Shown here in pieces: positions 1 through 64,000 of a DNA stretch of 64,000 nucleotides. Positions within the stretch are counted from its first letter, which is position 1, and the number at the start of each line of letters is the position of its first letter. The translations under genes and the position numbers were made by a program. The stretch is from Verrucomicrobiota bacterium (GTDB taxonomy: Bacteria > Verrucomicrobiota > Verrucomicrobiia > Limisphaerales > J093): NCBI GenBank assembly GCA_012517065.1, contig JAAYVR010000228.1, positions 6,502 to 70,501 of the forward strand, read 5' to 3'. Under the pieces are notes generated by a model. That model saw nothing but the letters and a program-made list of their open reading frames with translations, ran no database searches and was not told where the DNA came from.

Positions 1-3000
1 GTGGTATCGAGACGGAGCGCCGATTGAAGGCGCTACGAACCAAACGTTGAGCTTGCCCGCGGTTTCGATGAGCGACGATCAAGCCGCTTTCTACGCGGTC
101 GCCAGCAATTGGGTGGCTGGCACCAGTTGCATGGCTACAAGCTTGGTGGCCAGATTGACCGTGCAGCCGGACCTGACGCCGCCGGTTGTTGTTTCCGTTC
201 TGCCTGCGGCGAACGCAACGGTCAGCAGCCTCAAAACCATCGAGGTCTTTTTCAACAAACCCGTCACCAACGTTGACGCTTCCGATCTCTTGATCAATGG
301 ATCAGAAGCCAGCCAGGTCCAAATGCTCACACCCGCCCAGTACCTGTTCAGTTTCGCGCAGCCACCGCCCGGAACTGTGCAGGTGGCATGGGACACAGAT
401 CATCGCATAACCGACCTGACCTCTTCTGCCAATCCGTTCGGCGGCGGCAGTTGGACGTATCGCCTCGCTACCAACCTCATTTACGCCGTCCTCATCAACG
501 AATTCATGGCCGCCAACCGCTATTTCCTCCGAGACGAGGATGGCGATTACTCGGACTGGATTGAACTCTACAACTCGGCCAGCGTCTCTGTGCCGCTTGA
601 AGGCTGCTATTTGACGGACAACAGCCGCAGACTGACGATGTGGCGGTTCCCCAGTATCACCATGCCACCAAAGAGCTATCTGCTGGTTTGGGCTTCCGGA
701 AAAAACCGCGCCAGCCCCACCTCGCCGCTCCACACCAACTTCCAGCTCGACAAGGACGGCGGTTACCTCGCGCTGGTCATGCCCGATGGCACCAACGTCG
801 TCTCCGCTTTTACCCCCACCTACCCACCCCAACACACCGATGTGTCCTACGGACGCGACCGGTCAGACCCTTCGCTTCTTGGGTTTTTCACGTCGCCCAC
901 ACCTCGAGCAGCGAATTCAACCGCTGGGGCGAGTTTCGCCCCTGAAGTGCGCTTTTCTCGCGACTCCGGCACTTTTACAACACCCTTCTCACTGAGCCTG
1001 AGCACGACGAGTACCAACGCCGAAATCCGGTACACTCTTGGAACCAACGCGCCGACGGCTTCGAGCGAACTTTACAAACAGCCAATCTTGATCACCAACA
1101 CCGTGCAAGTGCGGGCGCGCGCGTTCATGGCCGGGCGGTTGCCGAGCGACATTCAATCGCGAGCATACCTGTACCTTGATCCTACCACGACCAACGTGAC
1201 GCGATTCACCTCCCCGCTGCCAATCGTGGTCTTTCACAACTATGGCAAGGGTGAAGTGCCATACAGCGATCCCGGCCAATTCTCCCTGATCCAGGTCTTC
1301 GAACCCAGGAACGGCCGCAGCGCCCTCACCAATGCACCGGACTCCGCCGTCATGGGCACAATTCATCGTCGCGGCCAAGCCACGCGCTGGCTGCCCAAAA
1401 TGAGCCTGCGCGTCGAGACCATCGACGAATACGGCGACAACAAGAACGTCCCGATGGCTGGATTCCCCGCGGACGACGACTGGGTGTTTTATGCGATTAA
1501 CGGGTATGACAAGGTGCTGATGCACAATCCGCTTTCGCACGAGCTGTATCGTCAACTGGGCCGGTATTCATCGCGCACACGGTTCGTCGAGGTCTTCATC
1601 AAAGACGATTCCGGCCCGCCTGGCCCAATCACCGCGGCCGACTACAACGGTCTCTATGTCCTCGAAGAAAAGGTGAAGATTCACAAGCAGCGCGTGGACA
1701 TCGACGAGCTTCAGGACGAAAACACAACTCCGCCCAGCGTCACGGGCGGTTATTTGTTCAGCATCGACAAGGACGGTGACTGGCCTCCCCTTTACGCTGC
1801 CAATTCCTCGATGTGGTATATCGATCCTGACGCAGCCACTATCAGCACTCCGCAACGAGCGCCCCAGATGCAATACATCACTGATTACCTCAACGCTTTC
1901 TACAGCGCCTTGACCGGGTCATCATGGACAAACCCGGTTACCGGTTACGCCGCCTACATCGACGTGCCAGCGTTCATCGATTTCCACCTCCACCAAACGC
2001 TGGTGTTTAACGTGGACATGCTGCGCATCAGTACGTTTTACTGCAAACCCCGCAACGGAAAGCTCACCCCTGCGGCGCTCTGGGATTTCGATCGAGCCTT
2101 CGGGATGTACTCGGCCGATGGCGACTACCGCGGGTTCAATCCATCTCGTTGGCGATCGGCCGGCATGGACGGCGGCACAGACCCGTTCAACCCATGCAAC
2201 ACGTTCGATAATCCATGGTACGGGCGTTTGTTCACCGACCCGGATTTCTGGCAGCGGTGGATCGATCGATATCAGGAGCTGCGCCGTACCACATACAGCT
2301 CCTCGAACATAACAGCGTTGATCAATCGCTACGCCGACGAGGTGAACGAAGCCACTGCACGTGAATACGCAAGGTGGCGTGGCTCGGGCAGCTCAGACAC
2401 CACCCCCAACCAGGGCCGAATCAGCGCAGACGGCTGGACCTACACGTTCCCAACGCCGGGCACATGGGCGGCACAAGTCGAGTTCATCAAGGTCTGGTTC
2501 ACCAATCGCCTGACGTTCATGGACACCAATTTCCTTGCACCGCCCACGCTGAGTCTTCCCGGCGGCAAAGTCCCTTATGGCACCGTGGTCACACTCGCTC
2601 CAGCCGCGAAACCGGGGAGTTCAGTGCTGTACACACTCGATGGCCAAGACCCCCGTCTGCCTGGCGGCGCGATCTCGCCCGCTGCATTGTCGAGCAGTTC
2701 TCCGGTGACGCTCACCATCACCGGCAATGTGTGGGTCACGGCGCGGTCATACAACCCGGCACACCGCAATCTCACCGGCCCCAACAACCCGCCCATCTCG
2801 AGCCCATGGTCGGGGCCTGTCAGCGCGTCGTACTATTCGACCGTGCCTGACCTGCGCATCACGGAGATCATGTATCATCCCGCAAAGGCCGCATCAGGCG
2901 ACACTGATCCCGGCGACTTCGAGTATCTCGAGCTGGCCAACGTCGGTAGCAAGCCTCTGAGTCTCGTCGGATTCAAGGTCACCAAGGGTATCGATTTCAC

Positions 3001-4585
3001 GTTCACCGGCGCCAGCCAGTTAACCAGCCTCAATCCCGGTGAGCGCGTGCTGATCGTGCGAAACCTCGCCGCCTTTGCCTCTCGCTACCCATTCGCAACC
3101 AATCGCGTTGCTGGCGAGTTCACTGGTCAACTCGACGATGCGGGCGAAGGCATCGCCCTCGTTGGTCCTTTGGGCGAACTGATCCACGATTTCGTCTTCG
3201 ACAACCGCTGGTATCCGATCACCGACGGTTTCGGTTTCTCCTTGGTGATCAACGATGAGCAAGCGCCCCCGGACCGTTGGATTGACCAAGCCCAATGGCG
3301 GCCCAGCGCACACGACGGGGGTTCCCCCGGTGCACCGGACCCCCAACCTACCGTGAACCCAACCGTGATCGTGAACGAAGTCCTTTCCAACCCCATCGCG
3401 CCGGAGGACGACGCGATCGAGCTGTGGAACCCAAACCCAACAGCGGTGGATTTGAGTTACTGGTACGTCACTGACGACCCCGACACGCCGCGCAAATTCA
3501 TGATCCCGCCCGGCACCCGCATTCCCGGAGGCGGCTTCATGGTCTTCCACCGCGCAACCTTCTTTGGCGTCCCGGGTACATTGAATGCCCTGAACAAGAC
3601 CAACCAAGCCTTCGGTCTGAGCGCTGACGGTGAAGCCGCCTTCCTATTCTCCGGCGATGCGCAGGGTTATCTCACGGGCTACTGCGACGGATTCGAGTTT
3701 GGCCCCGCAGCACCAGGCGTGACCTTCGGCCGCCACACCAACAGCGTCGGTCAGGTGATGACCGTGCCATTAAGTCAGAGCACACTCGGCAGCGACAACG
3801 CCCCGCCACTGATCGGTCCGGTAGTCATCAGCGAAATCATGTGCGCACCGCCTGACCTTGTCATCGGCGGCCTTGCGTCGCCGAACGCGCGCGATGAATT
3901 CCTTGAATTGCAGAACATCAGCTCAGAGGCTGTGCCACTCTACGACCCTGACAACCCCGCAAACACGTGGAGAATCGACGGCGGCGTGAATTTTGCGTTC
4001 CCGCCGGGAACCGTGATGCCGCCACATTCATCCCTGTTGATCGTGAGTTTCAGCCCTGAAACCGAGCTGGATGCGCTGGCAGCATTCCGGACAACATACG
4101 GTCTGACGAATAGCGTGCCCATCTATGGGCCATTCAACGGCCGCTTAAACAACGCCGGTGAGGCCATCGAGCTATATCAGCCCGGCGCGCCGAACCCAAA
4201 CACGCAGGTCGCACCATTGAACTTGATTGACCGGGTCAAGTACGACACGGCCATTCCATGGCCCGATGGCGCCAATCGCACAGGCGCAAGTCTGCAGAGA
4301 ATAGACTCGAACGCTTTCGGCAATGACCCGGCCAATTGGATTGCCGCATGGCCAACACCAGGCCAATCTCTCGTCCCCAGAATGATGATTCGCGTCCAGA
4401 CCGGAATGATTATTCTCGAGTGGGAGGATTCGCCCTTCAATTGGGAGCTCGAAGAAACCACCGAACTTAAGCCCCCAATCGAATGGCGCGCGTCGGGTGC
4501 GCTGCCTGTTTTCAGCGAGGGATGGTGGCATGCGCTCGTACCCCAGTCCGCCGCCACGATCTATTTCCGTCTGAAAGGCCCATAG
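1..4585 (+). CDS. Large secreted CotH-family protein with four lamin-tail (LTD) domains; 5' end lies outside the window
   Basis: The frame is open from nt 2 (WYRDGAPIEGATNQTLSL precedes the first Met at 47), so the gene is cut by the window edge. LTD signatures: INEFMAAN..DWIELYN, ITEIMYHP..FEYLELANVG, VNEVLSNP..DAIELWNPN, ISEIMCAP..EFLELQNIS. Central CotH-like block: HNPLSHELYRQLGRYSSRTRFVEVFI..YNGLYVLEEKVKI. C-terminus ends in the recurrent ...IYFRLKGP module. Confidence 0.75.
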   Translation, partial: WYRDGAPIEGATNQTLSLPAVSMSDDQAAFYAVASNWVAGTSCMATSLVARLTVQPDLTPPVVVSVLPAANATVSSLKTIEVFFNKPVTNVDASDLLINGSEASQVQMLTPAQYLFSFAQPPPGTVQVAWDTDHRITDLTSSANPFGGGSWTYRLATNLIYAVLINEFMAANRYFLRDEDGDYSDWIELYNSASVSVPLEGCYLTDNSRRLTMWRFPSITMPPKSYLLVWASGKNRASPTSPLHTNFQLDKDGGYLALVMPDGTNVVSAFTPTYPPQHTDVSYGRDRSDPSLLGFFTSPTPRAANSTAGASFAPEVRFSRDSGTFTTPFSLSLSTTSTNAEIRYTLGTNAPTASSELYKQPILITNTVQVRARAFMAGRLPSDIQSRAYLYLDPTTTNVTRFTSPLPIVVFHNYGKGEVPYSDPGQFSLIQVFEPRNGRSALTNAPDSAVMGTIHRRGQATRWLPKMSLRVETIDEYGDNKNVPMAGFPADDDWVFYAINGYDKVLMHNPLSHELYRQLGRYSSRTRFVEVFIKDDSGPPGPITAADYNGLYVLEEKVKIHKQRVDIDELQDENTTPPSVTGGYLFSIDKDGDWPPLYAANSSMWYIDPDAATISTPQRAPQMQYITDYLNAFYSALTGSSWTNPVTGYAAYIDVPAFIDFHLHQTLVFNVDMLRISTFYCKPRNGKLTPAALWDFDRAFGMYSADGDYRGFNPSRWRSAGMDGGTDPFNPCNTFDNPWYGRLFTDPDFWQRWIDRYQELRRTTYSSSNITALINRYADEVNEATAREYARWRGSGSSDTTPNQGRISADGWTYTFPTPGTWAAQVEFIKVWFTNRLTFMDTNFLAPPTLSLPGGKVPYGTVVTLAPAAKPGSSVLYTLDGQDPRLPGGAISPAALSSSSPVTLTITGNVWVTARSYNPAHRNLTGPNNPPISSPWSGPVSASYYSTVPDLRITEIMYHPAKAASGDTDPGDFEYLELANVGSKPLSLVGFKVTKGIDFTFTGASQLTSLNPGERVLIVRNLAAFASRYPFATNRVAGEFTGQLDDAGEGIALVGPLGELIHDFVFDNRWYPITDGFGFSLVINDEQAPPDRWIDQAQWRPSAHDGGSPGAPDPQPTVNPTVIVNEVLSNPIAPEDDAIELWNPNPTAVDLSYWYVTDDPDTPRKFMIPPGTRIPGGGFMVFHRATFFGVPGTLNALNKTNQAFGLSADGEAAFLFSGDAQGYLTGYCDGFEFGPAAPGVTFGRHTNSVGQVMTVPLSQSTLGSDNAPPLIGPVVISEIMCAPPDLVIGGLASPNARDEFLELQNISSEAVPLYDPDNPANTWRIDGGVNFAFPPGTVMPPHSSLLIVSFSPETELDALAAFRTTYGLTNSVPIYGPFNGRLNNAGEAIELYQPGAPNPNTQVAPLNLIDRVKYDTAIPWPDGANRTGASLQRIDSNAFGNDPANWIAAWPTPGQSLVPRMMIRVQTGMIILEWEDSPFNWELEETTELKPPIEWRASGALPVFSEGWWHALVPQSAATIYFRLKGP

Positions 4586-4623
4586 ACCGCGCGCTTCACA
4601 TCGTGGTGCATCTCTAAACCCCA

Positions 4624-4775
4624 AATATCGTGTCTGTCACTCTATTTGCTGGGCGCGCACCACCCCCCCCGACTAGCGGCACTCAAAGGTCCTCTGAAAC
4701 TTCAGCCATAACGCCACAATACCCGTCCGGCCCGGTCCAACGCGGCCGCCACAATATCGTGTCTGTCACTCTATT
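4624..4775 (+). repeat. Two identical 23-bp direct repeats (A-motif variant) spaced 129 bp apart
   Basis: AATATCGTGTCTGTCACTCTATT occurs at 4624-4646 and 4753-4775. It shares the core GTGTCTGTC.C..TAT with the dispersed A motif and lies immediately upstream of a truncated gene. Confidence 0.8.
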
Positions 4776-4804
4776 CATTCACCAAATGCGGTGCGTCGTG
4801 GTAA

Positions 4805-5104
4805 GGATACATCATCGAGGAAACACTGCGCGTGGTTGACCCGGATGCAGCGTATTTCTGGGCCACGCATCAAGGGGCGGAAATTGACCTTGTGCTGCAA
4901 AAGGCGGGTCGGTTGTATGGTGTGGAATGCAAACGTGTGGATGCGCCAACGCTGACCCGTTCGATGCGCATTGCATTGGCAGACTTGAAGCTGGAGCGCA
5001 TTGCTGTGGTTTATCCAGGTACGAAGCGGTTTGCTTTGCATGAGCGAGTCGAGGCTGCGCCACTAGCAGCCATGGTGGACGGAATGAAAGGTTTGTTCCC
5101 ATGA
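4805..5104 (+). pseudogene. 3' remnant of a DUF4143-type AAA ATPase gene (about 100 of an expected ~390 codons)
   Basis: The translation GYIIEETLRVVDPDAAYFWATHQGAEIDLVLQKAGRLYGVECKRVDAPTLTRSMRIALADLKLERIAVVYPG matches the C-terminal DUF4143 region of these ATPases (recalled family pattern). An in-frame stop lies at 4802-4804. There is no Walker-motif N-terminus upstream, only repeats. Confidence 0.55.
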
Positions 5105-5251
5105 GCCGGAAACTTCGCTCGATTACCATATGGGCATATGTGATGGATTGGCCGGTGAGATTTCCAGCCTGGAATCGCGGGCTTGACCGTGCCTGGTCGG
5201 CCTGCGACAAAGTTGTCAGCCTAACAAGCGAATGACATCGCGTGTCCAATT

Positions 5252-6937
5252 ATGAAACTGAGCGTTTTTCCTTTTGCCATTGGGTTTGTGGCGTCGTGGT
5301 TTGCCATCACGAGTCACTGCGCAGAGACCGTCAGTTATCGGAGGCTGCCCCTGACCGAATACCGCAACAAGATGAAAGCGGGTTGGATCGGCCAGATCGT
5401 TGGCGTTTCATGGGGCGGTCCGACGGAGTTCAAGTGGCAGGACAAAATCATCCCCGCAGACAAAATGCCGGCATGGAAACCGGAGATGATCAATGACGCT
5501 TTTGGCCAGGACGATCTCTACGTCGAGATGACTTTTCTGAGGACGCTCGAGCAGTACGGGTTGGACGTGTCAATCCGGCAAGCTGGCATCGACTTCGCAA
5601 ACACGCGGTATCCCCTCTGGTGCGCGAACAATGCCGGACGCACAAACCTGCGGAAAGGCATCGCGCCACCCGATTCAAGCCATCCCAAGTTCAACAGATG
5701 CCCAAACGACATTGACTATCAGATCGAGGCGGATTACTCGGGTCTGATCGCACCCGGCATTCCACAAGCCGCAGTTGATCTCGGCGAAAAATTTGGTCGT
5801 TTGATGAATTACGGCGACGGCATGTACGCAGGCCAGTTTGTCGGCGCAATGTACGCCGCCGCGTTCTTCGAAAACCAGCCGACAAAGATAGTCGAGACCG
5901 CGCTCGCGGCGATTCCCGCCGAAAGCCAGTATGCCGAAATGGTCCGCGATGTCCTGGCCTGGTACAAGGCCGCACCAAATAACTGGCAAAAGGGATGGGA
6001 AAAATGCCAGGAGAAATACCGGCGAAATCCTGAATACCAAAAAGCGTCCAACGGCGGCATCGATTGCAAGATCAATGGCGCTTATGTGTTGCTTGGGTTG
6101 TTGTACGGCAAGGGCGATCCGGATCAGACCGTCCTGATTTCCTGCCGAAGCGGCATGGATTCAGACTGCAACCCGTCCACGGCAGCGGGTGTCTTGTTCA
6201 CATCGATTGGTTTTGCCGAGTTGCCGGAGCGTTTCCGGACGGGGCTAGATCAGGATCGCAAGTTCAGTCACACCGATTACAACTTCCCTGGCTTGATCGC
6301 AGTGTGCGAGAAGCTCGCGCGGCAGATTGTGACGCGTTACGGCGGACATATTGAACAATTGCCGGGAGGCGAAGAGGTGTTTGTCATCCCAGTGCAGTCT
6401 CCCAAACCGAGTCGGTTGGAATTGAGCTGGGCGCCGGGGCCGATCGCCAACAGCCGGTTCACGCCGGAGGAAATGGCCAAGATAGTCGTTGGCAATGCAC
6501 CGGAAAAAGTCAAAGAAGCTCTCGCCAAGTTCGCTCCTGGCTGGCAAATCGATAATTGCGGGCCTGACATGGACCCCGGCCTTCGCGAAGAGTGGCAGGG
6601 GCGAAAGAACGTCTTTGTTTCGCATCCACTCGACCAGCAGACCGGCTGTGTACTGAGCCGAACGATCAATGTGCCCGCCGGGCAGACAACCCAGCTCAGA
6701 TTGATTGTCGGACACGATCCGCAGGGCGATTTTGATCTGATTGTTCGCGTGGCAGGCGAGGAACGGTTGCGCACACCGGTGAGTGCTCGGACAGCGACAG
6801 ACGGTCATTGGCTGCCGGTTACAGTGGACCTGACACCTTTTGCGGGGAAGACAGTAAAGGTCGAGCTCGTTAATGAGCCGACCGGTTGGGCTTACGAAGC
6901 CGCCTATTGGGCTGAAATCGCGGTCGAAAGCAGGTAG
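5252..6937 (+). CDS. Secreted ADP-ribosylglycohydrolase-family protein with extra C-terminal domain
   Basis: N-terminal signal peptide (MKLSVFPFAIGFVASWFAITSHC). ARH-family motifs include GQDDLYVEMTF and SCRSGMDSDCNPSTAAGVLF (analogous to the GGDTDT..AA metal site). 561-aa intact ORF. Confidence 0.65.
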   Translation: MKLSVFPFAIGFVASWFAITSHCAETVSYRRLPLTEYRNKMKAGWIGQIVGVSWGGPTEFKWQDKIIPADKMPAWKPEMINDAFGQDDLYVEMTFLRTLEQYGLDVSIRQAGIDFANTRYPLWCANNAGRTNLRKGIAPPDSSHPKFNRCPNDIDYQIEADYSGLIAPGIPQAAVDLGEKFGRLMNYGDGMYAGQFVGAMYAAAFFENQPTKIVETALAAIPAESQYAEMVRDVLAWYKAAPNNWQKGWEKCQEKYRRNPEYQKASNGGIDCKINGAYVLLGLLYGKGDPDQTVLISCRSGMDSDCNPSTAAGVLFTSIGFAELPERFRTGLDQDRKFSHTDYNFPGLIAVCEKLARQIVTRYGGHIEQLPGGEEVFVIPVQSPKPSRLELSWAPGPIANSRFTPEEMAKIVVGNAPEKVKEALAKFAPGWQIDNCGPDMDPGLREEWQGRKNVFVSHPLDQQTGCVLSRTINVPAGQTTQLRLIVGHDPQGDFDLIVRVAGEERLRTPVSARTATDGHWLPVTVDLTPFAGKTVKVELVNEPTGWAYEAAYWAEIAVESR

Positions 6938-7073
6938 GATTGCGCAAGTGCCTCTGCCGTTCTGCGGAATTGGCTGCAACTTTGTCGCGGCCTTTGTACC
7001 CACTCTTGTCGGCGGTCTTGCGGTTGATGACGCGTGCCTGACTTACGATTTGAGATCACGGGTCGCTCGGACG

Positions 7074-8231
7074 TCACGTGATTGCAAGGGGCGCGTATTC
7101 TTTCCCGCCTACAAATGACCTGTACCCGTCTATCCTGCCGTCCTCGGATGTCTTGATGAGGCAGAAGTCGGCTGGCATGCCAGGAGTGAGGTCGATCGGC
7201 AACGCCATCAATTCTGCCGGGCCCAGGCTGTAATTCGCCCACGCCGATTGCCATGGGCAACCGAGCATTTGCGCTGCACGCGAGACACCTGCGATCGGAC
7301 ACAGAGATGACCCTGCGTACTGCGATGTTCCGGGCATTCGAACCACTCCATCAGTGCCAACGTCTATTTCGATCTCCCGGAGTTTGTATCTGCCGGGCGG
7401 CATCCCCGCCGCAGCCATGGCATCAGAGATGTACACGATCGAGCGGGTCTGCTTGACCCTGTGAATGATTCTGAACAACGGCGGCGCAACGTGAATGCGA
7501 TCGGGAATGACAGTGACCACAAGGTCTGATTGGTCAAGAACACGCCATGTGATGTTATCGTGCCTGTCCCAGAGCGGTGGGCAGCCATTGCCAACGTGCG
7601 TGAATGCTGTTGCGCCGGCGCGGATGGCTTCAGCGAGAGTTTCCGCAGAAGCATCTGTGTGGCCAAGGAACACTTTGATGCCCATGGAAACTGCCAGTCT
7701 GACGGCTTCGATAGCCCCGGCGCGCTCGGGTGCGAGGGTGAGAATGACACGATCTTTGCCCGTAGCCGCACGCAACTGGCGGATGTGTACGGGGGTGGGA
7801 TCAGCAAAACAATCGGGATCGTGAGCACCGTAAAAGCCGGGTTTCGAAGAAAGAAAAGGTCCTTCGATGTGCCAGCCGATTACGGCATGGTTAAGGAGAG
7901 GCGATGTTGCGCAGATTCGGCGCAGAGTTGTCAGGCGTTCGATCAAGCGCGGCCATTGTTCGGTTACCAGCGTCAGCATGAACCTCGAGCAGCCAGCCTG
8001 ATGCAGGCCGTTGACCGCGCGTTCCAGTTGTCCGCGGTCGATGACGTCGCTTTGGAAATCGATCCCGAGAAAGCCGTTGACCTGCAAATCGATCAACCCG
8101 GGCGCGATCCACCAATTGCCGGTCTCGGCACCGGGCGCTCTTTCCCTTTCGGTGATGATTCCGTCGTCAAACCTGAGGCGGATTATGTCGTTTGACCAAC
8201 AATCCCTTGCGATTACGTCGCCTCGTGTCAT
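7074..8231 (-). CDS. nagA: N-acetylglucosamine-6-phosphate deacetylase-like amidohydrolase
   Basis: Motifs: GLIDLQVNGFLGIDF, WHIEGPFLS, LTLAPE, LGHTDAS, THVGNG. The start is set at Met 153 of the 537-aa track ORF (ATG at 8229-8231, MTRGDVIARD...) because the upstream 152 codons run through the tandem repeat array. Confidence 0.75.
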   Translation of the reverse strand: MTRGDVIARDCWSNDIIRLRFDDGIITERERAPGAETGNWWIAPGLIDLQVNGFLGIDFQSDVIDRGQLERAVNGLHQAGCSRFMLTLVTEQWPRLIERLTTLRRICATSPLLNHAVIGWHIEGPFLSSKPGFYGAHDPDCFADPTPVHIRQLRAATGKDRVILTLAPERAGAIEAVRLAVSMGIKVFLGHTDASAETLAEAIRAGATAFTHVGNGCPPLWDRHDNITWRVLDQSDLVVTVIPDRIHVAPPLFRIIHRVKQTRSIVYISDAMAAAGMPPGRYKLREIEIDVGTDGVVRMPGTSQYAGSSLCPIAGVSRAAQMLGCPWQSAWANYSLGPAELMALPIDLTPGMPADFCLIKTSEDGRIDGYRSFVGGKEYAPLAIT

Positions 8232-8306
8232 ATGCCGACGATATGCTCTTGATGAAGCCAATGGCAAGTGGACACGTCGGCAGGAGCGCCGCGATTCTTG
8301 GAATGC

Positions 8307-8362
8307 GATATGGGGACAGGCACGCAGTTTCCGCACCTCAACGATATGGTGACAGGCACGTT
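8307..8362 (-). repeat. Two A-motif copies (reverse orientation)
   Basis: GATATGGGGACAGGCACGC (8307-8325) and GATATGGTGACAGGCACGTT (8343-8362) are reverse complements of ACGTGCCTGTC(C/A)CCATATC. Confidence 0.75.
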
Positions 8363-8382
8363 GCCGGGCACGTTGATTCCGC

Positions 8383-8835
8383 CACCCAACCGGTGGACCT
8401 GCTGGTGGCGCCGGATTTGCGTGATTGAAACCAGTCGTACGATCTGGCGTCGGGTTGATGCGGCCGGGGACGGCCGCGCTCCCGGCGCCGTTGTTTTCTC
8501 CAACGCCTGCAGGAGCGCGGGCATTCTTGCCCGCACCCAACCGGTGGACGTTCGGGCGCCGGATTTGCGTGATTGAAACCGGTCGTACGATCGGGCGTCG
8601 GCTTGATGCGGCCGGGGACGGCCGCGCTCCCGAGCGCCATTGCTGTTTCCAAGGCGTCGATGGGAGCGCGGCGATTCTTCGCCGCACCCAGCCGGTCTAT
8701 GTTCGGGCGACTTATTTGCGTGATTGAAACCGGTCGTACGGACGGGCGTCGGGTTGATGCGGCCGGGGACGGCCGCGCTCCCAGCGCCGTTGCTGTTTCC
8801 AACGCGTCGATGGGAGCGCGGCGATTTACACCGGA
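8383..8835. repeat. Tandem array of three ~150-bp units (periods 149 and 151 bp), each with a GC hairpin (module H)
   Basis: GATTGAAACC recurs at 8422, 8571 and 8722. Each unit contains GGGTTGATGCGGCCGGGGACGGCCGCGCTCCC with the perfect hairpin GCGGCCG-GGGA-CGGCCGC (for example 8459-8476). A partial unit end lies at 8277-8300. Confidence 0.85.
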
Positions 8836-8883
8836 ATTACGGTCTAAGCGGGTTTGGTCAGTTGGGCCGGTGGAATTACCGAG

Positions 8884-10095
8884 CTAATTCTCGGCGCGAT
8901 AGTATTTTGCTGCGTCACTTGCCGAAATCACCAGTGGACTGGCGCTGGGAAGAGCGATGTCCCGGTACGGTCCTTGTGGTGCGTCAGCGGCCTGGAGCCA
9001 GCCGGTAAATGTAATCTTGACCTTGTCAGGCGGAACCTGGTCGATACGCAGTGTTGGGGTAGGGATTCCTTCAGGCCCCCAGACTCGGATGTTCGACACG
9101 AGGACATATCGCGAATACTGATTGCCGTTCATCCAGCACATTATGCAATTGATGCCGCTGTTTGGATCGACTTCGCCGGGGCAGCGTCGCATTCCGAACT
9201 CAGGCATCCAGATTGGGTCACTGAACGCCGGATCGCCAATGTGCGGGTCTATCCATTCTGGATCACCGTCGTGTTTGGCGGTTTGCCAGACTTCCTCTTC
9301 GCCGTCTCTTTGAGCGAAGTTGTCGTAAGTGTTAACGTAGGTCAAATCTCCGTCTATGCCGTTGGCGACGTACATTATGGTTTTCATGTGGAGTACCTTG
9401 CCGTCCTTGAATTCAGGGCCGTGATCAAACCAGCTTCCACCTCCGCCGCAAACTCCGACTCCGTTATACCGGCAGTCCTGGTATTTGGAAAGGCGCACGC
9501 CGGTGCTCAATTCGTTGTACTTCCAATTCGGGTTGCCGATATCTCCGTCTGCGGTTCTGTTCGCATAATCAGCCAGCGTAAACCCGAAGTCATAGCCGGG
9601 CAGGATATTATGGTAAGTGTTGGTTCTTGGATCATAGTCCTCGGGGATTTCGTTTGTGCAATGGAATTGCCAGTCCCACGTGACAGTGATGGGGCCGGTC
9701 ATTTGTTTTGGGAAATCAATCTTGAAGAAATAAGTCGCTTTGTTTGTTCCGAAGTTGCCGTCCGAGGCGACCATCATTTGTCCGCCGCCGATCGCCGTGG
9801 CATTTGTGACGGTGGCGATGTAGAAGGGTTCTGTTTCGCCGTCGGGTATCCAGCTCTTGCCGTTGTTTAGCGGGCTGTAAGTTTCTGGTGACGGTTCATT
9901 TGCAAGAACCCAGTCCCAGTCGGCATTGGCATTTTCCCACTTTGCACCGGTGGCTGGCTGCCCAATCAGCCATCCGTTCGTGTAGCCTTCCAAGGCCGAG
10001 AACTTGGTTTTGAAAAGAAGTTGCGCTTGTGTTTCCGAGGCGAGCAACATCAGCGAAGCGCACCCGAGAACCTTGAGGACTGTCGATGTTTTCAT
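8884..10095 (-). CDS. Secreted hypothetical protein (signal peptide; C-terminal ...YYRAEN module)
   Basis: Intact 403-aa ORF with signal peptide MKTSTVLKVLGCASLMLLASETQAQ. Trp/Asp/Gly-rich beta-type composition. No family recognised. Confidence 0.6.
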   Translation of the reverse strand: MKTSTVLKVLGCASLMLLASETQAQLLFKTKFSALEGYTNGWLIGQPATGAKWENANADWDWVLANEPSPETYSPLNNGKSWIPDGETEPFYIATVTNATAIGGGQMMVASDGNFGTNKATYFFKIDFPKQMTGPITVTWDWQFHCTNEIPEDYDPRTNTYHNILPGYDFGFTLADYANRTADGDIGNPNWKYNELSTGVRLSKYQDCRYNGVGVCGGGGSWFDHGPEFKDGKVLHMKTIMYVANGIDGDLTYVNTYDNFAQRDGEEEVWQTAKHDGDPEWIDPHIGDPAFSDPIWMPEFGMRRCPGEVDPNSGINCIMCWMNGNQYSRYVLVSNIRVWGPEGIPTPTLRIDQVPPDKVKITFTGWLQAADAPQGPYRDIALPSASPLVISASDAAKYYRAEN

Positions 10096-10411
10096 GGCTT
10101 TCCGATTACTTTTTTCTTTCCTTCAGTAGCTAACTATTCCGAATCGTTGGATCTGCAGAATTGATGTTTTGGGGTGGGGCTTCGCTGGCGAGGGCGTCAG
10201 AGAAGAGCGAACCACAAAGCATGTCCTCTGTTGATCATCTAACGACTGTGCGCACAATCTCAGCCAAGGCATTCTGTGTCAAGCAGAAACCTCAGCCCCC
10301 TGTTAACCCGTCAGGGTGCCAGCCAGCCGCACTCCGCCTGAGATGCAACCAAGCGTGCGGCACGATGACGTCTGAGGGGCTGCCGTCGGTCGCGGTACCT
10401 TGGTCGCCTCG

Positions 10412-10545
10412 CTAAACCGGAGATCTCACCGGCTCACCGGCGACCCGCACCAAAAGCTTCATTCTGGTGAGATTTCCGGGATCGAGTTCCGCTCTATCAG
10501 AATGCAAACAATCGGGTTGATGCGGCCGGGGACGGCCGCGCTCCC
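10412..10545. repeat. K-type hairpin repeat plus a solitary H module
   Basis: K arms are GCTAAACCGGAGATCTCACCGG (10412-10433) and TCTGGTGAGATTTCCGGGATCG (10463-10484). H copy GGGTTGATGCGGCCGGGGACGGCCGCGCTCCC lies at about 10514-10545, the same sequence as in the 8383-8835 array. Confidence 0.8.
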
Positions 10546-10646
10546 GAGCACGATTGCTTTTCCAACGCGAAAGCAAGGAAATACCCGGGGTGGGCGGGCA
10601 GCAATCGTCGGTCAGAGCCGTAGCTCAGACAGCACTATTCGGAGTG

Positions 10647-12077
10647 CTACTGTGAGGCTTCGAGAAGGCGTTTGATTGCGCCGATCAATACATTCTCAAC
10701 TTCGGGCGATACGTTGGAAGACGTGGGGCTTGTTTCGTACCCGCCTTCGGCGTATGCGACCTTGGTCCCAATGTACCCCGGGCCGTAATCCCCATAAGCG
10801 GCCATCGCCACGAAACGATCCGGCCTCATTGACTTGGCCGCCAATTGATACTCGACAAACAGTTCCCCCGGAAGATGCAGCAGGCGCGCGCGGCCCAGAC
10901 TCAGGCAGGTTACATCGATCTTGTGTCCGGACTTGCATCGGCGAAGAAATGCGAGCCGCGAGGCGGCGCCTGACAGGAAAAACGCCGGGTCAGGCTTGGC
11001 GAACTGCGCTTCGAGCTCGGTTTCGGACAGGTGTGATGCGACTGGCAATGCCACGGATTCGACGGCCCACTTGACGTCATCGGGCTTGATTGGTTCGCGT
11101 CGCGTCTGTTCCCATGCACGGCGCATGCCGTCTGCCAAACGTTCTGCAAGAATGCGCCGGTTCTCGGGCGATCCGTCGTTGTATTTGCCCGCACCGAGGT
11201 TGCCGCCTGCTCCGTTGAAATGTACGTGCAAAGCCGCTGGAATGGCCAGTTGCCTCAAGAACCTCGCAACCCCGGGAAAGTCCGGATTCGGAATGCCGGT
11301 GCGATAGTAACTTTGCGGGTGGACAGCATAATAAGTGAGGACCGCCAAAGGGCGTTCTCCGTTCCAGAAGCTGATCATCGAAAGCTCGGGGTCGATCGTT
11401 CCTTCGGGTTCGGCGCGTAGCGCAGGGTCCTTGCATGATGTGTACCGGGTCGCGCGCACCTTGCCGTCAGGTCCAAGAATACGCCTGTTTGATGCGACTT
11501 TTTCGACGATAGCCTTGCCGAGGCCGATCTCGGTTATGGGTTGGGCGCGGGACAGGGATTCTTTTATTGCCCGATCGAGCCGATGCAGCACCTCTCGCGC
11601 GAAATCGCCATTGTAACTGGCAGGGTCAAGTCCGCGTTCTTTCAATATCTTCTCCGCGGAGAAATCGCAGTCTGGCGCATCATGCTGGTGGACGGTGTGA
11701 ACCGCCACACGCGACGGGATTGTGCCCGCAGCTTTCGCAAGAGTGGCGCGGAACTCGTCGTGACCTTCATTGGCGATGCCGATCCAATCCACAGCGCACA
11801 AGACAATTGGCTGACCGGCATTCATCAGGACAATCCCCCGCGCTTTCAGCGTGAGGTCCCACCAGTTCGTGACTGGGTCGTATGCCATTCGGCTCCCAAT
11901 CGGCGGTGTCGCATCCACGTCGAAGGTCGCAATCCGCACCAACTGGTCGTCTTTGACCGGCCCGGACGGAGAGAGGCTTTCGAGACCGCTCGCGTGTGTG
12001 GAACACAGGAGGAAGCAGGTAATCGACACGCCGATTGATGCTAGGAACCACTCGCGTCTGTTGAAGGTGCCGTTCAT
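10647..12077 (-). CDS. Secreted neutral-ceramidase-like hydrolase (family assignment tentative)
   Basis: TAT-like N-terminus NRREWFLAS. Contains HTVHQHDAP (compare the THTHSGP zinc motif of neutral ceramidases). Architecture is paralogous to 50284..51663. Confidence 0.5.
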
Positions 12078-12276
12078 GGGGTTTTAATATGACGTTGGGT
12101 TGCGAACGCCGCAAAGCGAAAAGTGCAAGCCCCGGAATCTCACACGAATCAACTCATGTATCTATCCGTGGGGTGGGTGGTGTGATTTGGTGGCCGGTCC
12201 TTCTAGTGCGAAGCCTCGCCAACGGTTTTTTCTTTTCTGGAGGGCGGTTTTCGTGTTGCCTTTGGTCCCGCGACTG

Positions 12277-13476
12277 ATGGGAAATTCGTTTAAACCAGAA
12301 TCATTTGTCGCCCAGCACGTGGCATCAATTCCACGTTCGGGCATACGTGAGTTTTTCGACCTTGTACAGGGTCGGCCGGGCGTCATTTCGCTGGGTGTTG
12401 GTGAACCGGATTTTGTTACGCCATGGCACATTCGTGAGGCGGCTATATACGCCCTTGAACGGGGTCGAACCAGCTACACTTCCAATTTCGGGCTGTTGAA
12501 ACTGCGCGAGGCGATATCGAATTACGTGAATGAGAAGTTTGGCGCGCGTTACAATCCTGTAAACGAGGTTCTCATTACAGTTGGTGTGAGCGAAGCACTG
12601 GATCTGGCATTGCGCGCGATATTGAATCCCGAGGACGAGGTCATTTATCACGAACCGTGTTACGTGAGCTACTCGCCGAGCATCGTCCTTGCCCGCGGTG
12701 TGCCAGTGGCTGTGTCGTGCCGGGCTGAAAACGGATTCGCCGTCGCGGCAGATGCGATCGAAAAGGCCATAACGCCACGGACCAAAGCTGTAGTACTCAA
12801 TTTTCCAACCAATCCAACCGGCGGTACGATGACGGCGGAAGCCCTCGGCGAGGTTGCCGATGTAATCAAGCGGCACAATCTGCTTGCCATCACAGACGAA
12901 ATCTACAGTGAACTCACTTTCGAGGGCACGCACACGAGCCTTGTTTCCCTGCCGGGAATGGTCGAAAGGACGATTCTGCTCCACGGTTTTTCGAAGGCAT
13001 ACGCTATGACCGGGTTCAGGCTCGGTTACGCATGCGGCCCGGCCCCGTTGATTGAGTCGATGATGAAAATCCACCAGTATTCAATGCTATGCGCCAGCAT
13101 CGTCAGCCAGGAGGCCGCGTTTGAAGCGCTTCGGAATGGCCATGCCGATATAATCGAAATGCGCGAGCAGTACCGGCTCAGGCGGAATTTCATTGTCAAT
13201 GCTCTCAATGAAATGGGGCTTCCATGTCATATGCCCCGCGGGTCGTTCTATGTTTTCCCGTCGATACGTCCAACGGGCCTTTCATCCAAAGAATTTGCCG
13301 TTCGCCTCTTGAAGGAGGAGGGCGTGGCATGTGTGCCCGGCGACGCTTTCGGCCCCAGCGGCGAAGGACACCTGCGCTGTTGTTTCGCGGCTTCGATGGA
13401 GAAACTCTCAGAAGCCGCCTCGAGAATCAGACGGTTTCTTGGGAAGCTGGGGACTGCGCGCGAGGACAAGGCTTAA
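12277..13476 (+). CDS. Class I/II PLP-dependent aminotransferase (aspartate-aminotransferase-like)
   Basis: Motifs: LGVGEPDF, NPTGG, and the PLP-lysine motif GFSKAYAMTGFRLGY. The start is moved to ATG 12277 (MGNSFKPE...), and the upstream 59 codons of the track ORF look non-coding. Confidence 0.8.
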   Translation: MGNSFKPESFVAQHVASIPRSGIREFFDLVQGRPGVISLGVGEPDFVTPWHIREAAIYALERGRTSYTSNFGLLKLREAISNYVNEKFGARYNPVNEVLITVGVSEALDLALRAILNPEDEVIYHEPCYVSYSPSIVLARGVPVAVSCRAENGFAVAADAIEKAITPRTKAVVLNFPTNPTGGTMTAEALGEVADVIKRHNLLAITDEIYSELTFEGTHTSLVSLPGMVERTILLHGFSKAYAMTGFRLGYACGPAPLIESMMKIHQYSMLCASIVSQEAAFEALRNGHADIIEMREQYRLRRNFIVNALNEMGLPCHMPRGSFYVFPSIRPTGLSSKEFAVRLLKEEGVACVPGDAFGPSGEGHLRCCFAASMEKLSEAASRIRRFLGKLGTAREDKA

Positions 13477-14224
13477 CCCGCATTTTCCCAGCCCGGCGTT
13501 CCCGGAACCAAAGTCGCCTGACAGGCACTGCCTCGGCTCCAACGCCCCCTCGGACTGTCAGCCACGCCGGGCTCAGACCCCATGACGTCGCGGAAAGAGC
13601 GATGAACGTTTCCTGACCTACCACGACGATGTTTCCGCACATAAACCGTTGGCAATAAACCAAAGTTTTGGCGAATTGGTGTCACCCCAAATTCTGGTTC
13701 GAGGACCTCTGTGCGGCGGGATCAGGGAATCTGAGACTAGCTCCCAACCACAACCAACTCGTCCGCCCAAAGGTGGGACTCTAACCCGCCGCGGGCGTGG
13801 CTTCGCCCGATGGACGCAAAAACCTATCGCCGTTAGATTTCCGCGTTTAAGCGGGTAACTGAAAGCTTTGCGGCCCTAATTGCGGTACCCCAGCCCTTTG
13901 CGCCTACGCCAAGGGGTGACCTGCAGCGCTCCGAGCCAACTACGTGTCTGTCCCCATATGGCCCCATTCGATCTCGCCGCTGATCCCGATGGTTTTTCAC
14001 GCGCTGCCGAGGATGCAATGGGCGTTGGTAGGCGTGAAGCGCTTGGAGTTCGGCAGCTTGCTGCCGCTTTGTCTTAGGCACAAACAACGTGTCTGTCCCC
14101 GTATCGGCATCCGAGGGGTTACTCCACAGACTTCGGCAACCGCGGATTGGAACAAGGGGCAATTTGCGGGCCGCACCGCAATCAGGAAGCAAAATCCAAA
14201 CAACTCGAATAGAGTGCCAGGCTC
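13477..14224 (+). repeat. Composite repeat island I (modules B, C, D, A, E, A, F, inverted A-variant)
   Basis: B lies at 13477 to about 13620, with arms 13490-13499 and 13564-13573. C hairpin is 13775-13842 (GGGACTCTAAC...GTTAGATTTCC). D is 13843-13941. A copies are at 13942-13961 and 14087-14107. E is about 13975-14086, F is 14108-14205, and the inverted A-variant is at 14208-14224. Copies of the same modules occur at 16577-17500, 36848-37206 and 49604-50225. Confidence 0.85.
14051..14075 (+). terminator. Terminator-like hairpin inside module E
   Basis: CGGCAGC-TTG-CTGCCG is followed by CTTTGTCTT. It lies sense-downstream of the aminotransferase gene. The stem is short. Confidence 0.35.
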
Positions 14225-14384
14225 GACATTCAATCACTCACATGCGAACTCGACTACAACACTCGGTACTCGGATTTGTGAGCGCTCGTGTCAGTTGCGC
14301 GTTTCGCAAGCACGCTGCTTCGTCCTCAAAGAACGGAACATAGAAGTTTGACTTGCGGTGAGCTGAAAACTAGATTGAGGCCTG

Positions 14385-15437
14385 ATGCTGGCCGTTAAAT
14401 CCAAAGCCGCGGACTATACTCCGGCTGATGTGAGCTCATCCGAATCTTCTTCCACTTGGAAGCAGATTGTCGGTCCGGTGGAGCCTTTTCTGCGGGCGGT
14501 GACAGTTTTCCTCGAGGAACAGTTGGGGGCGTTTGAACCTGAGGTTGCCGCATACGCACGTTATGCGCTCACGAACCAAGGAAAACAATTACGACCGGCG
14601 TTGGTGGCTCTGAGCGCCGGCGCGTCCGGCAAAAAGAACGACGGCCTTGTCACCGTGGCGGCAATAATCGAAATGGTGCACCTCGCAACATTGGTCCACG
14701 ACGATGTAACCGACCATGCCAGCATTCGTCGCTGCCGGCCGACCATGGCTGCGAACTGGGGGAACACCGCATCCGTGTTGGTCGGCGATTGTTTGTTTGC
14801 GCACGCGCTCACACTGGCCGCTGCTTTTCCAACGCCGGACATTTGCCGCGCCGTAGCCCAGGCAACGAAGATCGTTTGCTCGGGGGAGATTCTCCAAACC
14901 CAGCGCCGCGGGTGCATCGGACTCGGCCGGACAGAATACGATCGAATTATCCGAATGAAAACGGCCGAGCTATTTGCGCTTTCATGCGACTTGGGAGCGC
15001 ACATGGGGGGCGCACAGCCCGGCCAGCGCGCGGCGCTTCGGGCTTACGGAATCTCGCTCGGCATGGCGTATCAAATCTACGATGATTGCCTCGATGTGTT
15101 CGGCAGCGAGAACAAGGCCGGGAAATCGCTCGGGACCGATCTGATTGGCGGGAAATTAACTTTGCCTGTTATCGTCTCGCTCGAGAGGGGAACTTCGAGT
15201 GACAGGCGCGAAATCGAGCGCTTGATCGCAGAGGGGGACGCGAACGGGCTGCCGCGCTTGCGCGTTTTGTTGGACAAGTACGATGCACTGGCGGAATCAC
15301 AACGCGTAATCTGTGACCACTGCCGTGTTGCCAACGAATGTCTGTCTGTTTTGAAGCCCGGCCCGGAACGGGACAGTCTAATGTCCGCCGCTGCTTTCAT
15401 CGCAAGGCAGGCATTTGCGCTGGGCGAATCGGCTTAG
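14385..15437 (+). CDS. Polyprenyl diphosphate synthase (long-chain, IspB-like)
   Basis: First and second aspartate-rich motifs are LVHDDVTDHASIRR and IYDDCLD. 350 aa. Confidence 0.8.
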   Translation: MLAVKSKAADYTPADVSSSESSSTWKQIVGPVEPFLRAVTVFLEEQLGAFEPEVAAYARYALTNQGKQLRPALVALSAGASGKKNDGLVTVAAIIEMVHLATLVHDDVTDHASIRRCRPTMAANWGNTASVLVGDCLFAHALTLAAAFPTPDICRAVAQATKIVCSGEILQTQRRGCIGLGRTEYDRIIRMKTAELFALSCDLGAHMGGAQPGQRAALRAYGISLGMAYQIYDDCLDVFGSENKAGKSLGTDLIGGKLTLPVIVSLERGTSSDRREIERLIAEGDANGLPRLRVLLDKYDALAESQRVICDHCRVANECLSVLKPGPERDSLMSAAAFIARQAFALGESA

Positions 15438-15453
15438 CAAGGTCCGGGCAAAG

Positions 15454-16074
15454 ATGACAGCCACTCTCCGCACACCCGCAGCACCAGCGACGGACGCGAA
15501 AGAATCCGTGTCCGACGCCATGCTGGTGGCGCGCGCCAAACGAGGCGACCTCGACGCTTACGACGAGCTTGTCAGGCGTTATCAGGAGCGCATCTACTCG
15601 GCCATGTACCACATGACGTCGAACCATGAAGACGCCAGTGACCTCACGCAGGAGAGTTTCATAAAGGCCTATCGCGCGCTCAAATCGTTCAAGGGCGATT
15701 CCAGCTTTTTCACGTGGCTTTACCGAATAGCCATTAACAAGGCGATCAACTTCCTAAAACAGCGCAAGCACGTCCATGAGATGAGCCTTGATGACCTTGA
15801 CCTGAACGCGGAGCACGACCCGGACATTGTTGCGCTGATTTCGGAAAAGACGCCCCGCCGGCAGGCCGCTCTCTCCGAGCTTCAGGTCAGATTGAACGAA
15901 GCGATGCAGAAACTGTCTGAACCTCACAGACTGGTGGTTACGTTGCACGACATTCAGGGCCTGCCGCATGAGGAGATCGGGCGGATAATGAACTGCAATG
16001 TTGCCACCGTGCGAACCAGACTGTTCTATGCAAGACAGCAGTTGCAGGCTTATTTGTCAGACTACATCAAGTAA
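15454..16074 (+). CDS. ECF-type RNA polymerase sigma-70 family factor
   Basis: Region 2 (YDELVRRYQERIYSAMYHMT..DASDLTQESFIKAY) and region 4 (HRLVVTLHDIQGLPHEEIGRIMNCNVATVRTRLFYARQQL) are present. The start is uncertain (15415 or 15454). Confidence 0.8.
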   Translation: MTATLRTPAAPATDAKESVSDAMLVARAKRGDLDAYDELVRRYQERIYSAMYHMTSNHEDASDLTQESFIKAYRALKSFKGDSSFFTWLYRIAINKAINFLKQRKHVHEMSLDDLDLNAEHDPDIVALISEKTPRRQAALSELQVRLNEAMQKLSEPHRLVVTLHDIQGLPHEEIGRIMNCNVATVRTRLFYARQQLQAYLSDYIK

Positions 16075-16080
16075 CCGAAA

Positions 16081-16581
16081 ATGAACTCACCAGAGGAACA
16101 GTTCAGCGAGCTGCAGCGGTTGTTGGCCATAAAGCGCCACGAACGGCCGCCCCCCGGCCATTTTGATCGGCTTGCACAGCAAATCCGGCGCGCCCTAGAA
16201 GCCGAAACCGTTGGTGCTTGCTCGACATGGTGGGAAAGGTTCATCAGCCGGTTTGACATGCAGCCAGCGTGGGCAGCGGCGCTTGCGGTTGCAGTGGCGG
16301 CTGTTTATCTGTACGCTTTCGTAGTATCGCAAGGGCCGCAATCACAACAGCTCTCAGTTCACCATCCTGCATCTCAGGACTGGGTGTCGGCTACTCATCC
16401 CTTCTGGATTCCTTCCGTTGCCACCAGCCTGAATTCCGGAGAGGAATCACGCGCGCGAAGCGCCACACCGTTTAGATCAAGCGTCGGGCCGATTATGGGA
16501 ATGGAGCCCGTCCATGGCTTCCTCACATCGCCGCGCAATCCGGATGTTTTGCCCGCAAGCTTGATCATAAGAACTCCCTAA
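16081..16581 (+). CDS. Putative membrane anti-sigma factor
   Basis: Lies 7 nt downstream of the ECF sigma gene. It has one TM segment (AWAAALAVAVAAVYLYAFVV). Its stop codon TAA (16579-16581) lies inside the left arm of a K hairpin. Confidence 0.55.
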   Translation: MNSPEEQFSELQRLLAIKRHERPPPGHFDRLAQQIRRALEAETVGACSTWWERFISRFDMQPAWAAALAVAVAAVYLYAFVVSQGPQSQQLSVHHPASQDWVSATHPFWIPSVATSLNSGEESRARSATPFRSSVGPIMGMEPVHGFLTSPRNPDVLPASLIIRTP

Positions 16582-17500
16582 CCCGGAACCTCACTGGCCC
16601 CCCCGGCTCGCATTCACCCATTCCTCCACTCCTGTGAGATTTCAGGGTTAGGCTGCGAATTCGCTCAATTCCTCCGTATCTGCTTCTCTGGCGGCCAGTA
16701 ATGCGGCCACAACGGCACGGCCTTTGGATGAGTCCGAATAGGGGGACAGGCACGTTGTTTGGGCGTTAGAACAAAGCGGCAGCAAGCTGCCGCACTCCAA
16801 GCGCTTCGCGCCTACCAACGCGTAGTGCATCCTCGGCAGGGCGTTAGAAACCATTTGGATCAGCGGCGAGATCAAACGAGGCCATATGGGGACAGACACG
16901 TTGGCGGGTCGGAGCGACGCTGGTGGCCCCTTAGCGCAGGCATAAAGCGCTGGGGTACCGCAATTAGGACCAGAAAGCTCTCAGTTTTCCGCGTCAACGC
17001 GGAACTCTAACGGCGACAGATTGTTCTGAGCATTGGGCGATGCTGCGCCCACGGCCGTTAGAGTCCCGAATTTAGGCGGCTTTGAAAGGTGCATTCATCG
17101 AGCAGTAATAGCTCTGAACGTTGTACGTTGAGCGTTGTACGTTGCACGTTCCCGAATAGATAACCCAAATGATGAGCTAACAAAGCGTTCAACGTACAAC
17201 ATGCAACTCGCAACGTTCAACTGGGTCGCGGTTTTGCCACCCGAATGCCTTTGTTCGCCCGCGGCTGTCAGAATCCCGTCTTCAGGCGGAAAAGTCACAC
17301 TGTGGTTCGAAGTTACTCTGGCGGCGACTGGTCCAGCGGGAGCTTGATCAGAGCGGTCTTCCCTGCTACGGAGTCGCAGCAGATACTCCGCAGCCCGGCG
17401 TGGCCGAGAGGCCTCATCGGGGGGCACGGGAGGCGAGTCAGTGCCTGTCCAGCAACTTTGGTTCCGGCCAAGCCGGGCTGCAAAACACGTGGGCTGACGG
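16577..17500 (-). repeat. Composite repeat island II (inverted relative to island I)
   Basis: K hairpin arms are 16577-16597 and 16631-16652. A(rc) copies are at 16737-16760 and 16883-16903. E(rc) is about 16765-16880, D(rc) about 16905-17000, and C(rc) 17001-17067. An ACGT-rich hairpin lies at 17117-17220. B(rc) runs from about 17345 to 17500 and abuts the cvpA-like stop codon. Confidence 0.85.
16767..16793 (-). terminator. Terminator-like hairpin inside module E (minus strand)
   Basis: The minus strand reads GCGGCAGCTTGCTGCCGC followed by TTTGTTCT. It lies sense-downstream of the minus-strand gene ending at 17501. Confidence 0.35.
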
Positions 17501-18967
17501 TTACCTGACAAAAACGAGGGTCTGGAGATTTGGTGCGATTCGCTCGAGCTTGGCCACCAAACGGTCTTCATCGGCGGTGCAAGTACCTGAGTGCGACTGG
17601 TTTTTGGCGTCAGTAAGTGAGAGTTTATACCTTGAACCGTCGCGTTCCCACGTGCCCTCACCGGCCAGCGAGAACTGCGGAATACCGGGCAAATCGGTGG
17701 GCACAGCCGCGGGTCTTGGTTGTTCCTCAGGCTGAGCCCCGCGGGCACCGCGGCCTCGACCGAAATAACGCTCGGCTATTCTGGGGTCCATGCCCATGGG
17801 TGGCTGAGGCGTTTCGCCTGCAGCGGCTTGAGCCGCGGCAGCGGCCGCTGCAGCAGCCGCCTTCGCGGTTTCGATCATTCTGTTGGCCTGCTCAGTAAGC
17901 TCCACTTTGACTCTGAACTTGTTGTCTGGCGTCGCCATCAGCGTCGTCTTCGCGAGGAAAACGCCGACCAAGGTCTTCAACTTGGCCATTTCTTGAGCGG
18001 ACATGTCGGGGTTCTCTTTTCGCGCGAGGGTAAACGTGGCTGAGACGTCAAGGATCCAGCGCCCGAGGATTTTCTCTTCGTCATATCTGGCCGACCTGCC
18101 GGTGCTCAAGTATTGGATCAGGTCTTTTAGATCGACCTGACTGACTTCGTTGGCGACTTCGGCATTGTTGATGAGGTTCTGGACTTTTGGATGGTTGATG
18201 AGATTCAGGATTGGGGCCTTGGTTTGCCACGCGTTCAGGAATTCAACATCGTTCACGAGGTCTTTGATGTCGTCTCTCTCGCCGAGTGCAAGAAAAGCGG
18301 GGTAGTTCAAGAGACGCTCCAACAACACAGGATTTTGATACAACAACCCGATCAGGTCTGAAGCCAGATAGTAGTTCTCCTTCATCGGGTCCAACGAAGC
18401 GAGGCTCTTGTCCAGGCCGCTTGCCTGAATCTCCTTTCGCACTGAGGCGATTAGTCTCTGCCATGCAGGGCTTTCATCGCCGGTGGTTTGCACGGCTGGA
18501 TACCCGGCCACGTAAAACACCAATCCCAACATCAGACAGTAAATGGTCGCTTCGAGCATCCCGATGCACACGCCCAAACGCTGATTCAATCTTTCCCATC
18601 GGATGCGGGTGTGATCGTCAGTATTGTACTTGTAGTAAAGAGCCACCTTGTGGTGTACGGGCAGACCGATGATCGCGAATATCAAGACGATGAGGATGAA
18701 CACAGCCACTGGCGGCAGGACGAACCACCACAATTGATTGGTCAGGCCGAGCTTCGGCACCAGCGGCCGCAATGTCGGTGCCAGTGGCAACGCGAGAAAC
18801 GCGGCCAACACCAAGCCGACAAACGACACACCTGCGCGGACCGCGCCTCTGTAATATCCTGCGAGACCCAGCAACCCAAAAACTGCTATGACAATCAGCC
18901 ACGTCAGCATGGAAGCGATTGTAGCAGTCGTCGCGCCAAACGCACGAAAAAATGTTGCTGTACTCAT
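17501..18967 (-). CDS. CvpA-family membrane protein with long soluble C-terminal extension
   Basis: The start is set at ATG 18965-18967 (MSTATFFRAF...). Four N-terminal TM helices are typical of CvpA. A poly-Ala tract (AKAAAAAAAAAAQAAAG) lies near the C-terminus. The upstream 107 codons of the track ORF are Arg/Cys/Gln-rich and atypical for a real protein (judged non-coding). Confidence 0.55.
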   Translation of the reverse strand: MSTATFFRAFGATTATIASMLTWLIVIAVFGLLGLAGYYRGAVRAGVSFVGLVLAAFLALPLAPTLRPLVPKLGLTNQLWWFVLPPVAVFILIVLIFAIIGLPVHHKVALYYKYNTDDHTRIRWERLNQRLGVCIGMLEATIYCLMLGLVFYVAGYPAVQTTGDESPAWQRLIASVRKEIQASGLDKSLASLDPMKENYYLASDLIGLLYQNPVLLERLLNYPAFLALGERDDIKDLVNDVEFLNAWQTKAPILNLINHPKVQNLINNAEVANEVSQVDLKDLIQYLSTGRSARYDEEKILGRWILDVSATFTLARKENPDMSAQEMAKLKTLVGVFLAKTTLMATPDNKFRVKVELTEQANRMIETAKAAAAAAAAAAQAAAGETPQPPMGMDPRIAERYFGRGRGARGAQPEEQPRPAAVPTDLPGIPQFSLAGEGTWERDGSRYKLSLTDAKNQSHSGTCTADEDRLVAKLERIAPNLQTLVFVR

Positions 18968-19009
18968 TGAACCAAGACCAACATGCCGGCCTTGGTTTGT
19001 TAAGCGCGC

Positions 19010-19960
19010 GTGATGAAGCTGAGAACAATTGGCTCTGTTGTAACAAGGCTGTTGCCCGTTTGGGTGCTGCTGGCAGGCGTTGTGGGATATGCCCATCCTC
19101 CAGCTCTTACGTGGCTTAATGGCCGGATTGAATGGCTTTTCGCCGCCACAATGTTGGGAATCGGCGCTGTCCTGACGCCGTCGGATTTCCGGCCGATCTT
19201 TCGTCGGCCGCATCTGGCGTTGCTTGGGACAGTGGCGCAGTTCGGCATCATGCCTTTGACCGGTTTCTTGATCGCACGCGCATTGCATCTTCCTCCAGAG
19301 CTAGCCCTCGGGTTTATCCTTGTCGGTTCCGTGCCCGGCGCCATGGCTTCGAACGTTATCTCTTACCTTGCAAAGGCTGATGTTCCATACTCGATTACCC
19401 TGACGACATGCTCGACCATCTTGGCGCCGATTGCGACTCCAGCCCTGACGTTTGTCTTTGGCCGAACGTATGTGGCAATACCATTCTGGCCGATGCTCTT
19501 GAATATTGTTCAGATTGTGATTGTTCCCCTGGTTTTGGGGCTTGCAGTCCGGCATTGGTTTGGCCGGGCCGTTGAAGGTATTTCGTGGTTATTTCCTTTG
19601 TTGTCCAGCATTGCGATTGCGCTGATATGTGGGCTGGTGGTGGCACTCAACACGGATAAACTCGCCCAAGTAACATGGCTGGTTCTGATTGGCGTGGCCG
19701 CACACAACGCAATTGGTCTGTTGGGGGGGTATCTTGCGGGCAGACTGTACAGGTTTGACCCAACCCGCTGCCGAACATTGGCGATCGAGGTCGGCATGCA
19801 AAACGCCGGTCTGGGAGCAGTGCTTGCGCTGAAACATTTCTCAGCCCAGACAGCACTTCCCAACGCCTTGTTTGCAACGTGGTGCATCGTAACTGCATCG
19901 ATCCTCGCTGAGATTTGGGCCGGGCGATCCAGTCATGGCATCACGGTAACCTCGAAATAA
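19010..19960 (+). CDS. Bile acid:sodium symporter (BASS) family transporter
   Basis: Polytopic 316-aa protein with BASS-like blocks (GFILVGSVPGAMASNVISYLAKADV, EVGMQNAGLGAVLA). Confidence 0.75.
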   Translation: MMKLRTIGSVVTRLLPVWVLLAGVVGYAHPPALTWLNGRIEWLFAATMLGIGAVLTPSDFRPIFRRPHLALLGTVAQFGIMPLTGFLIARALHLPPELALGFILVGSVPGAMASNVISYLAKADVPYSITLTTCSTILAPIATPALTFVFGRTYVAIPFWPMLLNIVQIVIVPLVLGLAVRHWFGRAVEGISWLFPLLSSIAIALICGLVVALNTDKLAQVTWLVLIGVAAHNAIGLLGGYLAGRLYRFDPTRCRTLAIEVGMQNAGLGAVLALKHFSAQTALPNALFATWCIVTASILAEIWAGRSSHGITVTSK

Positions 19961-20344
19961 GAATTACGAGCATGGCACTTTATCAGGAGGGTTCTTGACC
20001 TTGCCTTTCCGTTTTGCATAGGCTGCCTGTCAATTCGCCATGGCGGAGCAGCAAATGCAGTGCTTCGAACCAGGTCGATCGCGCGAATCGCAGAGCGGCG
20101 CAGGTACAACCGAGTTACCGTGGCAAGACAAGTTCGTTCGTTGCAAGCTTGGTGTTCCGCCACGCTGTGTGGCCCGGGGTGGCTTGGTCGCGCCCGGCGG
20201 CGATGAGTTGAGATGAGTGCATGCATTCTTTCAGGCAAAAGGCTTGAACGATCACGCAACTTGCGATGCTCGCGCGGATTCTTTAAGATGGGAGTGCAAA
20301 GCAACGGCGGCCGTTTGGTTCATGAACAACAACAAAAACTCACT

Positions 20345-21697
20345 ATGAAGACACAGCATGGGTCCACAACTCGCAGGGATTTTCTTCGAACATCAACAAC
20401 CGCCATCGCAACGGCGATGGTGGTGCCGGCACACGTTTTGGGACGTGGTGGCGAGCCGCCGCCTTCGGCCCGGTTGAACATCGCGGGCATTGGCGTGGGC
20501 GGGATGGGGGCGGGCGACATCAACGCTGTCGCGCAAGGGAACAATATTGTGGCCTTGTGCGACGTCGATACGAAACATTCGGCCGAGACTTTCAAGAAAT
20601 TCCCAAACGCCAAGCAATACCGGGATTTCAGGAAGATGTTCGACGAAATGGAAAAGAGCATCGACGCTGTGGTCGTTGCCACGCCAGACCACACGCACGC
20701 AGTCGCCGCAATGGCTGCAATCAAGCGGCGCAAGCATGTTTATTGCGAAAAACCGCTTGCGCATTCGGTTCACGAGGTTCGCGAACTCATGAAAGCGGCG
20801 CGCGAGTACAACGTTGTGACTCAGCTTGGCAACCAGGGGCATTCTTTCGGCACGATTCGTGATTTCTGTGAATGGATATGGGATGGCGCGATTGGCAAGG
20901 TGCACACAATCCACGCCGGATGTTCTGCGGTGAATTCGGGAATCGACCAGCTCGCACAGCTCAAGGAAACCCACCGTGTTCCGGAGACGCTCGATTGGGA
21001 TTTGTGGCTGGGTCCAGCGCAATGGCGTCCTTATCACCCGGTCTATTTGCCAGGGGCGTGGCGTGGGTGGGTGCCTTTTGGGAATGGGACAGTGGGCGAT
21101 TGGGTCTGTCACGTGGTTGATCCGGTTTTCTGGGCGCTGGACCTTGGCGCGCCGAAGACGATTTGCGCTCAGGTCAAGAATTACGATTTCAAGACGCAGG
21201 GCGATGCGTATCCAAAGGGGGAGATCATCACGTACGAGTTCCCCGCAAAAGGGAACCGCGGCCCCATAACCATGCATTGGTACAGCGGCACAGAACGAAT
21301 TCCGCGTCCGCCTGAACTCGAGCCCGACCAAAAGTCAGTTGACACCGGTGCGGTCGTCATCGGCGACAAGGGCACAATCGTCTATGGTTCGCACGGCGCG
21401 GGCGGAGTGCGATTGATCCCGCAGACACGAATGGACGAGTACAAGCGCCCGCCCAAGACAATTCCGCGCGCAAAAGAACATCATCAGGATTGGTTGGAGG
21501 CGATTCGCAATGGCACAAGAGCGGGCTCGGACTTTTCGTACGGTGGACCGCTGACCGAGATCGCAATGCTCGGTGTAATCGCCATCAAGCTTGCCGGCAC
21601 AAAACTCGAATGGGACGCCGAGAACGTCCGTTTCACAAACTGCCCGGAGGCGAATCAGTTCATCAACCCGCCGTATCGCGCAGGGTGGACACTCTGA
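20345..21697 (+). CDS. TAT-exported Gfo/Idh/MocA family oxidoreductase
   Basis: Twin-arginine signal TTRRDFLRTSTTAIATAMV. Rossmann motif NIAGIGVGGMG. Start is at ATG 20345. Confidence 0.8.
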   Translation: MKTQHGSTTRRDFLRTSTTAIATAMVVPAHVLGRGGEPPPSARLNIAGIGVGGMGAGDINAVAQGNNIVALCDVDTKHSAETFKKFPNAKQYRDFRKMFDEMEKSIDAVVVATPDHTHAVAAMAAIKRRKHVYCEKPLAHSVHEVRELMKAAREYNVVTQLGNQGHSFGTIRDFCEWIWDGAIGKVHTIHAGCSAVNSGIDQLAQLKETHRVPETLDWDLWLGPAQWRPYHPVYLPGAWRGWVPFGNGTVGDWVCHVVDPVFWALDLGAPKTICAQVKNYDFKTQGDAYPKGEIITYEFPAKGNRGPITMHWYSGTERIPRPPELEPDQKSVDTGAVVIGDKGTIVYGSHGAGGVRLIPQTRMDEYKRPPKTIPRAKEHHQDWLEAIRNGTRAGSDFSYGGPLTEIAMLGVIAIKLAGTKLEWDAENVRFTNCPEANQFINPPYRAGWTL

Positions 21698-21747
21698 AAT
21701 CCCGAAACTCCGAAGCTCCAGTCCGCCGCGCCGCGACCCGGTTTTGG

Positions 21748-22683
21748 ATGCGCCCCGGCTGGGCTTGGACACTGTACCTGTTGGCTGTCTTCGTAGGCGG
21801 TCCGCTGCTGTGGCCGTGGGTTTACACGGTGGGCCAGTTTGCCAGTGATGTGCCTCTGTTCTCGTCGTTGGCCGAGGTCCCGTCTCATCGCTATCTGACC
21901 CGGTGCATGATGATGATTGCTATAGTGGGGCTCTGGCCTCTGTTCAAGGCGCTGGATCTTTCGTCATGGCGGAAATTGGGATTGGCGCCGTTGAAGCCCA
22001 ACGTGCACCGCCTGATCAGCGGATTCGGGTTGGGGTTTGTTTCGCTGGCGGTTGTACTGGTGATTTCGATTGCGAGCCGCGGACGCGCGTGGTGTGGGGA
22101 CCGTGATACAGTCGATGTTTTGCGCCATGTTGTGAGTGCTGGACTGGCCGCAATCGTTGTCAGCCCGCTCGAAGAGGTGCTGTTTCGGGGCGGACTTTTT
22201 GGCGCGCTTCGCAAAGAGTACAGTTGGAAACTGGCGCTGGTCGTGAGCAGTTTGGTTTATGCGGCTGTTCATTTTCTCGACCGAGGGCAGTGGACGGGGC
22301 CGGTGACGTGGTCAAGTGGGATAACTTTGCTCGGCCGGATGTTTGCAGGCGCGGGCGGGTCGGTGGCTCTTGTGCCGCGCTTTTTGACATTGTTCATTGC
22401 TGGCGTGGTGCTTGGCATGGCTTATCATTGGACCGGGAACCTGTGGTGTTCGGTGGGCCTGCACGCAGGATGGATATTTTGGCTGAAATCTTACGGTTTC
22501 CTCACAAGAGAAGTGGATGGGGCAGCGTCGCGGCTTTGGGGCACAGGGCGGTTGATTGATGGTTGGCTGGCGGTGTTTGTGATGTTTGGCGTGCTTGCAG
22601 GGGTGTGGGCATGGTTCACCCGCCGGTCAGAACGACTTGGAAATGATCGCAACACAGCTCAATCAGGCACAGATGCTGTTTGA
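21748..22683 (+). CDS. CPBP-family (CAAX) intramembrane metalloprotease
   Basis: Motif 1 is EEVLFRGGLFG. Later motifs are AAVHFLD and GLHAGWIF. Multiple TM helices. Start is at ATG 21748, after the upstream gene ends at 21697. Confidence 0.7.
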   Translation: MRPGWAWTLYLLAVFVGGPLLWPWVYTVGQFASDVPLFSSLAEVPSHRYLTRCMMMIAIVGLWPLFKALDLSSWRKLGLAPLKPNVHRLISGFGLGFVSLAVVLVISIASRGRAWCGDRDTVDVLRHVVSAGLAAIVVSPLEEVLFRGGLFGALRKEYSWKLALVVSSLVYAAVHFLDRGQWTGPVTWSSGITLLGRMFAGAGGSVALVPRFLTLFIAGVVLGMAYHWTGNLWCSVGLHAGWIFWLKSYGFLTREVDGAASRLWGTGRLIDGWLAVFVMFGVLAGVWAWFTRRSERLGNDRNTAQSGTDAV

Positions 22684-23398
22684 GTCTATCCTCGCTTTTT
22701 TCTATCCCGAATGCTGCCAGATTTGCGGGGAGAGAAGGGCCAGAGCCAGGGAGGGATACATTTGCAGCAACTGCAGGCAACAACCGGGAGCGATACGGTG
22801 GATTGAACCGCCGATTTGTGAGCGGTGTGGATTGCCGTTCGATGGCCAAATCACGAATAAGTTCGAATGCGCAAACTGCCGGGAAGCGGATTTGCAGTTC
22901 AGTTGGGCCAGAGCAGCAGTCGTTGCGAGCGGGCTCGTGTTGGAGGTCATTCACAGGTACAAGTACTACGGCGCGCTTTGGTTCGAACCGTTTCTGGCCG
23001 AGCTGCTGATTGCGCGGGCAGGCACACATTTGCGCCGTCAAGACTGGGACATGATAGTTCCGGTGCCGCTGCATCCTCTCAAACTGCGCGAACGCGAGTT
23101 CAATCAGGCTGAACGTTTGGCGCGTCACCTTGCCCGGGCAACCGGAATACCATTGAACGTCCACGTTGTCCAAAGGGTCAAAAGCACTCAGACACAGACC
23201 ATGTTGACCAGGCCGAAACGAGCGCAGAACGTGCGCGGGGCTTTCAAGCTGCGGCCAACAGCGCGGCTCGATGGAGAACGCGTTGTGTTGGTGGACGACG
23301 TCTTGACCACCGGAGCCACCACAAGCGAGTGCGCTGGCACTTTGTTAAAGGGCGGCGCGAGAGAAGTTTGCGTATGGACAGTGGCCAGAGGCTTGTGA
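22673..23398 (+). CDS. ComF-family phosphoribosyltransferase-fold protein
   Basis: N-terminal Cys pairs CCQICG..CSNC and CERCG..CANC. PRT motif VVLVDDVLTTGATT. Confidence 0.7.
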   Translation: MLFESILAFFYPECCQICGERRARAREGYICSNCRQQPGAIRWIEPPICERCGLPFDGQITNKFECANCREADLQFSWARAAVVASGLVLEVIHRYKYYGALWFEPFLAELLIARAGTHLRRQDWDMIVPVPLHPLKLREREFNQAERLARHLARATGIPLNVHVVQRVKSTQTQTMLTRPKRAQNVRGAFKLRPTARLDGERVVLVDDVLTTGATTSECAGTLLKGGAREVCVWTVARGL

Positions 23399-23473
23399 AA
23401 AGGTTCGCGCTCTTTATACTAGCGGGTTTGCGACCCGGCCCCCTGCTCGGGGGCGGCAATTGATTTTAACAAC

Positions 23474-24400
23474 TTGCTTATGGCGCCTTTTGTTCCAAGA
23501 AAGAAGCTGCAGGTGGAACCTGCCAATCCAAAACGCGTCGCTGCGCCTTTGGCGGATACCAAGCTCATAAGGAAACCGAAACTGGGCACTTCGCGGCCCC
23601 GCAAAAAAGACATCCCCGAAGGCCTTTGGACAAAATGCACGAAATGCGGGACGATGATCTATGACAAGGAGCTGGATGAAAACCTCAAGGTCTGCATGCA
23701 TTGCGGTTACCACTTTCAGATAAGCGCCCGCGAACGCATAAATGCGCTTGTTGAAACCTGCTCATTTGAAGAGATGGACGCTTCAATGACAAGCGTCGAT
23801 ATCCTGAACTTCAAGGGCGTGGCGTCCTACACCGAAAAACTCAAACAATACCAGCAATCCACCGGCTCGAAAGACGCAGTCGTCACCGGAATTTGCCTGA
23901 TCGGCCCTTACAGAGTCGGCTTGGGCGTGATGGATTTCAACTTTCTCGGCGGGTCAATGGGAACCGTTGTCGGCGAAAAACTCACCCGACTGATCGAGAC
24001 CTGCACCGACAGAGCACTTCCGCTTATCATTATATCGGCCAGCGGCGGCGCCCGAATGTATGAGGGTATGTTCAGCCTCATGCAGATGGCCAAAACGTCC
24101 GCGGCCCTTGCATACCACGCGCGGAATCGCCTCCCTTATATCAGCGTCTTAACACATCCAACGACCGCCGGCGTAATGGCCAGCTTCGCAAGCCTCGGCG
24201 ATCTCATTCTTGCCGAGCCGGGCGCGATGATTGGGTTTGCTGGACCACGCGTTATCAAGGACACAACACAGGCCGAGTTACCGCCTGGATTTCAAACTGC
24301 GGAGTTTCTCCAGCAGCACGGTTTGATTGATGACATCGTGCCCCGCGGTGAAATGAAACAGCGACTGATCAATTACCTCGGCTTCTTGACGGGCAACTGA
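23474..24400 (+). CDS. accD: Acetyl-CoA carboxylase carboxyltransferase beta subunit
   Basis: Zn-ribbon CTKCGTMIYDKELDENLKVCMHCGYH. Carboxyltransferase block GGSMGTVVGEK..SASGGARMYEG. Confidence 0.9.
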   Translation: MLMAPFVPRKKLQVEPANPKRVAAPLADTKLIRKPKLGTSRPRKKDIPEGLWTKCTKCGTMIYDKELDENLKVCMHCGYHFQISARERINALVETCSFEEMDASMTSVDILNFKGVASYTEKLKQYQQSTGSKDAVVTGICLIGPYRVGLGVMDFNFLGGSMGTVVGEKLTRLIETCTDRALPLIIISASGGARMYEGMFSLMQMAKTSAALAYHARNRLPYISVLTHPTTAGVMASFASLGDLILAEPGAMIGFAGPRVIKDTTQAELPPGFQTAEFLQQHGLIDDIVPRGEMKQRLINYLGFLTGN

Positions 24401-25707
24401 CCCATCGATTTGAGCTTCCTGAATAGCGTGCTGACGTTTATGCCGAGTTCACGGGCAGCGGCTGCACGATTGCCCTTGTGCCTGCGGAGCGCGTCCTGAA
24501 TCAGGAGTTTTTCCATCGCCGCGAGTGTCAGTCCCGCAGGCAATCCGGGCCGCGCGCTTTCTTGACCTTCGCGCAGGTAAGGCGGCAAATGATCCAGTTC
24601 AATCAAGCCGCTCCGGCAAAGGACAAACGCGTGCTCGATGATGTTTTCGAGCTCGCGCACGTTGCCGGGAAAATCGTACTCCATGAGCCGTGCCAGCACG
24701 GCGTCTGACACACCGGCGATGTCACGCCCCTTGAGCCGATTAAAGGCCGAGACAAAATAATCAATCAACAGGGGAATGTCCTCTCTGCGCTCGCGAAGAC
24801 TCGGCAATTCCAGCCGCACTACATTGATCCGATAAAACAGGTCCTCGCGGAATTTGCCTTCGCGAACCAGCGCGCTCAGCGACTTGTTCGTGGCTGCAAT
24901 TACTCGCACATCACAAGGAACCGGCTCGATTGTTCCCAAGGGTTCATAAACACGTTCCTGCAGCACCCGCAACAACCGCGCCTGCATGGCAGGCGAAATG
25001 TCACCAATCTCATCCAGAAACAGTGTGCCACCTTCGGCAAGGGCGAATCGGCCGGGTTTGTCCTTTTTCGCGTCGGTGAATGCGCCCGCCTTGTAACCGA
25101 ACAACTCACTTTCGAGCAGTGTGTCGGGCAATGCTCCGCAATTCAGCGCCACGAAACGTTTTTCACGCCGCCGCGATAGTCGATGAATGGCCCGGGCCAC
25201 GAGTTCCTTGCCCGTGCCGCTTGCGCCTTCGAGCAACACAGTGCTGTTGCTCTCCGCCACCGGCGGTAACAATTCAAACAAACGCCGCATCGCAGCGCTG
25301 CGCCCGATGATGTCCGAAAACGACACTTGCTGGTCAGCCTGCTGGCGCAATTCCTCCACAAGGCGGAGATCGCGAAAGCTTTCGACCCCGCCAATTACTC
25401 GGCCGCGCGAGTCCTTTAGAACCGCAGTCGAAATGCTGATCGGGATGCGTTCCCCATGTGCATTGACGATGTAAACCACCTTGTTGAGGACCGGCCTGTG
25501 GGTCGCCAGCGTCTGTTTCAGTGCGCAGGCGGTCTCGCAAATGCTGGCGCGAAACACTTCACAGCATGGACGCCCGATGGCCTCTTCCCGAGGCACACCT
25601 GTGATCTGCTCCGCCGCGCTGTTGAACAGAGTGATCCGCCAGTTGGCGTCCACGGCAAACACCCCGTCCGGCACGCAGTCAAGAAGGTCTGTTGATATGC
25701 TAGCCAT
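24373..25707 (-). CDS. PAS-domain sigma-54-dependent transcriptional activator (Fis-type HTH)
   Basis: AAA+ sigma-54 interaction domain with GASGTGKE, GAFTDA and ESELFGY. C-terminal HTH is NRAAAARELGINVSTLFRKLK. The N-terminal PAS domain carries a Cys cluster (GRPCCEVFRASICETACALK). Start is at 25707 or 25761. Confidence 0.85.
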   Translation of the reverse strand: MASISTDLLDCVPDGVFAVDANWRITLFNSAAEQITGVPREEAIGRPCCEVFRASICETACALKQTLATHRPVLNKVVYIVNAHGERIPISISTAVLKDSRGRVIGGVESFRDLRLVEELRQQADQQVSFSDIIGRSAAMRRLFELLPPVAESNSTVLLEGASGTGKELVARAIHRLSRRREKRFVALNCGALPDTLLESELFGYKAGAFTDAKKDKPGRFALAEGGTLFLDEIGDISPAMQARLLRVLQERVYEPLGTIEPVPCDVRVIAATNKSLSALVREGKFREDLFYRINVVRLELPSLRERREDIPLLIDYFVSAFNRLKGRDIAGVSDAVLARLMEYDFPGNVRELENIIEHAFVLCRSGLIELDHLPPYLREGQESARPGLPAGLTLAAMEKLLIQDALRRHKGNRAAAARELGINVSTLFRKLKSMGQLPVKKPR

Positions 25708-25718
25708 TCGAACCCGTT

Positions 25719-25946
25719 TCAACGCAGGGACCACGAATCTGCTCCCGATCGAGCATGGCATGCAAGCCTGAAGGAACTCGTTCCGTGCAAGCGATCGTCG
25801 TGCATGATGAGATCGCTTTGCCCCGTGTCAAACGGCATTCTTTCTGAGCCGACTCGAAGGTGGAATGCAAGGCCGTGATCCGCCTCGAAGCCGCGACTGC
25901 GCACAGAGTTTTCCACCAACACAGTGATTAGGGTTATCTCGTTCAC
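25719..25946 (-). pseudogene. N-terminal fragment of an MBL-fold hydrolase-like gene
   Basis: MNEITLITVLVENSV..EADHGLAFHLRVGSERMPFDTGQSDLIMHDDRLHG resembles the first ~55 aa of MBL-fold proteins of about 260-290 aa (recalled pattern). The reading frame then degenerates and terminates next to the activator gene. Confidence 0.35.
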
Positions 25947-26821
25947 GGTCTTCTGTCCTCACGTTGGGGGTTGCACATGTTCCGCCCCGTTAGGGTTGTT
26001 CGTGCCAGGTGAGGAAAGAAACGGGCCAGTCCGGCGACCAGCACAAGTGCAATCCCGAGAGCGCACACAATGGCAGCTCCGACGGGAAGATCGAGCACCG
26101 GCGTTACGGCAAGGCTCGAGATGCTGGCCACGGTTGCCACCGTCCAGCCTACCAACAGCCTGGGTCTCAATTTGGCAGCCAAATAGTTGCCGCATACCGC
26201 CGGCACAATCAGATATGAGAACGTCAGAAGCACCCCGCCGATGTGAACGAAGCTGGTGACCACAAACCCGAACATCACGTAAAACAAGAAGTCCCACCAC
26301 CGAACTGATAGCCCGTTGCGCTCGGCAGTGTCCGGGTCTTCTGAAATGGCAATGAACTGTCGCCGGAAAACATAGTGAACCACGCCAACCACAAAAAAGA
26401 GTCCAATTGTCTGAATCACTTCCCGCGGTGGAACAACCAACAGCTCGCCGACAAGCGATCGCTGGAGTTCTTCCTTGCCACCGGTGCTCTTCATGAGGAT
26501 GAGAATGCCTGCCGCTGCAGCCACAACATAAACAACGCCGATCAGAGCTTCCTGTGGCACACGAGGATGCCGCGTTCGCGTAAGAGTGAATACGACCGCG
26601 CCCGCGAGGGTAAATCCTGCGGACCATGCATAGGTCTGCCATGAATGGAGATCGTGCCCGACAAGAAGAGCCACGCACGTGCCGAGAGCCGCCACTTGCG
26701 CCAGCGCCAAATCAACAAAAATGATCTGCCGCTGGACAACGTGTAGCCCGAGGTACACTAACAACCATGGCAGCGTGAGACACGCAATCAACGGCCATTT
26801 CATCAAACTCAGCAGTTCCAT
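25943..26821 (-). CDS. Metal ABC transporter permease (ABC-3 family, ZnuB/MntB-like)
   Basis: 292-aa polytopic protein with the typical ABC-3 layout. It overlaps or abuts the substrate-binding-protein gene. Confidence 0.8.
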   Translation of the reverse strand: MELLSLMKWPLIACLTLPWLLVYLGLHVVQRQIIFVDLALAQVAALGTCVALLVGHDLHSWQTYAWSAGFTLAGAVVFTLTRTRHPRVPQEALIGVVYVVAAAAGILILMKSTGGKEELQRSLVGELLVVPPREVIQTIGLFFVVGVVHYVFRRQFIAISEDPDTAERNGLSVRWWDFLFYVMFGFVVTSFVHIGGVLLTFSYLIVPAVCGNYLAAKLRPRLLVGWTVATVASISSLAVTPVLDLPVGAAIVCALGIALVLVAGLARFFPHLARTTLTGRNMCNPQREDRRP

Positions 26822-26849
26822 CGTACATCACCTCGTTGTGTGCCGTGCC

Positions 26850-27794
26850 TCATGGTTTCTTGCCAACACTCTGGCCGAGGGCGTTGGCCAGTGACGTCAC
26901 CAAATGGTCCATGTATTTCACGTAGTCCTCCTCGGTGCCCTTTACCCCGCCGGGGAAACCGGCAACGTCAACCACCACAGCGCCGGTGTTCCGCGCCACA
27001 CTTTCTGCTGTGTGCCGGTTAAGATATGGTTGCACGATGATCACGCGCGCTCCGGTCTCCTTCATTCTAGCCATGACATCAGCCAGGTGCGCCGGCGTGG
27101 GCGGCAACCCCGGTTTGGGCTCGAGAAATAGGTCAATCTGCAGTCCAAACCGCCGGGCAAAGTACGGCCACGAATTGTGATACGCCACAACGTGCTGGCC
27201 CTTGAATGGTGCAAGAAGTTTTTCCCACTCGGCCAGCTTGGAATCCACGGCCGACTCGAATTTCTTGAGATTAGACCGGTAAACCTCGGCCGAGGCGCTG
27301 TCCAGTTTGCAGAACGCGTCCGCAATCCGCTTCGCCACCAGCACGGCATTCACCGGGTCTGTCATGAAGTGAGGGTTGCCCATGGCGTGCATGTCCCCCT
27401 GCGAGCGATCCAGCGTCGCTGGAACCTCGACCAATTCCACGGCTTCGCTGGCGCGTACTCGACCAGGAGCGCCGATGGCGATCCGCGGATTTCGCACACT
27501 CTGCAACAGCGCCGGAAGCCAGCCAATTTCAAGTTCGGCGCCGCCCTCGATCAGCACATCCGCCTTGTTGAGCTTCAAGATCAGGCTTGGCTTGGCATCG
27601 ACAAAGTGCGGGTCTTCGGTTGGCTTGGCAAGAGCGGTTACTTCGACGCGATCGCCCCCAACCGCTTTTGCAATGGCGGCGAAATCAGGGGTGGTAGTAA
27701 CCACGTTCAGTTTCGCGTGCGACGCCAGCGGCAGTCCAACCACCAGCGCAATCGAGTAAAAGAGTGATTTGGTTTTCATCGGTTGAATAAACAC
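26850..27794 (-). CDS. Metal ABC transporter substrate-binding protein (ZnuA/TroA family)
   Basis: Signal peptide present. Family blocks: VVTTTPDFAAIAKAVGGDRVEVTALAKPTEDPHFVDAKPS, HNSWPYFARRFGL. Confidence 0.8.
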   Translation of the reverse strand: MFIQPMKTKSLFYSIALVVGLPLASHAKLNVVTTTPDFAAIAKAVGGDRVEVTALAKPTEDPHFVDAKPSLILKLNKADVLIEGGAELEIGWLPALLQSVRNPRIAIGAPGRVRASEAVELVEVPATLDRSQGDMHAMGNPHFMTDPVNAVLVAKRIADAFCKLDSASAEVYRSNLKKFESAVDSKLAEWEKLLAPFKGQHVVAYHNSWPYFARRFGLQIDLFLEPKPGLPPTPAHLADVMARMKETGARVIIVQPYLNRHTAESVARNTGAVVVDVAGFPGGVKGTEEDYVKYMDHLVTSLANALGQSVGKKP

Positions 27795-27815
27795 AAGGTT
27801 ATGTTGTTCGTGTTG

Positions 27816-29363
27816 CTAAAACTTGTGTGCTGCGTGAGCGCCAAGCATGAATTCAAATTGCAGCCAGACCGAGTGATCCACGCCAATGTTCTTCCTTTCG
27901 TCGTAATTGTATTGCAACCGCAGCTTCGAAAACTCGGTCGGAAACCATGTCAGGTTCGGCGAAATACGCCATCGCCTGTCGCGGTCAGGATCGGGATAGA
28001 ACGCACCGCGTTCGCCGCTGACCCAGTCGCCGCGGAGTCCGGCAACCCAACCCCTCTTGAAACCCCAGGTCAACTGCGAATACAGGCCATAATCCCATAG
28101 CGTTTCACGGGGCAGGTCAACCTCCGGCAATCCATCGCCGTTTTCATCCAACGTAAACGCGCCCGCTTCAAACCGCCGCGCCATCACCTCCGTCTGCCAT
28201 GCAACGAATGGGAAACCGCCGTGGTGCCGGGGTGATTTCCATTTCCAGAGAAAGTCCATTCCGAAAATCTGTGTGTCAGTGTCAGGACCAGAGTTGTTCG
28301 GTCCAAACGCCGCCGAGGCCCCGAGCAACACAGTCTGATTCTCGGTCAGATCAAATGACACTGCATAGCGCGGCGCGAAAAGCATGTCGCCCAAATGGTC
28401 AGTTTCACGTCCGATGCGTTCACGCCCGAAGATCAAATTGTCTTCGTGGTCATCGTGACTGTGGCCCGACCCGCGAAAACTGTAGGCTGTGTCGCCCTGG
28501 CTGTTCTGCACTGTGAAAAACAACTCCGAGTAAAACGGCGTGGGTACTATCCACGAAACACGTGCCCCGGGATTTCGCAGCCCTTCTGCGCCAAAAAACC
28601 GGCCGGCCACAAGTGGCACATCAACAAAGCTCCATGTGTGCGGATGTGTTGGGTTGATTCGGCCGAACTCGGTGAGAAACTGGCCCGCTTTGACCTGTAA
28701 GTTGGCCGGAAGCGCGATGGTTTCAAGGTAGGCCTCCTCAGCTTCGAAATGAAAATCTCCATCCGGAGCAATATGTCCGACCAAGCTGGCCTGGCCGCGA
28801 AAGTATGGATCGACATACCCTTCAAACACCGTTTCGAGGTTCTGGGCTGTGAACCCGCGCTGAACAGGGTCGTGCCCGCCAAGCTGCAAGTGCGGAATGT
28901 CATCCGCAGTCGAGCTGCCAGCCGCGAACAGCGCATCGAAGGAAATGTTCAGGTAACTCCGTTGTCCGCCAAGCAGTGCAATCGGGGACGTCGGAGACCA
29001 CGCAGGCTTTGTCTCCTGTGTTTCTCTAGCTACCTTGGGCGGACCTGATTCGGCCGGTGGCGAGGCGGCCGTGGCCGGTGGTGGAGTGGTGACTGGCGGC
29101 GATGAGGTTGCACTGCCAGGCGTTTTGGACTGCAGCGCGTCGATCTTTTTCTGGAGAGCCTCGATTTGCTCGCGTTGCCGCCGCAAGGTTTCCTCGAAGG
29201 TCTCCCGCAGTGTGCGCAATTGTTGTTGGAGTTGCTGAATTTGTGTTGCCTGGTCGGCTTCTTGCGCTCGGAGCGCCGGCGCAGGCACGAAGGCGCAAGC
29301 GAAAAGCAAAGACCCGGCTAATCTGGCTGATCCGACTAATCCGACTGATTGAACAGTTTTCAT
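27816..29363 (-). CDS. Outer-membrane beta-barrel (porin-like) protein with N-terminal coiled coil
   Basis: Start is at ATG 29361-29363 (MKTVQSVGLV.., signal peptide). A coiled-coil stretch (QIQQLQQQLRTLRETFEETLRRQREQIEALQKKIDALQ) is followed by alternating beta-strand pattern. The C-terminus ends ..GAHAAHKF with the aromatic terminal residue typical of OM barrels. Confidence 0.6.
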   Translation of the reverse strand: MKTVQSVGLVGSARLAGSLLFACAFVPAPALRAQEADQATQIQQLQQQLRTLRETFEETLRRQREQIEALQKKIDALQSKTPGSATSSPPVTTPPPATAASPPAESGPPKVARETQETKPAWSPTSPIALLGGQRSYLNISFDALFAAGSSTADDIPHLQLGGHDPVQRGFTAQNLETVFEGYVDPYFRGQASLVGHIAPDGDFHFEAEEAYLETIALPANLQVKAGQFLTEFGRINPTHPHTWSFVDVPLVAGRFFGAEGLRNPGARVSWIVPTPFYSELFFTVQNSQGDTAYSFRGSGHSHDDHEDNLIFGRERIGRETDHLGDMLFAPRYAVSFDLTENQTVLLGASAAFGPNNSGPDTDTQIFGMDFLWKWKSPRHHGGFPFVAWQTEVMARRFEAGAFTLDENGDGLPEVDLPRETLWDYGLYSQLTWGFKRGWVAGLRGDWVSGERGAFYPDPDRDRRWRISPNLTWFPTEFSKLRLQYNYDERKNIGVDHSVWLQFEFMLGAHAAHKF

Positions 29364-29471
29364 CTGGTTATTTGAACAAGTTCCAAGCAAACGGGGCTGC
29401 CAAGAGCAGCACACCAAAGGTTTAGTTGATAAAACGGTTGGCGCCGACACACGCAGTGCCGACGATCCGAC

Positions 29472-29777
29472 TCATGAAATGGCGGGGCTCAGCGGAGGCG
29501 CACGGCCCGGCGGGAGAAAGAGCCCAACGTCCCACGCCACCGCAGTAACGGCGGTCGGCAATCCCACAAACAAATCGGGCAGGGTCGGCTCAAGAACCGG
29601 CCTGATGTCGGTCAACGCCACGTGGCCGTGGACGAAGAGGCAAATAACGCACCCGTTTCCGCCGTTGGCGCTATGATGCATGAGTGCGTGGTGCAACCGC
29701 GCGTTGGCAGAGAGGAGTGCCAGAGCCAGCAAAACAAGAACCATGCACGTCGCCATCACCGGGCGCAGCGCGCGCAT
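29472..29777 (-). CDS. Small His/Cys-rich membrane protein (function unknown)
   Basis: The start MRALRPVMATCMVLVLLALALL encodes one TM segment, followed by LHHALMHHSANGGNGCVICLFVHGH. It is the first gene of the porin-znuA-znuB string. Confidence 0.4.
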   Translation of the reverse strand: MRALRPVMATCMVLVLLALALLSANARLHHALMHHSANGGNGCVICLFVHGHVALTDIRPVLEPTLPDLFVGLPTAVTAVAWDVGLFLPPGRAPPLSPAIS

Positions 29778-29953
29778 CAGCTTTCTTGCTTGGCCTTGCA
29801 CGAATGACAGGATAGTCCGGCAATGCTTTGCATGCAAGCTCTGCGCGCGAGCGCCAAGCCGCGGACCACGAGTGGTGCCATAATAAAATCCTGCATGAGA
29901 TAAGATGGTCGCTCCTCCACTTTGCGCCTCCGCACAACGCGCAAACTACGACT

Positions 29954-29974
29954 ACGTGTCTGTCCCCATATTGG
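29954..29974 (+). repeat. Solitary A-motif copy
   Basis: ACGTGTCTGTCCCCATATTGG. Confidence 0.7.
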
Positions 29975-30415
29975 CACTCTTGGATTTCAGGTCCGGGCAC
30001 CTTGACTAGAATAGCCGCATTCACACTAACGGCCAGGATGAACCCACTGCACACTTTCAGTGCTCCCCATCCTGTTCATGGGTGAAAGCATCTTGTAATC
30101 GAGAGGGTTGCTTGGCCGGTCCCGTAAACGCCCATGCCTCCAGAAAAGACAGTGGTCCATTCAGACGCCAGTTGTCTTTGAAGAGAGCCCGACAGATTCG
30201 CACCCACATTTGCCTCCCCCTGCCGCATACATCAACAAGCAGACCAGAGCTCAAATGAGCTCGTCACTCCCGCTGCACTTGTCTGGATGACGCGCAGGGT
30301 GTTTTGTCCGCTGAGCCGGTGAGGTTTCCGGGCCGGACTGCTGCGTACTGAGAAATGCGCCGTGAAGACAAACGGGGGCTTCCATTGCGACGGGGCCGCA
30401 TGTTAGAATTCGCGC

Positions 30416-31786
30416 ATGCGCACATTTGATTCTTCTTCTGGAGCAGTGCGGCAGGGCTCTGCTTTCTCTTCGTCTTTGGCGATTAATGGTGTGAATCGTC
30501 GCCGGTTCTTGAAACGCATTGCGGTCGCAAGCGGTGCAATAGGGCTTCCATGCATAATACCGGGATCGGCGCTCGGCTTGAATGGTGCCGTCCCGCCCAG
30601 CGAGCGAATTGTGCTTGGCGGAATAGGAATTGGCGGGCGTGGCACGGGCGTGCTCCAGTGGATGTTGCCGGAGCGTGACGTGCAGTTCGTTGCCGTTTGC
30701 GATCCTCAAAAAGCAAGGCGCGAAGCGGTCAAACGCCTTGTTGATTCACGGTACGGCAACAACGACTGCAAAGTTTACAACAACCTGATAGAATTTCTCG
30801 CTGCGCGCCCGGACATCGACGCGGTCCTGAGCACGACCGGCGACCGCTGGCATGCGCTGGCCGCCGTCTGGGCCATGCGCGCAGGCAAAGACGTGTACTC
30901 CGAAAAGCCGTCGTCAATGACCATCGCTGAAGGCCGGATGGTTGTCGAAACCGCCAAGCGTTACGGGCGGGTTTACCAAACAGGCACACAACGGCTCAGT
31001 GAAGCAAATTTCGTTTTTGCCATCGAACTGGCCAAGTCCGGCCGGCTGGGCAAGATTCACACCGCCTACGCGCACATTGCGCCGTGGGACGCGGCTGAGA
31101 TGCGGCATGACTGGCTGCCGGGCCAACCTGAACCGCCAAAAGACGAAGTTGATTGGGACCAGTGGCTGGGGCCATGCCCGTGGCGGCCGTACAATCCCGA
31201 ATACACACGCGGCGGATGGCGCGGGCATTACGATTTCCATACCAGTTGCATTGGCGAATGGGGCGCTCACACATTCGCTCAAGCACAGGCCGGCCTTGAT
31301 CTGCTCGACACTTCACCTGTCGAGTACGAGTACGTTAACAATCCAACCGGCGACGGCATGGTCTGCAGGTTCGCCAACGGGGTGAAGCTCGTGTTGTCGC
31401 GCGGCGACAAATACTGGCACGGGTCATGTGGAATGCGGTTCGATGGACCGGATGGATGGGTATCCGTCGCGGACGGTTATTCGCGGCCCGAGGTTTCGCC
31501 GCCATCGCTCCTTGCCGACTTCGACAAGATAGTCAGCGATTACATCGCCCGAACGCAACGTCCGATGAGCCACGTGCGCGACTTTTTCAACTGCATAAAA
31601 TCGCGCCGGTTAACCGTGGCAAATCCCGAGGTCATGCATCGCTCGATGTCAACCGTCCACGCAGCAAACATCTGCATGTGGCTGAAGCGAAATGTGAAAT
31701 ATGATCCTGTGAAAGAGGAATTCATCGGAGACGAAGAAGCAAACCGGTTGCGGTCACGCGCAATGCGCGCCCCGTACACGTTCTGA
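30416..31786 (+). CDS. TAT-exported Gfo/Idh/MocA family oxidoreductase
   Basis: Twin-arginine signal NRRRFLKRIAVASGAIGL. Rossmann motif LGGIGIGGRG. Paralogous architecture to 20345..21697. Confidence 0.8.
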   Translation: MRTFDSSSGAVRQGSAFSSSLAINGVNRRRFLKRIAVASGAIGLPCIIPGSALGLNGAVPPSERIVLGGIGIGGRGTGVLQWMLPERDVQFVAVCDPQKARREAVKRLVDSRYGNNDCKVYNNLIEFLAARPDIDAVLSTTGDRWHALAAVWAMRAGKDVYSEKPSSMTIAEGRMVVETAKRYGRVYQTGTQRLSEANFVFAIELAKSGRLGKIHTAYAHIAPWDAAEMRHDWLPGQPEPPKDEVDWDQWLGPCPWRPYNPEYTRGGWRGHYDFHTSCIGEWGAHTFAQAQAGLDLLDTSPVEYEYVNNPTGDGMVCRFANGVKLVLSRGDKYWHGSCGMRFDGPDGWVSVADGYSRPEVSPPSLLADFDKIVSDYIARTQRPMSHVRDFFNCIKSRRLTVANPEVMHRSMSTVHAANICMWLKRNVKYDPVKEEFIGDEEANRLRSRAMRAPYTF

Positions 31787-31811
31787 ACTTTAACGCCAAA
31801 CTCGAACCTTT

Positions 31812-33800
31812 TTGCAACCCATGAACAAAGAGTACTTCGCCATGACAAGGAAATCCGCCGCCGTTTTGATGGGCACGTTGCTGGCCTCTTCGTTGTTGAT
31901 CGCCCAGAACCCGACCCCACTGGTCACAAAATCGTGCGCTGATCTTGTGGCGGTCTTGAAATCTAATGCATCGCAAAAAGAAAAAGCCGATGCATGCCGA
32001 GAACTGGCCGTCATAGGAAACAAGGACGCCATTGACGTTCTTGTTCCGCTGTTGGCCGATGAGAAACTGTCGCACATGGCCCGGTACGCCCTCGAGACAA
32101 TGCAGGATCCCGCAGTCAACCCGGCCCTTCGCAACGCACTTCCGCAGCTAAAAGGCCGGCAATTGTGCGGAACAATTCACACTCTGGGCGTCAGGCGTGA
32201 TCCAGAAGCCGTTAAACCGCTCGGCGAATACCTGTCGAATCCCGACCCCGACGTGGCGCAGGCAGCCGCACGAGCTCTGGGCGACATCGGCACGGTTGAA
32301 GCCCAACGGCTTCTGATGACAGCCCTGCGCAGTGTTGATGATGCCAACCGGCTCGCAGTCTGCGAAGGTCTGTTCCGTTGCGCGGAAAACGCTGTCAAGT
32401 CCGGCAGGCCAAGGCGCGCAATCCGCGTGTATGACGCTTTGCGCCGACAGACTTCAGTGCCCCACCAGGTGAAAGCGGGCGCAGTGCGGGGAGCAATAAT
32501 CGCCCGAGGCGACGCCGGTTTGGACCTGCTTCGCGAATCTCTGCAAAGCGAGGACTACATAGTGTTCGCCGCTGCGGTTCGCACAGCCATTGAATTGAAA
32601 GAAAGCAGCGTTACCACTGTCTTGACCGATGCACTGCCGAAACTCGCCGCCGACAACCAGGTTGTCGTGCTCAATGCGCTCGCCCAGCGCGGCGACCCGG
32701 CAGCGCTGCCCGCGATAACTGAAATCGCAAAAGACGGCGCGCAAGCCCCGAAACTCGCGGCAGTCCGCGCTCTCGGCCAAATCGGGCAGCCGAAAACTGC
32801 CCCTGTGCTTGTTGATCTGATGGGATCATCGGACCGTGAAGTGTCCCAAGCCGCGCGCGAGGGTTTGGCCGCAATACCCGGACAAGCGGTGGACGATGTC
32901 ATTCTGAAGATGCTTGCCAGCGAAAATCCGTCCGATCGGTTGACAGCTCTGCAACTCATTGGAAGACGCAGAATGCAATCGGCCGTCCCTAATCTGCTAA
33001 AGGCAACTGGTGATGGCGATGGCCGCGTTCGCACGGCTGCATTGAAACGACTCGGCGAGCTGGGTGAACCCGCTCAACTTGGCGACCTTCTCAACTTCTT
33101 GATTCGCACCACTGACAACGCGGACCTGAACGCCGCTGAAGAATCAATTACCATGCTTGTCTCTCGCGCGGACGCGCCCCAGTCGGCTGTGGGAACGATC
33201 GTCGCTCGCCTTGGCGCTGCGCAGCCACAAGCCAAATCGGCTCTGGTTCGGGTTCTGGCATCTGTGGGCGGACCCGATGCTTTGAAAGCGGTTCGCGAAG
33301 CTTGCAAAGACAGCAACGCCGAGGTCAGGGCCGCTGCAATCCGTTCGTTGGGATCATGGAAAACATTGGATGCCGCACCCGACCTGCTTGATCTTGCCAA
33401 GAACGCTTCTGACGCAACCGACAGGTCGGTGGCTTTGTCCGCGTACCTTGGCCTTGCCAACAACGCCGAACTGCCGCCCGAACCGCGGCTTTCAATGTGC
33501 CAGCAGGCCTCCAGCTTGATCGAGCGTGTCGAACACAAGAAGCTGCTGCTCGCCGCGCTCGGAAGCATACACACGACCGATTCCATTTCCATGATCGCCC
33601 CGTACCTCGATGATGCTGCGGCCAAAGAAGAGGCCAGCGCCGCGGTTGTGGCAGTTTCGGAGGCCATTTTGCGCGACGGCGACGATAGAGCCAAAGCTGA
33701 CAAGATTCTGCCGGCGCTGCGTAAAGCTGCGGAATCAACAACCAACGCCGATCTCGGCAGGCGCGCCAGAGCCCTGTTGAGACGCGCAGAGTCGAGGTGA
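31812..33800 (+). CDS. Secreted HEAT-repeat protein
   Basis: Signal peptide present. It has many repeats of the type ..AAARALG.IG....L...L.D.D..VR.AA. 662 aa. Confidence 0.7.
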   Translation: MQPMNKEYFAMTRKSAAVLMGTLLASSLLIAQNPTPLVTKSCADLVAVLKSNASQKEKADACRELAVIGNKDAIDVLVPLLADEKLSHMARYALETMQDPAVNPALRNALPQLKGRQLCGTIHTLGVRRDPEAVKPLGEYLSNPDPDVAQAAARALGDIGTVEAQRLLMTALRSVDDANRLAVCEGLFRCAENAVKSGRPRRAIRVYDALRRQTSVPHQVKAGAVRGAIIARGDAGLDLLRESLQSEDYIVFAAAVRTAIELKESSVTTVLTDALPKLAADNQVVVLNALAQRGDPAALPAITEIAKDGAQAPKLAAVRALGQIGQPKTAPVLVDLMGSSDREVSQAAREGLAAIPGQAVDDVILKMLASENPSDRLTALQLIGRRRMQSAVPNLLKATGDGDGRVRTAALKRLGELGEPAQLGDLLNFLIRTTDNADLNAAEESITMLVSRADAPQSAVGTIVARLGAAQPQAKSALVRVLASVGGPDALKAVREACKDSNAEVRAAAIRSLGSWKTLDAAPDLLDLAKNASDATDRSVALSAYLGLANNAELPPEPRLSMCQQASSLIERVEHKKLLLAALGSIHTTDSISMIAPYLDDAAAKEEASAAVVAVSEAILRDGDDRAKADKILPALRKAAESTTNADLGRRARALLRRAESR

Positions 33801-34077
33801 CAACAGCAATGGAGACATACAGGGCTTGCGACAGGTGTTTGGTCAGCCCTGCGTGCAGAATCGGCATGCCATCCTGCCGGGCTGTGAAACCCCGACCTGC
33901 CGCAATAGCTGTCCCTCTTTGCGGGATGAGTCCGCAGTTACCGCAACAATCCGGCAACGCGCAAGTGCACACGCACAAATCACTCCCGCGCCCTCCAGCG
34001 CTGGCCGGCGTCGGCGCTTACGCTGCCAGTCGCGGCATGAGCAGCGCCAATGAATCCCGCTCGCTCAAGAGTCTGCC

Positions 34078-35280
34078 ATGAACACATCAGCATCCCCTAA
34101 TTTACCGGACGAACTGGGTCATTTTGGACCGTACGGCGGACGGTTCGTCCCGGAGACGCTGATGCATCCGCTTGTCGAGCTCGAGAAAGAGTACACCCGT
34201 TTCTCGCAAGACCCCGAGTTTCAAAAGGAACTTGACTATTACTTGCGCGAGTTTGCCGGACGTCCCACGCCGCTTTATTATGCGGAGCGTTTTACAAGCT
34301 CACTGGGTGGCGCGCGCATCTATCTGAAACGCGAAGATCTCCTTCACACTGGCGCGCACAAGATCAACAATTGTCTGGGCCAGGTCTTGCTCGCGAAGCG
34401 AATGGGCAAGACCCGATTGATCGCCGAGACAGGCGCGGGCCAGCATGGCGTTGCAACCGCCACTGTGGCCGCCATGTTCGGATTCAAATGCACGGTTTAC
34501 ATGGGCGCTGTGGATTGCCAACGCCAGGCGTTAAACGTCTATAGAATGCGAATGCTCGGAGCCGAGGTCGTGCCGGTCCACGCAGGGCAGAAAACGCTGA
34601 AAGAGGCGATCAACGAGGCCATGCGCGACTGGGTCACAAACATCCGCAACACACATTATGTGCTTGGCACCGCGTACGGCGCGCATCCGTACCCGATGAT
34701 GGTTCGCAACTTTCAGCGTGTGATAGGCGACGAAGCGCGACGCCAGATACTCGAAAAGGAAGGGCGTTTGCCGGACCTGTTGATTGCGTGCGTTGGCGGC
34801 GGGTCGAACGCGATTGGCCTGTTCTACCCGTTCTTGAAGGACGAATCAGTTCGCATGGTAGGAGTCGAAGCCGGTGGCGAAGGCATTGTTCCCGGCAAAC
34901 ACGCAGCCCGGTTTCAGGGCGGTTCGCTGGGCGTGTTACAAGGCACGCGGTCGTATGTCTTGCAGGACGAGCACGGCCAAATTCAGCTCACGCACAGCGT
35001 GTCTGCGGGTCTGGATTACGCTGCGGTTGGCCCTGAGCATGCGTGGTTGCGAGACAAAAACCGAGTTGAATACACGTATGCCACTGACGATCAAGCGCTT
35101 GAGGCCTTTCTCCGGCTTGCCCGGACCGAGGGCATCATACCGGCTCTCGAGTCAGCCCACGCGGTCGCCGCCGCCATCGAACGCGCGCCAAAGATGGCCC
35201 CTGATCAGATCATCATCGTCAATCTGTCCGGGCGCGGCGACAAAGACGTGGAACAAGTTGCGGCTCGATTGAAGTTCTGA
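34078..35280 (+). CDS. trpB: Tryptophan synthase beta chain
   Basis: Motifs: [40 protein letters not shown]. No trpA is adjacent. Confidence 0.92.
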
Positions 35281-35327
35281 CCCAGCCCGGCCCGCAGCCA
35301 ATCAGCTTTGCGTATTTGCATTGTCAA

Positions 35328-36209
35328 ATGAACTCGATGACCGGATACGGACGCGGCCAGTATGCCAACAAGGGCATACGGGCTGTGGTCGAAATCAGCT
35401 CGGTGAATCGCCGACAAAGCGATATCACGGTGTTCATCCCGAGCGAGCTCGAACTTGTTGAGAGCCGAATCCGCGATCGTGTGAACGAGTGTGTCTCGCG
35501 CGGCAAGGTCACCGTCCGAGTGTCACTCGAAATTGGCGAGAGAGCATGGTCCGGCAAAGTGCGATTCAATCGATCTCTGGCGAAGACATATGCAGAGGAA
35601 CTGAGCTTGCTTGCAAAACAGCTTGGCTTGACCGCACCGCTCACTATCGAGTGTGTGATCCGTCTGCCAGGTGTGGTTGCGCCACCCTCTGCCACGAATG
35701 ATCCGGAAGCCATTTGGCCGCTGATTGACAAGGCATTGTCGCGAGCACTCAAATCACTTGCTGCCATGCGAGCCAGAGAAGGCGCTCATCTTGCTCGCGA
35801 CCTTGCAGCTCGCGTGCGCAGGCTTCGCCAATTGTCGCGCCAGATTGCCGCCCGCGCTCCCAAGCTCCCGGCTCTGTACAAAGAGGCTCTGCTGAATCGC
35901 ATGAAGGCAGCCGGCATCACTGCGGTAAACACGCACGACGAGCGGTTGCTGAAAGAAATTGTGCTGTTCACCGACCGTTCTGACATCAGCGAGGAACTCA
36001 CGAGGCTCGAAGGCCATTTCAAGCAGTGCGACGAGTGTTTCAGGTCAACAGCGCCTGTGGGCCGAACCCTTGATTTCCTCGCGCAGGAAATCAACCGCGA
36101 GATTAACACGATCGGCTCGAAAGCAAACGACGCGCTGATCTCACGCGCGGTGGTTGAGTTCAAAGCCGAGCTCGAGCGGTTCCGCGAACAAGTCCAAAAC
36201 GTCGAGTAG
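35328..36209 (+). CDS. YicC/YloC-family stress-induced protein
   Basis: N-terminal MTGYGRG. C-terminal DUF1732-like block FLAQEINREINTIGSKAND..VEFKAELERFREQVQNVE. Confidence 0.8.
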   Translation: MNSMTGYGRGQYANKGIRAVVEISSVNRRQSDITVFIPSELELVESRIRDRVNECVSRGKVTVRVSLEIGERAWSGKVRFNRSLAKTYAEELSLLAKQLGLTAPLTIECVIRLPGVVAPPSATNDPEAIWPLIDKALSRALKSLAAMRAREGAHLARDLAARVRRLRQLSRQIAARAPKLPALYKEALLNRMKAAGITAVNTHDERLLKEIVLFTDRSDISEELTRLEGHFKQCDECFRSTAPVGRTLDFLAQEINREINTIGSKANDALISRAVVEFKAELERFREQVQNVE

Positions 36210-36244
36210 TGCGGCGAAGCCGCGCTAATGCATTCTCTTGCCGA

Positions 36245-36709
36245 TCAACCGCCGCCGGACGAACTTTTTTGTGGCCCAAACAGCAGTTCTGCCAGTTTGC
36301 AGATTCGGTTTCCCGATACGCGCAATCGAAACTCGCTCCGCAACGGGCGTGTGCGAAGCCGGCTGTTGATTGAAAAAGCCTTTAGTTCAGCGTGCAATTC
36401 TCTCCAGCTTCGGGCGCTCCCAATTCGCTCGATAACATCCATGTCCACTTGGAAGAACGCGGGACTGACTGCCATGATTATCGGCGCCAGTAAAACCGCA
36501 CGGCGGTAAAGGCATTTCCGAAACGCTCGCCGCAAGTACTGGTCCGAGGGACAGTGGTAACGCTCGCAAAACGCTTCCTTAAATGTCTTGGGCCAGTCGC
36601 TCACAAGAAGATATGAAACCCCCCGGCAACAGCAGTAGCAAGCAATAAGCTGACGAAGCACAATCTTGAGTGTTCGAGTCAAGCTTTCAGCGGGGTGATT
36701 GGGCCTCAA
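36245..36709 (-). CDS. Hypothetical protein (weak call)
   Basis: 154-aa ORF with one hydrophobic stretch (AVLLAPIIMAVSPAFF). No recognised family. It could be non-coding. Confidence 0.3.
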   Translation of the reverse strand: MRPNHPAESLTRTLKIVLRQLIACYCCCRGVSYLLVSDWPKTFKEAFCERYHCPSDQYLRRAFRKCLYRRAVLLAPIIMAVSPAFFQVDMDVIERIGSARSWRELHAELKAFSINSRLRTRPLRSEFRLRVSGNRICKLAELLFGPQKSSSGGG

Positions 36710-36847
36710 TCCTCGCGTTGCCTCTCACCGAAAAGGCCGCTTGAGGAAGACGGCACAGTCCGGCACTTTGCGTCTTCACGCAAAGTGAACACACGCCGAT
36801 GCACTGACGTGCTTTGAAAGCCACATGAAACTCTTCCGCCTAAAGGC

Positions 36848-37206
36848 GGGACTCTAACAGCCGCGGGCTCGACATCGCCGCATGCGCCGGGCAACCTATC
36901 GAGGTTAGAGTTCCCCGTTTACGCGTTAACGAGAAAACGGTCTGTCCCAGCTCCACCGCGCTGGGAACCGTGCGCCCCTGCTGCTCATGAAATCGTGCGT
37001 AAGCCAGGGCGGGCGCTCCGCGCACACCACAAACAAAGTGTCTGTCCCCATATCGGCATGCGGGGGGTTGCCACACAGACCTCATCTGCCGCGGATTGGA
37101 ACAAGGGACAGTCAGCGGGCCATGCCGCAATCCGAGGGCAAAACCCAGACAACGAGCCTGTCCCTCTATTTGGGGCCACGCCCAAACAATGAGCCTGGCA
37201 CTCTAT
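36848..37206 (+). repeat. Composite repeat island IV, left part (modules C, A, F, two A-variants)
   Basis: C hairpin is 36848-36914 (GGGACTCTAAC...GTTAGAGTTCC). A is at 37031-37056 and F at 37057-37153. A-variants are GAGCCTGTCCCTCTATT (37154-37170) and GAGCCTGGCACTCTAT (37191-37206). Confidence 0.8.
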
Positions 37207-37798
37207 CGCGTCATGAAAAGCCCAGTGAGAGGGGCGTGCTCGAAAGGGCACAAAACTCTCAAACGGAACTCTGTGGGTAACCAATCCCACCCGGCAAAGG
37301 CTAACCACCAGCCGGAAGCGAGTTTTGCGTAGTTGTCAGCAATGACGGCACGAAGCGTAAACAGCCAGTGTCAAAGCCGTGTGATTGAGCCTCGAAATAA
37401 AGGTGTTGCTGGAGCCTTCGTTGTTAGAGTTGCGGGGGCAGCATCGAAGTCCCGTTATGGTGAGGGATGCAGGTCCGACCGGGGTCAGAGAGCATGGCAA
37501 AGGCACAAGAGGGTTCCCTGGGAACATGAGAGACCCGACGAGGTCCTGAGACAAATACCGGAGTGGTCGCCACCGGGTATCAACGACCAGGCCACCGAGC
37601 TGCCGCTTTCCGGCGAGGTGGAGCGAACAGAGGAAGCAACTCAGGTATCCGTGCTCAACCGACAAAGGGAGAGTGCGGAGAAGCCCGGCGGGAGTCTTAG
37701 TCTGCTCATAGTACTGGTAGAAAGCCGGCGAACGGGGCCGCCCGGAGCCGGGGAGTAGGGAAGGGGCAGACACGGTTACGGGACCGTCGTGAGGAAAC

Positions 37799-39142
37799 AT
37801 GAAAGACACACTGAGGTCAGAAATCGTGTGCACGAAACAACGGCGGATAGCGGAGATAGCACGTCAGCATCCATTGGAACGGCTGACCGCACTGAACCAC
37901 TATCTGGATGTAGAGTGGCTGAAGGAAGCCTATTGGCGGATCAGGCCTGAGAGTGCGCCTGGGGTTGATGGGCAGAGATTCAGCGACTACGGAGAGCACC
38001 TGGAGGAAAACCTCAAGTCCTTGTTGGAACGGGCCAAGAGTGGGCGCTACGTTGCTCCGCCGGTACGGCGGGTGTACATACCCAAGGAAGGGAGCAATGA
38101 GAAGCGGGCCATTGGGGTACCGAGCTGCGAGGACAAGGTATTGCAACGGGCAGTGGCGATGATACTGGAACCGATCTGGGAGGAGAGCTTTTACGAGTTT
38201 TCCTACGGATTTCGGCCCGGCAGATCGCCGCATCAGGCCCTGGAAGCCTTTTGGCGAGGGGCCACCGAGCATGGGGTGCGATGGGTGCTGGAAGTGGACA
38301 TTCGGAAGTATTTTGACAGTGTGAATCGGCAGAAGCTGATGGAGATACTGAGTGGACGGATCGGGGATGGAGTGATACTGCGGCTGGTGAGCAAGTGGCT
38401 CCACGCGGGGGTAATGGAAGATGGGCAACTGCACTATCCCGAAGCAGGGACACCGCAAGGAGGGGTGATATCACCTCTGTTGTCGAACATCTACCTGCAC
38501 GAGGTCTTCGACAAATGGTTTGCGGAGGTTGTGCGTGGGCGGATGGAAGGCAAGGTGGTGGCGGTGCGGTTTGCCGACGACCTGGTGATCGGTTTCACGC
38601 ATCGGAGAGATGCGGAGCGGGTATATCAGGTTATTTTCCGGCGATTCGCGAAGTACGGGCTGCAGCTACACCCGGAGAAGACGCGGCTGGTGCCGTTTGG
38701 GCGACCTGAGAAAGGGGGCTTGGACGGGGATCGGCCACATCGAGCTGGGACGTTCGACTTTCTGGGGTTTACTCATTATTGGGGGAAATCCTGGAGAGGG
38801 TATTGGGTGATCAAGCGCAAGACTGCGAGGAAGCGACTACGACGGACACTCAAGTCGATAGGCGACTGGTGCCGACGGAACCGGCATAGCGGGATGTTGG
38901 ACCAGTTTGTGGCACTGGTGAGGAAGCTGGAGGGGCATTATGCCTTTTACGGGATAACCGGCAATGGGCGATGTCTTGAACAGGTTCGAGCCGGGGCACG
39001 ACGAGTGTGGCGGAAATGGTTAGCGAGGCGCAGTCGAGGTTCTGAGAGCCTGAGTTGGGAACGGATGCAGCGGTATTTGGACGAGACATTTGTCTTTCCG
39101 CCAGTGCGCATTGTTCACAGCATCTACGGTGCGAAGCCGTAA
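37799..39142 (+). CDS. Group II intron reverse transcriptase/maturase (no endonuclease domain)
   Basis: RT blocks: APGVDG, RRVYIPKEGSNEKRAIGVPSCEDKVLQRAV, YGFRPGRSPHQAL, LEVDIRKYFDSV, GTPQGGVISPLLSNIYL, VRFADDLVIGF. X/thumb region: FDFLGFTHYWG...YYAFYGITGN. It ends without HNH/En motifs. Confidence 0.9.
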   Translation: MKDTLRSEIVCTKQRRIAEIARQHPLERLTALNHYLDVEWLKEAYWRIRPESAPGVDGQRFSDYGEHLEENLKSLLERAKSGRYVAPPVRRVYIPKEGSNEKRAIGVPSCEDKVLQRAVAMILEPIWEESFYEFSYGFRPGRSPHQALEAFWRGATEHGVRWVLEVDIRKYFDSVNRQKLMEILSGRIGDGVILRLVSKWLHAGVMEDGQLHYPEAGTPQGGVISPLLSNIYLHEVFDKWFAEVVRGRMEGKVVAVRFADDLVIGFTHRRDAERVYQVIFRRFAKYGLQLHPEKTRLVPFGRPEKGGLDGDRPHRAGTFDFLGFTHYWGKSWRGYWVIKRKTARKRLRRTLKSIGDWCRRNRHSGMLDQFVALVRKLEGHYAFYGITGNGRCLEQVRAGARRVWRKWLARRSRGSESLSWERMQRYLDETFVFPPVRIVHSIYGAKP

Positions 39143-39148
39143 CTGGAG

Positions 39149-39217
39149 GAACCGTGTGCGGGAAAACCGCTCGCACGGGTCTGTGGGGGAGCCGGTGGGA
39201 GACCACCGGCTCTACCC
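39149..39217 (+). ncRNA. Intron domains V and VI
   Basis: GAACCGTGTGCGG-GAAAA-CCGC(TC)GCACGGGT has an asymmetric 2-nt bulge like domain V. It is followed by GGGGGAGCCGGTGG-GAGA-CCACCGGCTCT(A)CCC, with a bulged adenosine like the branch point of domain VI. Confidence 0.7.
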
Positions 39218-39226
39218 GGATTTGCG

Positions 39227-39420
39227 TCCTTGTTGGATGTGCGTATGTGGCAGGTGGATGTACTGAATCAGTTCATTTGCCGGCGCGTTCGGTTGCCAAG
39301 GGGCGAAGTGGCCGCGGAGCAACCACCTTTTAGCGGGGCGAACAAGGCGCTGATAGCGGCGAGCACCAGTTGGGCATTATAGCAGCGCAAGCTGGTCGGT
39401 CTGAGGCGGAGCCTCGCCAG
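39227..39420 (+). repeat. Module G (right part of island IV)
   Basis: TCCTTGTTGGATGTGCG...CTGAATCAG...TTCGGTTGC...GGCATTATAGCAG...GTCGGTCTGAGGCGGAGCC aligns by eye with 50027-50225 over about 190 nt (roughly two-thirds identity). Confidence 0.65.
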
Positions 39421-39527
39421 GGAACTTCTTGTCATGCGGCGACGGGGAAGGTACGGTCAATGCCCCGCGCCGTTTGCAAGGCATTTGGTTTTTGTCAGGC
39501 AAAAGAAAACGGCACGGAGTTTGGTCA

Positions 39528-40775
39528 ATGGCTGAGTCATATATCCAGGAATTGTTCGCTGAGCGAATTGGCGGTCGGCTTTACGGAAAGGGCACCGCAA
39601 TTTATAAGTTCGAGCAAATCAAACGCGCCAAACGCGCCGCGCTGGCGGCAAATCCGGGCGCAGAGATTCTCGACCTTGGCGTGGGTGAACCTGACGAAAT
39701 GGCGTTTCCTGAGGTTGTCGAACTGCTGGCCCATGAGGCGCGCAAGCCCGAAAACCGAGGGTACGCTGACAACGGCGATCATGTCCTCAAAGAAGCGGCG
39801 GCGCGTTACCTTGACTGGGTCTGCGGCGTGAAAGGCATCAACCCTGAACGCGAGGTGATTCACAGCATCGGCAGCAAAGCGGCACTTTCGATTTTGCCGG
39901 CTGCGTTGGTGAATCCCGGCGATCTTGTGTTGATGACCAGTCCGGGGTATCCCGTGTTCGGTACGCACGCGCGCTATTACGGCGGGGTTGTCCACAATCT
40001 GCCGCTGCGCGAGGAAAACGGGTTTCTACCTGACTTCGACGAAGTGCCCACAGAGACTCTTGAACGGGCGAAAGTGCTGGTTGTGAACTACCCGAACAAT
40101 CCCACCGGCGCCTCCGCCACGCCCGAGTTTTACGAGAAGGTCGTTTGGCTGGCCAAGCGGCACAAGTTCGTCGTTGTCTCCGATGCTGCTTACGCGGCCC
40201 TTGTGTTCGAAGGGAAACCACTGAGTTTTCTGGCGGTGCCCGGGGCAAAGGACGTCGGGGTTGAACTCCATTCCTGCAGCAAGAGCTTCAATATGACAGG
40301 CTGGCGCTGCGGGTTCGTTGCCGGGAACGAACTGCTTGTTCGGGCTTACGGAGACGTCAAGGACAACACCGACAGCGGCCAGTTCCTTGCCATCCAGCAC
40401 GCCGCGGCATATTGCTTCGATCACCCCGAGATAACCGAGAAAATCGCCGCCAAATACTCCCGCAGAATGGACGGCCTGGTTCGCACGCTCCGCGACGCGG
40501 GCTTCAGTGCGAGAAAACCGAAGGCGTCGTTTTTCCTCTACGCCAAAGCCCCTCGTGCAGCGCAGCTTTCCAACGGCACGCGCGTAGAATTCAAGTCGGC
40601 AGAGGAAGTTTCACAATGGCTGATACGGAATCTCCTGATTTCTACGGTGCCATGGGACGACGTTGGTGCATACCTGCGATTCAGTGTGACCTTTGCGGCG
40701 CGTGACGTCGCAGACGAACAACGCGTGTTGACCGAGCTGGGCCGGAGATTGCGGTCGGTGCAGTTCGAGTTCTGA
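39528..40775 (+). CDS. Class I/II PLP-dependent aminotransferase, LL-diaminopimelate-aminotransferase-like
   Basis: The start is MAESYIQELFAERIGG..YKFEQIKRAKRAA. It also has LGVGEPDE, NYPNNPTG and the PLP-lysine region SCSKSFNMTGWRCG. The DapL assignment is from recalled N-terminal similarity only. Confidence 0.7.
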   Translation: MAESYIQELFAERIGGRLYGKGTAIYKFEQIKRAKRAALAANPGAEILDLGVGEPDEMAFPEVVELLAHEARKPENRGYADNGDHVLKEAAARYLDWVCGVKGINPEREVIHSIGSKAALSILPAALVNPGDLVLMTSPGYPVFGTHARYYGGVVHNLPLREENGFLPDFDEVPTETLERAKVLVVNYPNNPTGASATPEFYEKVVWLAKRHKFVVVSDAAYAALVFEGKPLSFLAVPGAKDVGVELHSCSKSFNMTGWRCGFVAGNELLVRAYGDVKDNTDSGQFLAIQHAAAYCFDHPEITEKIAAKYSRRMDGLVRTLRDAGFSARKPKASFFLYAKAPRAAQLSNGTRVEFKSAEEVSQWLIRNLLISTVPWDDVGAYLRFSVTFAARDVADEQRVLTELGRRLRSVQFEF

Positions 40776-40973
40776 AACTCGGCGAGGCTGGGCGTCAGAT
40801 CGGCGCACACGTGCGCGACCGTGTGTGCGGCTGCGCGGAACATTTACTCATTTTTCCGCCTCCCTCTTTTTGGTCACTCGCGACCGCGGATTGGATTAGG
40901 CGCTCCTGGTGTGGCGCACACACTCGAACTGCATTGGGCTCTGAACCTGCGCGAGGCTCCCCGCAAATTCGCT

Positions 40974-42287
40974 CTACAGCCCGACCTTCCGGAATCGGGT
41001 CTTCACATGACGCAGATGGAATTTCAGCGAGCAAATCCTGTCGATCTCCTTCGAGTCCAAATACCGCGCGACTTCTGCATCCTGTTTGAGCTGGGAAAGG
41101 AAATCGGCGTCAGTGCGTCCTGCGTGTTTAGCTTCCCATGTTTGCATTGCAACACGCTGGACGATTTCGTATGCTTGTTCACGCGTCAGCCCCTTCCGAA
41201 TCAGCGCCAGCATCACGGCCTGTGAATGCCACAAGCCAAGCGACAGATCAAGATTCCGCCGCATGTTCTCCGGATACACCAGCAGGTTCTGCATCAGGTT
41301 CGTCAGCGTGACCAGCATGTAATCCAGAAGAGCACATGCGTCGGGGAATATTATGCGTTCAGCCGAGCTGTGGCTGATGTCGCGCTCATGCCACAGACTC
41401 ACATTCTCGAGCGCCGTGATCGCGTGCCCGCGAATAACACGCGCCAGCCCTGTCAAACGCTCGAATGTGATCGGATTGCGTTTGTGCGGCATGGCGCTCG
41501 ATCCTTTCTGTCCTTTTGCAAAAAACTCTTCAGTCTCGAGAACCTCGGTTCTTTGCAAATGACGGAATTCTGTCGCCCATCTCTCCACACTCGCTGCGAC
41601 CAAAGCGAGCGCGAGCATGAACTCGGCGTGCACGTCTCGTTGGACTATCTGGCTTGAAACGGGCGCAGGGCGCAGCCCGAGTTTGCGGCAAACCTGAGCT
41701 TCAATTGCTGGCGACAGATGCGCGTTGGTGCCGACGGCGCCGGAGATTTTGCCCACTGCAACTGTCTTGCGTGCATTTTCAAGGCGTTGCAACGCCCGAC
41801 TGAACTCGTCATACATCAAAGCCAGCTTCAGTCCAAACGAGATTGGTTCCGCATGAATGCCGTGGCTTCGGCCGATGCAGGGTGTGTCGCGATGTTCGCG
41901 AGCGCGCTTTGCAATCGCTGTCAGGAGCTCTTTTACGTCGCTGATCAGCAGGTCCGCCGCCTGAACCAACTGAACTGCAAAGGCGGTGTCGAGAATATCG
42001 CTGCTTGTCAGGCCGAAGTGCAGCCAGCGGCTTGCGGGATCGTTCACGCGCTCGGCCACGCAGGTGGTGAACGCTATGACATCGTGATTGAGCGTGCGCT
42101 CGAGTTCCTTGCAACGCTCGAGGTCGAACGATGCGCGGCTTTTCAGCACTTCGCAGTCTTTGCGCGGGACGAGCCCTGCATTCGCAAGTGCTTCGACTGC
42201 CAGAAGTTCAATCTGCAGCCAGATTTCAAGTTTTCGCTGTTCGGACCACAAGTCCCGCATGGCGGGACGAGAATAACGCGGGATCAT
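40974..42287 (-). CDS. purB: Adenylosuccinate lyase
   Basis: Starts MIPRYSRPAMRDLWSE. Signature GSSAMPHKRNP. 437 aa. Confidence 0.92.
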   Translation of the reverse strand: MIPRYSRPAMRDLWSEQRKLEIWLQIELLAVEALANAGLVPRKDCEVLKSRASFDLERCKELERTLNHDVIAFTTCVAERVNDPASRWLHFGLTSSDILDTAFAVQLVQAADLLISDVKELLTAIAKRAREHRDTPCIGRSHGIHAEPISFGLKLALMYDEFSRALQRLENARKTVAVGKISGAVGTNAHLSPAIEAQVCRKLGLRPAPVSSQIVQRDVHAEFMLALALVAASVERWATEFRHLQRTEVLETEEFFAKGQKGSSAMPHKRNPITFERLTGLARVIRGHAITALENVSLWHERDISHSSAERIIFPDACALLDYMLVTLTNLMQNLLVYPENMRRNLDLSLGLWHSQAVMLALIRKGLTREQAYEIVQRVAMQTWEAKHAGRTDADFLSQLKQDAEVARYLDSKEIDRICSLKFHLRHVKTRFRKVGL

Positions 42288-43183
42288 CTTCGATTCATTT
42301 TGCTGCGAGCCATCTCAAGTATTCTGCGCTCGCGCTCGGTGAGGCTTTGTATTCCGTGCTGGCTGATTTTGTCAAGGATTGGATCGACTTCCCTGCTTAT
42401 GAACTCCTCGGGCGGCAAATCCTTGTCATCAAAACCGGAATTGCTGAAATCTCGTTTCCCTCTCGATGCGCGAGTCCGGATCAGCTCTGGCGGGCGAATT
42501 GTCCGGCGCGTCCTCTTTGGAAAGAACCGCAGAAGATTCCCGAGAACAATGTAGTTCGCGTACGCCACACCAAACGCCATGCCGCCCAGATGTGCGCCGT
42601 GTGCAACTCCGCTGTCACCGCTCAAGAGACCCAGAACCGCCAGCACCACCTCGACCGCAAGCAGGTACTTGGCTTTCATTGACACAGGAATGATGAAGCC
42701 AAGCAGCATGGTGATCGAAGTGTCGCGGTTGATCCATGCAAAAGCCGCTATCAGCCCAAAAACCCCTGCAGATGCCCCAACCACGGGTCCCACCCCAAAC
42801 TGGTTCGGCAACAACCACGCGCCCGCGACCTGCACAAGGCCGCCAAAAACGCCGCTTCCGAAATACAGTTTCAGGAACGCGCTGCGGCTCATGGCCATCT
42901 CCAGAGGCCGCCCAAACATGTACAACATCGCGCAGTTGATCAGGAGGTGAAAAGTCCCCGCATGTAAGAACTGGAAAGTCAACAGTTGCCAAACATGCCC
43001 GCGCGCCAAAGCACGGGGATCCAGGGGCAACCATTCGATGATGTCCCTCACGAACGGCTGCCGTGATTGGAGCGCAATCAGAATGAGCACGTAAACAACC
43101 GCGTTTGCAATGATGAGCACGACGCTCGTTGACCAGCGCCGGCTCGTCGGAGTGTCACGCAAATATGGTCGGTCACTCAGCAT
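42284..43183 (-). CDS. Rhomboid-family intramembrane serine protease
   Basis: Contains GASAGVFGL (catalytic Ser) and AHGAHLGGMAFG (catalytic His). It overlaps purB by 4 nt. Confidence 0.8.
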   Translation of the reverse strand: MLSDRPYLRDTPTSRRWSTSVVLIIANAVVYVLILIALQSRQPFVRDIIEWLPLDPRALARGHVWQLLTFQFLHAGTFHLLINCAMLYMFGRPLEMAMSRSAFLKLYFGSGVFGGLVQVAGAWLLPNQFGVGPVVGASAGVFGLIAAFAWINRDTSITMLLGFIIPVSMKAKYLLAVEVVLAVLGLLSGDSGVAHGAHLGGMAFGVAYANYIVLGNLLRFFPKRTRRTIRPPELIRTRASRGKRDFSNSGFDDKDLPPEEFISREVDPILDKISQHGIQSLTERERRILEMARSKMNRR

Positions 43184-43204
43184 TGCGCGTTCAAGGTAGC
43201 CGCG

Positions 43205-44218
43205 TTAACCGCCATTTTCAACGGTCAATTGCGGTTTCCGGCCTAGCACAACCACTGACGGATACCGCAGCCGGACGGTGCCGGACGGTCTTAACCCAAC
43301 GCTGCGCATCCAATCCCTGATCTCTTTCCCGCTGTAACAATCGCCGCGCGGAGTGTTGACCAGCATATTGATCCCAAACAAACTCGCGCCAACCGGGCCT
43401 GTCCGATTGTTACGCAAGACAAAATCCTTGACCGCGAGTCTGCCCCCGGGCGCAAGGGCTTGTGCTGCGCGCTCGATCAGCCGCATGTTCGACTCCGGAC
43501 CATACTGGTGAACCACATTCGAAAGCAGAATGAAATCGTATGGTCCGCCCAAATCCACCTCGAAAGCGTCGCCAATCAAGGTTGTGACTTGGCCTGCCAG
43601 ATTTGCTTTCTTGATGTTCTCGCGAGCCAGGGCGATCGCCTCCGCGCAATCAAGCACCGTCACGTGCAGCTTCGGCCAACGCCGGGCGAACGCTATTGCG
43701 TAAACCCCCGGGCCACCCCCGATGTCCAGCATGCGCTTTGCGCTGCGCAAATCAATCTTCGCCGCTGTTTCGGCTGCCTGGATTGACCCGGAAGCGGCCA
43801 TCGCCCGGCTGAACGCCAGAACGTCCCTGCGAAGCCGTCGATCTCCCACATCCGACGGCACCGGCGTCCCTGTTTTCACTGCATCAAACAAGCACGCCCA
43901 ACGCTCGTAAAGCGCTGCGTTATGAATAATCAATGCCTGTTGCGAGGTCGGCGAGTTCTTCAACAGAAATGACTCAGACAGACGCGAATTCGCGTATGCA
44001 GGGCCGCGCTTGACCAAAATCCCGAGGGAAACAAGCGTATCGGACAGCATTCGTATTGCCCGTTGGTCGGCTCGGAGTGCTTTCGCGAGCTGCACTGCAG
44101 TCATTGAACCTTTCCCAAGCGCATCAAACAAGCCAAGCCGAACGGCGACGAACAGAACCTGAGCTGCTCGATATCCTTGTGCGATCTTGTCGATGAGATG
44201 AGATCTCACAGTATTCAT
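43205..44218 (-). CDS. Class I SAM-dependent O-methyltransferase (family 2-like, with N-terminal dimerisation/wHTH domain)
   Basis: SAM motif I is MLDIGGGPGVYAIAFA. The start is moved to ATG 44216-44218 (MNTVRSHLIDK..). Confidence 0.7.
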   Translation of the reverse strand: MNTVRSHLIDKIAQGYRAAQVLFVAVRLGLFDALGKGSMTAVQLAKALRADQRAIRMLSDTLVSLGILVKRGPAYANSRLSESFLLKNSPTSQQALIIHNAALYERWACLFDAVKTGTPVPSDVGDRRLRRDVLAFSRAMAASGSIQAAETAAKIDLRSAKRMLDIGGGPGVYAIAFARRWPKLHVTVLDCAEAIALARENIKKANLAGQVTTLIGDAFEVDLGGPYDFILLSNVVHQYGPESNMRLIERAAQALAPGGRLAVKDFVLRNNRTGPVGASLFGINMLVNTPRGDCYSGKEIRDWMRSVGLRPSGTVRLRYPSVVVLGRKPQLTVENGG

Positions 44219-44279
44219 GGCGGGCCGAGTATGGGAAGTTGTGATTCTGTTTTGGAGCGTTTCCGCACCTGGGGCGTTT

Positions 44280-45974
44280 TCATCGGAGCGGTTTGCCGAG
44301 CTGGGGCGGATAAAAATATCCCATCGTTTGCACAGCAACGTCGTTCCTGTAAAGCCGGTCTTGCATGAGGCAAACCCTGCGGAAAGCCGCCGGGGTCGTC
44401 GTTGTGTAAATGCGGATTTCGCCCTCGAGTGCGGTGATTATCTCCTCGCGCCAATCCCCAATGCAGTCAGCAATTCCAATCACACGGCCTTCGATCCGCC
44501 CGATCTCGCGGCTCGGCCAGACAAACACTCGCTGCCCGACAACGTACACTTTTGTCGATCCTTCATGCCAATAAACGGCTTTCGGACTCAGATCGCCCAG
44601 ATTGATGTGCCCAATCAACTTGCCCGCCGCCGTGTAAAGCCAGTAATTGGTGCCGCCCTTGGCTTCGCCAGCATAACATTCCATGCCAGGCTCGGACGCT
44701 ATGATATCTCCGACCATTCCCTGTCCGTGCACATGGACGGTTCGTTCCGGGTTGCCCCAAATGAGGCGTCCGGTGCGTGCTTCAACGAGGCAAACAGCAT
44801 TGCTGTTATGCCGTGGTTCAATGCCATAGAATATCTCCAAGCCAGGTCTGATCGGGTCAATGTCCGCCACGTAACAAACGTCCGGATGCCCAAATCGCGT
44901 GTTCCACAGCGGGCGGCCATCGTCATCAATTACAGCCGCACCGATGACCACTTCGTCGCGGCCGTCGCCGTCCACATCCGCCGCGTGCATTCCGTGCATG
45001 CCCTGACCGCGGTAAGACGCGCAGTCGCCGGAGGCTTCCCATCGCCACTTCAGTTTGAGGTCGGGACCGTAGGCTTCCAGTTTTATAATCGTGTATGTGC
45101 CACGTTCGACGATGAGGTGGGGGTTTTGACCATCCAAATACGCAATGCCGAGCAAATTCCTCGAGTAATAGTTGTAATCTTTAAAGCCGTCCCGGCTCGG
45201 CCACGGCAGCCGTTGTTTCACGCGGCCGGTCGGACCGTCAAGCACGACCAAAAACTCCGGACCGGATTTGACATGCCCGGTGGGCTCGCGCGGATCTCCT
45301 TCGCCGCCCTTGCAGAACACCTCTGCTTTCCCGTCGCCGTCGAGGTCGTACGCAACGATCGGCGAATACCAGATTCCCTCCTCGATTGCCCAGCCCATGT
45401 CGTACCGCCACAGGAATGTGCCGTCATGCTTGTAAGCCTCGATCTTGTAAGTGTCTTCGCTCTTCTTCCAATAACCCGGCTGCTGGTACGGATCAGTGTT
45501 AAAGTCCGGCTGTTTAACGATGAAATCCAACCGCCCGTCACCGTCCAAATCGGCCAGGCCGATCTTCTGTGCCCGATAATTCCCTTGGAGCCGTATTCGG
45601 ACGTATCCGTGTGCACTTTGATCGATTCTTGTGGTGCCGGTGGAATCCAAGACACGGCCGTCGGCCACGGGCACGACTCTGTAATACTGCCGATTGCCCG
45701 GGGCGGGATCGGAAAAATCGCACTTGTCGCGCAACTCCGCCAGCAGGGTGCCACTTTCTCCGCTTTCGGCTGCGCCGTACACCCTGAACGCGATACTTGG
45801 TGGGTCATCGGCCAGCAACCGCCAGCTTATGTAATTGGCGCCGTCGGCGCGGCGCACGCCAACAACACCCCGATCTAAACGTTCGGCTGTGATCGCTTGC
45901 AGCGAGACAGCGGCGCACATCGCAGTGATCAGCGCCCGGCTGCAAAGCCCGTTAGAGAAAGTTCCCGGTCTCAT
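44280..45974 (-). CDS. Rhamnogalacturonan lyase-like beta-propeller protein (PL11/YesW-like)
   Basis: The signal peptide is followed by ERLDRGVVGVRRADGANYISWRLL...FRVY (RGL11 N-terminal pattern). Repeated DLDGDG/DVDGDG calcium-type blades follow. The C-terminus is IRIYTTTTP..LMQDRLYRNDVAVQ. Confidence 0.7.
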   Translation of the reverse strand: MRPGTFSNGLCSRALITAMCAAVSLQAITAERLDRGVVGVRRADGANYISWRLLADDPPSIAFRVYGAAESGESGTLLAELRDKCDFSDPAPGNRQYYRVVPVADGRVLDSTGTTRIDQSAHGYVRIRLQGNYRAQKIGLADLDGDGRLDFIVKQPDFNTDPYQQPGYWKKSEDTYKIEAYKHDGTFLWRYDMGWAIEEGIWYSPIVAYDLDGDGKAEVFCKGGEGDPREPTGHVKSGPEFLVVLDGPTGRVKQRLPWPSRDGFKDYNYYSRNLLGIAYLDGQNPHLIVERGTYTIIKLEAYGPDLKLKWRWEASGDCASYRGQGMHGMHAADVDGDGRDEVVIGAAVIDDDGRPLWNTRFGHPDVCYVADIDPIRPGLEIFYGIEPRHNSNAVCLVEARTGRLIWGNPERTVHVHGQGMVGDIIASEPGMECYAGEAKGGTNYWLYTAAGKLIGHINLGDLSPKAVYWHEGSTKVYVVGQRVFVWPSREIGRIEGRVIGIADCIGDWREEIITALEGEIRIYTTTTPAAFRRVCLMQDRLYRNDVAVQTMGYFYPPQLGKPLR

Positions 45975-46193
45975 GCTGCAGTTCCCCTACCTTTTATCGG
46001 ACCTCTTCACAACAGAAAAGTTTAGGTTAGGGCATCGACCACAGACACCACACACGACGCGGATAGGTATATTGTGCCAGGCACAGAATGTCATCTGCAC
46101 CGATTCCGGTGCGCGACAGAGCGCCAACCATACCCGACAGTCATGCTGTCTTTGTCGATGCCTTCGCCACAACCTTTGTCTTATGCACAAACA

Positions 46194-46214
46194 ACGTGCC
46201 TGTCCCCATATCTG
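46194..46214 (+). repeat. Solitary A-motif copy upstream of the sugar ABC operon
   Basis: CTTTGTCTTATGCACAAACAACGTGCCTGTCCCCATATCTG has the same extended context as the copies in islands I, II and VI. It lies about 95 nt upstream of the ATG at 46309. Confidence 0.7.
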
Positions 46215-46308
46215 CAGCCAGATGTACCAAGGCGTTGAATTGGGTGAGATTCCGTAGTTAGCAGGTGTCCGGAATTCGATTGCGGTCGATCTGTGCTGTG
46301 TTAAGAGA

Positions 46309-47784
46309 ATGCGCGTGCTGCATGTGTTAAACGTGTCGAAATCATTCCCCGGCATCCGTGCACTTGATCGGGTGCGGCTGGATGTTTCCGGCGGAACGGT
46401 TCATGCGCTTGTTGGCGAGAACGGTGCAGGGAAATCGACTCTCATGAAGATCATTGCCGGCCTGACCCAGCCAGACGAGGGCGAGCTTCTTTTCAAGGGC
46501 CGGCAGTTTCGACCGCGCAATCCTCATGACGCGCTGAAAGCCGGGATTGCCATGATTCCACAGGAATTGATGCCATTTAGGGAACTGACAGTGGCAGAAA
46601 ACATCTTCGTTGGACATGAACCCACTCTTCGGTTCGGGTGGCTGGACAAGAATAAGATGCAGCGCGAGGCGGCACGGTTGCTGGGCCAAATCGGAGTGCC
46701 AATACCACCAACAACACGAATGAAAGACCTTACCGTGGCGCAGATGCAGGTCGTCGAGATCGCAAAGGCCCTGGCGCACAATGCAGATTTGCTGATCATG
46801 GACGAGCCGACATCGGCCATCTCAGAGCGTGAGGTTGAGACGTTGTTTTCAATCATTGGCGACCTGAAACGACGCGGGGTAAGTGTCATTTATGTTTCGC
46901 ACCGGCTAGACGAAATCTTTCGGATTTCAGACGCGGTAACGGTCTTGCGCGATGGACAGCACGTGGCCACCCGACCGATTACTGATACTGATCGAAATAC
47001 GCTGATAACTTTGATGGTCGGACGAGATATCGAGGAGACCGTCGGGCCTTCTGCGACAGCCACGGGTGATGTGGCGCTGGAACTCCGCGGGCTGACCAAG
47101 CGCGGCAAGTTCACAGGGGTCGATCTCACGTTGCGGCAGGGGGAAATACTCGGTTTGGCGGGGTTGATGGGCGCGGGACGAACCGAGCTTGCGGAAGCGA
47201 TATTTGGCCTTGTCCGGCCCGACGCGGGCGAGTTGCGCGTGCGCGGCAGAGTGGTGAAGATCGAAAGCCCCCGAGACGCCATTGCACACGGCATAGGAAT
47301 GGTCACAGAGGACCGGCACAAGTTCGGGCTGGTGCATGTGATGTCAGTGAAACACAACATTACCCTGGCAGGCTTGCGCGGTTGGTGGATAAACCGCACG
47401 GTCGAGAATGCGATGGCGGATGAACAACTGCGCGCCTACTCGATCAAGGTGCGGGACAGGAATCAACTTGCTGGCACACTCAGCGGCGGGAATCAGCAGA
47501 AGGTTGTCCTCGCTAAAACGCTTCTGCCTCGGCCGTCGATTCTCATTTTGGATGAACCAACGCGCGGGATTGACATCGGGTCGAAGGCCGAGATGCATGC
47601 TTTCGTTCGCGAGCTAGCCCGGGAAGGGATGGCTGTGTTGCTGATTTCGTCCGAGCTGCCAGAGTTGCTGTCTTTGAGCACACGGCTGTTGGTGATGCGC
47701 CAGGGGCGGATTGGTGCAGAACTTGATCCACGAAGTGTTACGCAGGAAACCGTCCTCAGGCATGCGATGCCAAAAGAGCGATGA
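46309..47784 (+). CDS. Sugar ABC transporter ATP-binding protein (two fused NBDs, RbsA-like)
   Basis: Walker A GENGAGKST and a second NBD. Signature sequences are LTVAQMQVVEIA and LSGGNQQK. Confidence 0.85.
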   Translation: MRVLHVLNVSKSFPGIRALDRVRLDVSGGTVHALVGENGAGKSTLMKIIAGLTQPDEGELLFKGRQFRPRNPHDALKAGIAMIPQELMPFRELTVAENIFVGHEPTLRFGWLDKNKMQREAARLLGQIGVPIPPTTRMKDLTVAQMQVVEIAKALAHNADLLIMDEPTSAISEREVETLFSIIGDLKRRGVSVIYVSHRLDEIFRISDAVTVLRDGQHVATRPITDTDRNTLITLMVGRDIEETVGPSATATGDVALELRGLTKRGKFTGVDLTLRQGEILGLAGLMGAGRTELAEAIFGLVRPDAGELRVRGRVVKIESPRDAIAHGIGMVTEDRHKFGLVHVMSVKHNITLAGLRGWWINRTVENAMADEQLRAYSIKVRDRNQLAGTLSGGNQQKVVLAKTLLPRPSILILDEPTRGIDIGSKAEMHAFVRELAREGMAVLLISSELPELLSLSTRLLVMRQGRIGAELDPRSVTQETVLRHAMPKER

Positions 47785-48692
47785 AAACATGGTTGTCACG
47801 GTTTGGTCTTGTGGTTGCGTTGCTGTGCATTGGCGCAGCACTTAGCATTGTCAAACCGGTGTTTCTCACATTTCCGAATCTGCTGAACGTAGTTAGACAG
47901 ATTTCGATAAACGGGATTCTTGCTGTAGGCGTTACATACGTCTTGTTGACAGGTGGAGTGGACCTGTCGCTCGGGTCGGTGGTTGCGCTCAGCGGTGTTG
48001 TTGCTGCTATCTTTGCGCATCCGGGGGATTGGCCTGTGATTGTGCCGGTGGCTGCGGGTGTTCTTGTAGGGGCTGCGTGTGGCGGGATCAACGGATTGGT
48101 CGTAACAAAAGGCCGCGTGGCGCCGTTCATCGTCACGCTTGGCATGATGACAGCCGCACGTGGTGTTGCATTGGTTGTAAGCGGTGGCAAACCCGTTTCA
48201 AACCTTGGGGAGAGTTTCAGATGGATTGGCAGCGGCGGAGTTCCGGTGATTGTTTTTCTGGCGGTGTCATGTGTTTCGTGGGTTTTATTGTCGAATCTGA
48301 GATTGGGCAGGCACCTGTATGCGGTTGGTGGCAACGAGAACGCTGCGCGCGCGTCCGGCATCAATGTCGAAGGCGTGAAACTGTTTGCTTACACGATTTG
48401 TGGCGCGCTGGCGGGTTTGGGCGGGGTTGTGCTTGCGGCGCGCATCACGACCGGCCAACCAAACGCCGGGGTTGGATACGAACTCGATGCAATAGCGGCG
48501 GTGGTGATTGGCGGCACCAGTTTGTCCGGGGGCGTTGGTGGCGTTGGAGGCACGATTCTTGGCGCGCTGCTGATGGGAGTGATCAACAACGGGCTGGATT
48601 TGCTTAACGTGTCCTCGTACTATCAGGCCATCGTGAAGGGCATAATCATCGTCGGTGCAGTCTGGCTGGACCAGCGCAAGGAGAAATCGTGA
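47781..48692 (+). CDS. Sugar ABC transporter permease (RbsC-like)
   Basis: 303-aa polytopic protein. It overlaps the neighbouring genes by 4 nt on both sides. Confidence 0.8.
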   Translation: MKTWLSRFGLVVALLCIGAALSIVKPVFLTFPNLLNVVRQISINGILAVGVTYVLLTGGVDLSLGSVVALSGVVAAIFAHPGDWPVIVPVAAGVLVGAACGGINGLVVTKGRVAPFIVTLGMMTAARGVALVVSGGKPVSNLGESFRWIGSGGVPVIVFLAVSCVSWVLLSNLRLGRHLYAVGGNENAARASGINVEGVKLFAYTICGALAGLGGVVLAARITTGQPNAGVGYELDAIAAVVIGGTSLSGGVGGVGGTILGALLMGVINNGLDLLNVSSYYQAIVKGIIIVGAVWLDQRKEKS

Positions 48693-49603
48693 AACGGCTT
48701 TTGGCGTTCATTCTGGCACTTGCATTGTCCGGATGCGCACAGCGCAAGTCCGATGAAGGGCGCGTGTTGATAGGGGTTTCATTGCTGAACCTGTCGAACG
48801 AATTCATTGTGATGCTGCACCGTGCAATGGAAACCCGCGCCGCCGAGCTGGGAGTGAAGCTCATCGTTAATGACGCACAGCGAAGCGCAGACCGCCAGGT
48901 CCAGCAGGTCGAGACTTTCATCGCGCAGCGCGTGGACGCGATCATCCTGAACCCTTGCGAAGTGGAGGCCAGTTCGCCCGCTGTCGAGAAAGCAATCGCT
49001 GCCGGCATTCCCATAATCAACGTCAATTCGGAAACAAGAGCTGCGCCGACAGCGTTTGTTGGGTCGCGCGATGAGGAATCGGCAAGGCTCGCAATGGAGT
49101 ACATTGCCCGGCGGCTGGACGGCCGGGGCAACGTGGTCATGATGCATGGATTCATGGGACAAGCCGCGCAGATCAAGCGCGATCGTGGTGCCAAGGATAC
49201 CCTTGCAAAGTTTCCCGGCTTGAAGCTCATCGCCGAACAAAGCGCCGAGTGGGACCGCGCAAAGGCCATGAGCCTAATGGAAAACTGGATTCAATCGCTC
49301 GGTGCGAAGATAAATGCCGTGTTCGCCCAAAACGATGAAATGGCAATGGGGGCGCTGTTGGCCCTTGAGCAAGCAGGACTCAAAGACAAGGTGATAGTGG
49401 TTGGTGTAGATGCCATTTCTGATGCACTTCAGGCTGTCAAAGCAGGCCGATTGGATGCGACCGTGTTCCAAGATGCCCGCGGCCAGGGACAGGGCGCGGT
49501 TGATTTGGCGGTCAAGATCATCAGAAAAGAACCTTTCGAAACACAGGTGTACATCCCTTTCCAACTCGTGACCCGCGAAAACGCGGACAAGTACCTGAAT
49601 TAG
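48689..49603 (+). CDS. Sugar ABC transporter periplasmic binding lipoprotein (RbsB-like)
   Basis: Lipobox LALSGC. Periplasmic-binding-protein type I blocks (IGVSLLNLSNEF, VDAIILNP, VVGVDA). Confidence 0.8.
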   Translation: MKRLLAFILALALSGCAQRKSDEGRVLIGVSLLNLSNEFIVMLHRAMETRAAELGVKLIVNDAQRSADRQVQQVETFIAQRVDAIILNPCEVEASSPAVEKAIAAGIPIINVNSETRAAPTAFVGSRDEESARLAMEYIARRLDGRGNVVMMHGFMGQAAQIKRDRGAKDTLAKFPGLKLIAEQSAEWDRAKAMSLMENWIQSLGAKINAVFAQNDEMAMGALLALEQAGLKDKVIVVGVDAISDALQAVKAGRLDATVFQDARGQGQGAVDLAVKIIRKEPFETQVYIPFQLVTRENADKYLN

Positions 49604-50225
49604 ACCGCATATTTCCCAGCCCGGCGTAGCCCGAACCAAAGTCGCCTGACGGGCAACGCCCCCGGCCCTTGCACCCTCCGGACCTTCACCCACGCCGGGC
49701 TGGGCAATATGCCCTGCGACTCCGTCGCAAGAAAGAGCGCGCTGATCCCGATGGTTTCTCACGCGCTGCCGCGGATTCAGTGGGCGTTGGTAGGCGCGAA
49801 GCGCTTGGAGTGCGGCAGCTTGCTGCCGCTTTGTTGTTAAGCACAACCAACGTGCCTGGAACCAGATCGGAATGACCTACAAAACTACGTGTCTGTCCCC
49901 ATATCGGCATCCGAGGCGTTCCTCCACACACTTCGGCAACCGCGGCTCCGAACAAGGGACAATCTCCGGAGCATGCCGGAATCCTGGGGCAAAAACCCAA
50001 ACAATGAGCCTGTCACTCTATTTAAGTCCTTGTTTGATGTGCTTGGGTGCGAGGGGCATGTGCTGAATCAGAATCAATTCTTTTGTCGCTGCATTCGGTT
50101 GCGGCGGGAGGAACTGGCCGGGGAGCGGCCACATTTTATCGAGGCGGGCATGCGCCGAGAGCGGCAAGTATCCGGCGGGCATTGTGGCACGGCATGCCCA
50201 GTCGGTCTAAAGCAGAGCCACGCTA
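49604..50225 (+). repeat. Composite repeat island VI (modules B, E, A, A, F, A-variant, G)
   Basis: B is 49604 to about 49744, with a perfect 13-bp stem (49615-49627 with 49692-49704) and a small hairpin at 49715-49729. E is 49745-49846. A degenerate A lies at 49847-49868 and A at 49885-49905. F is 49906-50005, the A-variant 50006-50023 and G 50027-50225. Confidence 0.85.
49810..49836 (+). terminator. Terminator-like hairpin inside module E
   Basis: GCGGCAGCTTGCTGCCGC is followed by TTTGTTGTT, sense-downstream of the rbsB-like gene. Confidence 0.35.
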
Positions 50226-50283
50226 AGTTCTGGCTCAGGCTTTCCGTGTGTGCAGGGCTCAGTGTGGTGATGGCAAGGTGGTT

Positions 50284-51663
50284 TCAATGCACTTCGGGTT
50301 TGGATGGCCTTGCAGCCAACTGCCGCAGCATTTCTATTGTTTGATCGATCAACCGCTCGCCGGTGCCGGGTTCAACGTAACTGTGATAGCCGGTCCAGAC
50401 CTGATATCCGCCAAGCTTGAAGGCCGTCATGTCGGGGACGTAGCCGATCCAGTCGTTGGCCAGCCCAACAACATACGTGTAGCGGAATGGCGACCGGTTC
50501 TTGATGTCGATTCCGAGCTGAGTAAAAAGCTCGGATGGCACGCCCACAAAGGCGATGTCGCCGATCAGCATGACCTGCAGCCAAGTGGTCTTGGTCTGTC
50601 CTTGCAACGGGGCCAACTGGCGTCGCATGGACCGAAACACCTCGATAATCGGATCAGCGTGCGATGGAACATACTGTCGGCAATACCGCGTCACAGCAGC
50701 GTCTTCCTCCGCCTCGTCAAACTGCCGAACCTTGAACGTGAAAGGCTGTCTCAGCGCGGCAAGTTGATGCGTTGGGAATGGCTTTGACATTGCCATGGTT
50801 TCTTTGACGGCTTGCTTGATCCGTTGCGCCAAGGTTTCCCCGGACAACTTCAGGTTGTGCGTTGAACCGAAGGCGCCGGCGAGGAAACACACCTTGCCAC
50901 CCAACTCTGATTCGAGGTCCTGGGCCGCCAGACCGTAAAAGCCAGGTGACCGTTTCCCTGGTTGCCTCGTGCCGATGTTGTGCGTCGAGTGATTGAAGAT
51001 CAGCGCCCGGAGCTGATCCGATTGACCACGAAAAGCGAGCACGGGCAACTCAGCGTCAAAAGGTCCGGTCGGGCGCACCACGTTGGTGCGCGGGCCAACC
51101 CAGTAGATTTGCCCATCTGCAAGGCGCAACCGGCTGTTCTCGCCCACTGTATTCTCTTCTCCTTGTGCAAAAAACAATGTGCACGGCTCGGCCGTCAGAT
51201 TGGCATTTGCCGACCGGACAGCTCTTACGATCCCCTCCTGCAGAGTGCGGCAAAAAGATTCTTCTGCTCCGTAACCGTGCACGAGCACCGTGCTTGGGGC
51301 ATGGTGGGTGTGCGTGCAATGAATCAGAAGGCGGCCTCTCGCCAGGCCCGCCTCGCGCTCGATCTCGCCAAAAACCGGTTCAAGCAAGTCTTTCGTGAGC
51401 ATAAGCACGTCGCAAGACACAATCCCCAGCTTGCCGAACGGCTCTTGCTCGATGACAACCGCCACAACCCGCAGAGGGGCTTCCTGGCCCTGAGCATTGC
51501 CTGCAGTGATGCCTCCGGCAATGACCATTCCATCGTCAGCATCGAGTTCCACCGATGCGGTTCCCACGCGCAACGGCTTGAGATCGGACTGGCCAGCCGC
51601 ATTCTGAAAACACCCGACAGCCTGGGCCAGCAACGCCGCAGCAGCCCAATTAACAAAGCTCAT
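50284..51663 (-). CDS. Secreted neutral-ceramidase-like hydrolase, paralog of 10647..12077 (tentative)
   Basis: Start is at ATG 51661-51663 (MSFVNWAAAALLAQAVG, signal peptide). Contains HCTHTHHAPS. Confidence 0.5.
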   Translation of the reverse strand: MSFVNWAAAALLAQAVGCFQNAAGQSDLKPLRVGTASVELDADDGMVIAGGITAGNAQGQEAPLRVVAVVIEQEPFGKLGIVSCDVLMLTKDLLEPVFGEIEREAGLARGRLLIHCTHTHHAPSTVLVHGYGAEESFCRTLQEGIVRAVRSANANLTAEPCTLFFAQGEENTVGENSRLRLADGQIYWVGPRTNVVRPTGPFDAELPVLAFRGQSDQLRALIFNHSTHNIGTRQPGKRSPGFYGLAAQDLESELGGKVCFLAGAFGSTHNLKLSGETLAQRIKQAVKETMAMSKPFPTHQLAALRQPFTFKVRQFDEAEEDAAVTRYCRQYVPSHADPIIEVFRSMRRQLAPLQGQTKTTWLQVMLIGDIAFVGVPSELFTQLGIDIKNRSPFRYTYVVGLANDWIGYVPDMTAFKLGGYQVWTGYHSYVEPGTGERLIDQTIEMLRQLAARPSKPEVH

Positions 51664-51683
51664 AACTTGCACGGTCCTTACCC

Positions 51684-52658
51684 TCAAGGTTGGTTGTCCA
51701 AGTAAATGGCGTCCAGCACAACCTGGCTCCCCAGAGGGTCGAACTGTGGCGACGACAGCGCGAAAACGATCCCGACTGTCTGCCCAGCCCACAAGCTGAT
51801 ATCTGCGCTTCCCCATTTCCATCCCTCCGTGCTGTCGGACCAACAAAGCCGGCTGTTTTCGATCACAGGTTGCCCATTCACGTAAAGCCCCATCGTGTCC
51901 CACAATCCGACTTCGCAAGTTTCCTGCGAGTCGATCCAGACAGCGAAGTGGAGATAGAGCGGCCATGCCGCGGGCAAAGCAACCATCTGGCCGATTTGTG
52001 CCGAATGACTCCCGCCGATAGGTCCGAGGTAGGCGACGTACTGCCCTGAGGCCGCTTGGATGCCAAGTGCTGACGCAGGATAAATCAACTGGCCCGGCGC
52101 TTGTTCCCATCCCACTTCGGGACCGTCTTCAAAGTCCCCGTTCGCCAGACCGACAGGGGGCGGCGCAAGGTCGAATGTCGCGACTACGTTCTTTGATGCG
52201 TCGATTGTGATTTCGCAGGGATCTATGCCCGAAGCGTCGCCTCCCCAACCCGCGAAGCGGGAGCCTGAACTTGCCGTGGCAGTTAGAGTTACCACCGCAC
52301 CACCAGGGAAGAGGGCACTGCAGTTCTCCCCGCAGAAAATGCCATCAGGGGCAGACCTCACGCTGCCGCTGCCGTTGCCGAGCTTGGTGACTGTGAGCGT
52401 GAAGAGATTATGTACGCGGTAAAAGGCCGCCTTGCCTGATGCTTCAATACGATAGGGACTGACAGCGCCGGTTACGATTTGCCAGATCCCCAGTGGGGAA
52501 TCTGACTTCTCCAGAATACCGTTCCCATCCCATCTGATCACGAATTGTCCTGCGTCACGGGCAATCGAAATCCGATTGGTATCGGCACTTTTGGCCCTGA
52601 AGGATTCTCCGCCAAACAACGCGAGCACGATCACAAGGCTGGTGTTCAGTGCTTTCAT
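51684..52658 (-). CDS. Secreted protein with N-terminal ...FYRVHN module, InlB-B-repeat-like domain and C-terminal jelly-roll-like domain
   Basis: Start is at ATG 52656-52658 (MKALNTSLVIVLALFGG). The segment TLTVTKLGNGSGSVRSAPDGIFCGENCSALFPGGAVVTLTATASSGSRFAGWGGD resembles the divergent InlB B-repeat. Confidence 0.6.
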   Translation of the reverse strand: MKALNTSLVIVLALFGGESFRAKSADTNRISIARDAGQFVIRWDGNGILEKSDSPLGIWQIVTGAVSPYRIEASGKAAFYRVHNLFTLTVTKLGNGSGSVRSAPDGIFCGENCSALFPGGAVVTLTATASSGSRFAGWGGDASGIDPCEITIDASKNVVATFDLAPPPVGLANGDFEDGPEVGWEQAPGQLIYPASALGIQAASGQYVAYLGPIGGSHSAQIGQMVALPAAWPLYLHFAVWIDSQETCEVGLWDTMGLYVNGQPVIENSRLCWSDSTEGWKWGSADISLWAGQTVGIVFALSSPQFDPLGSQVVLDAIYLDNQP

Positions 52659-53044
52659 AGGTTTTCTGGTTGGCAAGGTGAAGACTTCACGCTTGATCGG
52701 TACTCTTTCGCCTTGGTGCCGATTGTCAACATGAATATGGGGGTTCTGTGGGTTTGGGTGCCTTTCAGATTCGGCGAGGGGAAGGCCGTGAACGGAGCCA
52801 TCGTTGGTCGAATTCACGCCATGGTGTACCGGTCAATAAACCCTATTGCGCAAAAAATCTTTGCTGGCAGTTGCATGCCAAGTCCTCGACAATGAGCCCG
52901 CGTAAGCGGCTGGCATTGCACAAGGCGACAAGAATGTGCAAAGAAAGGCGCAAATCTGCCGGGTATTGTGATGTAGCGCGCCCCGGTCATTCGAAGCGCG
53001 CGCCTTGCCGGTCGCCACGCTCTCAGGACCAACAGGTGCAGCCA

Positions 53045-54085
53045 ATGAATCAGGCATTGATAATACCAAAAGGTTACAAATCGATTCTCGGCGTCAAAGA
53101 AACCGAACGGGCGATCAAGAGTCTCAAGGATTTCTTCGAGTTGAATCTGGCGACTGAACTGAACCTCAGTCGCGTAACAGCGCCGCTTTTCGTCGAGGGC
53201 GGCACGGGCATTAACGACGATCTCAACGGCGTCGAGCGTCCTGTCACCTTCCAAGTGAAGAACATGGCTGGCGTGCGCGCCGAGATCGTCCAATCGCTCG
53301 CCAAGTGGAAACGCATGCAACTGGCTGAGCTCGGCTTCGAACCCGGCTACGGTCTGTACACTGACATGAACGCCATCCGACCGGACGAAGTCCTGGACAA
53401 CACTCACTCGTTGTATGTTGACCAGTGGGACTGGGAGCGGGTTATCACGCCGACAGAACGGAACGTCGAGTTCCTCAAGAAAATCGTGCGCAAGATATAC
53501 TCAATTCTCAAACGCACTGAACACTACGTCTATGAACGATACCCGTCGATACGACCCGAATTGCCGGAAGAAATAGTATTTGTTCATGCGGAGGATTTAC
53601 GCGCGCAATATCCGCGGTTGAGCCCTAGAGAACGCGAACAACGCCTTCTCCGGAAGTGCGGTGCGGCTTTCATAATTGGCATCGGAGGTGCGCTTGCTGA
53701 CGGCACCATTCACGACGGTCGCGCACCGGATTACGACGACTGGTCAACGCCTGGCATGGACGGCCGCCCTGGCTTGAACGGTGACATATTCGTGTGGAAC
53801 CCGGTGTTGAAAACCGCCTTCGAATTGTCGTCGATGGGAATTCGCGTGGACAAGGAAGCGATGCTGCGTCAATTGAAAATCCGCGGGTGCGAAGACCGGG
53901 TGAAGCTGCTTTGGCATCGCAAGTTGCTCAACGACGAAATGCCATTGTCGATCGGCGGTGGAATTGGGCAGTCGCGGCTTTGCATGTATTTTCTGCGCAA
54001 GGCGCACATAGGCGAAATCCAGGCAAGCCTTTGGCCCGAAGAAATGCGTGCCCTGTGCCGCAAGCACAACGTCTGGCTTTTGTAA
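53045..54085 (+). CDS. asnA: Aspartate-ammonia ligase (asparagine synthetase A)
   Basis: Close match to the E. coli AsnA blocks SLAKWKR, VDQWDWERV, RAPDYDDWSTP, LNGDI.VWNPVL..AFELSSMGIRVD, GGGIGQSRL. Start is at ATG 53045. Confidence 0.9.
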   Translation: MNQALIIPKGYKSILGVKETERAIKSLKDFFELNLATELNLSRVTAPLFVEGGTGINDDLNGVERPVTFQVKNMAGVRAEIVQSLAKWKRMQLAELGFEPGYGLYTDMNAIRPDEVLDNTHSLYVDQWDWERVITPTERNVEFLKKIVRKIYSILKRTEHYVYERYPSIRPELPEEIVFVHAEDLRAQYPRLSPREREQRLLRKCGAAFIIGIGGALADGTIHDGRAPDYDDWSTPGMDGRPGLNGDIFVWNPVLKTAFELSSMGIRVDKEAMLRQLKIRGCEDRVKLLWHRKLLNDEMPLSIGGGIGQSRLCMYFLRKAHIGEIQASLWPEEMRALCRKHNVWLL

Positions 54086-54240
54086 CTTTCAGGATCGCCT
54101 GTGCACCACGGCCAAATGGATAGGATTGGTTCTTCACACGCTGTGACAACGGCACAAATCAACAGGCCTCAGCCCGCATATTTCATACCCTGAGCAGTCT
54201 GCGAAACGGGTGTCTTCAAGAAATCAAGGAATATGCGTGC

Positions 54241-54309
54241 CCCGGAAATCTCGCCGCCTGAGCAGGCCAAGGCACCCAAAACTTCATTCCGGTGAGATTT
54301 CCGGGTTAG
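54241..54309 (+). repeat. K-type hairpin repeat, 57 nt beyond the tmRNA 3' end
   Basis: Arms are CCCGGAAATCTCGCCG (54241-54256) and CCGGTGAGATTTCCGGGTTAG (54289-54309). The loop ends in CCCAAAACTTCATT, as in the copy at 10412-10484. Confidence 0.8.
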
Positions 54310-54365
54310 ACTAATCCTGAGTGGCCAGACTCGATTCAGGTTAATGGATTCAGGTTATTTGAAAG

Positions 54366-54717
54366 TGGTGGAGGCGGCGGGAATCGAACCCGCGTCCCTG
54401 ACAGAATAACCGGCTGCGACTACATGCTTAGTCGGATAAGAGTATTCGACCGGCGGTACCGATCCGACGCGAGCCGCCAAGTCTATTTCGCTGTTTTTAT
54501 CTCGGCCGGCTGCGCAGCAAACGCCACAACCGACCCAACCTGCTGCCTTCGTTCAGCCACCCCAGCAGGTGTCAGGCGGTGAACGTCGCGGCATTAGGCC
54601 GCGAGTGCCAATTCTTCGTTGGCTGTTTTGGTTCGATCCGATGATTAACGAGGCCAACGGATCATCCTCGGCATGCCGCCACCGGCGCATCCAACAGGTC
54701 GAAACCAGTGCGCCCCC
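54366..54717 (-). ncRNA. ssrA: tmRNA (transfer-messenger RNA)
   Basis: The minus strand starts GGGGGCGCACTGGTTTCGACC and ends GCGGGTTCGATTCCCGCCGCCTCCACCA (tRNA-Ala-like acceptor/T-arm). The internal tag frame GCC AAC GAA GAA TTG GCA CTC GCG GCC TAA (54621 down to 54592) gives ANEELALAA. Confidence 0.9.
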
Positions 54718-54736
54718 ATGTCAAACGGTGTGCACA

Positions 54737-54765
54737 TAAAATGCCACGTTTTTGCCCACCGTCAA
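54737..54765 (-). promoter_or_regulatory. Candidate sigma-70-type promoter for ssrA
   Basis: The minus strand reads TTGACG, then 17 nt, then ATTTTA, about 20 nt upstream of the mature 5' end. The -10 element is weak. Confidence 0.3.
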
Positions 54766-54780
54766 GGCTCCGGAAAAAGT

Positions 54781-54855
54781 CCTAACCCGGAAACCTCATC
54801 GGAATGAACCTTTGGGTCTGTTGGTTTGGTCAGGCGCTGAGATTTCTGAGCTAAG
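54781..54855 (-). repeat. K-type hairpin repeat (reverse orientation), 64 nt upstream of the tmRNA 5' end
   Basis: The plus strand reads CCTAACCCGGAAACCTCATCGGAATGAACCTTTGGG ... GCGCTGAGATTTCTGAGCTAAG. The reverse complement has the K architecture (degenerate left arm, loop ending CCCAAAGGTTCATT, right arm CCGATGAGGTTTCCGGGTTAGG). Confidence 0.7.
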
Positions 54856-54955
54856 AGTCTGCCCAGTTGGCGGAGGCCGACACTGGTTGCGTTGTTGGCT
54901 CGTTTTAATCCTTTTGTTCTTTGTTTCGGGCTTCGAGTTTCGGATTTCGAGTTTT

Positions 54956-57319
54956 TCATGGCTGTCCTCCGATTGCTTTCTGGAGTTGTTGGACAAGCTC
55001 TTCTAGGCGAGCCAGCCGTTCCCGGAGCGCCCGGTTCTCCGCCTCCAGTTCCCGATGCAGTTCCTGAACCGCCGCCGCCGTGTAAACGGTCAGTGGATGA
55101 GTGTCCACCTGTAGAATCTCTGAGCCGTCCGGCAGCTTCTCGCCGCTGCGGTGCACATGCTCCGGAAACACTTGGGCAAACTCCTGCGCCACCACGTTCA
55201 GATACCGCCGATCCTTGACCTCCGGATGCGCCGCCCGGTAGGCGTCGGTGTAGCGAAAGCTCACCAGTCGCACCCGGGCCAGGGTCGCCAGCGCGTTGGT
55301 CACCGTGGCAACGTCAGTCTTGATGCGTGCGTCGGAGTTGGCCAGCCACGAGCCAGCGGTGGTCTTGGAGGCGTTGCCCTCCACCTCCAGCGCATTGGCG
55401 GCCGGGGTGCGGCCAATGCCCACCTTGCCGTCGTCCCATCGCAACACGGCTTTGGCTCCCCCGCGGTGCGTGCCCAGGACCCCGCCGGCCCAGCCGTAGA
55501 GCACCGGACCGTCCGGGGCCAGCCCGGCAAACGTCTTGCCCGACCCATACCAGCCCAGGCCTTGGTAAGTGTCGGTGCCGCCCCGCAAGCGCAGGTCTTT
55601 GTCGTTGATCCGCACGTCGCCTTTGACGTCCAGCAGGGCATTGGTCGGCGGGCCGCCGATACCCACCCCGCCAGTGGCGCGGATCAGGAATTGATTCGTT
55701 CCGGTGGTGGCGAAATCCTCGTCGGTCGAGTCAGCCCAGACGAAGCTACCGGTGTGGATGGCCCTAGCCCGGGAGCCCGCCGCAAAGGCGAAATTGGTGG
55801 CGAAGTTGTATCGGCCGCCGGGGATGGTAGCATACTTGGCACCGTCCCCGACGGTGTTGCCCTCGCCCCCGCCGATGGTCGCGGCGCGGGCGCTGGTCTG
55901 AATCGTGTTGTCGCCGCCCCCGCCGATGGTCGCGCACCAGGCGTTGGTCTGAATCGTGTTGCCCTCGCCCCCGCCGATGGTCGCGTACTCGGCGTTGGTC
56001 TGAATCGTGTTGAGGTAGCCCCCACCGATAGTCGCCCCGGCGGCGTTGGACTGAATCGTGTTGTAGTAGCCGCCGCCGATGGTCGCGCGCAGAGCGTAGG
56101 TCTGAATCGTGTTGCCCTCGCCCCCGCCGATGGTCGCGTACTCGGCGTTGGTCTGAATCGTGTTGTCGGAGCCCCCGCCGATGGTCGCGCACCAGGCCTT
56201 GGTCTGAATCGTGTTGCCCTCGCCCCCGCCGATGGTCGCCCACCAGGCGTAGGTCTGAATCGTGTTGCGCTGACCCCCGCCGATGGTCGCGCGCAGAGCG
56301 TTGGTCTGAATCGTGTTGCCCTCGCCCCCGCCGATGGTTGCGTGCCAGGCGTTGGGCTGAATCGTGTTGTCGGAGCCCCCGCCGATGGTCGCGTACCTGG
56401 CGTTGCGCTGAATCGTGTTTCCCTTGCCCCCCGACACCGTGCCGAAGTCGGCTTCTACACGATTGGTGTGGGCGAATTCATCGTAATTGGTTGCCCCGCC
56501 GCCAGCAATGGTCGCGCCCACCACGCCCGCAGCCACATAGTTCCACGGCGAGCCCCCTATCACATTCGGCGCACCGTCAGGGGTAGTGTCTCCGTCGCTG
56601 CTCGAATCACCGGGGTCTTCAAGCCGCAGGGCGCGCAGCCCGTTGACCCTCAACTCCAAGGGCTGGCGGTCCGTTGTGCCCAAGAAATATGTCCCTGGCG
56701 TGGTGCCGGCGTTGCCACTCAGCAGCCAGACCTGGTTGGTCCGCGCCACGTTGGGCCCCAGACGCCCGTCCGGCACCGTTCCACTGGCCAGTTGACCGGC
56801 ATTGAGCGAAGTCAACCCGGCGCCGCTGCCACTGAAACTGTTGGCGGCGTTGTTGAACGTCACTGCGCGAGAGTAGGTGCCAGCCAGGTTGGCCGAGGGA
56901 ATCACTCCGCTCAGTTGGCTGGCGGGCAGGGTGCCGCTCAGGTTGCTGGCAGTAATGGCATAGGGCGTGGGAGTCAGTTTCTGACGCGGACCAAGTGTTG
57001 TGAACGGGCCGATGGATGTGCGCACCTCCAATTGTAGCCAGCGGTCTGTGCCGGGGAAGTTTGTCCCAAAGTCCAGCAGCAGCACAAACAGGCCGTTGCT
57101 GACGGCCACGACTAGCTGCGGAGGCGTGTTGTCGGCCACTTTGGTGCCGCCGCTGGCTGCATCCCAGAGCGTGGGCTGGAACTCGGCATTGCCCGTATAA
57201 GGCTGGCCATTGACTTCCAGCCGCCCTTGGTAGGTGAAGGCCGTGCCTTGCGCCACGGCCGAGACTACGCTGCTGGCCAAAACCAGCAGCAGGGTGTTCA
57301 TGATGGTTTTGGTTTTCAT
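54956..57319 (-). CDS. Secreted tail-fibre-like protein: about eleven 20-aa repeats plus C-terminal Peptidase_S74 intramolecular-chaperone domain
   Basis: Start is at ATG 57317-57319 (MKTKTIMNTLLLVLASSVVSAVAQG). The repeats follow ATIGGGxxNTIQTNAxx. The C-terminal block SDARIKTDV..L..LARVRLVSFRY..RYLNVVAQEF..VFPE.V is followed by a coiled coil, as in endosialidase-chaperone/tail-fibre domains. Confidence 0.8.
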   Translation of the reverse strand: MKTKTIMNTLLLVLASSVVSAVAQGTAFTYQGRLEVNGQPYTGNAEFQPTLWDAASGGTKVADNTPPQLVVAVSNGLFVLLLDFGTNFPGTDRWLQLEVRTSIGPFTTLGPRQKLTPTPYAITASNLSGTLPASQLSGVIPSANLAGTYSRAVTFNNAANSFSGSGAGLTSLNAGQLASGTVPDGRLGPNVARTNQVWLLSGNAGTTPGTYFLGTTDRQPLELRVNGLRALRLEDPGDSSSDGDTTPDGAPNVIGGSPWNYVAAGVVGATIAGGGATNYDEFAHTNRVEADFGTVSGGKGNTIQRNARYATIGGGSDNTIQPNAWHATIGGGEGNTIQTNALRATIGGGQRNTIQTYAWWATIGGGEGNTIQTKAWCATIGGGSDNTIQTNAEYATIGGGEGNTIQTYALRATIGGGYYNTIQSNAAGATIGGGYLNTIQTNAEYATIGGGEGNTIQTNAWCATIGGGGDNTIQTSARAATIGGGEGNTVGDGAKYATIPGGRYNFATNFAFAAGSRARAIHTGSFVWADSTDEDFATTGTNQFLIRATGGVGIGGPPTNALLDVKGDVRINDKDLRLRGGTDTYQGLGWYGSGKTFAGLAPDGPVLYGWAGGVLGTHRGGAKAVLRWDDGKVGIGRTPAANALEVEGNASKTTAGSWLANSDARIKTDVATVTNALATLARVRLVSFRYTDAYRAAHPEVKDRRYLNVVAQEFAQVFPEHVHRSGEKLPDGSEILQVDTHPLTVYTAAAVQELHRELEAENRALRERLARLEELVQQLQKAIGGQP
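55853..56440 (-). repeat. About ten near-identical 60-bp tandem units inside the tail-fibre-like gene
   Basis: The unit GTTGCCCTCGCCCCCGCCGATGGTCGCG...GGCGTTGGTCTGAATCGTGTT repeats head to tail. The differences between units cluster in two short windows per unit. Confidence 0.85.
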
Positions 57320-57401
57320 GGTCTTGACTTTGGTTTGGCATTTCGGGCTCTGGGTTTCAGTCTTGTTTAGGACTTCGAGATTCAGATTTCGGGTTTCCGC
57401 C

Positions 57402-57580
57402 TCACGGTTTGTGAAGGCGGTAGAACTTGTTGCCGGTCGGTGTTGGCTCGATGAACTGCTGATTCGGGCAGTTCGTTTGGTGTGGCAGTGAGACGACCGC
57501 CCAGGGGGCAGCCACGCTGGGCAGCGCGTTGGCCGCCAGAATTGCGGCGCCTGTTCCAAGCCGCCAACCCCAGATGTGCC
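57402..57580 (-). pseudogene. Possible orphan remnant of the C-terminal ...FYRL module
   Basis: The C-terminal part of track ORF 57402..57779 reads WRLGTGAAILAANALPSVAAPWAVVSLPHQTNCPNQQFIEPTPTGNKFYRLHKP, resembling the terminal module of ORF 1..4585. No credible N-terminal body is present. Confidence 0.25.
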
Positions 57581-57949
57581 ACCGTGGCTGCACTGTTGAT
57601 GGAAAGAAACGCGTGAGACATGCAGAAAGGATGACTGGGAGCGGGAGAGATTCAGAGCACACCACAAATCCCGGCGCGATGATCAACACGCGCCACAGGC
57701 AACGAGCGCCGTATCGCTCCATTCGCATGGGCACCTCCGACGCGGTGTTGTCACACTCGGTCTTACAGCAGTCTAGCACCTTGTATCAGAGGCGGCGTCG
57801 GATGTCAATTCATTTCTGGTGTCGCGGTTACATGCCGCGTTCAAGAATCAGCGAACCGGGCAAATCAACGTTGGCGCGCCGGGCTGCAATTCCGGGTCTG
57901 CTCGCTTTGTCCGAACGTGGCTGGCTGGAAAGAGTCGCCTCAGAATAAT

Positions 57950-58448
57950 CAAGAATGAAAACACGCTCTCCCGTTTTCGGTCTTCGTTCCACAGTTCGAG
58001 GAAAAGCGGCGTAAAGCTCAGCGAGAACGCCAGCTTGGCGTTAACGGGCACGAACCGTTGGGGGGTGGCAAGGGCACATCCTGCTCCGCAGGTATGAGCG
58101 AGAACCGATACGGTTGCGGCGACACGGACAATGCCACGGACCGCGTGGGCGGCGTTTCGCCGGGCAGGTAATGGTGGCCATCGCCATGCCACAGCACCGT
58201 GACCTCGGCGCCTCCGATGCCAACGAGGTCAAACGTGTAGGCATACACGCCTTGGCCCAGTGCCAGCTTCTCCATAGCGTAAAAGCTGCCGAGCTTGCGC
58301 GCGACCGTGTCCAGCACGGTTTTCTTGACCAGGCCGCAGGGTTGTTCTCGAACAGGCCAGCAATGGAGAAGCCGATCAAGATGACCTGCGTGTTGCGGCT
58401 GGCCGTTTTGGCGGCGTCGCAAGCCACACGCAAGTGGGCCATGTATTC
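57950..58448 (-). pseudogene. Frameshifted remnant of an unidentified enzyme gene, truncated at its 5' side by the intron fragment
   Basis: Protein-like segments fall in three different minus-strand frames: HEYMAHLRVACDAAKTASRNTQVILIGFSIAGLFENN; VKKTVLDTVARKLGSFYAMEKLALGQGVYAYTFDLVGIGGAEVTVLWHGDGHHYLPGE; FVPVNAKLAFSLSFTPLFLELWNED. No start codon context is present. Confidence 0.4.
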
Positions 58449-58741
58449 GTGAGCCGTACCCCGCCAGAAGCCTGTTCCCCGCTAGGCTTCGATTTCCTAG
58501 TAGAGCACCGGATAGAGCAGGCCATGGTCAGCGAGCATGGCAAAGGCGCAAGAGAGTTCCCTGGAAACATGAGAGACCAGTCGAGGTCCTGAGGCACAAA
58601 CCGGAGTGGTCGCCACCAGCTATCAACCACCAGGCCACCGAGCTGCGACTTCCCGGCGAGGTGGAGCGAACAGGGGAAGCGACTCAGGTATCGGTGATCA
58701 AGCGACAAAGGGATAGTAGCGAGAGGCCCGACTGGAGTCTT
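58449..58741 (+). mobile_element. Truncated group II intron copy (5' part of the ribozyme only)
   Basis: 58523-58741 aligns by eye with 37478-37705 of the full intron (for example GGTCAG.GAGCATGGCAAAGGC.CAAGAG.GTTCCCTGG.AACATGAGAGACC...GGAGTGGTCGCCACC...GGCGAGGTGGAGCGAACAG). Homology stops at GGAGTCTTAG, where module B starts. The candidate 5' end is GTGAG at 58449. Confidence 0.7.
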
Positions 58742-58875
58742 AGCCCGCACATTTCCCAGCCCGGCGTAGCCGAAACCAAGGTTGCCTGACTGGCAGTGAC
58801 ACGGTGCCTGCGCCCCTCGGGGCAGTCTGCCACGCCAGGCTGCGAAATATCTGCTGCGACTCCGTCGCAGGCCGT
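58742..58875 (+). repeat. Module B copy
   Basis: CCCGCACATTTCCCAGCCCGGCGTAGCCGAAACCAAGGTTGCCTGAC...CCACGCCAGGCTGCGAAATATCTGCTGCGACTCCGTCGCAGG has the same architecture as 13477, 49604 and 17500(rc). Confidence 0.8.
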
Positions 58876-58893
58876 AACGAGGCTCGGAGTTTC

Positions 58894-60939
58894 TTACTTC
58901 GCGAGACCAGCGGGGCTAAAGATGAAGTAAAGCAACAGTGTGATGGCCACAACCACAAGGCCGGCGATTTTGGCGCTCCGGGAGCTTTCCAATCCGATTG
59001 TGGTTTTCTGCTGGAACTCTATTGGTTTGGGCAACGGGTTCAGCAGGGTAATGACAACCATCACAAGAAGGCAAAGTGCAAAACAAACAGCCATCCGGTT
59101 CAGGAATTGCAGTTTGGGCATGAAAGCCATCATAAGGCCGTAAGCGATCATATTTGTAACCAGGCCGACCACGCCGCACACGGGTGGTCCACGCCGCACT
59201 ACAAGACCGAAGACAAAGACGGCCAGAATGCCGGGGGAGATAAAGCCCTGTCCGGCCTGGATTATGGTGAATATGCTGTTGCTGATCTTGGGATTTCCGA
59301 GTTGCGGGGCCAGAATCACTGCCGCCACAGCAAACACGATCACCGAGATGCGTCCAACCCGCACGACTGTTCGCTGGTCTGCTTGTGGCGCAAGGTGTTT
59401 CTTGAACACGTCCATTGCGAAGATCGTTGAAGCCGCATTGAGCATTGCTGCAAGCGAACTGACCACCGCGCCGAGCAACGCGGCTGTGACAAACCCCACC
59501 AATCCCACGCCCTGAGGCAGCACGTGGCCCAGTAACTGTCCCAGCGCAGTGTCGTACTTGAATGCTATCAACTTCTCGACGGCGGGCGTTGCTTTGGCAG
59601 CTTTTGCAGCCTGTTCGGTTTTCTCATTGTAAGCTTCGATTTCGCGTGCGAGTTCTTGATTGACGTTTCTCCATGCCTTGTCTTCGGTCTTAAACAGGGT
59701 GAATGGGGCGGGCACGAGACTGTCAAACGCATCTTGCGTCAGCGGTAATACGTAGGGATTGTGCGTTTTCACGGCCGCCAATGCGGTCGAGTTTGAATAA
59801 ACTGCCAACATGTACCGGCCCGGCTGCCACGATTCTATCTGGGCTGCGCTTGGCGATTGCACGACCACGACAGCCTTGGTTTCCGGGTTGGCTTTCACGT
59901 AGCGAGCAAGACTGCGGGCCGTGTCGCTGACGGCTTCGAGCTGCATGTTGTTCGAATACAGGTTGAACGCGATAATGCCAGGAATGACGATTACAAACGG
60001 AATCAGAAGCTTCAGGAACGCGGCGAACACGATTCCGCGTTGTCCCTGTGCCAGAGACGCCGAACCCAACGTCCGCTGAGTGATGTACTGATTCAATCCC
60101 CAGTAGTAGAAGTTTGGTATCCACAGCCCGAGCAGCAGAGCGGTCCACGGCAAGACAGGGTCTGCTCCGGGCAGGAACATGTTCATTCGCGTTCTGTTCA
60201 GGCTCCAGAATTTCTCGATGGCGGTTGCATCCGGCGCCAGTGCTTTGAGTGCAACCGCGCCTGTGTCAGGGCTCAGGATCATCGCTGCTTCGGTTGCTGC
60301 GCCGAGCTTCTTGAACGCAAAGATCATGATCACAGCGCCGCCGAGGATGAGCGCGCTTCCCTGGATGAGGTCCGCCCATGCGCATGCTTTCAAGCCGCCC
60401 GCCGTTACGTAAATCATGGCGATCAGCCCTATTACTGCCGCTCCGGCGGCGAGACTGAGCTGGTGATTCGCCTTGCCTGCGAGCGTGCTGATTGTGAGTG
60501 CTCCCGAATAGGTGACTGATCCCAACAGCAGCAGGTAAATCAGGATCGTTGCCACCGCCATGATTGTTCTTGCGGTGGCGTTGTAACGGTACTCGAGGAA
60601 CTCCGGCATTGTGTAGATGCCCGCCCTCAGGAAATACGGGAGAAACGCGAAGGCAACCACCACAAGCGTGATTGCAGCCATCCACTCGTAGCTTGCTATT
60701 GCCAGGCCGACATGCTGTGCAGCGTTGCCGCTCATTCCTACGAATTGTTCTGTCGATATGTTCGCCGCAATCAGCGAGAAGCCTATCAACCACCAGCGCA
60801 ATCCACGCCCGGCAAGAAAGTAATCCTCACTCCCTTTTTCGTTCTTGCTCTTGATCAAGCCGACGCTCACGACGGCAATGACGAAAGCAACAAACACGAC
60901 GATATCCACTGGAAGTATTTTGAATGTGTCAGTGTTCAT
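58894..60939 (-). CDS. Sodium:solute symporter family transporter (SGLT-like sugar symporter)
   Basis: 681-aa polytopic protein. N-terminal SSS blocks DYFLAGRGLRWWLIGFSLIAANISTEQFVGMSG. It has a long hydrophilic insertion before the last helices. Confidence 0.8.
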   Translation of the reverse strand: MNTDTFKILPVDIVVFVAFVIAVVSVGLIKSKNEKGSEDYFLAGRGLRWWLIGFSLIAANISTEQFVGMSGNAAQHVGLAIASYEWMAAITLVVVAFAFLPYFLRAGIYTMPEFLEYRYNATARTIMAVATILIYLLLLGSVTYSGALTISTLAGKANHQLSLAAGAAVIGLIAMIYVTAGGLKACAWADLIQGSALILGGAVIMIFAFKKLGAATEAAMILSPDTGAVALKALAPDATAIEKFWSLNRTRMNMFLPGADPVLPWTALLLGLWIPNFYYWGLNQYITQRTLGSASLAQGQRGIVFAAFLKLLIPFVIVIPGIIAFNLYSNNMQLEAVSDTARSLARYVKANPETKAVVVVQSPSAAQIESWQPGRYMLAVYSNSTALAAVKTHNPYVLPLTQDAFDSLVPAPFTLFKTEDKAWRNVNQELAREIEAYNEKTEQAAKAAKATPAVEKLIAFKYDTALGQLLGHVLPQGVGLVGFVTAALLGAVVSSLAAMLNAASTIFAMDVFKKHLAPQADQRTVVRVGRISVIVFAVAAVILAPQLGNPKISNSIFTIIQAGQGFISPGILAVFVFGLVVRRGPPVCGVVGLVTNMIAYGLMMAFMPKLQFLNRMAVCFALCLLVMVVITLLNPLPKPIEFQQKTTIGLESSRSAKIAGLVVVAITLLLYFIFSPAGLAK

Positions 60940-60998
60940 AGGTTTTCAGTTCCCGTTATGGCTTGGATGCGAAAAGAAAATTGGATTTAGGCGGTACG

Positions 60999-62171
60999 TC
61001 AGGTTCTCGTGGCAAACTTGAAAACCGTTGTGCTGCGATAAGTCTGGCCGGGGCGCAACAGCACCGGCGGGAAATGCGGCTTGTTGATTGAATCCGGGAA
61101 ATGCTGTGTTTCGAGGCAAAGGCCGGCATGGCGTGGATACCGGATGCCGCCTGTTCCGACGACCGAGCCGTCCATGTGGTTGGCGGTGTAGAGCTGAACG
61201 CCCGGTTCGGTTGTCAGGACCTCCATGACGCGACCGGTGGAAGGGTGATACACACTTGCTGCCAGAGCGAGCGACTGGCCGCCGCTGCGCAGGACGAAGT
61301 TATGATCGTAACCGTATCCGCCGGGTTTCAATCCTGTTTCATTGATTCGCGCGCCTATCTTCACTGGTGAGGTGAAATCGAGTGCCGTTCCCTGTACAGT
61401 GCGAATCTCGCCGGTGGGGATTAATCCGTCGTCAGTTGGCGTGTAGAAATCAGCGGCAATCATTAGTTCATGTCCGAGCACGTCACCTTCACCCGCCAGG
61501 TTGAAGTAACTATGATTTGTGAGGTTGACGGGCGTTGGTTTGTCGGTTGTGGCGGTGTAATCGATTCGCAGTTCGTTTTCGGCGGTGAGCGTATAACGCA
61601 CGATGACTCGCAGGTTGCCGGGATACCCTTCTTCGCCATCGGGGCTTGTGTATTCGAACTCGACGGCAGCTTCAGCTTCCGTGCACGGCAGCGGTCTCGA
61701 GTTCCAGAGTTTCTTGTCGAAACCCTGCAATCCGCCGTGGAGATGGTTTGGGCCGTTGTTTTTTGCGAGGGTGTATTCCCGGCCGTCGATTGTGAAGCGT
61801 GCGCCTCCGATTCTGTTGGCGACACGGCCGGCAATAGCGCCGAAAAACGGGTGTCCTTTCAAATAGCGGTCGAGGTTGTCGAAACCGAGCACAACGTTCC
61901 CCGGCTTGCCGTTCCTGTCCGGCACATGCAGTTCGGTAATGATCAACCCGTACTCTGTCACCTTGACAGTCATCCCGTTCTTGTTGCGCAGTGTGTAGAG
62001 TCGGACGGGTGAACCGTCGGGCATATGGCCGAAATTGGACACATCCAAGGTCATACCTGATAGTTGGGGTGTTGAAGTTCTGTTGGCTGGGCCGGATTGC
62101 GTTTGTGCATTGATTGGGTTGCACACCACGCCGGCTGCCAGAAGAACGGTTTGTAGAAGTTTCTGGTTCAT
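60999..62171 (-). CDS. galM: Aldose 1-epimerase (galactose mutarotase)
   Basis: Blocks: NGPNHLHGG..GFDK..W, LTNHSYFNL, YPRHAGLCLETQHFPDS. The start with signal peptide is at ATG 62169-62171. Confidence 0.85.
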   Translation of the reverse strand: MNQKLLQTVLLAAGVVCNPINAQTQSGPANRTSTPQLSGMTLDVSNFGHMPDGSPVRLYTLRNKNGMTVKVTEYGLIITELHVPDRNGKPGNVVLGFDNLDRYLKGHPFFGAIAGRVANRIGGARFTIDGREYTLAKNNGPNHLHGGLQGFDKKLWNSRPLPCTEAEAAVEFEYTSPDGEEGYPGNLRVIVRYTLTAENELRIDYTATTDKPTPVNLTNHSYFNLAGEGDVLGHELMIAADFYTPTDDGLIPTGEIRTVQGTALDFTSPVKIGARINETGLKPGGYGYDHNFVLRSGGQSLALAASVYHPSTGRVMEVLTTEPGVQLYTANHMDGSVVGTGGIRYPRHAGLCLETQHFPDSINKPHFPPVLLRPGQTYRSTTVFKFATRT

Positions 62172-62351
62172 TCGACGTTGTTTGGTCGCGAACGGGCGGA
62201 GCATGGCATGTTGCGCGAAAGAAAGCAACGCTTTGCGCCCGGCCAGCAACGAACGGCTTTATCTGGTAGGGATCATTCGGTTGCAGCTCTGCCGCGCCGC
62301 ATTGAATATTGTCGGGAGTCACCGGTTCATTGAGTAAAGACCAGATTTTGC

Positions 62352-62933
62352 ATGGACGAACAGCGCGCAATCGAGTTGTGTGTGAAGCATCGGGACCCGG
62401 TGGGTTTCGAGTTCCTTGTACAGAAGTATCGGCGTGAGGCTTATCGGCATGCCTTTGCACTTCTGGGGAACGCCGAGGACGCCCTCGATGCCTGTCAGGA
62501 CGCGTTTGCGAAAGCGTTCGCTGCCATTCCGAGGCTGAGCGACCTGCCGCAGTTTTACCCGTGGTTTTACTGCATTTTGCGCAACCGCTGCTTCAACCTG
62601 ATTGCGCGGCGACAGACATCCGATCGTTACCGCGCCATGGAGCAGCAGAACCCAGCCCGGTCAACCGACACGGCGACGCCAGCGCAGCTTATGGAACAGA
62701 GTGAAGACAGACAGCGGGTGTGGGATGCCATGGCATCGCTCACGCCCGAGCACCGCGAAATCCTCGCCATGAAATACGTCTGCGGACACAGTTACGATGA
62801 AATCGCTCGCACGCTCCGCATCTCGCGCGGGACCGTGATGAGCAGGCTTTACCATGCAAGGATGGCGTTCCGCGAAGCTTTTCTGAAACTCGACGAAGCG
62901 CCAAACGCAAAACCAGAGGAGAAGAGCTTATGA
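62352..62933 (+). CDS. ECF-type sigma-70 family factor
   Basis: Region 2 is FLVQKYRREAYRHAFALLGNAEDALDACQDAFAKAF. Region 4 is HREILAMKYVCGHSYDEIARTLRISRGTVMSRLYHAR. Confidence 0.85.
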   Translation: MDEQRAIELCVKHRDPVGFEFLVQKYRREAYRHAFALLGNAEDALDACQDAFAKAFAAIPRLSDLPQFYPWFYCILRNRCFNLIARRQTSDRYRAMEQQNPARSTDTATPAQLMEQSEDRQRVWDAMASLTPEHREILAMKYVCGHSYDEIARTLRISRGTVMSRLYHARMAFREAFLKLDEAPNAKPEEKSL

Positions 62934-63367
62934 ACAATTGTGAATCCTACAAAGGGCTGCTTGTGGGGTTGCTGGACGGCGAACTAACCCCCGAGGAAAC
63001 AGTCCGCATCAACGAACATCTCGCGCGATGCGCAGCGTGCCGGAGTGAATACGAGCAATTGCGTGAAACGACCGGCAAGCTCGCTTCGATGTCTTTCAAA
63101 GAGCCCGAAGATGCCGTGCTTGATCAGGTCTGGAGAAGCCCTTACAGCCGGTTTGCCAGAAACGCGTCGTTGGTTATGATCATCGCCGGTTACGCCTCGT
63201 TGATTGCATATGGGGTGTATGAGGTTCTCACGAGCGGGAAAGAAGAGCTGCCGGCGAAGATTGCCATGGCAGCGATCGTGCTCGGATTTGTGATATTGCT
63301 TTGCCAATTGATACGCGAACGCATCAAGACTTACAAAACCGACCCGTACAAGGAGATTGAAAGATGA
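62930..63367 (+). CDS. Anti-sigma factor (zf-HC2 type) with TM helices
   Basis: Contains HLARCAACRSEYEQL. Start and stop overlap the neighbouring genes by 4 nt each, indicating translational coupling. Confidence 0.75.
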   Translation: MNNCESYKGLLVGLLDGELTPEETVRINEHLARCAACRSEYEQLRETTGKLASMSFKEPEDAVLDQVWRSPYSRFARNASLVMIIAGYASLIAYGVYEVLTSGKEELPAKIAMAAIVLGFVILLCQLIRERIKTYKTDPYKEIER

Positions 63368-63684
63368 TCGTCACAACCACCGAAACAATAGCCGGTAAAA
63401 AGATCGTCCGGACTTTGGGCATGGCAAAGGGCAACACAATCCGCGCACGCCACGTCGGACGCGATATCATGGCGCTGCTGCGAAACATTGTCGGTGGCGA
63501 GATAACCGACTACACAAAACTGTTGGCAGAATCTCGCGAACAGGCGCTTGACCGGATGAAAGCCGATGCGACGCGGATGGGCGCCAACGCGATCGTTGGG
63601 GTTCGGTTTGCCACCTCGGTGCTGATGGGAGGCGCGGCCGAGCTGCTCGCGTATGGGACGGCAGTTGTGGTTGAGGACATGTAA
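63364..63684 (+). CDS. YbjQ-family (UPF0145) protein
   Basis: MIVTTTETIAGKKIV..LG.A.GN.IRARH.GRDI.A.LRNIVGGEI..YT.LL...R..A..RM...A...GANAIVGVRF. Confidence 0.85.
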   Translation: MIVTTTETIAGKKIVRTLGMAKGNTIRARHVGRDIMALLRNIVGGEITDYTKLLAESREQALDRMKADATRMGANAIVGVRFATSVLMGGAAELLAYGTAVVVEDM

Positions 63685-63726
63685 GGTTGCATTTGTCGAT
63701 GGGGTGCGGTACAGGGGTGTGGCGCG

Positions 63727-64000
63727 ATGAGGATACTTGTGCTGACAAACCTGTACCCGCCGCACGACGCGGGCACTCGCGATTTTCGCTGCCAGGAAAC
63801 CACGGAAGCGCTCGGTCGGCGGGGGCACACAGTACGCGTGCTCACATCCAACCACGGGGCTGGCACTGGCCAGCGCGATCAGGAAATTGAACGGCGGCTT
63901 TTTTTGGAGGGTGTACACGGCCATCCGCCCTTGGTGCGATTCGCTGAGTTGCGGAACCGTGAGCGGCACAACAACAATGTGCTGCGCGAAGTAGTAGCGG
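63727..64000 (+). CDS. Glycosyltransferase family 4-like protein, 3' end outside the window
   Basis: My own translation from ATG 63727 is MRILVLTNLYPPHDAGTRDFRCQETTEALGRRGHTVRVLTSNHG..., open to the window end. This ORF is not in the supplied track. Confidence 0.6.
   Translation, partial: MRILVLTNLYPPHDAGTRDFRCQETTEALGRRGHTVRVLTSNHGAGTGQRDQEIERRLFLEGVHGHPPLVRFAELRNRERHNNNVLREVVA

Follow-up and report, generated by a model that had tools for sequence, protein, structure and literature searches.

To our knowledge, mosaic intergenic arrays have been well described only in a few proteobacteria, as BIMEs and NIMEs, and their origin is still unexplained. A REP is an imperfect palindrome of 20–40 bp, and the BIMEs of E. 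coli are mosaics in which successive REPs alternate in orientation and are joined by fixed linker motifs; RAYT, the REP-associated tyrosine transposase of the IS200/IS605 family, cleaves single-stranded hairpins beside a conserved tetranucleotide. One end of the REP carries a GTAG (or CGTC) tetranucleotide (PMC3733652). NIMEs combine RS elements with the junction repeat dRS3, a 20-bp inverted repeat of the form ATTCCC-N8-GGGAAT, and such arrays were reportedly not seen in organisms other than Neisseria (PMC1797815).

A 64,000-nucleotide stretch of Verrucomicrobiota DNA (the window) was analyzed for comparable structures. By analogy, its arrays appear most like the mosaic arrays of Neisseria and E. 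coli. As in NIMEs, a short junction repeat (here called A) lies between many cassette families (19–214 bp) in intergenic arrays (PMC1797815), other small elements occur inside the arrays, and array positions seem to be kept between related genomes while number and content vary, to judge here from three comparisons of short-read metagenome contigs (window and L016, L059 and L062, L008 and L101). The junction repeat also serves as an integration site, for the Nf prophage in Neisseria and for a group II intron here. In contrast to dRS3, A is non-palindromic, 26–28 nt long and unrelated in sequence, and it does not show the dRS3 inverted repeat; its copies are co-directional within an array, the order is nearly fixed, starting with B and ending with G or G2-K, and the host phylum is different. 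The likeness to BIMEs and REPs of E. coli lies in intergenic mosaics built from a few motifs that recur in set combinations, hairpin units, a possible terminator or insulator role and a conserved tetranucleotide at one edge of a hairpin unit (here B). We consider it probable, at roughly 0.6, that the islands are selfish, non-coding and non-autonomous mosaic repeat DNA of one Verrucomicrobiota lineage in two layers. The first layer would consist of hairpins formed by inverted arms (B, C, K, and H), which resemble miniature transposons (MITEs), and the second of polar cassette arrays in which each cassette is bounded by the non-palindromic A.

Self-BLAST and a repeat search of the window recovered all repeat regions listed in an earlier sequence-only reading of this DNA. 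The matches included 13763–14117 with 17079–16721 (82%, inverted), 13978–14203 with 49740–50004 (74%), 16747–16865 with 49858–49740 (88%), 37031–37171 with 49882–50023 (80%), and 39220–39417 with 50020–50223 (72%). Identity between copies, estimated by eye at 65–85%, was measured at 72–94% and varied by segment, and D and E, first listed as separate modules, proved to be one unit of ~128 nt. A profile search of the window, one Verrucomicrobiota MAG, and ~100 metagenome contigs yielded 315 A, 99 D/E, 85 H, 70 K, 64 F, 64 B, 57 C, and 28 G non-redundant copies; the window itself holds four B (13477, 17497 on the minus strand, 49604, and 58745), four H, and three to four K copies. In the MAG (JARYMD01), at least six contigs carried several modules at 70–95% identity among the matches listed, and within these matches the modules were restricted to one lineage of the phylum. 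The exact A 20-mer was found at 99 metagenome loci and fuzzy A copies numbered 279; the loci were chosen by this 20-mer, so that the apparent conservation of A is inflated. The modules are thus not confined to the window, and the order that had been noticed in four islands is real and repeated in ~100 further loci. The islands of the window were also present on contigs from independent assemblies that are more than 99% identical to it (L117, L046, and L107), which indicates that they are not assembly artefacts of this window. A plasmid, phage, or viral origin was rejected, as searches of PLSDB and INPHARED with island VI and of IMG/VR with the A 20-mer gave no match. By crude gene calls, modules occupied 10 of the 21 window gaps of at least 150 nt and ~34% of gap bases, so that their filling most long intergenic regions was an overstatement; all gaps longer than 450 nt that are not unannotated ORFs do hold modules. 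The features are listed in Table 1.

Table 1. Repeat islands, solitary elements, and intron sequences of the window
Feature	Position	Strand	Remarks
A3-like pair	4616..4776	+	copies 4616-4647 and 4745-4776 around a ~110-nt cassette
A pair with three tandem H	8306..8883		A on minus strand (8306-8334, 8342-8363); H period 148-151 nt
Partial G, K, H	10332..10574		partial G 10332-10417 (minus), K 10417-10485, H 10511-10574
Island I	13477..14222	+	B 13477-13600, ~160 nt outside modules, C 13763-13932, A 13933-13960, D/E 13961-14077, A 14078-14106, F 14107-14203, A3 inverted in place 14205-14222
Island II	16585..17497	-	B 17364-17497 after stop of gene 17501-19288, C 17180-17289, short-repeat palindrome ~17130-17240, C 16935-17079, A 16883-16903, D/E 16765-16882, A 16738-16764, alternative terminal cassette G2 16648-16737, K 16585-16647
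Solitary A	29951..29976	+	
Island IV, left	36836..37206	+	C 36836-36950, A 37028-37055, F 37056-37142, A3 37144-37169, second A3 37177-37206
Group II intron	37207..39221	+	exactly at the A3/G junction of island IV; complete, with reverse transcriptase
Island IV, right	39222..39420	+	G, 3' exon of the intron
Solitary A	46174..46219	+	after last ~20 nt of D/E tail
Island VI, B	49604..49739	+	directly after TAG stop (49601-49603) of sugar-binding protein gene; 21-bp arms CATATTTCCCAGCCCGGCGT / ACGCCGGGCTGGGCAATATG, loop ~60 nt, small tail hairpin ctgcgactccgtcgca
Island VI, D/E	49740..49839	+	3' half nearly invariant
Island VI, D/E terminator-like hairpin	49812..49829	+	GCGGCAGCTTGCTGCCGC + T-tract
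Island VI, degenerate A (A')	49843..49866	+	ACGTGCCTGGAACCAGATCGGAAT; then ~19-nt mini-cassette
Island VI, junction repeat A	49880..49906	+	..AAACTACGTGTCTGTCCCCATATCG
Island VI, F	49907..49993	+	family ~98 nt, no conserved secondary structure
Island VI, A3	49994..50016	+	CAAACAATGAGCCTGTCACTCTAT
Island VI, G	50017..50225	+	terminal cassette, end ..CGCTA/A; second terminator-like hairpin 50115-50131
69-nt mini element fused to K	54172..54310	+	B-type termini (GCCCGCATATTTC...GGAATATGCGTGC, 54172-54240); K 54242-54310
Inverted K	54782..54846	-	
Truncated group II intron fragment	58526..58752	+	227 nt, 87% identical to 37483-37709
Solo B	58745..58875	+	

The junction repeat A has the consensus cAAACAACGTGYCTGTCCCCATATcg and no dyad symmetry. 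Its core, ACGTGYCTGTCCCCATAT, matched the window 11 times with up to three mismatches, compared to 0.01 matches expected. A3 is a position-specific variant found invariably right after F, and the solitary copies (n = 19) and those that come first in an array have only cAAACA...ATATcg in common with the other A copies. The modules follow a near-grammar of B, (C), A, D/E, A, F, A, and then G or K, with 506 co-oriented adjacent pairs; the exceptions in orientation are H, which invariably runs opposite to A, and K and C, which are palindromic. B was followed by D/E 31 times and by C 15 times, while A was preceded by C (30), D/E (85), or F (52) and followed by F (63), D/E (42), another A (68), G (13), or K (12). 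Segments between two A copies fall into discrete families, namely F (51 unique copies, ~98 nt), D/E (40 copies), a mini cassette of 19 nt (34 copies), H-type cassettes of 110–400 nt (11 copies), and others, and the terminal cassettes are G or G2. The ~110-nt cassette at 4616–4776 belongs to a family that also occurs in L054, L067, and L110.

Several known array types were rejected. A CRISPR array does not fit, as the spacing of A is irregular (37 to ~400 nt), the “spacers” are themselves repeat families, and cas genes are absent. An integron cassette array was dismissed as well, given the asymmetry of A, the non-coding cassettes, and the lack of an integrase (intI) among the scanned ORFs. Nor does A appear to be a promoter: island VI contains no sigma-70-like site, neither a sigma-54 nor an ECF consensus fits by inspection, the A at 46185 is missing from the orthologous upstream region of L016, and orientation is random.

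Comparison of related contigs suggested stable positions with changing content. The composite of island VI (B-D/E-A-F-A3-G, ~620 nt) occurs with different flanks at no fewer than nine loci at 84–87% identity. In L016, a relative at 89% identity, B stands behind the same gene but is only 72% identical, and the rest of the island differs; the same pattern, a kept position with differing content, was observed between L059 and L062. Between L008 and L101 (96% identical), one cassette was swapped exactly between two A copies, and L095 and L096 have identical flanks with differing cassette numbers, although these strain-level differences were seen in short-read metagenome assemblies of low coverage; several seem to be re-assemblies of the same data, so that some of the differences may be chimeric joins at repeats. 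Relatives at 80% identity have no spacer whatever at the orthologous site. Precise excision was also considered and rejected: the sole clean indel against a same-strain contig (L107 without window 13736–14011) is a plain deletion, marked by GAG microhomology, that runs across C, A, and one half of D/E and is not module-precise. In the reading that we prefer, whole composites such as island VI would have been copied into many spacers, whichever way the neighboring genes run. The arrays would then stay put and change through gain, loss, and exchange of cassettes at the A repeats, with recombination at A as the inferred mechanism of remodelling.

The same comparisons bear on the idea that A is a host-selected protein-binding site, for a nucleoid-associated protein, a regulator, or a recombinase for gene exchange, with arrays that benefit the host. 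A comparable idea has been proposed for dRS3 in NIME arrays (PMC1797815). Of all pieces, A shows the highest conservation and the widest sharing across lineages with differing cassettes, and island positions persist between related species. However, the conservation is partly ascertainment from the search pattern, neither orientation nor position shows a preference with respect to genes, the spacer is lacking in the 80%-identical relatives, and the promoter region of L016 orthologous to that at 46185, as already noted, has no A. Host selection on A is therefore regarded as highly improbable.

Among the hairpin elements, B has 21-bp inverted arms around a loop of ~60 nt, longer than the 13-bp stem first read. 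The B stem has 85% canonical pairs, with typically 2–5 mismatches per copy (~3) that look independent. B-type elements have the common terminus GCCCGCATATT and K elements CCCGGAAATCTCACC; the inverted arms of K measure 14–16 bp. The core hairpin of H, GCGGCCG-GGGA-CGGCCGC, which each H of the array at 8306–8883 bears, is the sole REP-sized unit. B, K, and C resemble MITEs (Correia/NEMIS, IS630- or IS5-derived) in their terminal or sub-terminal inverted arms, size below 200 nt, lack of an ORF, tens of diverged copies, and TA-containing flanking tetranucleotides; the 69-nt mini element likewise is small, has terminal inverted repeats, and lacks an ORF. In contrast to MITEs, no unambiguous target-site duplication and no parent IS with matching ends was found, and D/E, F, G, and A, which have no inverted arms, are inexplicable as MITEs. 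Long composites with inverted B-type termini also occur, for example of 983–998 nt in L095 and L096.

B and K characteristically adjoin YTAR (TTAG, CTAA, or CTAG). Left of B, NTAR was present in 26 of 48 copies, TTAG in 17, and GTAG in two, and CGTC is not at the element end. YTAR stood to the left of 28 of 63 K copies, to the right of 11, and on both sides of three, against a background of 0.24% per position; for K, a duplication and an extension of the inverted arm are indistinguishable, TA being self-complementary. Since YTAR is rare in the genome and comes mostly from stop codons, many copies begin a few bases past a gene stop. Of ~64 B copies, 13 begin within 12 nt of a co-directional stop codon, and the stop codons adjoining B were TAG or TAA in ~11 of 15 cases, compared to 38% genome-wide. 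The truncated intron fragment ends in an intron-borne TTAG, and the next B begins exactly after it (58742). B faces genes that run in its own direction 27 times and the 5′ ends of divergent genes 23 times, and the islands fall randomly into the four orientation classes relative to flanking genes (20/20/20/19). On these counts, polar 3′-UTR extensions of the upstream gene, at first suggested by the four window islands, were rejected.

The earlier reading saw no transposase that could mobilize the modules. This holds for DNA transposases: neither the window, the tested ORFs, nor the fetched loci yielded a transposase or recombinase whose ends match, and none of 20 scanned window ORFs has a transposase domain. 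A mobile element does lie in the window, however, namely a complete group II intron that includes a reverse transcriptase. No pair of B-type termini enclosed an ORF in ~700 kb of loci, and no clean pair of empty and filled sites with a target duplication was found among the loci compared. The genes bracketed by K are ordinary metabolic enzymes, the two K copies at 54242–54310 and 54782–54846 bracket the tmRNA gene (54366–54717), and the genes between inverted A copies in L030 are housekeeping genes (Rce1-like, AIR synthase-related, TsaE, and TsaD). The IS21-family element of L111, the sole IS seen, was rejected as a parent, as it has unrelated ends and is itself inserted into B. In the preferred reading, B and K would have been transposed by a transposase acting in trans.

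True REP/BIME elements moved by RAYT would offer another source of such hairpins. B, C, H, and K are hairpins, B stands right after a conserved tetranucleotide with no evident duplication, much as IS200/IS605 elements insert 3′ of a target tetranucleotide, and REPs of the GTAG type have been reported as abundant in the verrucomicrobium Opitutus terrae (PMC3733652). However, the tag is TTAG and not GTAG or CGTC, the arms and loop of B do not form a 20–40-bp palindrome, units measure 100–200 nt, arrays are co-oriented instead of alternating, the commonest unit, A, is non-palindromic, no preference for gene 3′ ends was seen, and no RAYT-like ORF was found among the tested window ORFs. RAYT-driven movement is thus very unlikely. 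A REP/BIME-like mosaic or a non-autonomous mobile element, as proposed from the sequence at the outset, does fit the architecture, while strict REP/BIME membership fails. The fit lies in dispersed, multi-copy, lineage-restricted, and non-coding units that have no bias in orientation to genes, inverted arms in some modules, and stems in decay.

The D/E unit ends in a terminator-like hairpin with a T-tract, with a stem that 52 of 55 unique copies keep intact. Among eight full copies, identity was 94% for the 3′ half of D/E and for A, compared to 78–84% for B and 82% for F. The conservation of the D/E 3′ half extends beyond the hairpin itself, so that a terminator role alone is no explanation. 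These features could suggest that the modules are functional RNAs, in which D/E is a small RNA of ~100 nt with a terminator, B a hairpin near stop codons, and A a processing or punctuation site, in keeping with the 94% identity of the D/E 3′ half against ~80% for its neighbors and with the B copies that lie close behind stops. Against this, a search of Rfam 15 gave no module match at the gathering threshold or with E values up to 5, only the tmRNA and the group II intron domains being matched. Compensatory changes were almost absent from the proposed stems: double changes affected one of 20 pairs in D/E, where two copies replace an A-U by a G-C pair in the E stem, and the stem of B is decaying. 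F has no consensus fold (−0.37 kcal/mol), D/E retains no structure but the terminator hairpin, the whole-island fold has a z-score of −1.3 on both strands, and no sigma-70-like promoter was detected in island VI. The random orientation, the 23 B copies at divergent genes, and the relatives without a spacer are also at odds with such RNAs, which we consider quite unlikely. Conserved structure with compensatory changes, the mark of a new structured RNA family, was found in neither F, D/E, nor B, and a structured-RNA or 3′-UTR reading of the modules, which had been among the candidates, is not supported. The statement that no described family matches holds for Rfam. A small protein in D/E (MVSHALPRMQWALVGAKRLECGSLLPLC..) was rejected too, as variation has no 3-nt periodicity (0.27/0.32/0.33) and several copies contain in-frame stops or frameshifts. 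The hairpin and T-tract suggest that E may function as a terminator.

The group II intron of island IV identifies one reader of A. The segment 37207–39221 contains Rfam domains D1–D4 (37281–37494; RF02005, 135 bits) and D5/D6 (39147–39221; RF00029, 43 bits), an RT/maturase ORF (37799–39142; RVT_1 match, E = 8e-40), and EBS–IBS pairing, and thus qualifies as a group II intron. The inferred 5′ end, CGCGUC.., is non-canonical, and the canonical GUGYG is not at the inferred boundary. Its EBS1 loop TAGAGT (~37426–37431) pairs with ACTCTA in the adjacent upstream A3, while in L074, an intron otherwise 93% identical, EBS1 is TATGGG and pairs with CCCATA; EBS1 therefore covaries with the A variant. 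All seven intron 5′ ends in non-redundant loci directly follow A (nine profile hits in all). These data show that the intron homes to the 3′ edge of A via EBS1–IBS1 pairing. Class C introns sit behind terminators or at attC sites, and some introns are found in IS elements. By contrast, the present intron targets a mosaic array at its junction repeat instead of a terminator stem or attC, and the Rfam class is D1D4-6. Like the group II introns at repeated non-coding targets, this one uses a multi-copy intergenic safe homing site and EBS–IBS recognition. The junction role of A and the intron that targets it are absent from the sequence-only reading.

It can be asked whether the intron machinery itself builds the arrays, its RT or RNP inserting intron-derived or passenger RNAs at the 3′ edge of A, each of which brings a new 3′ A. 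The point downstream of A at which cassettes diverge (after ..CCCCATAT) is the intron insertion point, and A junctions hold intron remnants: D5/D6 comes directly after A in L060, and another A comes after the first 23 nt of the intron in the L059/L111 lineage. Likewise, 46174–46219 resembles a 5′-truncated unit of D/E plus A. On the other hand, the Rfam scans revealed no resemblance of D/E, F, or G to intron domains, the constant position of A3 after F is more in keeping with the copying of entire composites than with serial insertion, and seven intron copies stand against 315 copies of A. Array growth by retromobility is scarcely probable.

A site-specific recombination or insertion system, protein- or RNA-guided, that assembles and exchanges non-coding cassettes in polar order at A is unlikely, and so is its extension in which B is the entry module, G or K the exit, and the intron only one of several readers of A. 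If this were true, Verrucomicrobiota would possess a machine for non-coding cassettes that resembles integrons or NIMEs. Nothing here accounts for the dispersal of a lone 26-nt asymmetric A, as in the 19 solitary copies. In the preferred reading of selfish mosaic DNA, the 3′ half of D/E with its terminator, together with A, is probably the functional core, which is held most constant; the terminator may be useful to the host as a transcription stop, and A serves as a recognition sequence.

The islands represent an independent, sequence-unrelated mosaic array in another phylum, with an unusually strict grammar, an asymmetric junction repeat, and one known molecular reader. They provide a second system for asking how mosaic arrays are built, with an intron whose EBS1 is retargeted to two A variants. 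The A sites are safe-harbour sites for the intron and could be exploited for targeting, and the repeats may supply ready-made terminators between genes. The repeats also break short-read assemblies of this lineage, in which many contigs end in repeats, and create long spurious ORFs, such as 7074–8687 and 49274–49846.

We read the islands, the intergenic arrays of repeat modules in the window, as lineage-specific, non-coding and non-autonomous mosaic repeats. The repeat relationships listed in the sequence-only reading were all recovered by repeat finding and self-BLAST, and the module order said to be shared by islands I, II (on the reverse strand), IV, and VI holds. In the window, which has a G + C content of 57%, the core of module A (ACGTGYCTGTCCCCATAT), the junction repeat between cassettes, occurs 11 times at three or fewer mismatches, compared with 0.01 occurrences expected from shuffles. 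Because three metagenome contigs more than 99% identical to the window (L117, L046, and L107) carry the same islands, these are not an assembly artefact.

Modules of island VI (window positions)
Module	Position	Basis
B	49604-49739	module profile
D/E	49740-49839	module profile
A' (degenerate A)	between D/E (ends 49839) and A (starts 49880)	
A	49880-49906	module profile
F	49907-49993	module profile
A3 (variant of A after F)	49994-50016	module profile
G	50017-50225	module profile

The terminal A3 of island I (14205-14222; ..caaacaaCTCGAATAGAGTGCCAGGCTCGaca) keeps its place but has the opposite orientation to its counterparts in islands IV and VI, which suggests a local inversion. In island II, an extra palindrome of short acgttgaacg and caacgtacaacg-type repeats (17130-17240) separates the two C copies, and similar motifs (gttgaacgtttcacgttgaacgtt) are found in cassettes of the L059/L111 lineage of metagenome loci. 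The long ORFs that traverse the H array and island VI (7074-8687, 49274-49846, and 49889-50344) are almost certainly not real genes, and automatic annotation would be misled by them.

The modules are not confined to the window. When species-representative genomes were scanned for the A core, the matches listed included six contigs of one Verrucomicrobiota MAG (JARYMD01), which hold B, C, D/E, F, G, and K (70-95% identical) and often terminate within the repeats. A 20-mer scan of JGI/ENA metagenome contigs yielded 99 loci from a handful of samples, with 279 fuzzy copies of A. Island VI had no match in plasmid or phage collections, nor did A in IMG/VR, and the relatives of the sugar-binding protein encoded beside it carry Verrucomicrobia annotations.

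With one nhmmer profile per module, the window and 105 loci were annotated, giving non-redundant counts of 315 for A, 99 for D/E, 85 for H, 70 for K, 64 each for F and B, 57 for C, 28 for G, and seven for intron 5' ends. The succession of modules is close to a grammar: among non-redundant adjacent modules, B is followed by D/E (31) or C (15), C by A (30) or C (10), D/E by A (85), F by A (52), and A by A (68), F (63), D/E (42), G (13), K (12), or the intron (7). Co-oriented adjacent pairs number 506, the only exceptions being K and C, which are palindromic, and H, whose orientation is always opposite to that of A. Segments from A to A cluster into discrete families, namely F (approximately 98 nt, 51 unique), D/E (approximately 128 nt, 40), and a mini cassette of 19 nt (34), besides cassettes that contain H (110-400 nt) and several families that are lineage-specific. 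Solitary and first-in-array copies of A have only cAAACA-ACGTGYCTGTCCCCATAT-cg in common with the rest, which makes A a self-contained, asymmetric unit of 26-28 nt. The copy of A located 3' of F is always the A3 variant (..GAGCCTGTCAC..), and whole composites are therefore copied as units. The island VI block was found, at 84-87% identity, at no fewer than nine loci whose flanks are unrelated.

No spacer lies 3' of the sugar-binding gene in relatives whose proteins are 80% identical. In L016, an 89%-identical relative, B lies at exactly the same site and is only 72% identical; it is nearer to another B of the window than to its positional counterpart, and the downstream sequence is unrelated. 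L059 and L062 show the same pattern. L008 and L101 are 96% identical across the flanking genes, G, A3, and F, after which their cassettes differ exactly between two copies of A, and L095 and L096 have identical flanks with different numbers of C and D/E. These cassette polymorphisms, some of which may be chimeric given that the assemblies are short-read and of low coverage, point to exchange at A. The one clean same-strain indel in the window, the absence of 13736-14011 (276 nt comprising C, A, and half of D/E) from L107, has GAG microhomology at the junction and is a plain microhomology deletion or an assembly difference.

The modules had also been proposed to be 3'-UTR or small-RNA genes, and this explanation failed every test run (Rfam, folding, covariation, and orientation). 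No Rfam family matched the modules, even at E values up to 5; neither strand of island VI folded better than shuffles (z = -1.3), and F with its flanking A copies gave no consensus structure in 40 sequences (-0.37 kcal/mol). Covariation was almost absent: in D/E (55 sequences) no structure emerged beyond the terminator and two small, invariant hairpins, and just one pair was compensatory; the B stem is 85% canonical, typically with 2-5 mismatches per copy and little association between arms. Island orientation is independent of the flanking genes (20, 20, 20, and 19 in the four classes). The gene that B faces is co-directional in 27 cases and divergent in 23, and the spacers with islands are co-directional, convergent, or divergent in proportions that resemble the ordinary background. 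An apparent ORF across D/E was rejected as not coding. The repeat observation is confirmed; of the earlier interpretation, the mosaic and the non-autonomous elements fit in architecture, and the RNA genes are not supported.

When eight full-length copies of the island VI block are compared, identity is 78-84% for B, 82% for F, and 86% for A3, and reaches 94% for the 3' half of D/E and for A2 (an A copy in the block), the value for A being partly inflated by how the loci were found. E is terminator-like; of 55 unique copies, 52 have an unbroken stem and two show an A-U to G-C swap. We infer from this sequence conservation that the host keeps E for termination or insulation of transcription; conservation also extends over the 40 nt upstream of E, which a terminator role does not by itself explain. 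G has a second candidate terminator on the plus strand and the B loop one on the minus strand.

Among the hairpin modules, B combines inverted arms of 21 bp with a small hairpin in its tail, K reads CCCGGAAATCTCACC..GGTGAGATTTCCGGG, C contains GGGACTCTAAC..GTTAGAGTTCC, and H contains GCGGCCG-GGGA-CGGCCGC. B-type termini (GCCCGCATATT) are common to B, a 69-nt mini element (54172-54240), and long composites, whose far end is the inverted terminus sequence adjoining a K. NTAR directly precedes B in 26 of 48 copies (TTAG in 17), and YTAR (CTAG, CTAA, TTAG, or TTAA) directly precedes K in 28 of 63. ORFs of at least 80 codons that end at B stop with TAG or TAA in approximately 11 of 15 cases, compared with 38% of long ORFs overall. 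Since 62% of long ORFs end in TGA and YTAR makes up only 0.24% of positions (window and all fetched loci), TAG/TAA sites are scarce targets. The B at 58742 starts exactly after the TTAG of a truncated intron (intron gagtcTTAG/tctgctc, site gagtcTTAG/cccgcac, junction marked by a slash). The YTAR/TTAG flank of B and K looks like a target preference or terminal tag and is only a candidate for target duplication. The tmRNA gene (54366-54717, minus strand, tag ANEELALAA) lies between inverted K copies (54242-54310 and 54782-54846) and is also flanked by the 69-nt mini element. In L111 (1198-3800), the loop of a B is interrupted by an element of the IS21 family, which has istA (domains rve and Mu-transposase C) and istB; its target duplication is TCATAA, and its terminal repeats (5 + 3) are of AATTCGGACA / TGTCCGAAT.

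As the sequence-only reading had stated, no transposase was found in the window, but the gap in island IV, which it overlooked, is a complete group II intron (37207-39221; D1-D4 135 bits, D5/D6 43 bits, Rfam D1D4-6 class) with an RT ORF at 37799-39142 (domain match E = 8e-40). An internal fragment (58526-58752, 227 nt), truncated at both ends, is 87% identical to 37483-37709, and its 3' break falls at the TTAG where B begins. Intron-less arrays read ..CTCTAT/TTGCGTCC.. at A3/G, and island IV reads ..CTCTAT/CGCGTCATG...CCCGGAT/TTGCGTCC.. Of nine profile hits to intron 5' ends, seven are in the non-redundant loci, and each of these seven lies directly 3' of an A. The introns of the window and L074 are 93% identical and share their first 66 nt, with three of the six EBS1 loop bases different: TAGAGT in the window pairs with ACTCTA of A3, and TATGGG in L074 pairs with CCCATA of standard A. 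The differences amount to compensatory retargeting and show the 3' part of A acting as IBS1. The 5' end deduced from intron-less junctions, CGCGUCAUG.. (CGCGUC..), is non-canonical rather than GUGYG, and the Rfam D1-D4 match begins 74 nt within the intron. A GUGGG at 37273, 66 nt further in, cannot account for the EBS1 difference.

In this reading the mosaic has two layers: hairpin elements that resemble MITEs (miniature transposons), with B and K among them abutting YTAR, and polar cassette arrays separated by A. The composites would spread to many spacers, persist there, and be remodelled at A. This propagation is what we infer, because no transposase or recombinase for the modules was identified among the window ORFs tested, K-bracketed genes, terminus pairs, and fetched loci. 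The closest known architecture is that of neisserial intergenic mosaic elements (NIMEs), with which the islands share cassettes of many families around a short junction repeat, a mobile element that uses the junction, and probably positions that persist while their content varies (PMC1797815); BIMEs, the REP mosaics of E. coli, come next. However, A is asymmetric and unrelated to the NIME junction repeat dRS3, the island arrays differ from both in being co-oriented with a start-to-end grammar, and they are without the GTAG or CGTC tag of REP/BIMEs (PMC3733652); membership in either group is ruled out by these differences. The islands are a second and independent system of mosaic arrays, one whose junction repeat has a defined molecular reader, the intron, and the repeats matter for assembly and annotation of this lineage.

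Apart from the modules, the same-strain contig L117 lacks window 55150-58632, through either assembly collapse or a real indel. Approximately 17 tandem copies of a 51-nt (17-aa) repeat occupy 55701-56554, within a 903-aa ORF (54956-57667, minus strand).
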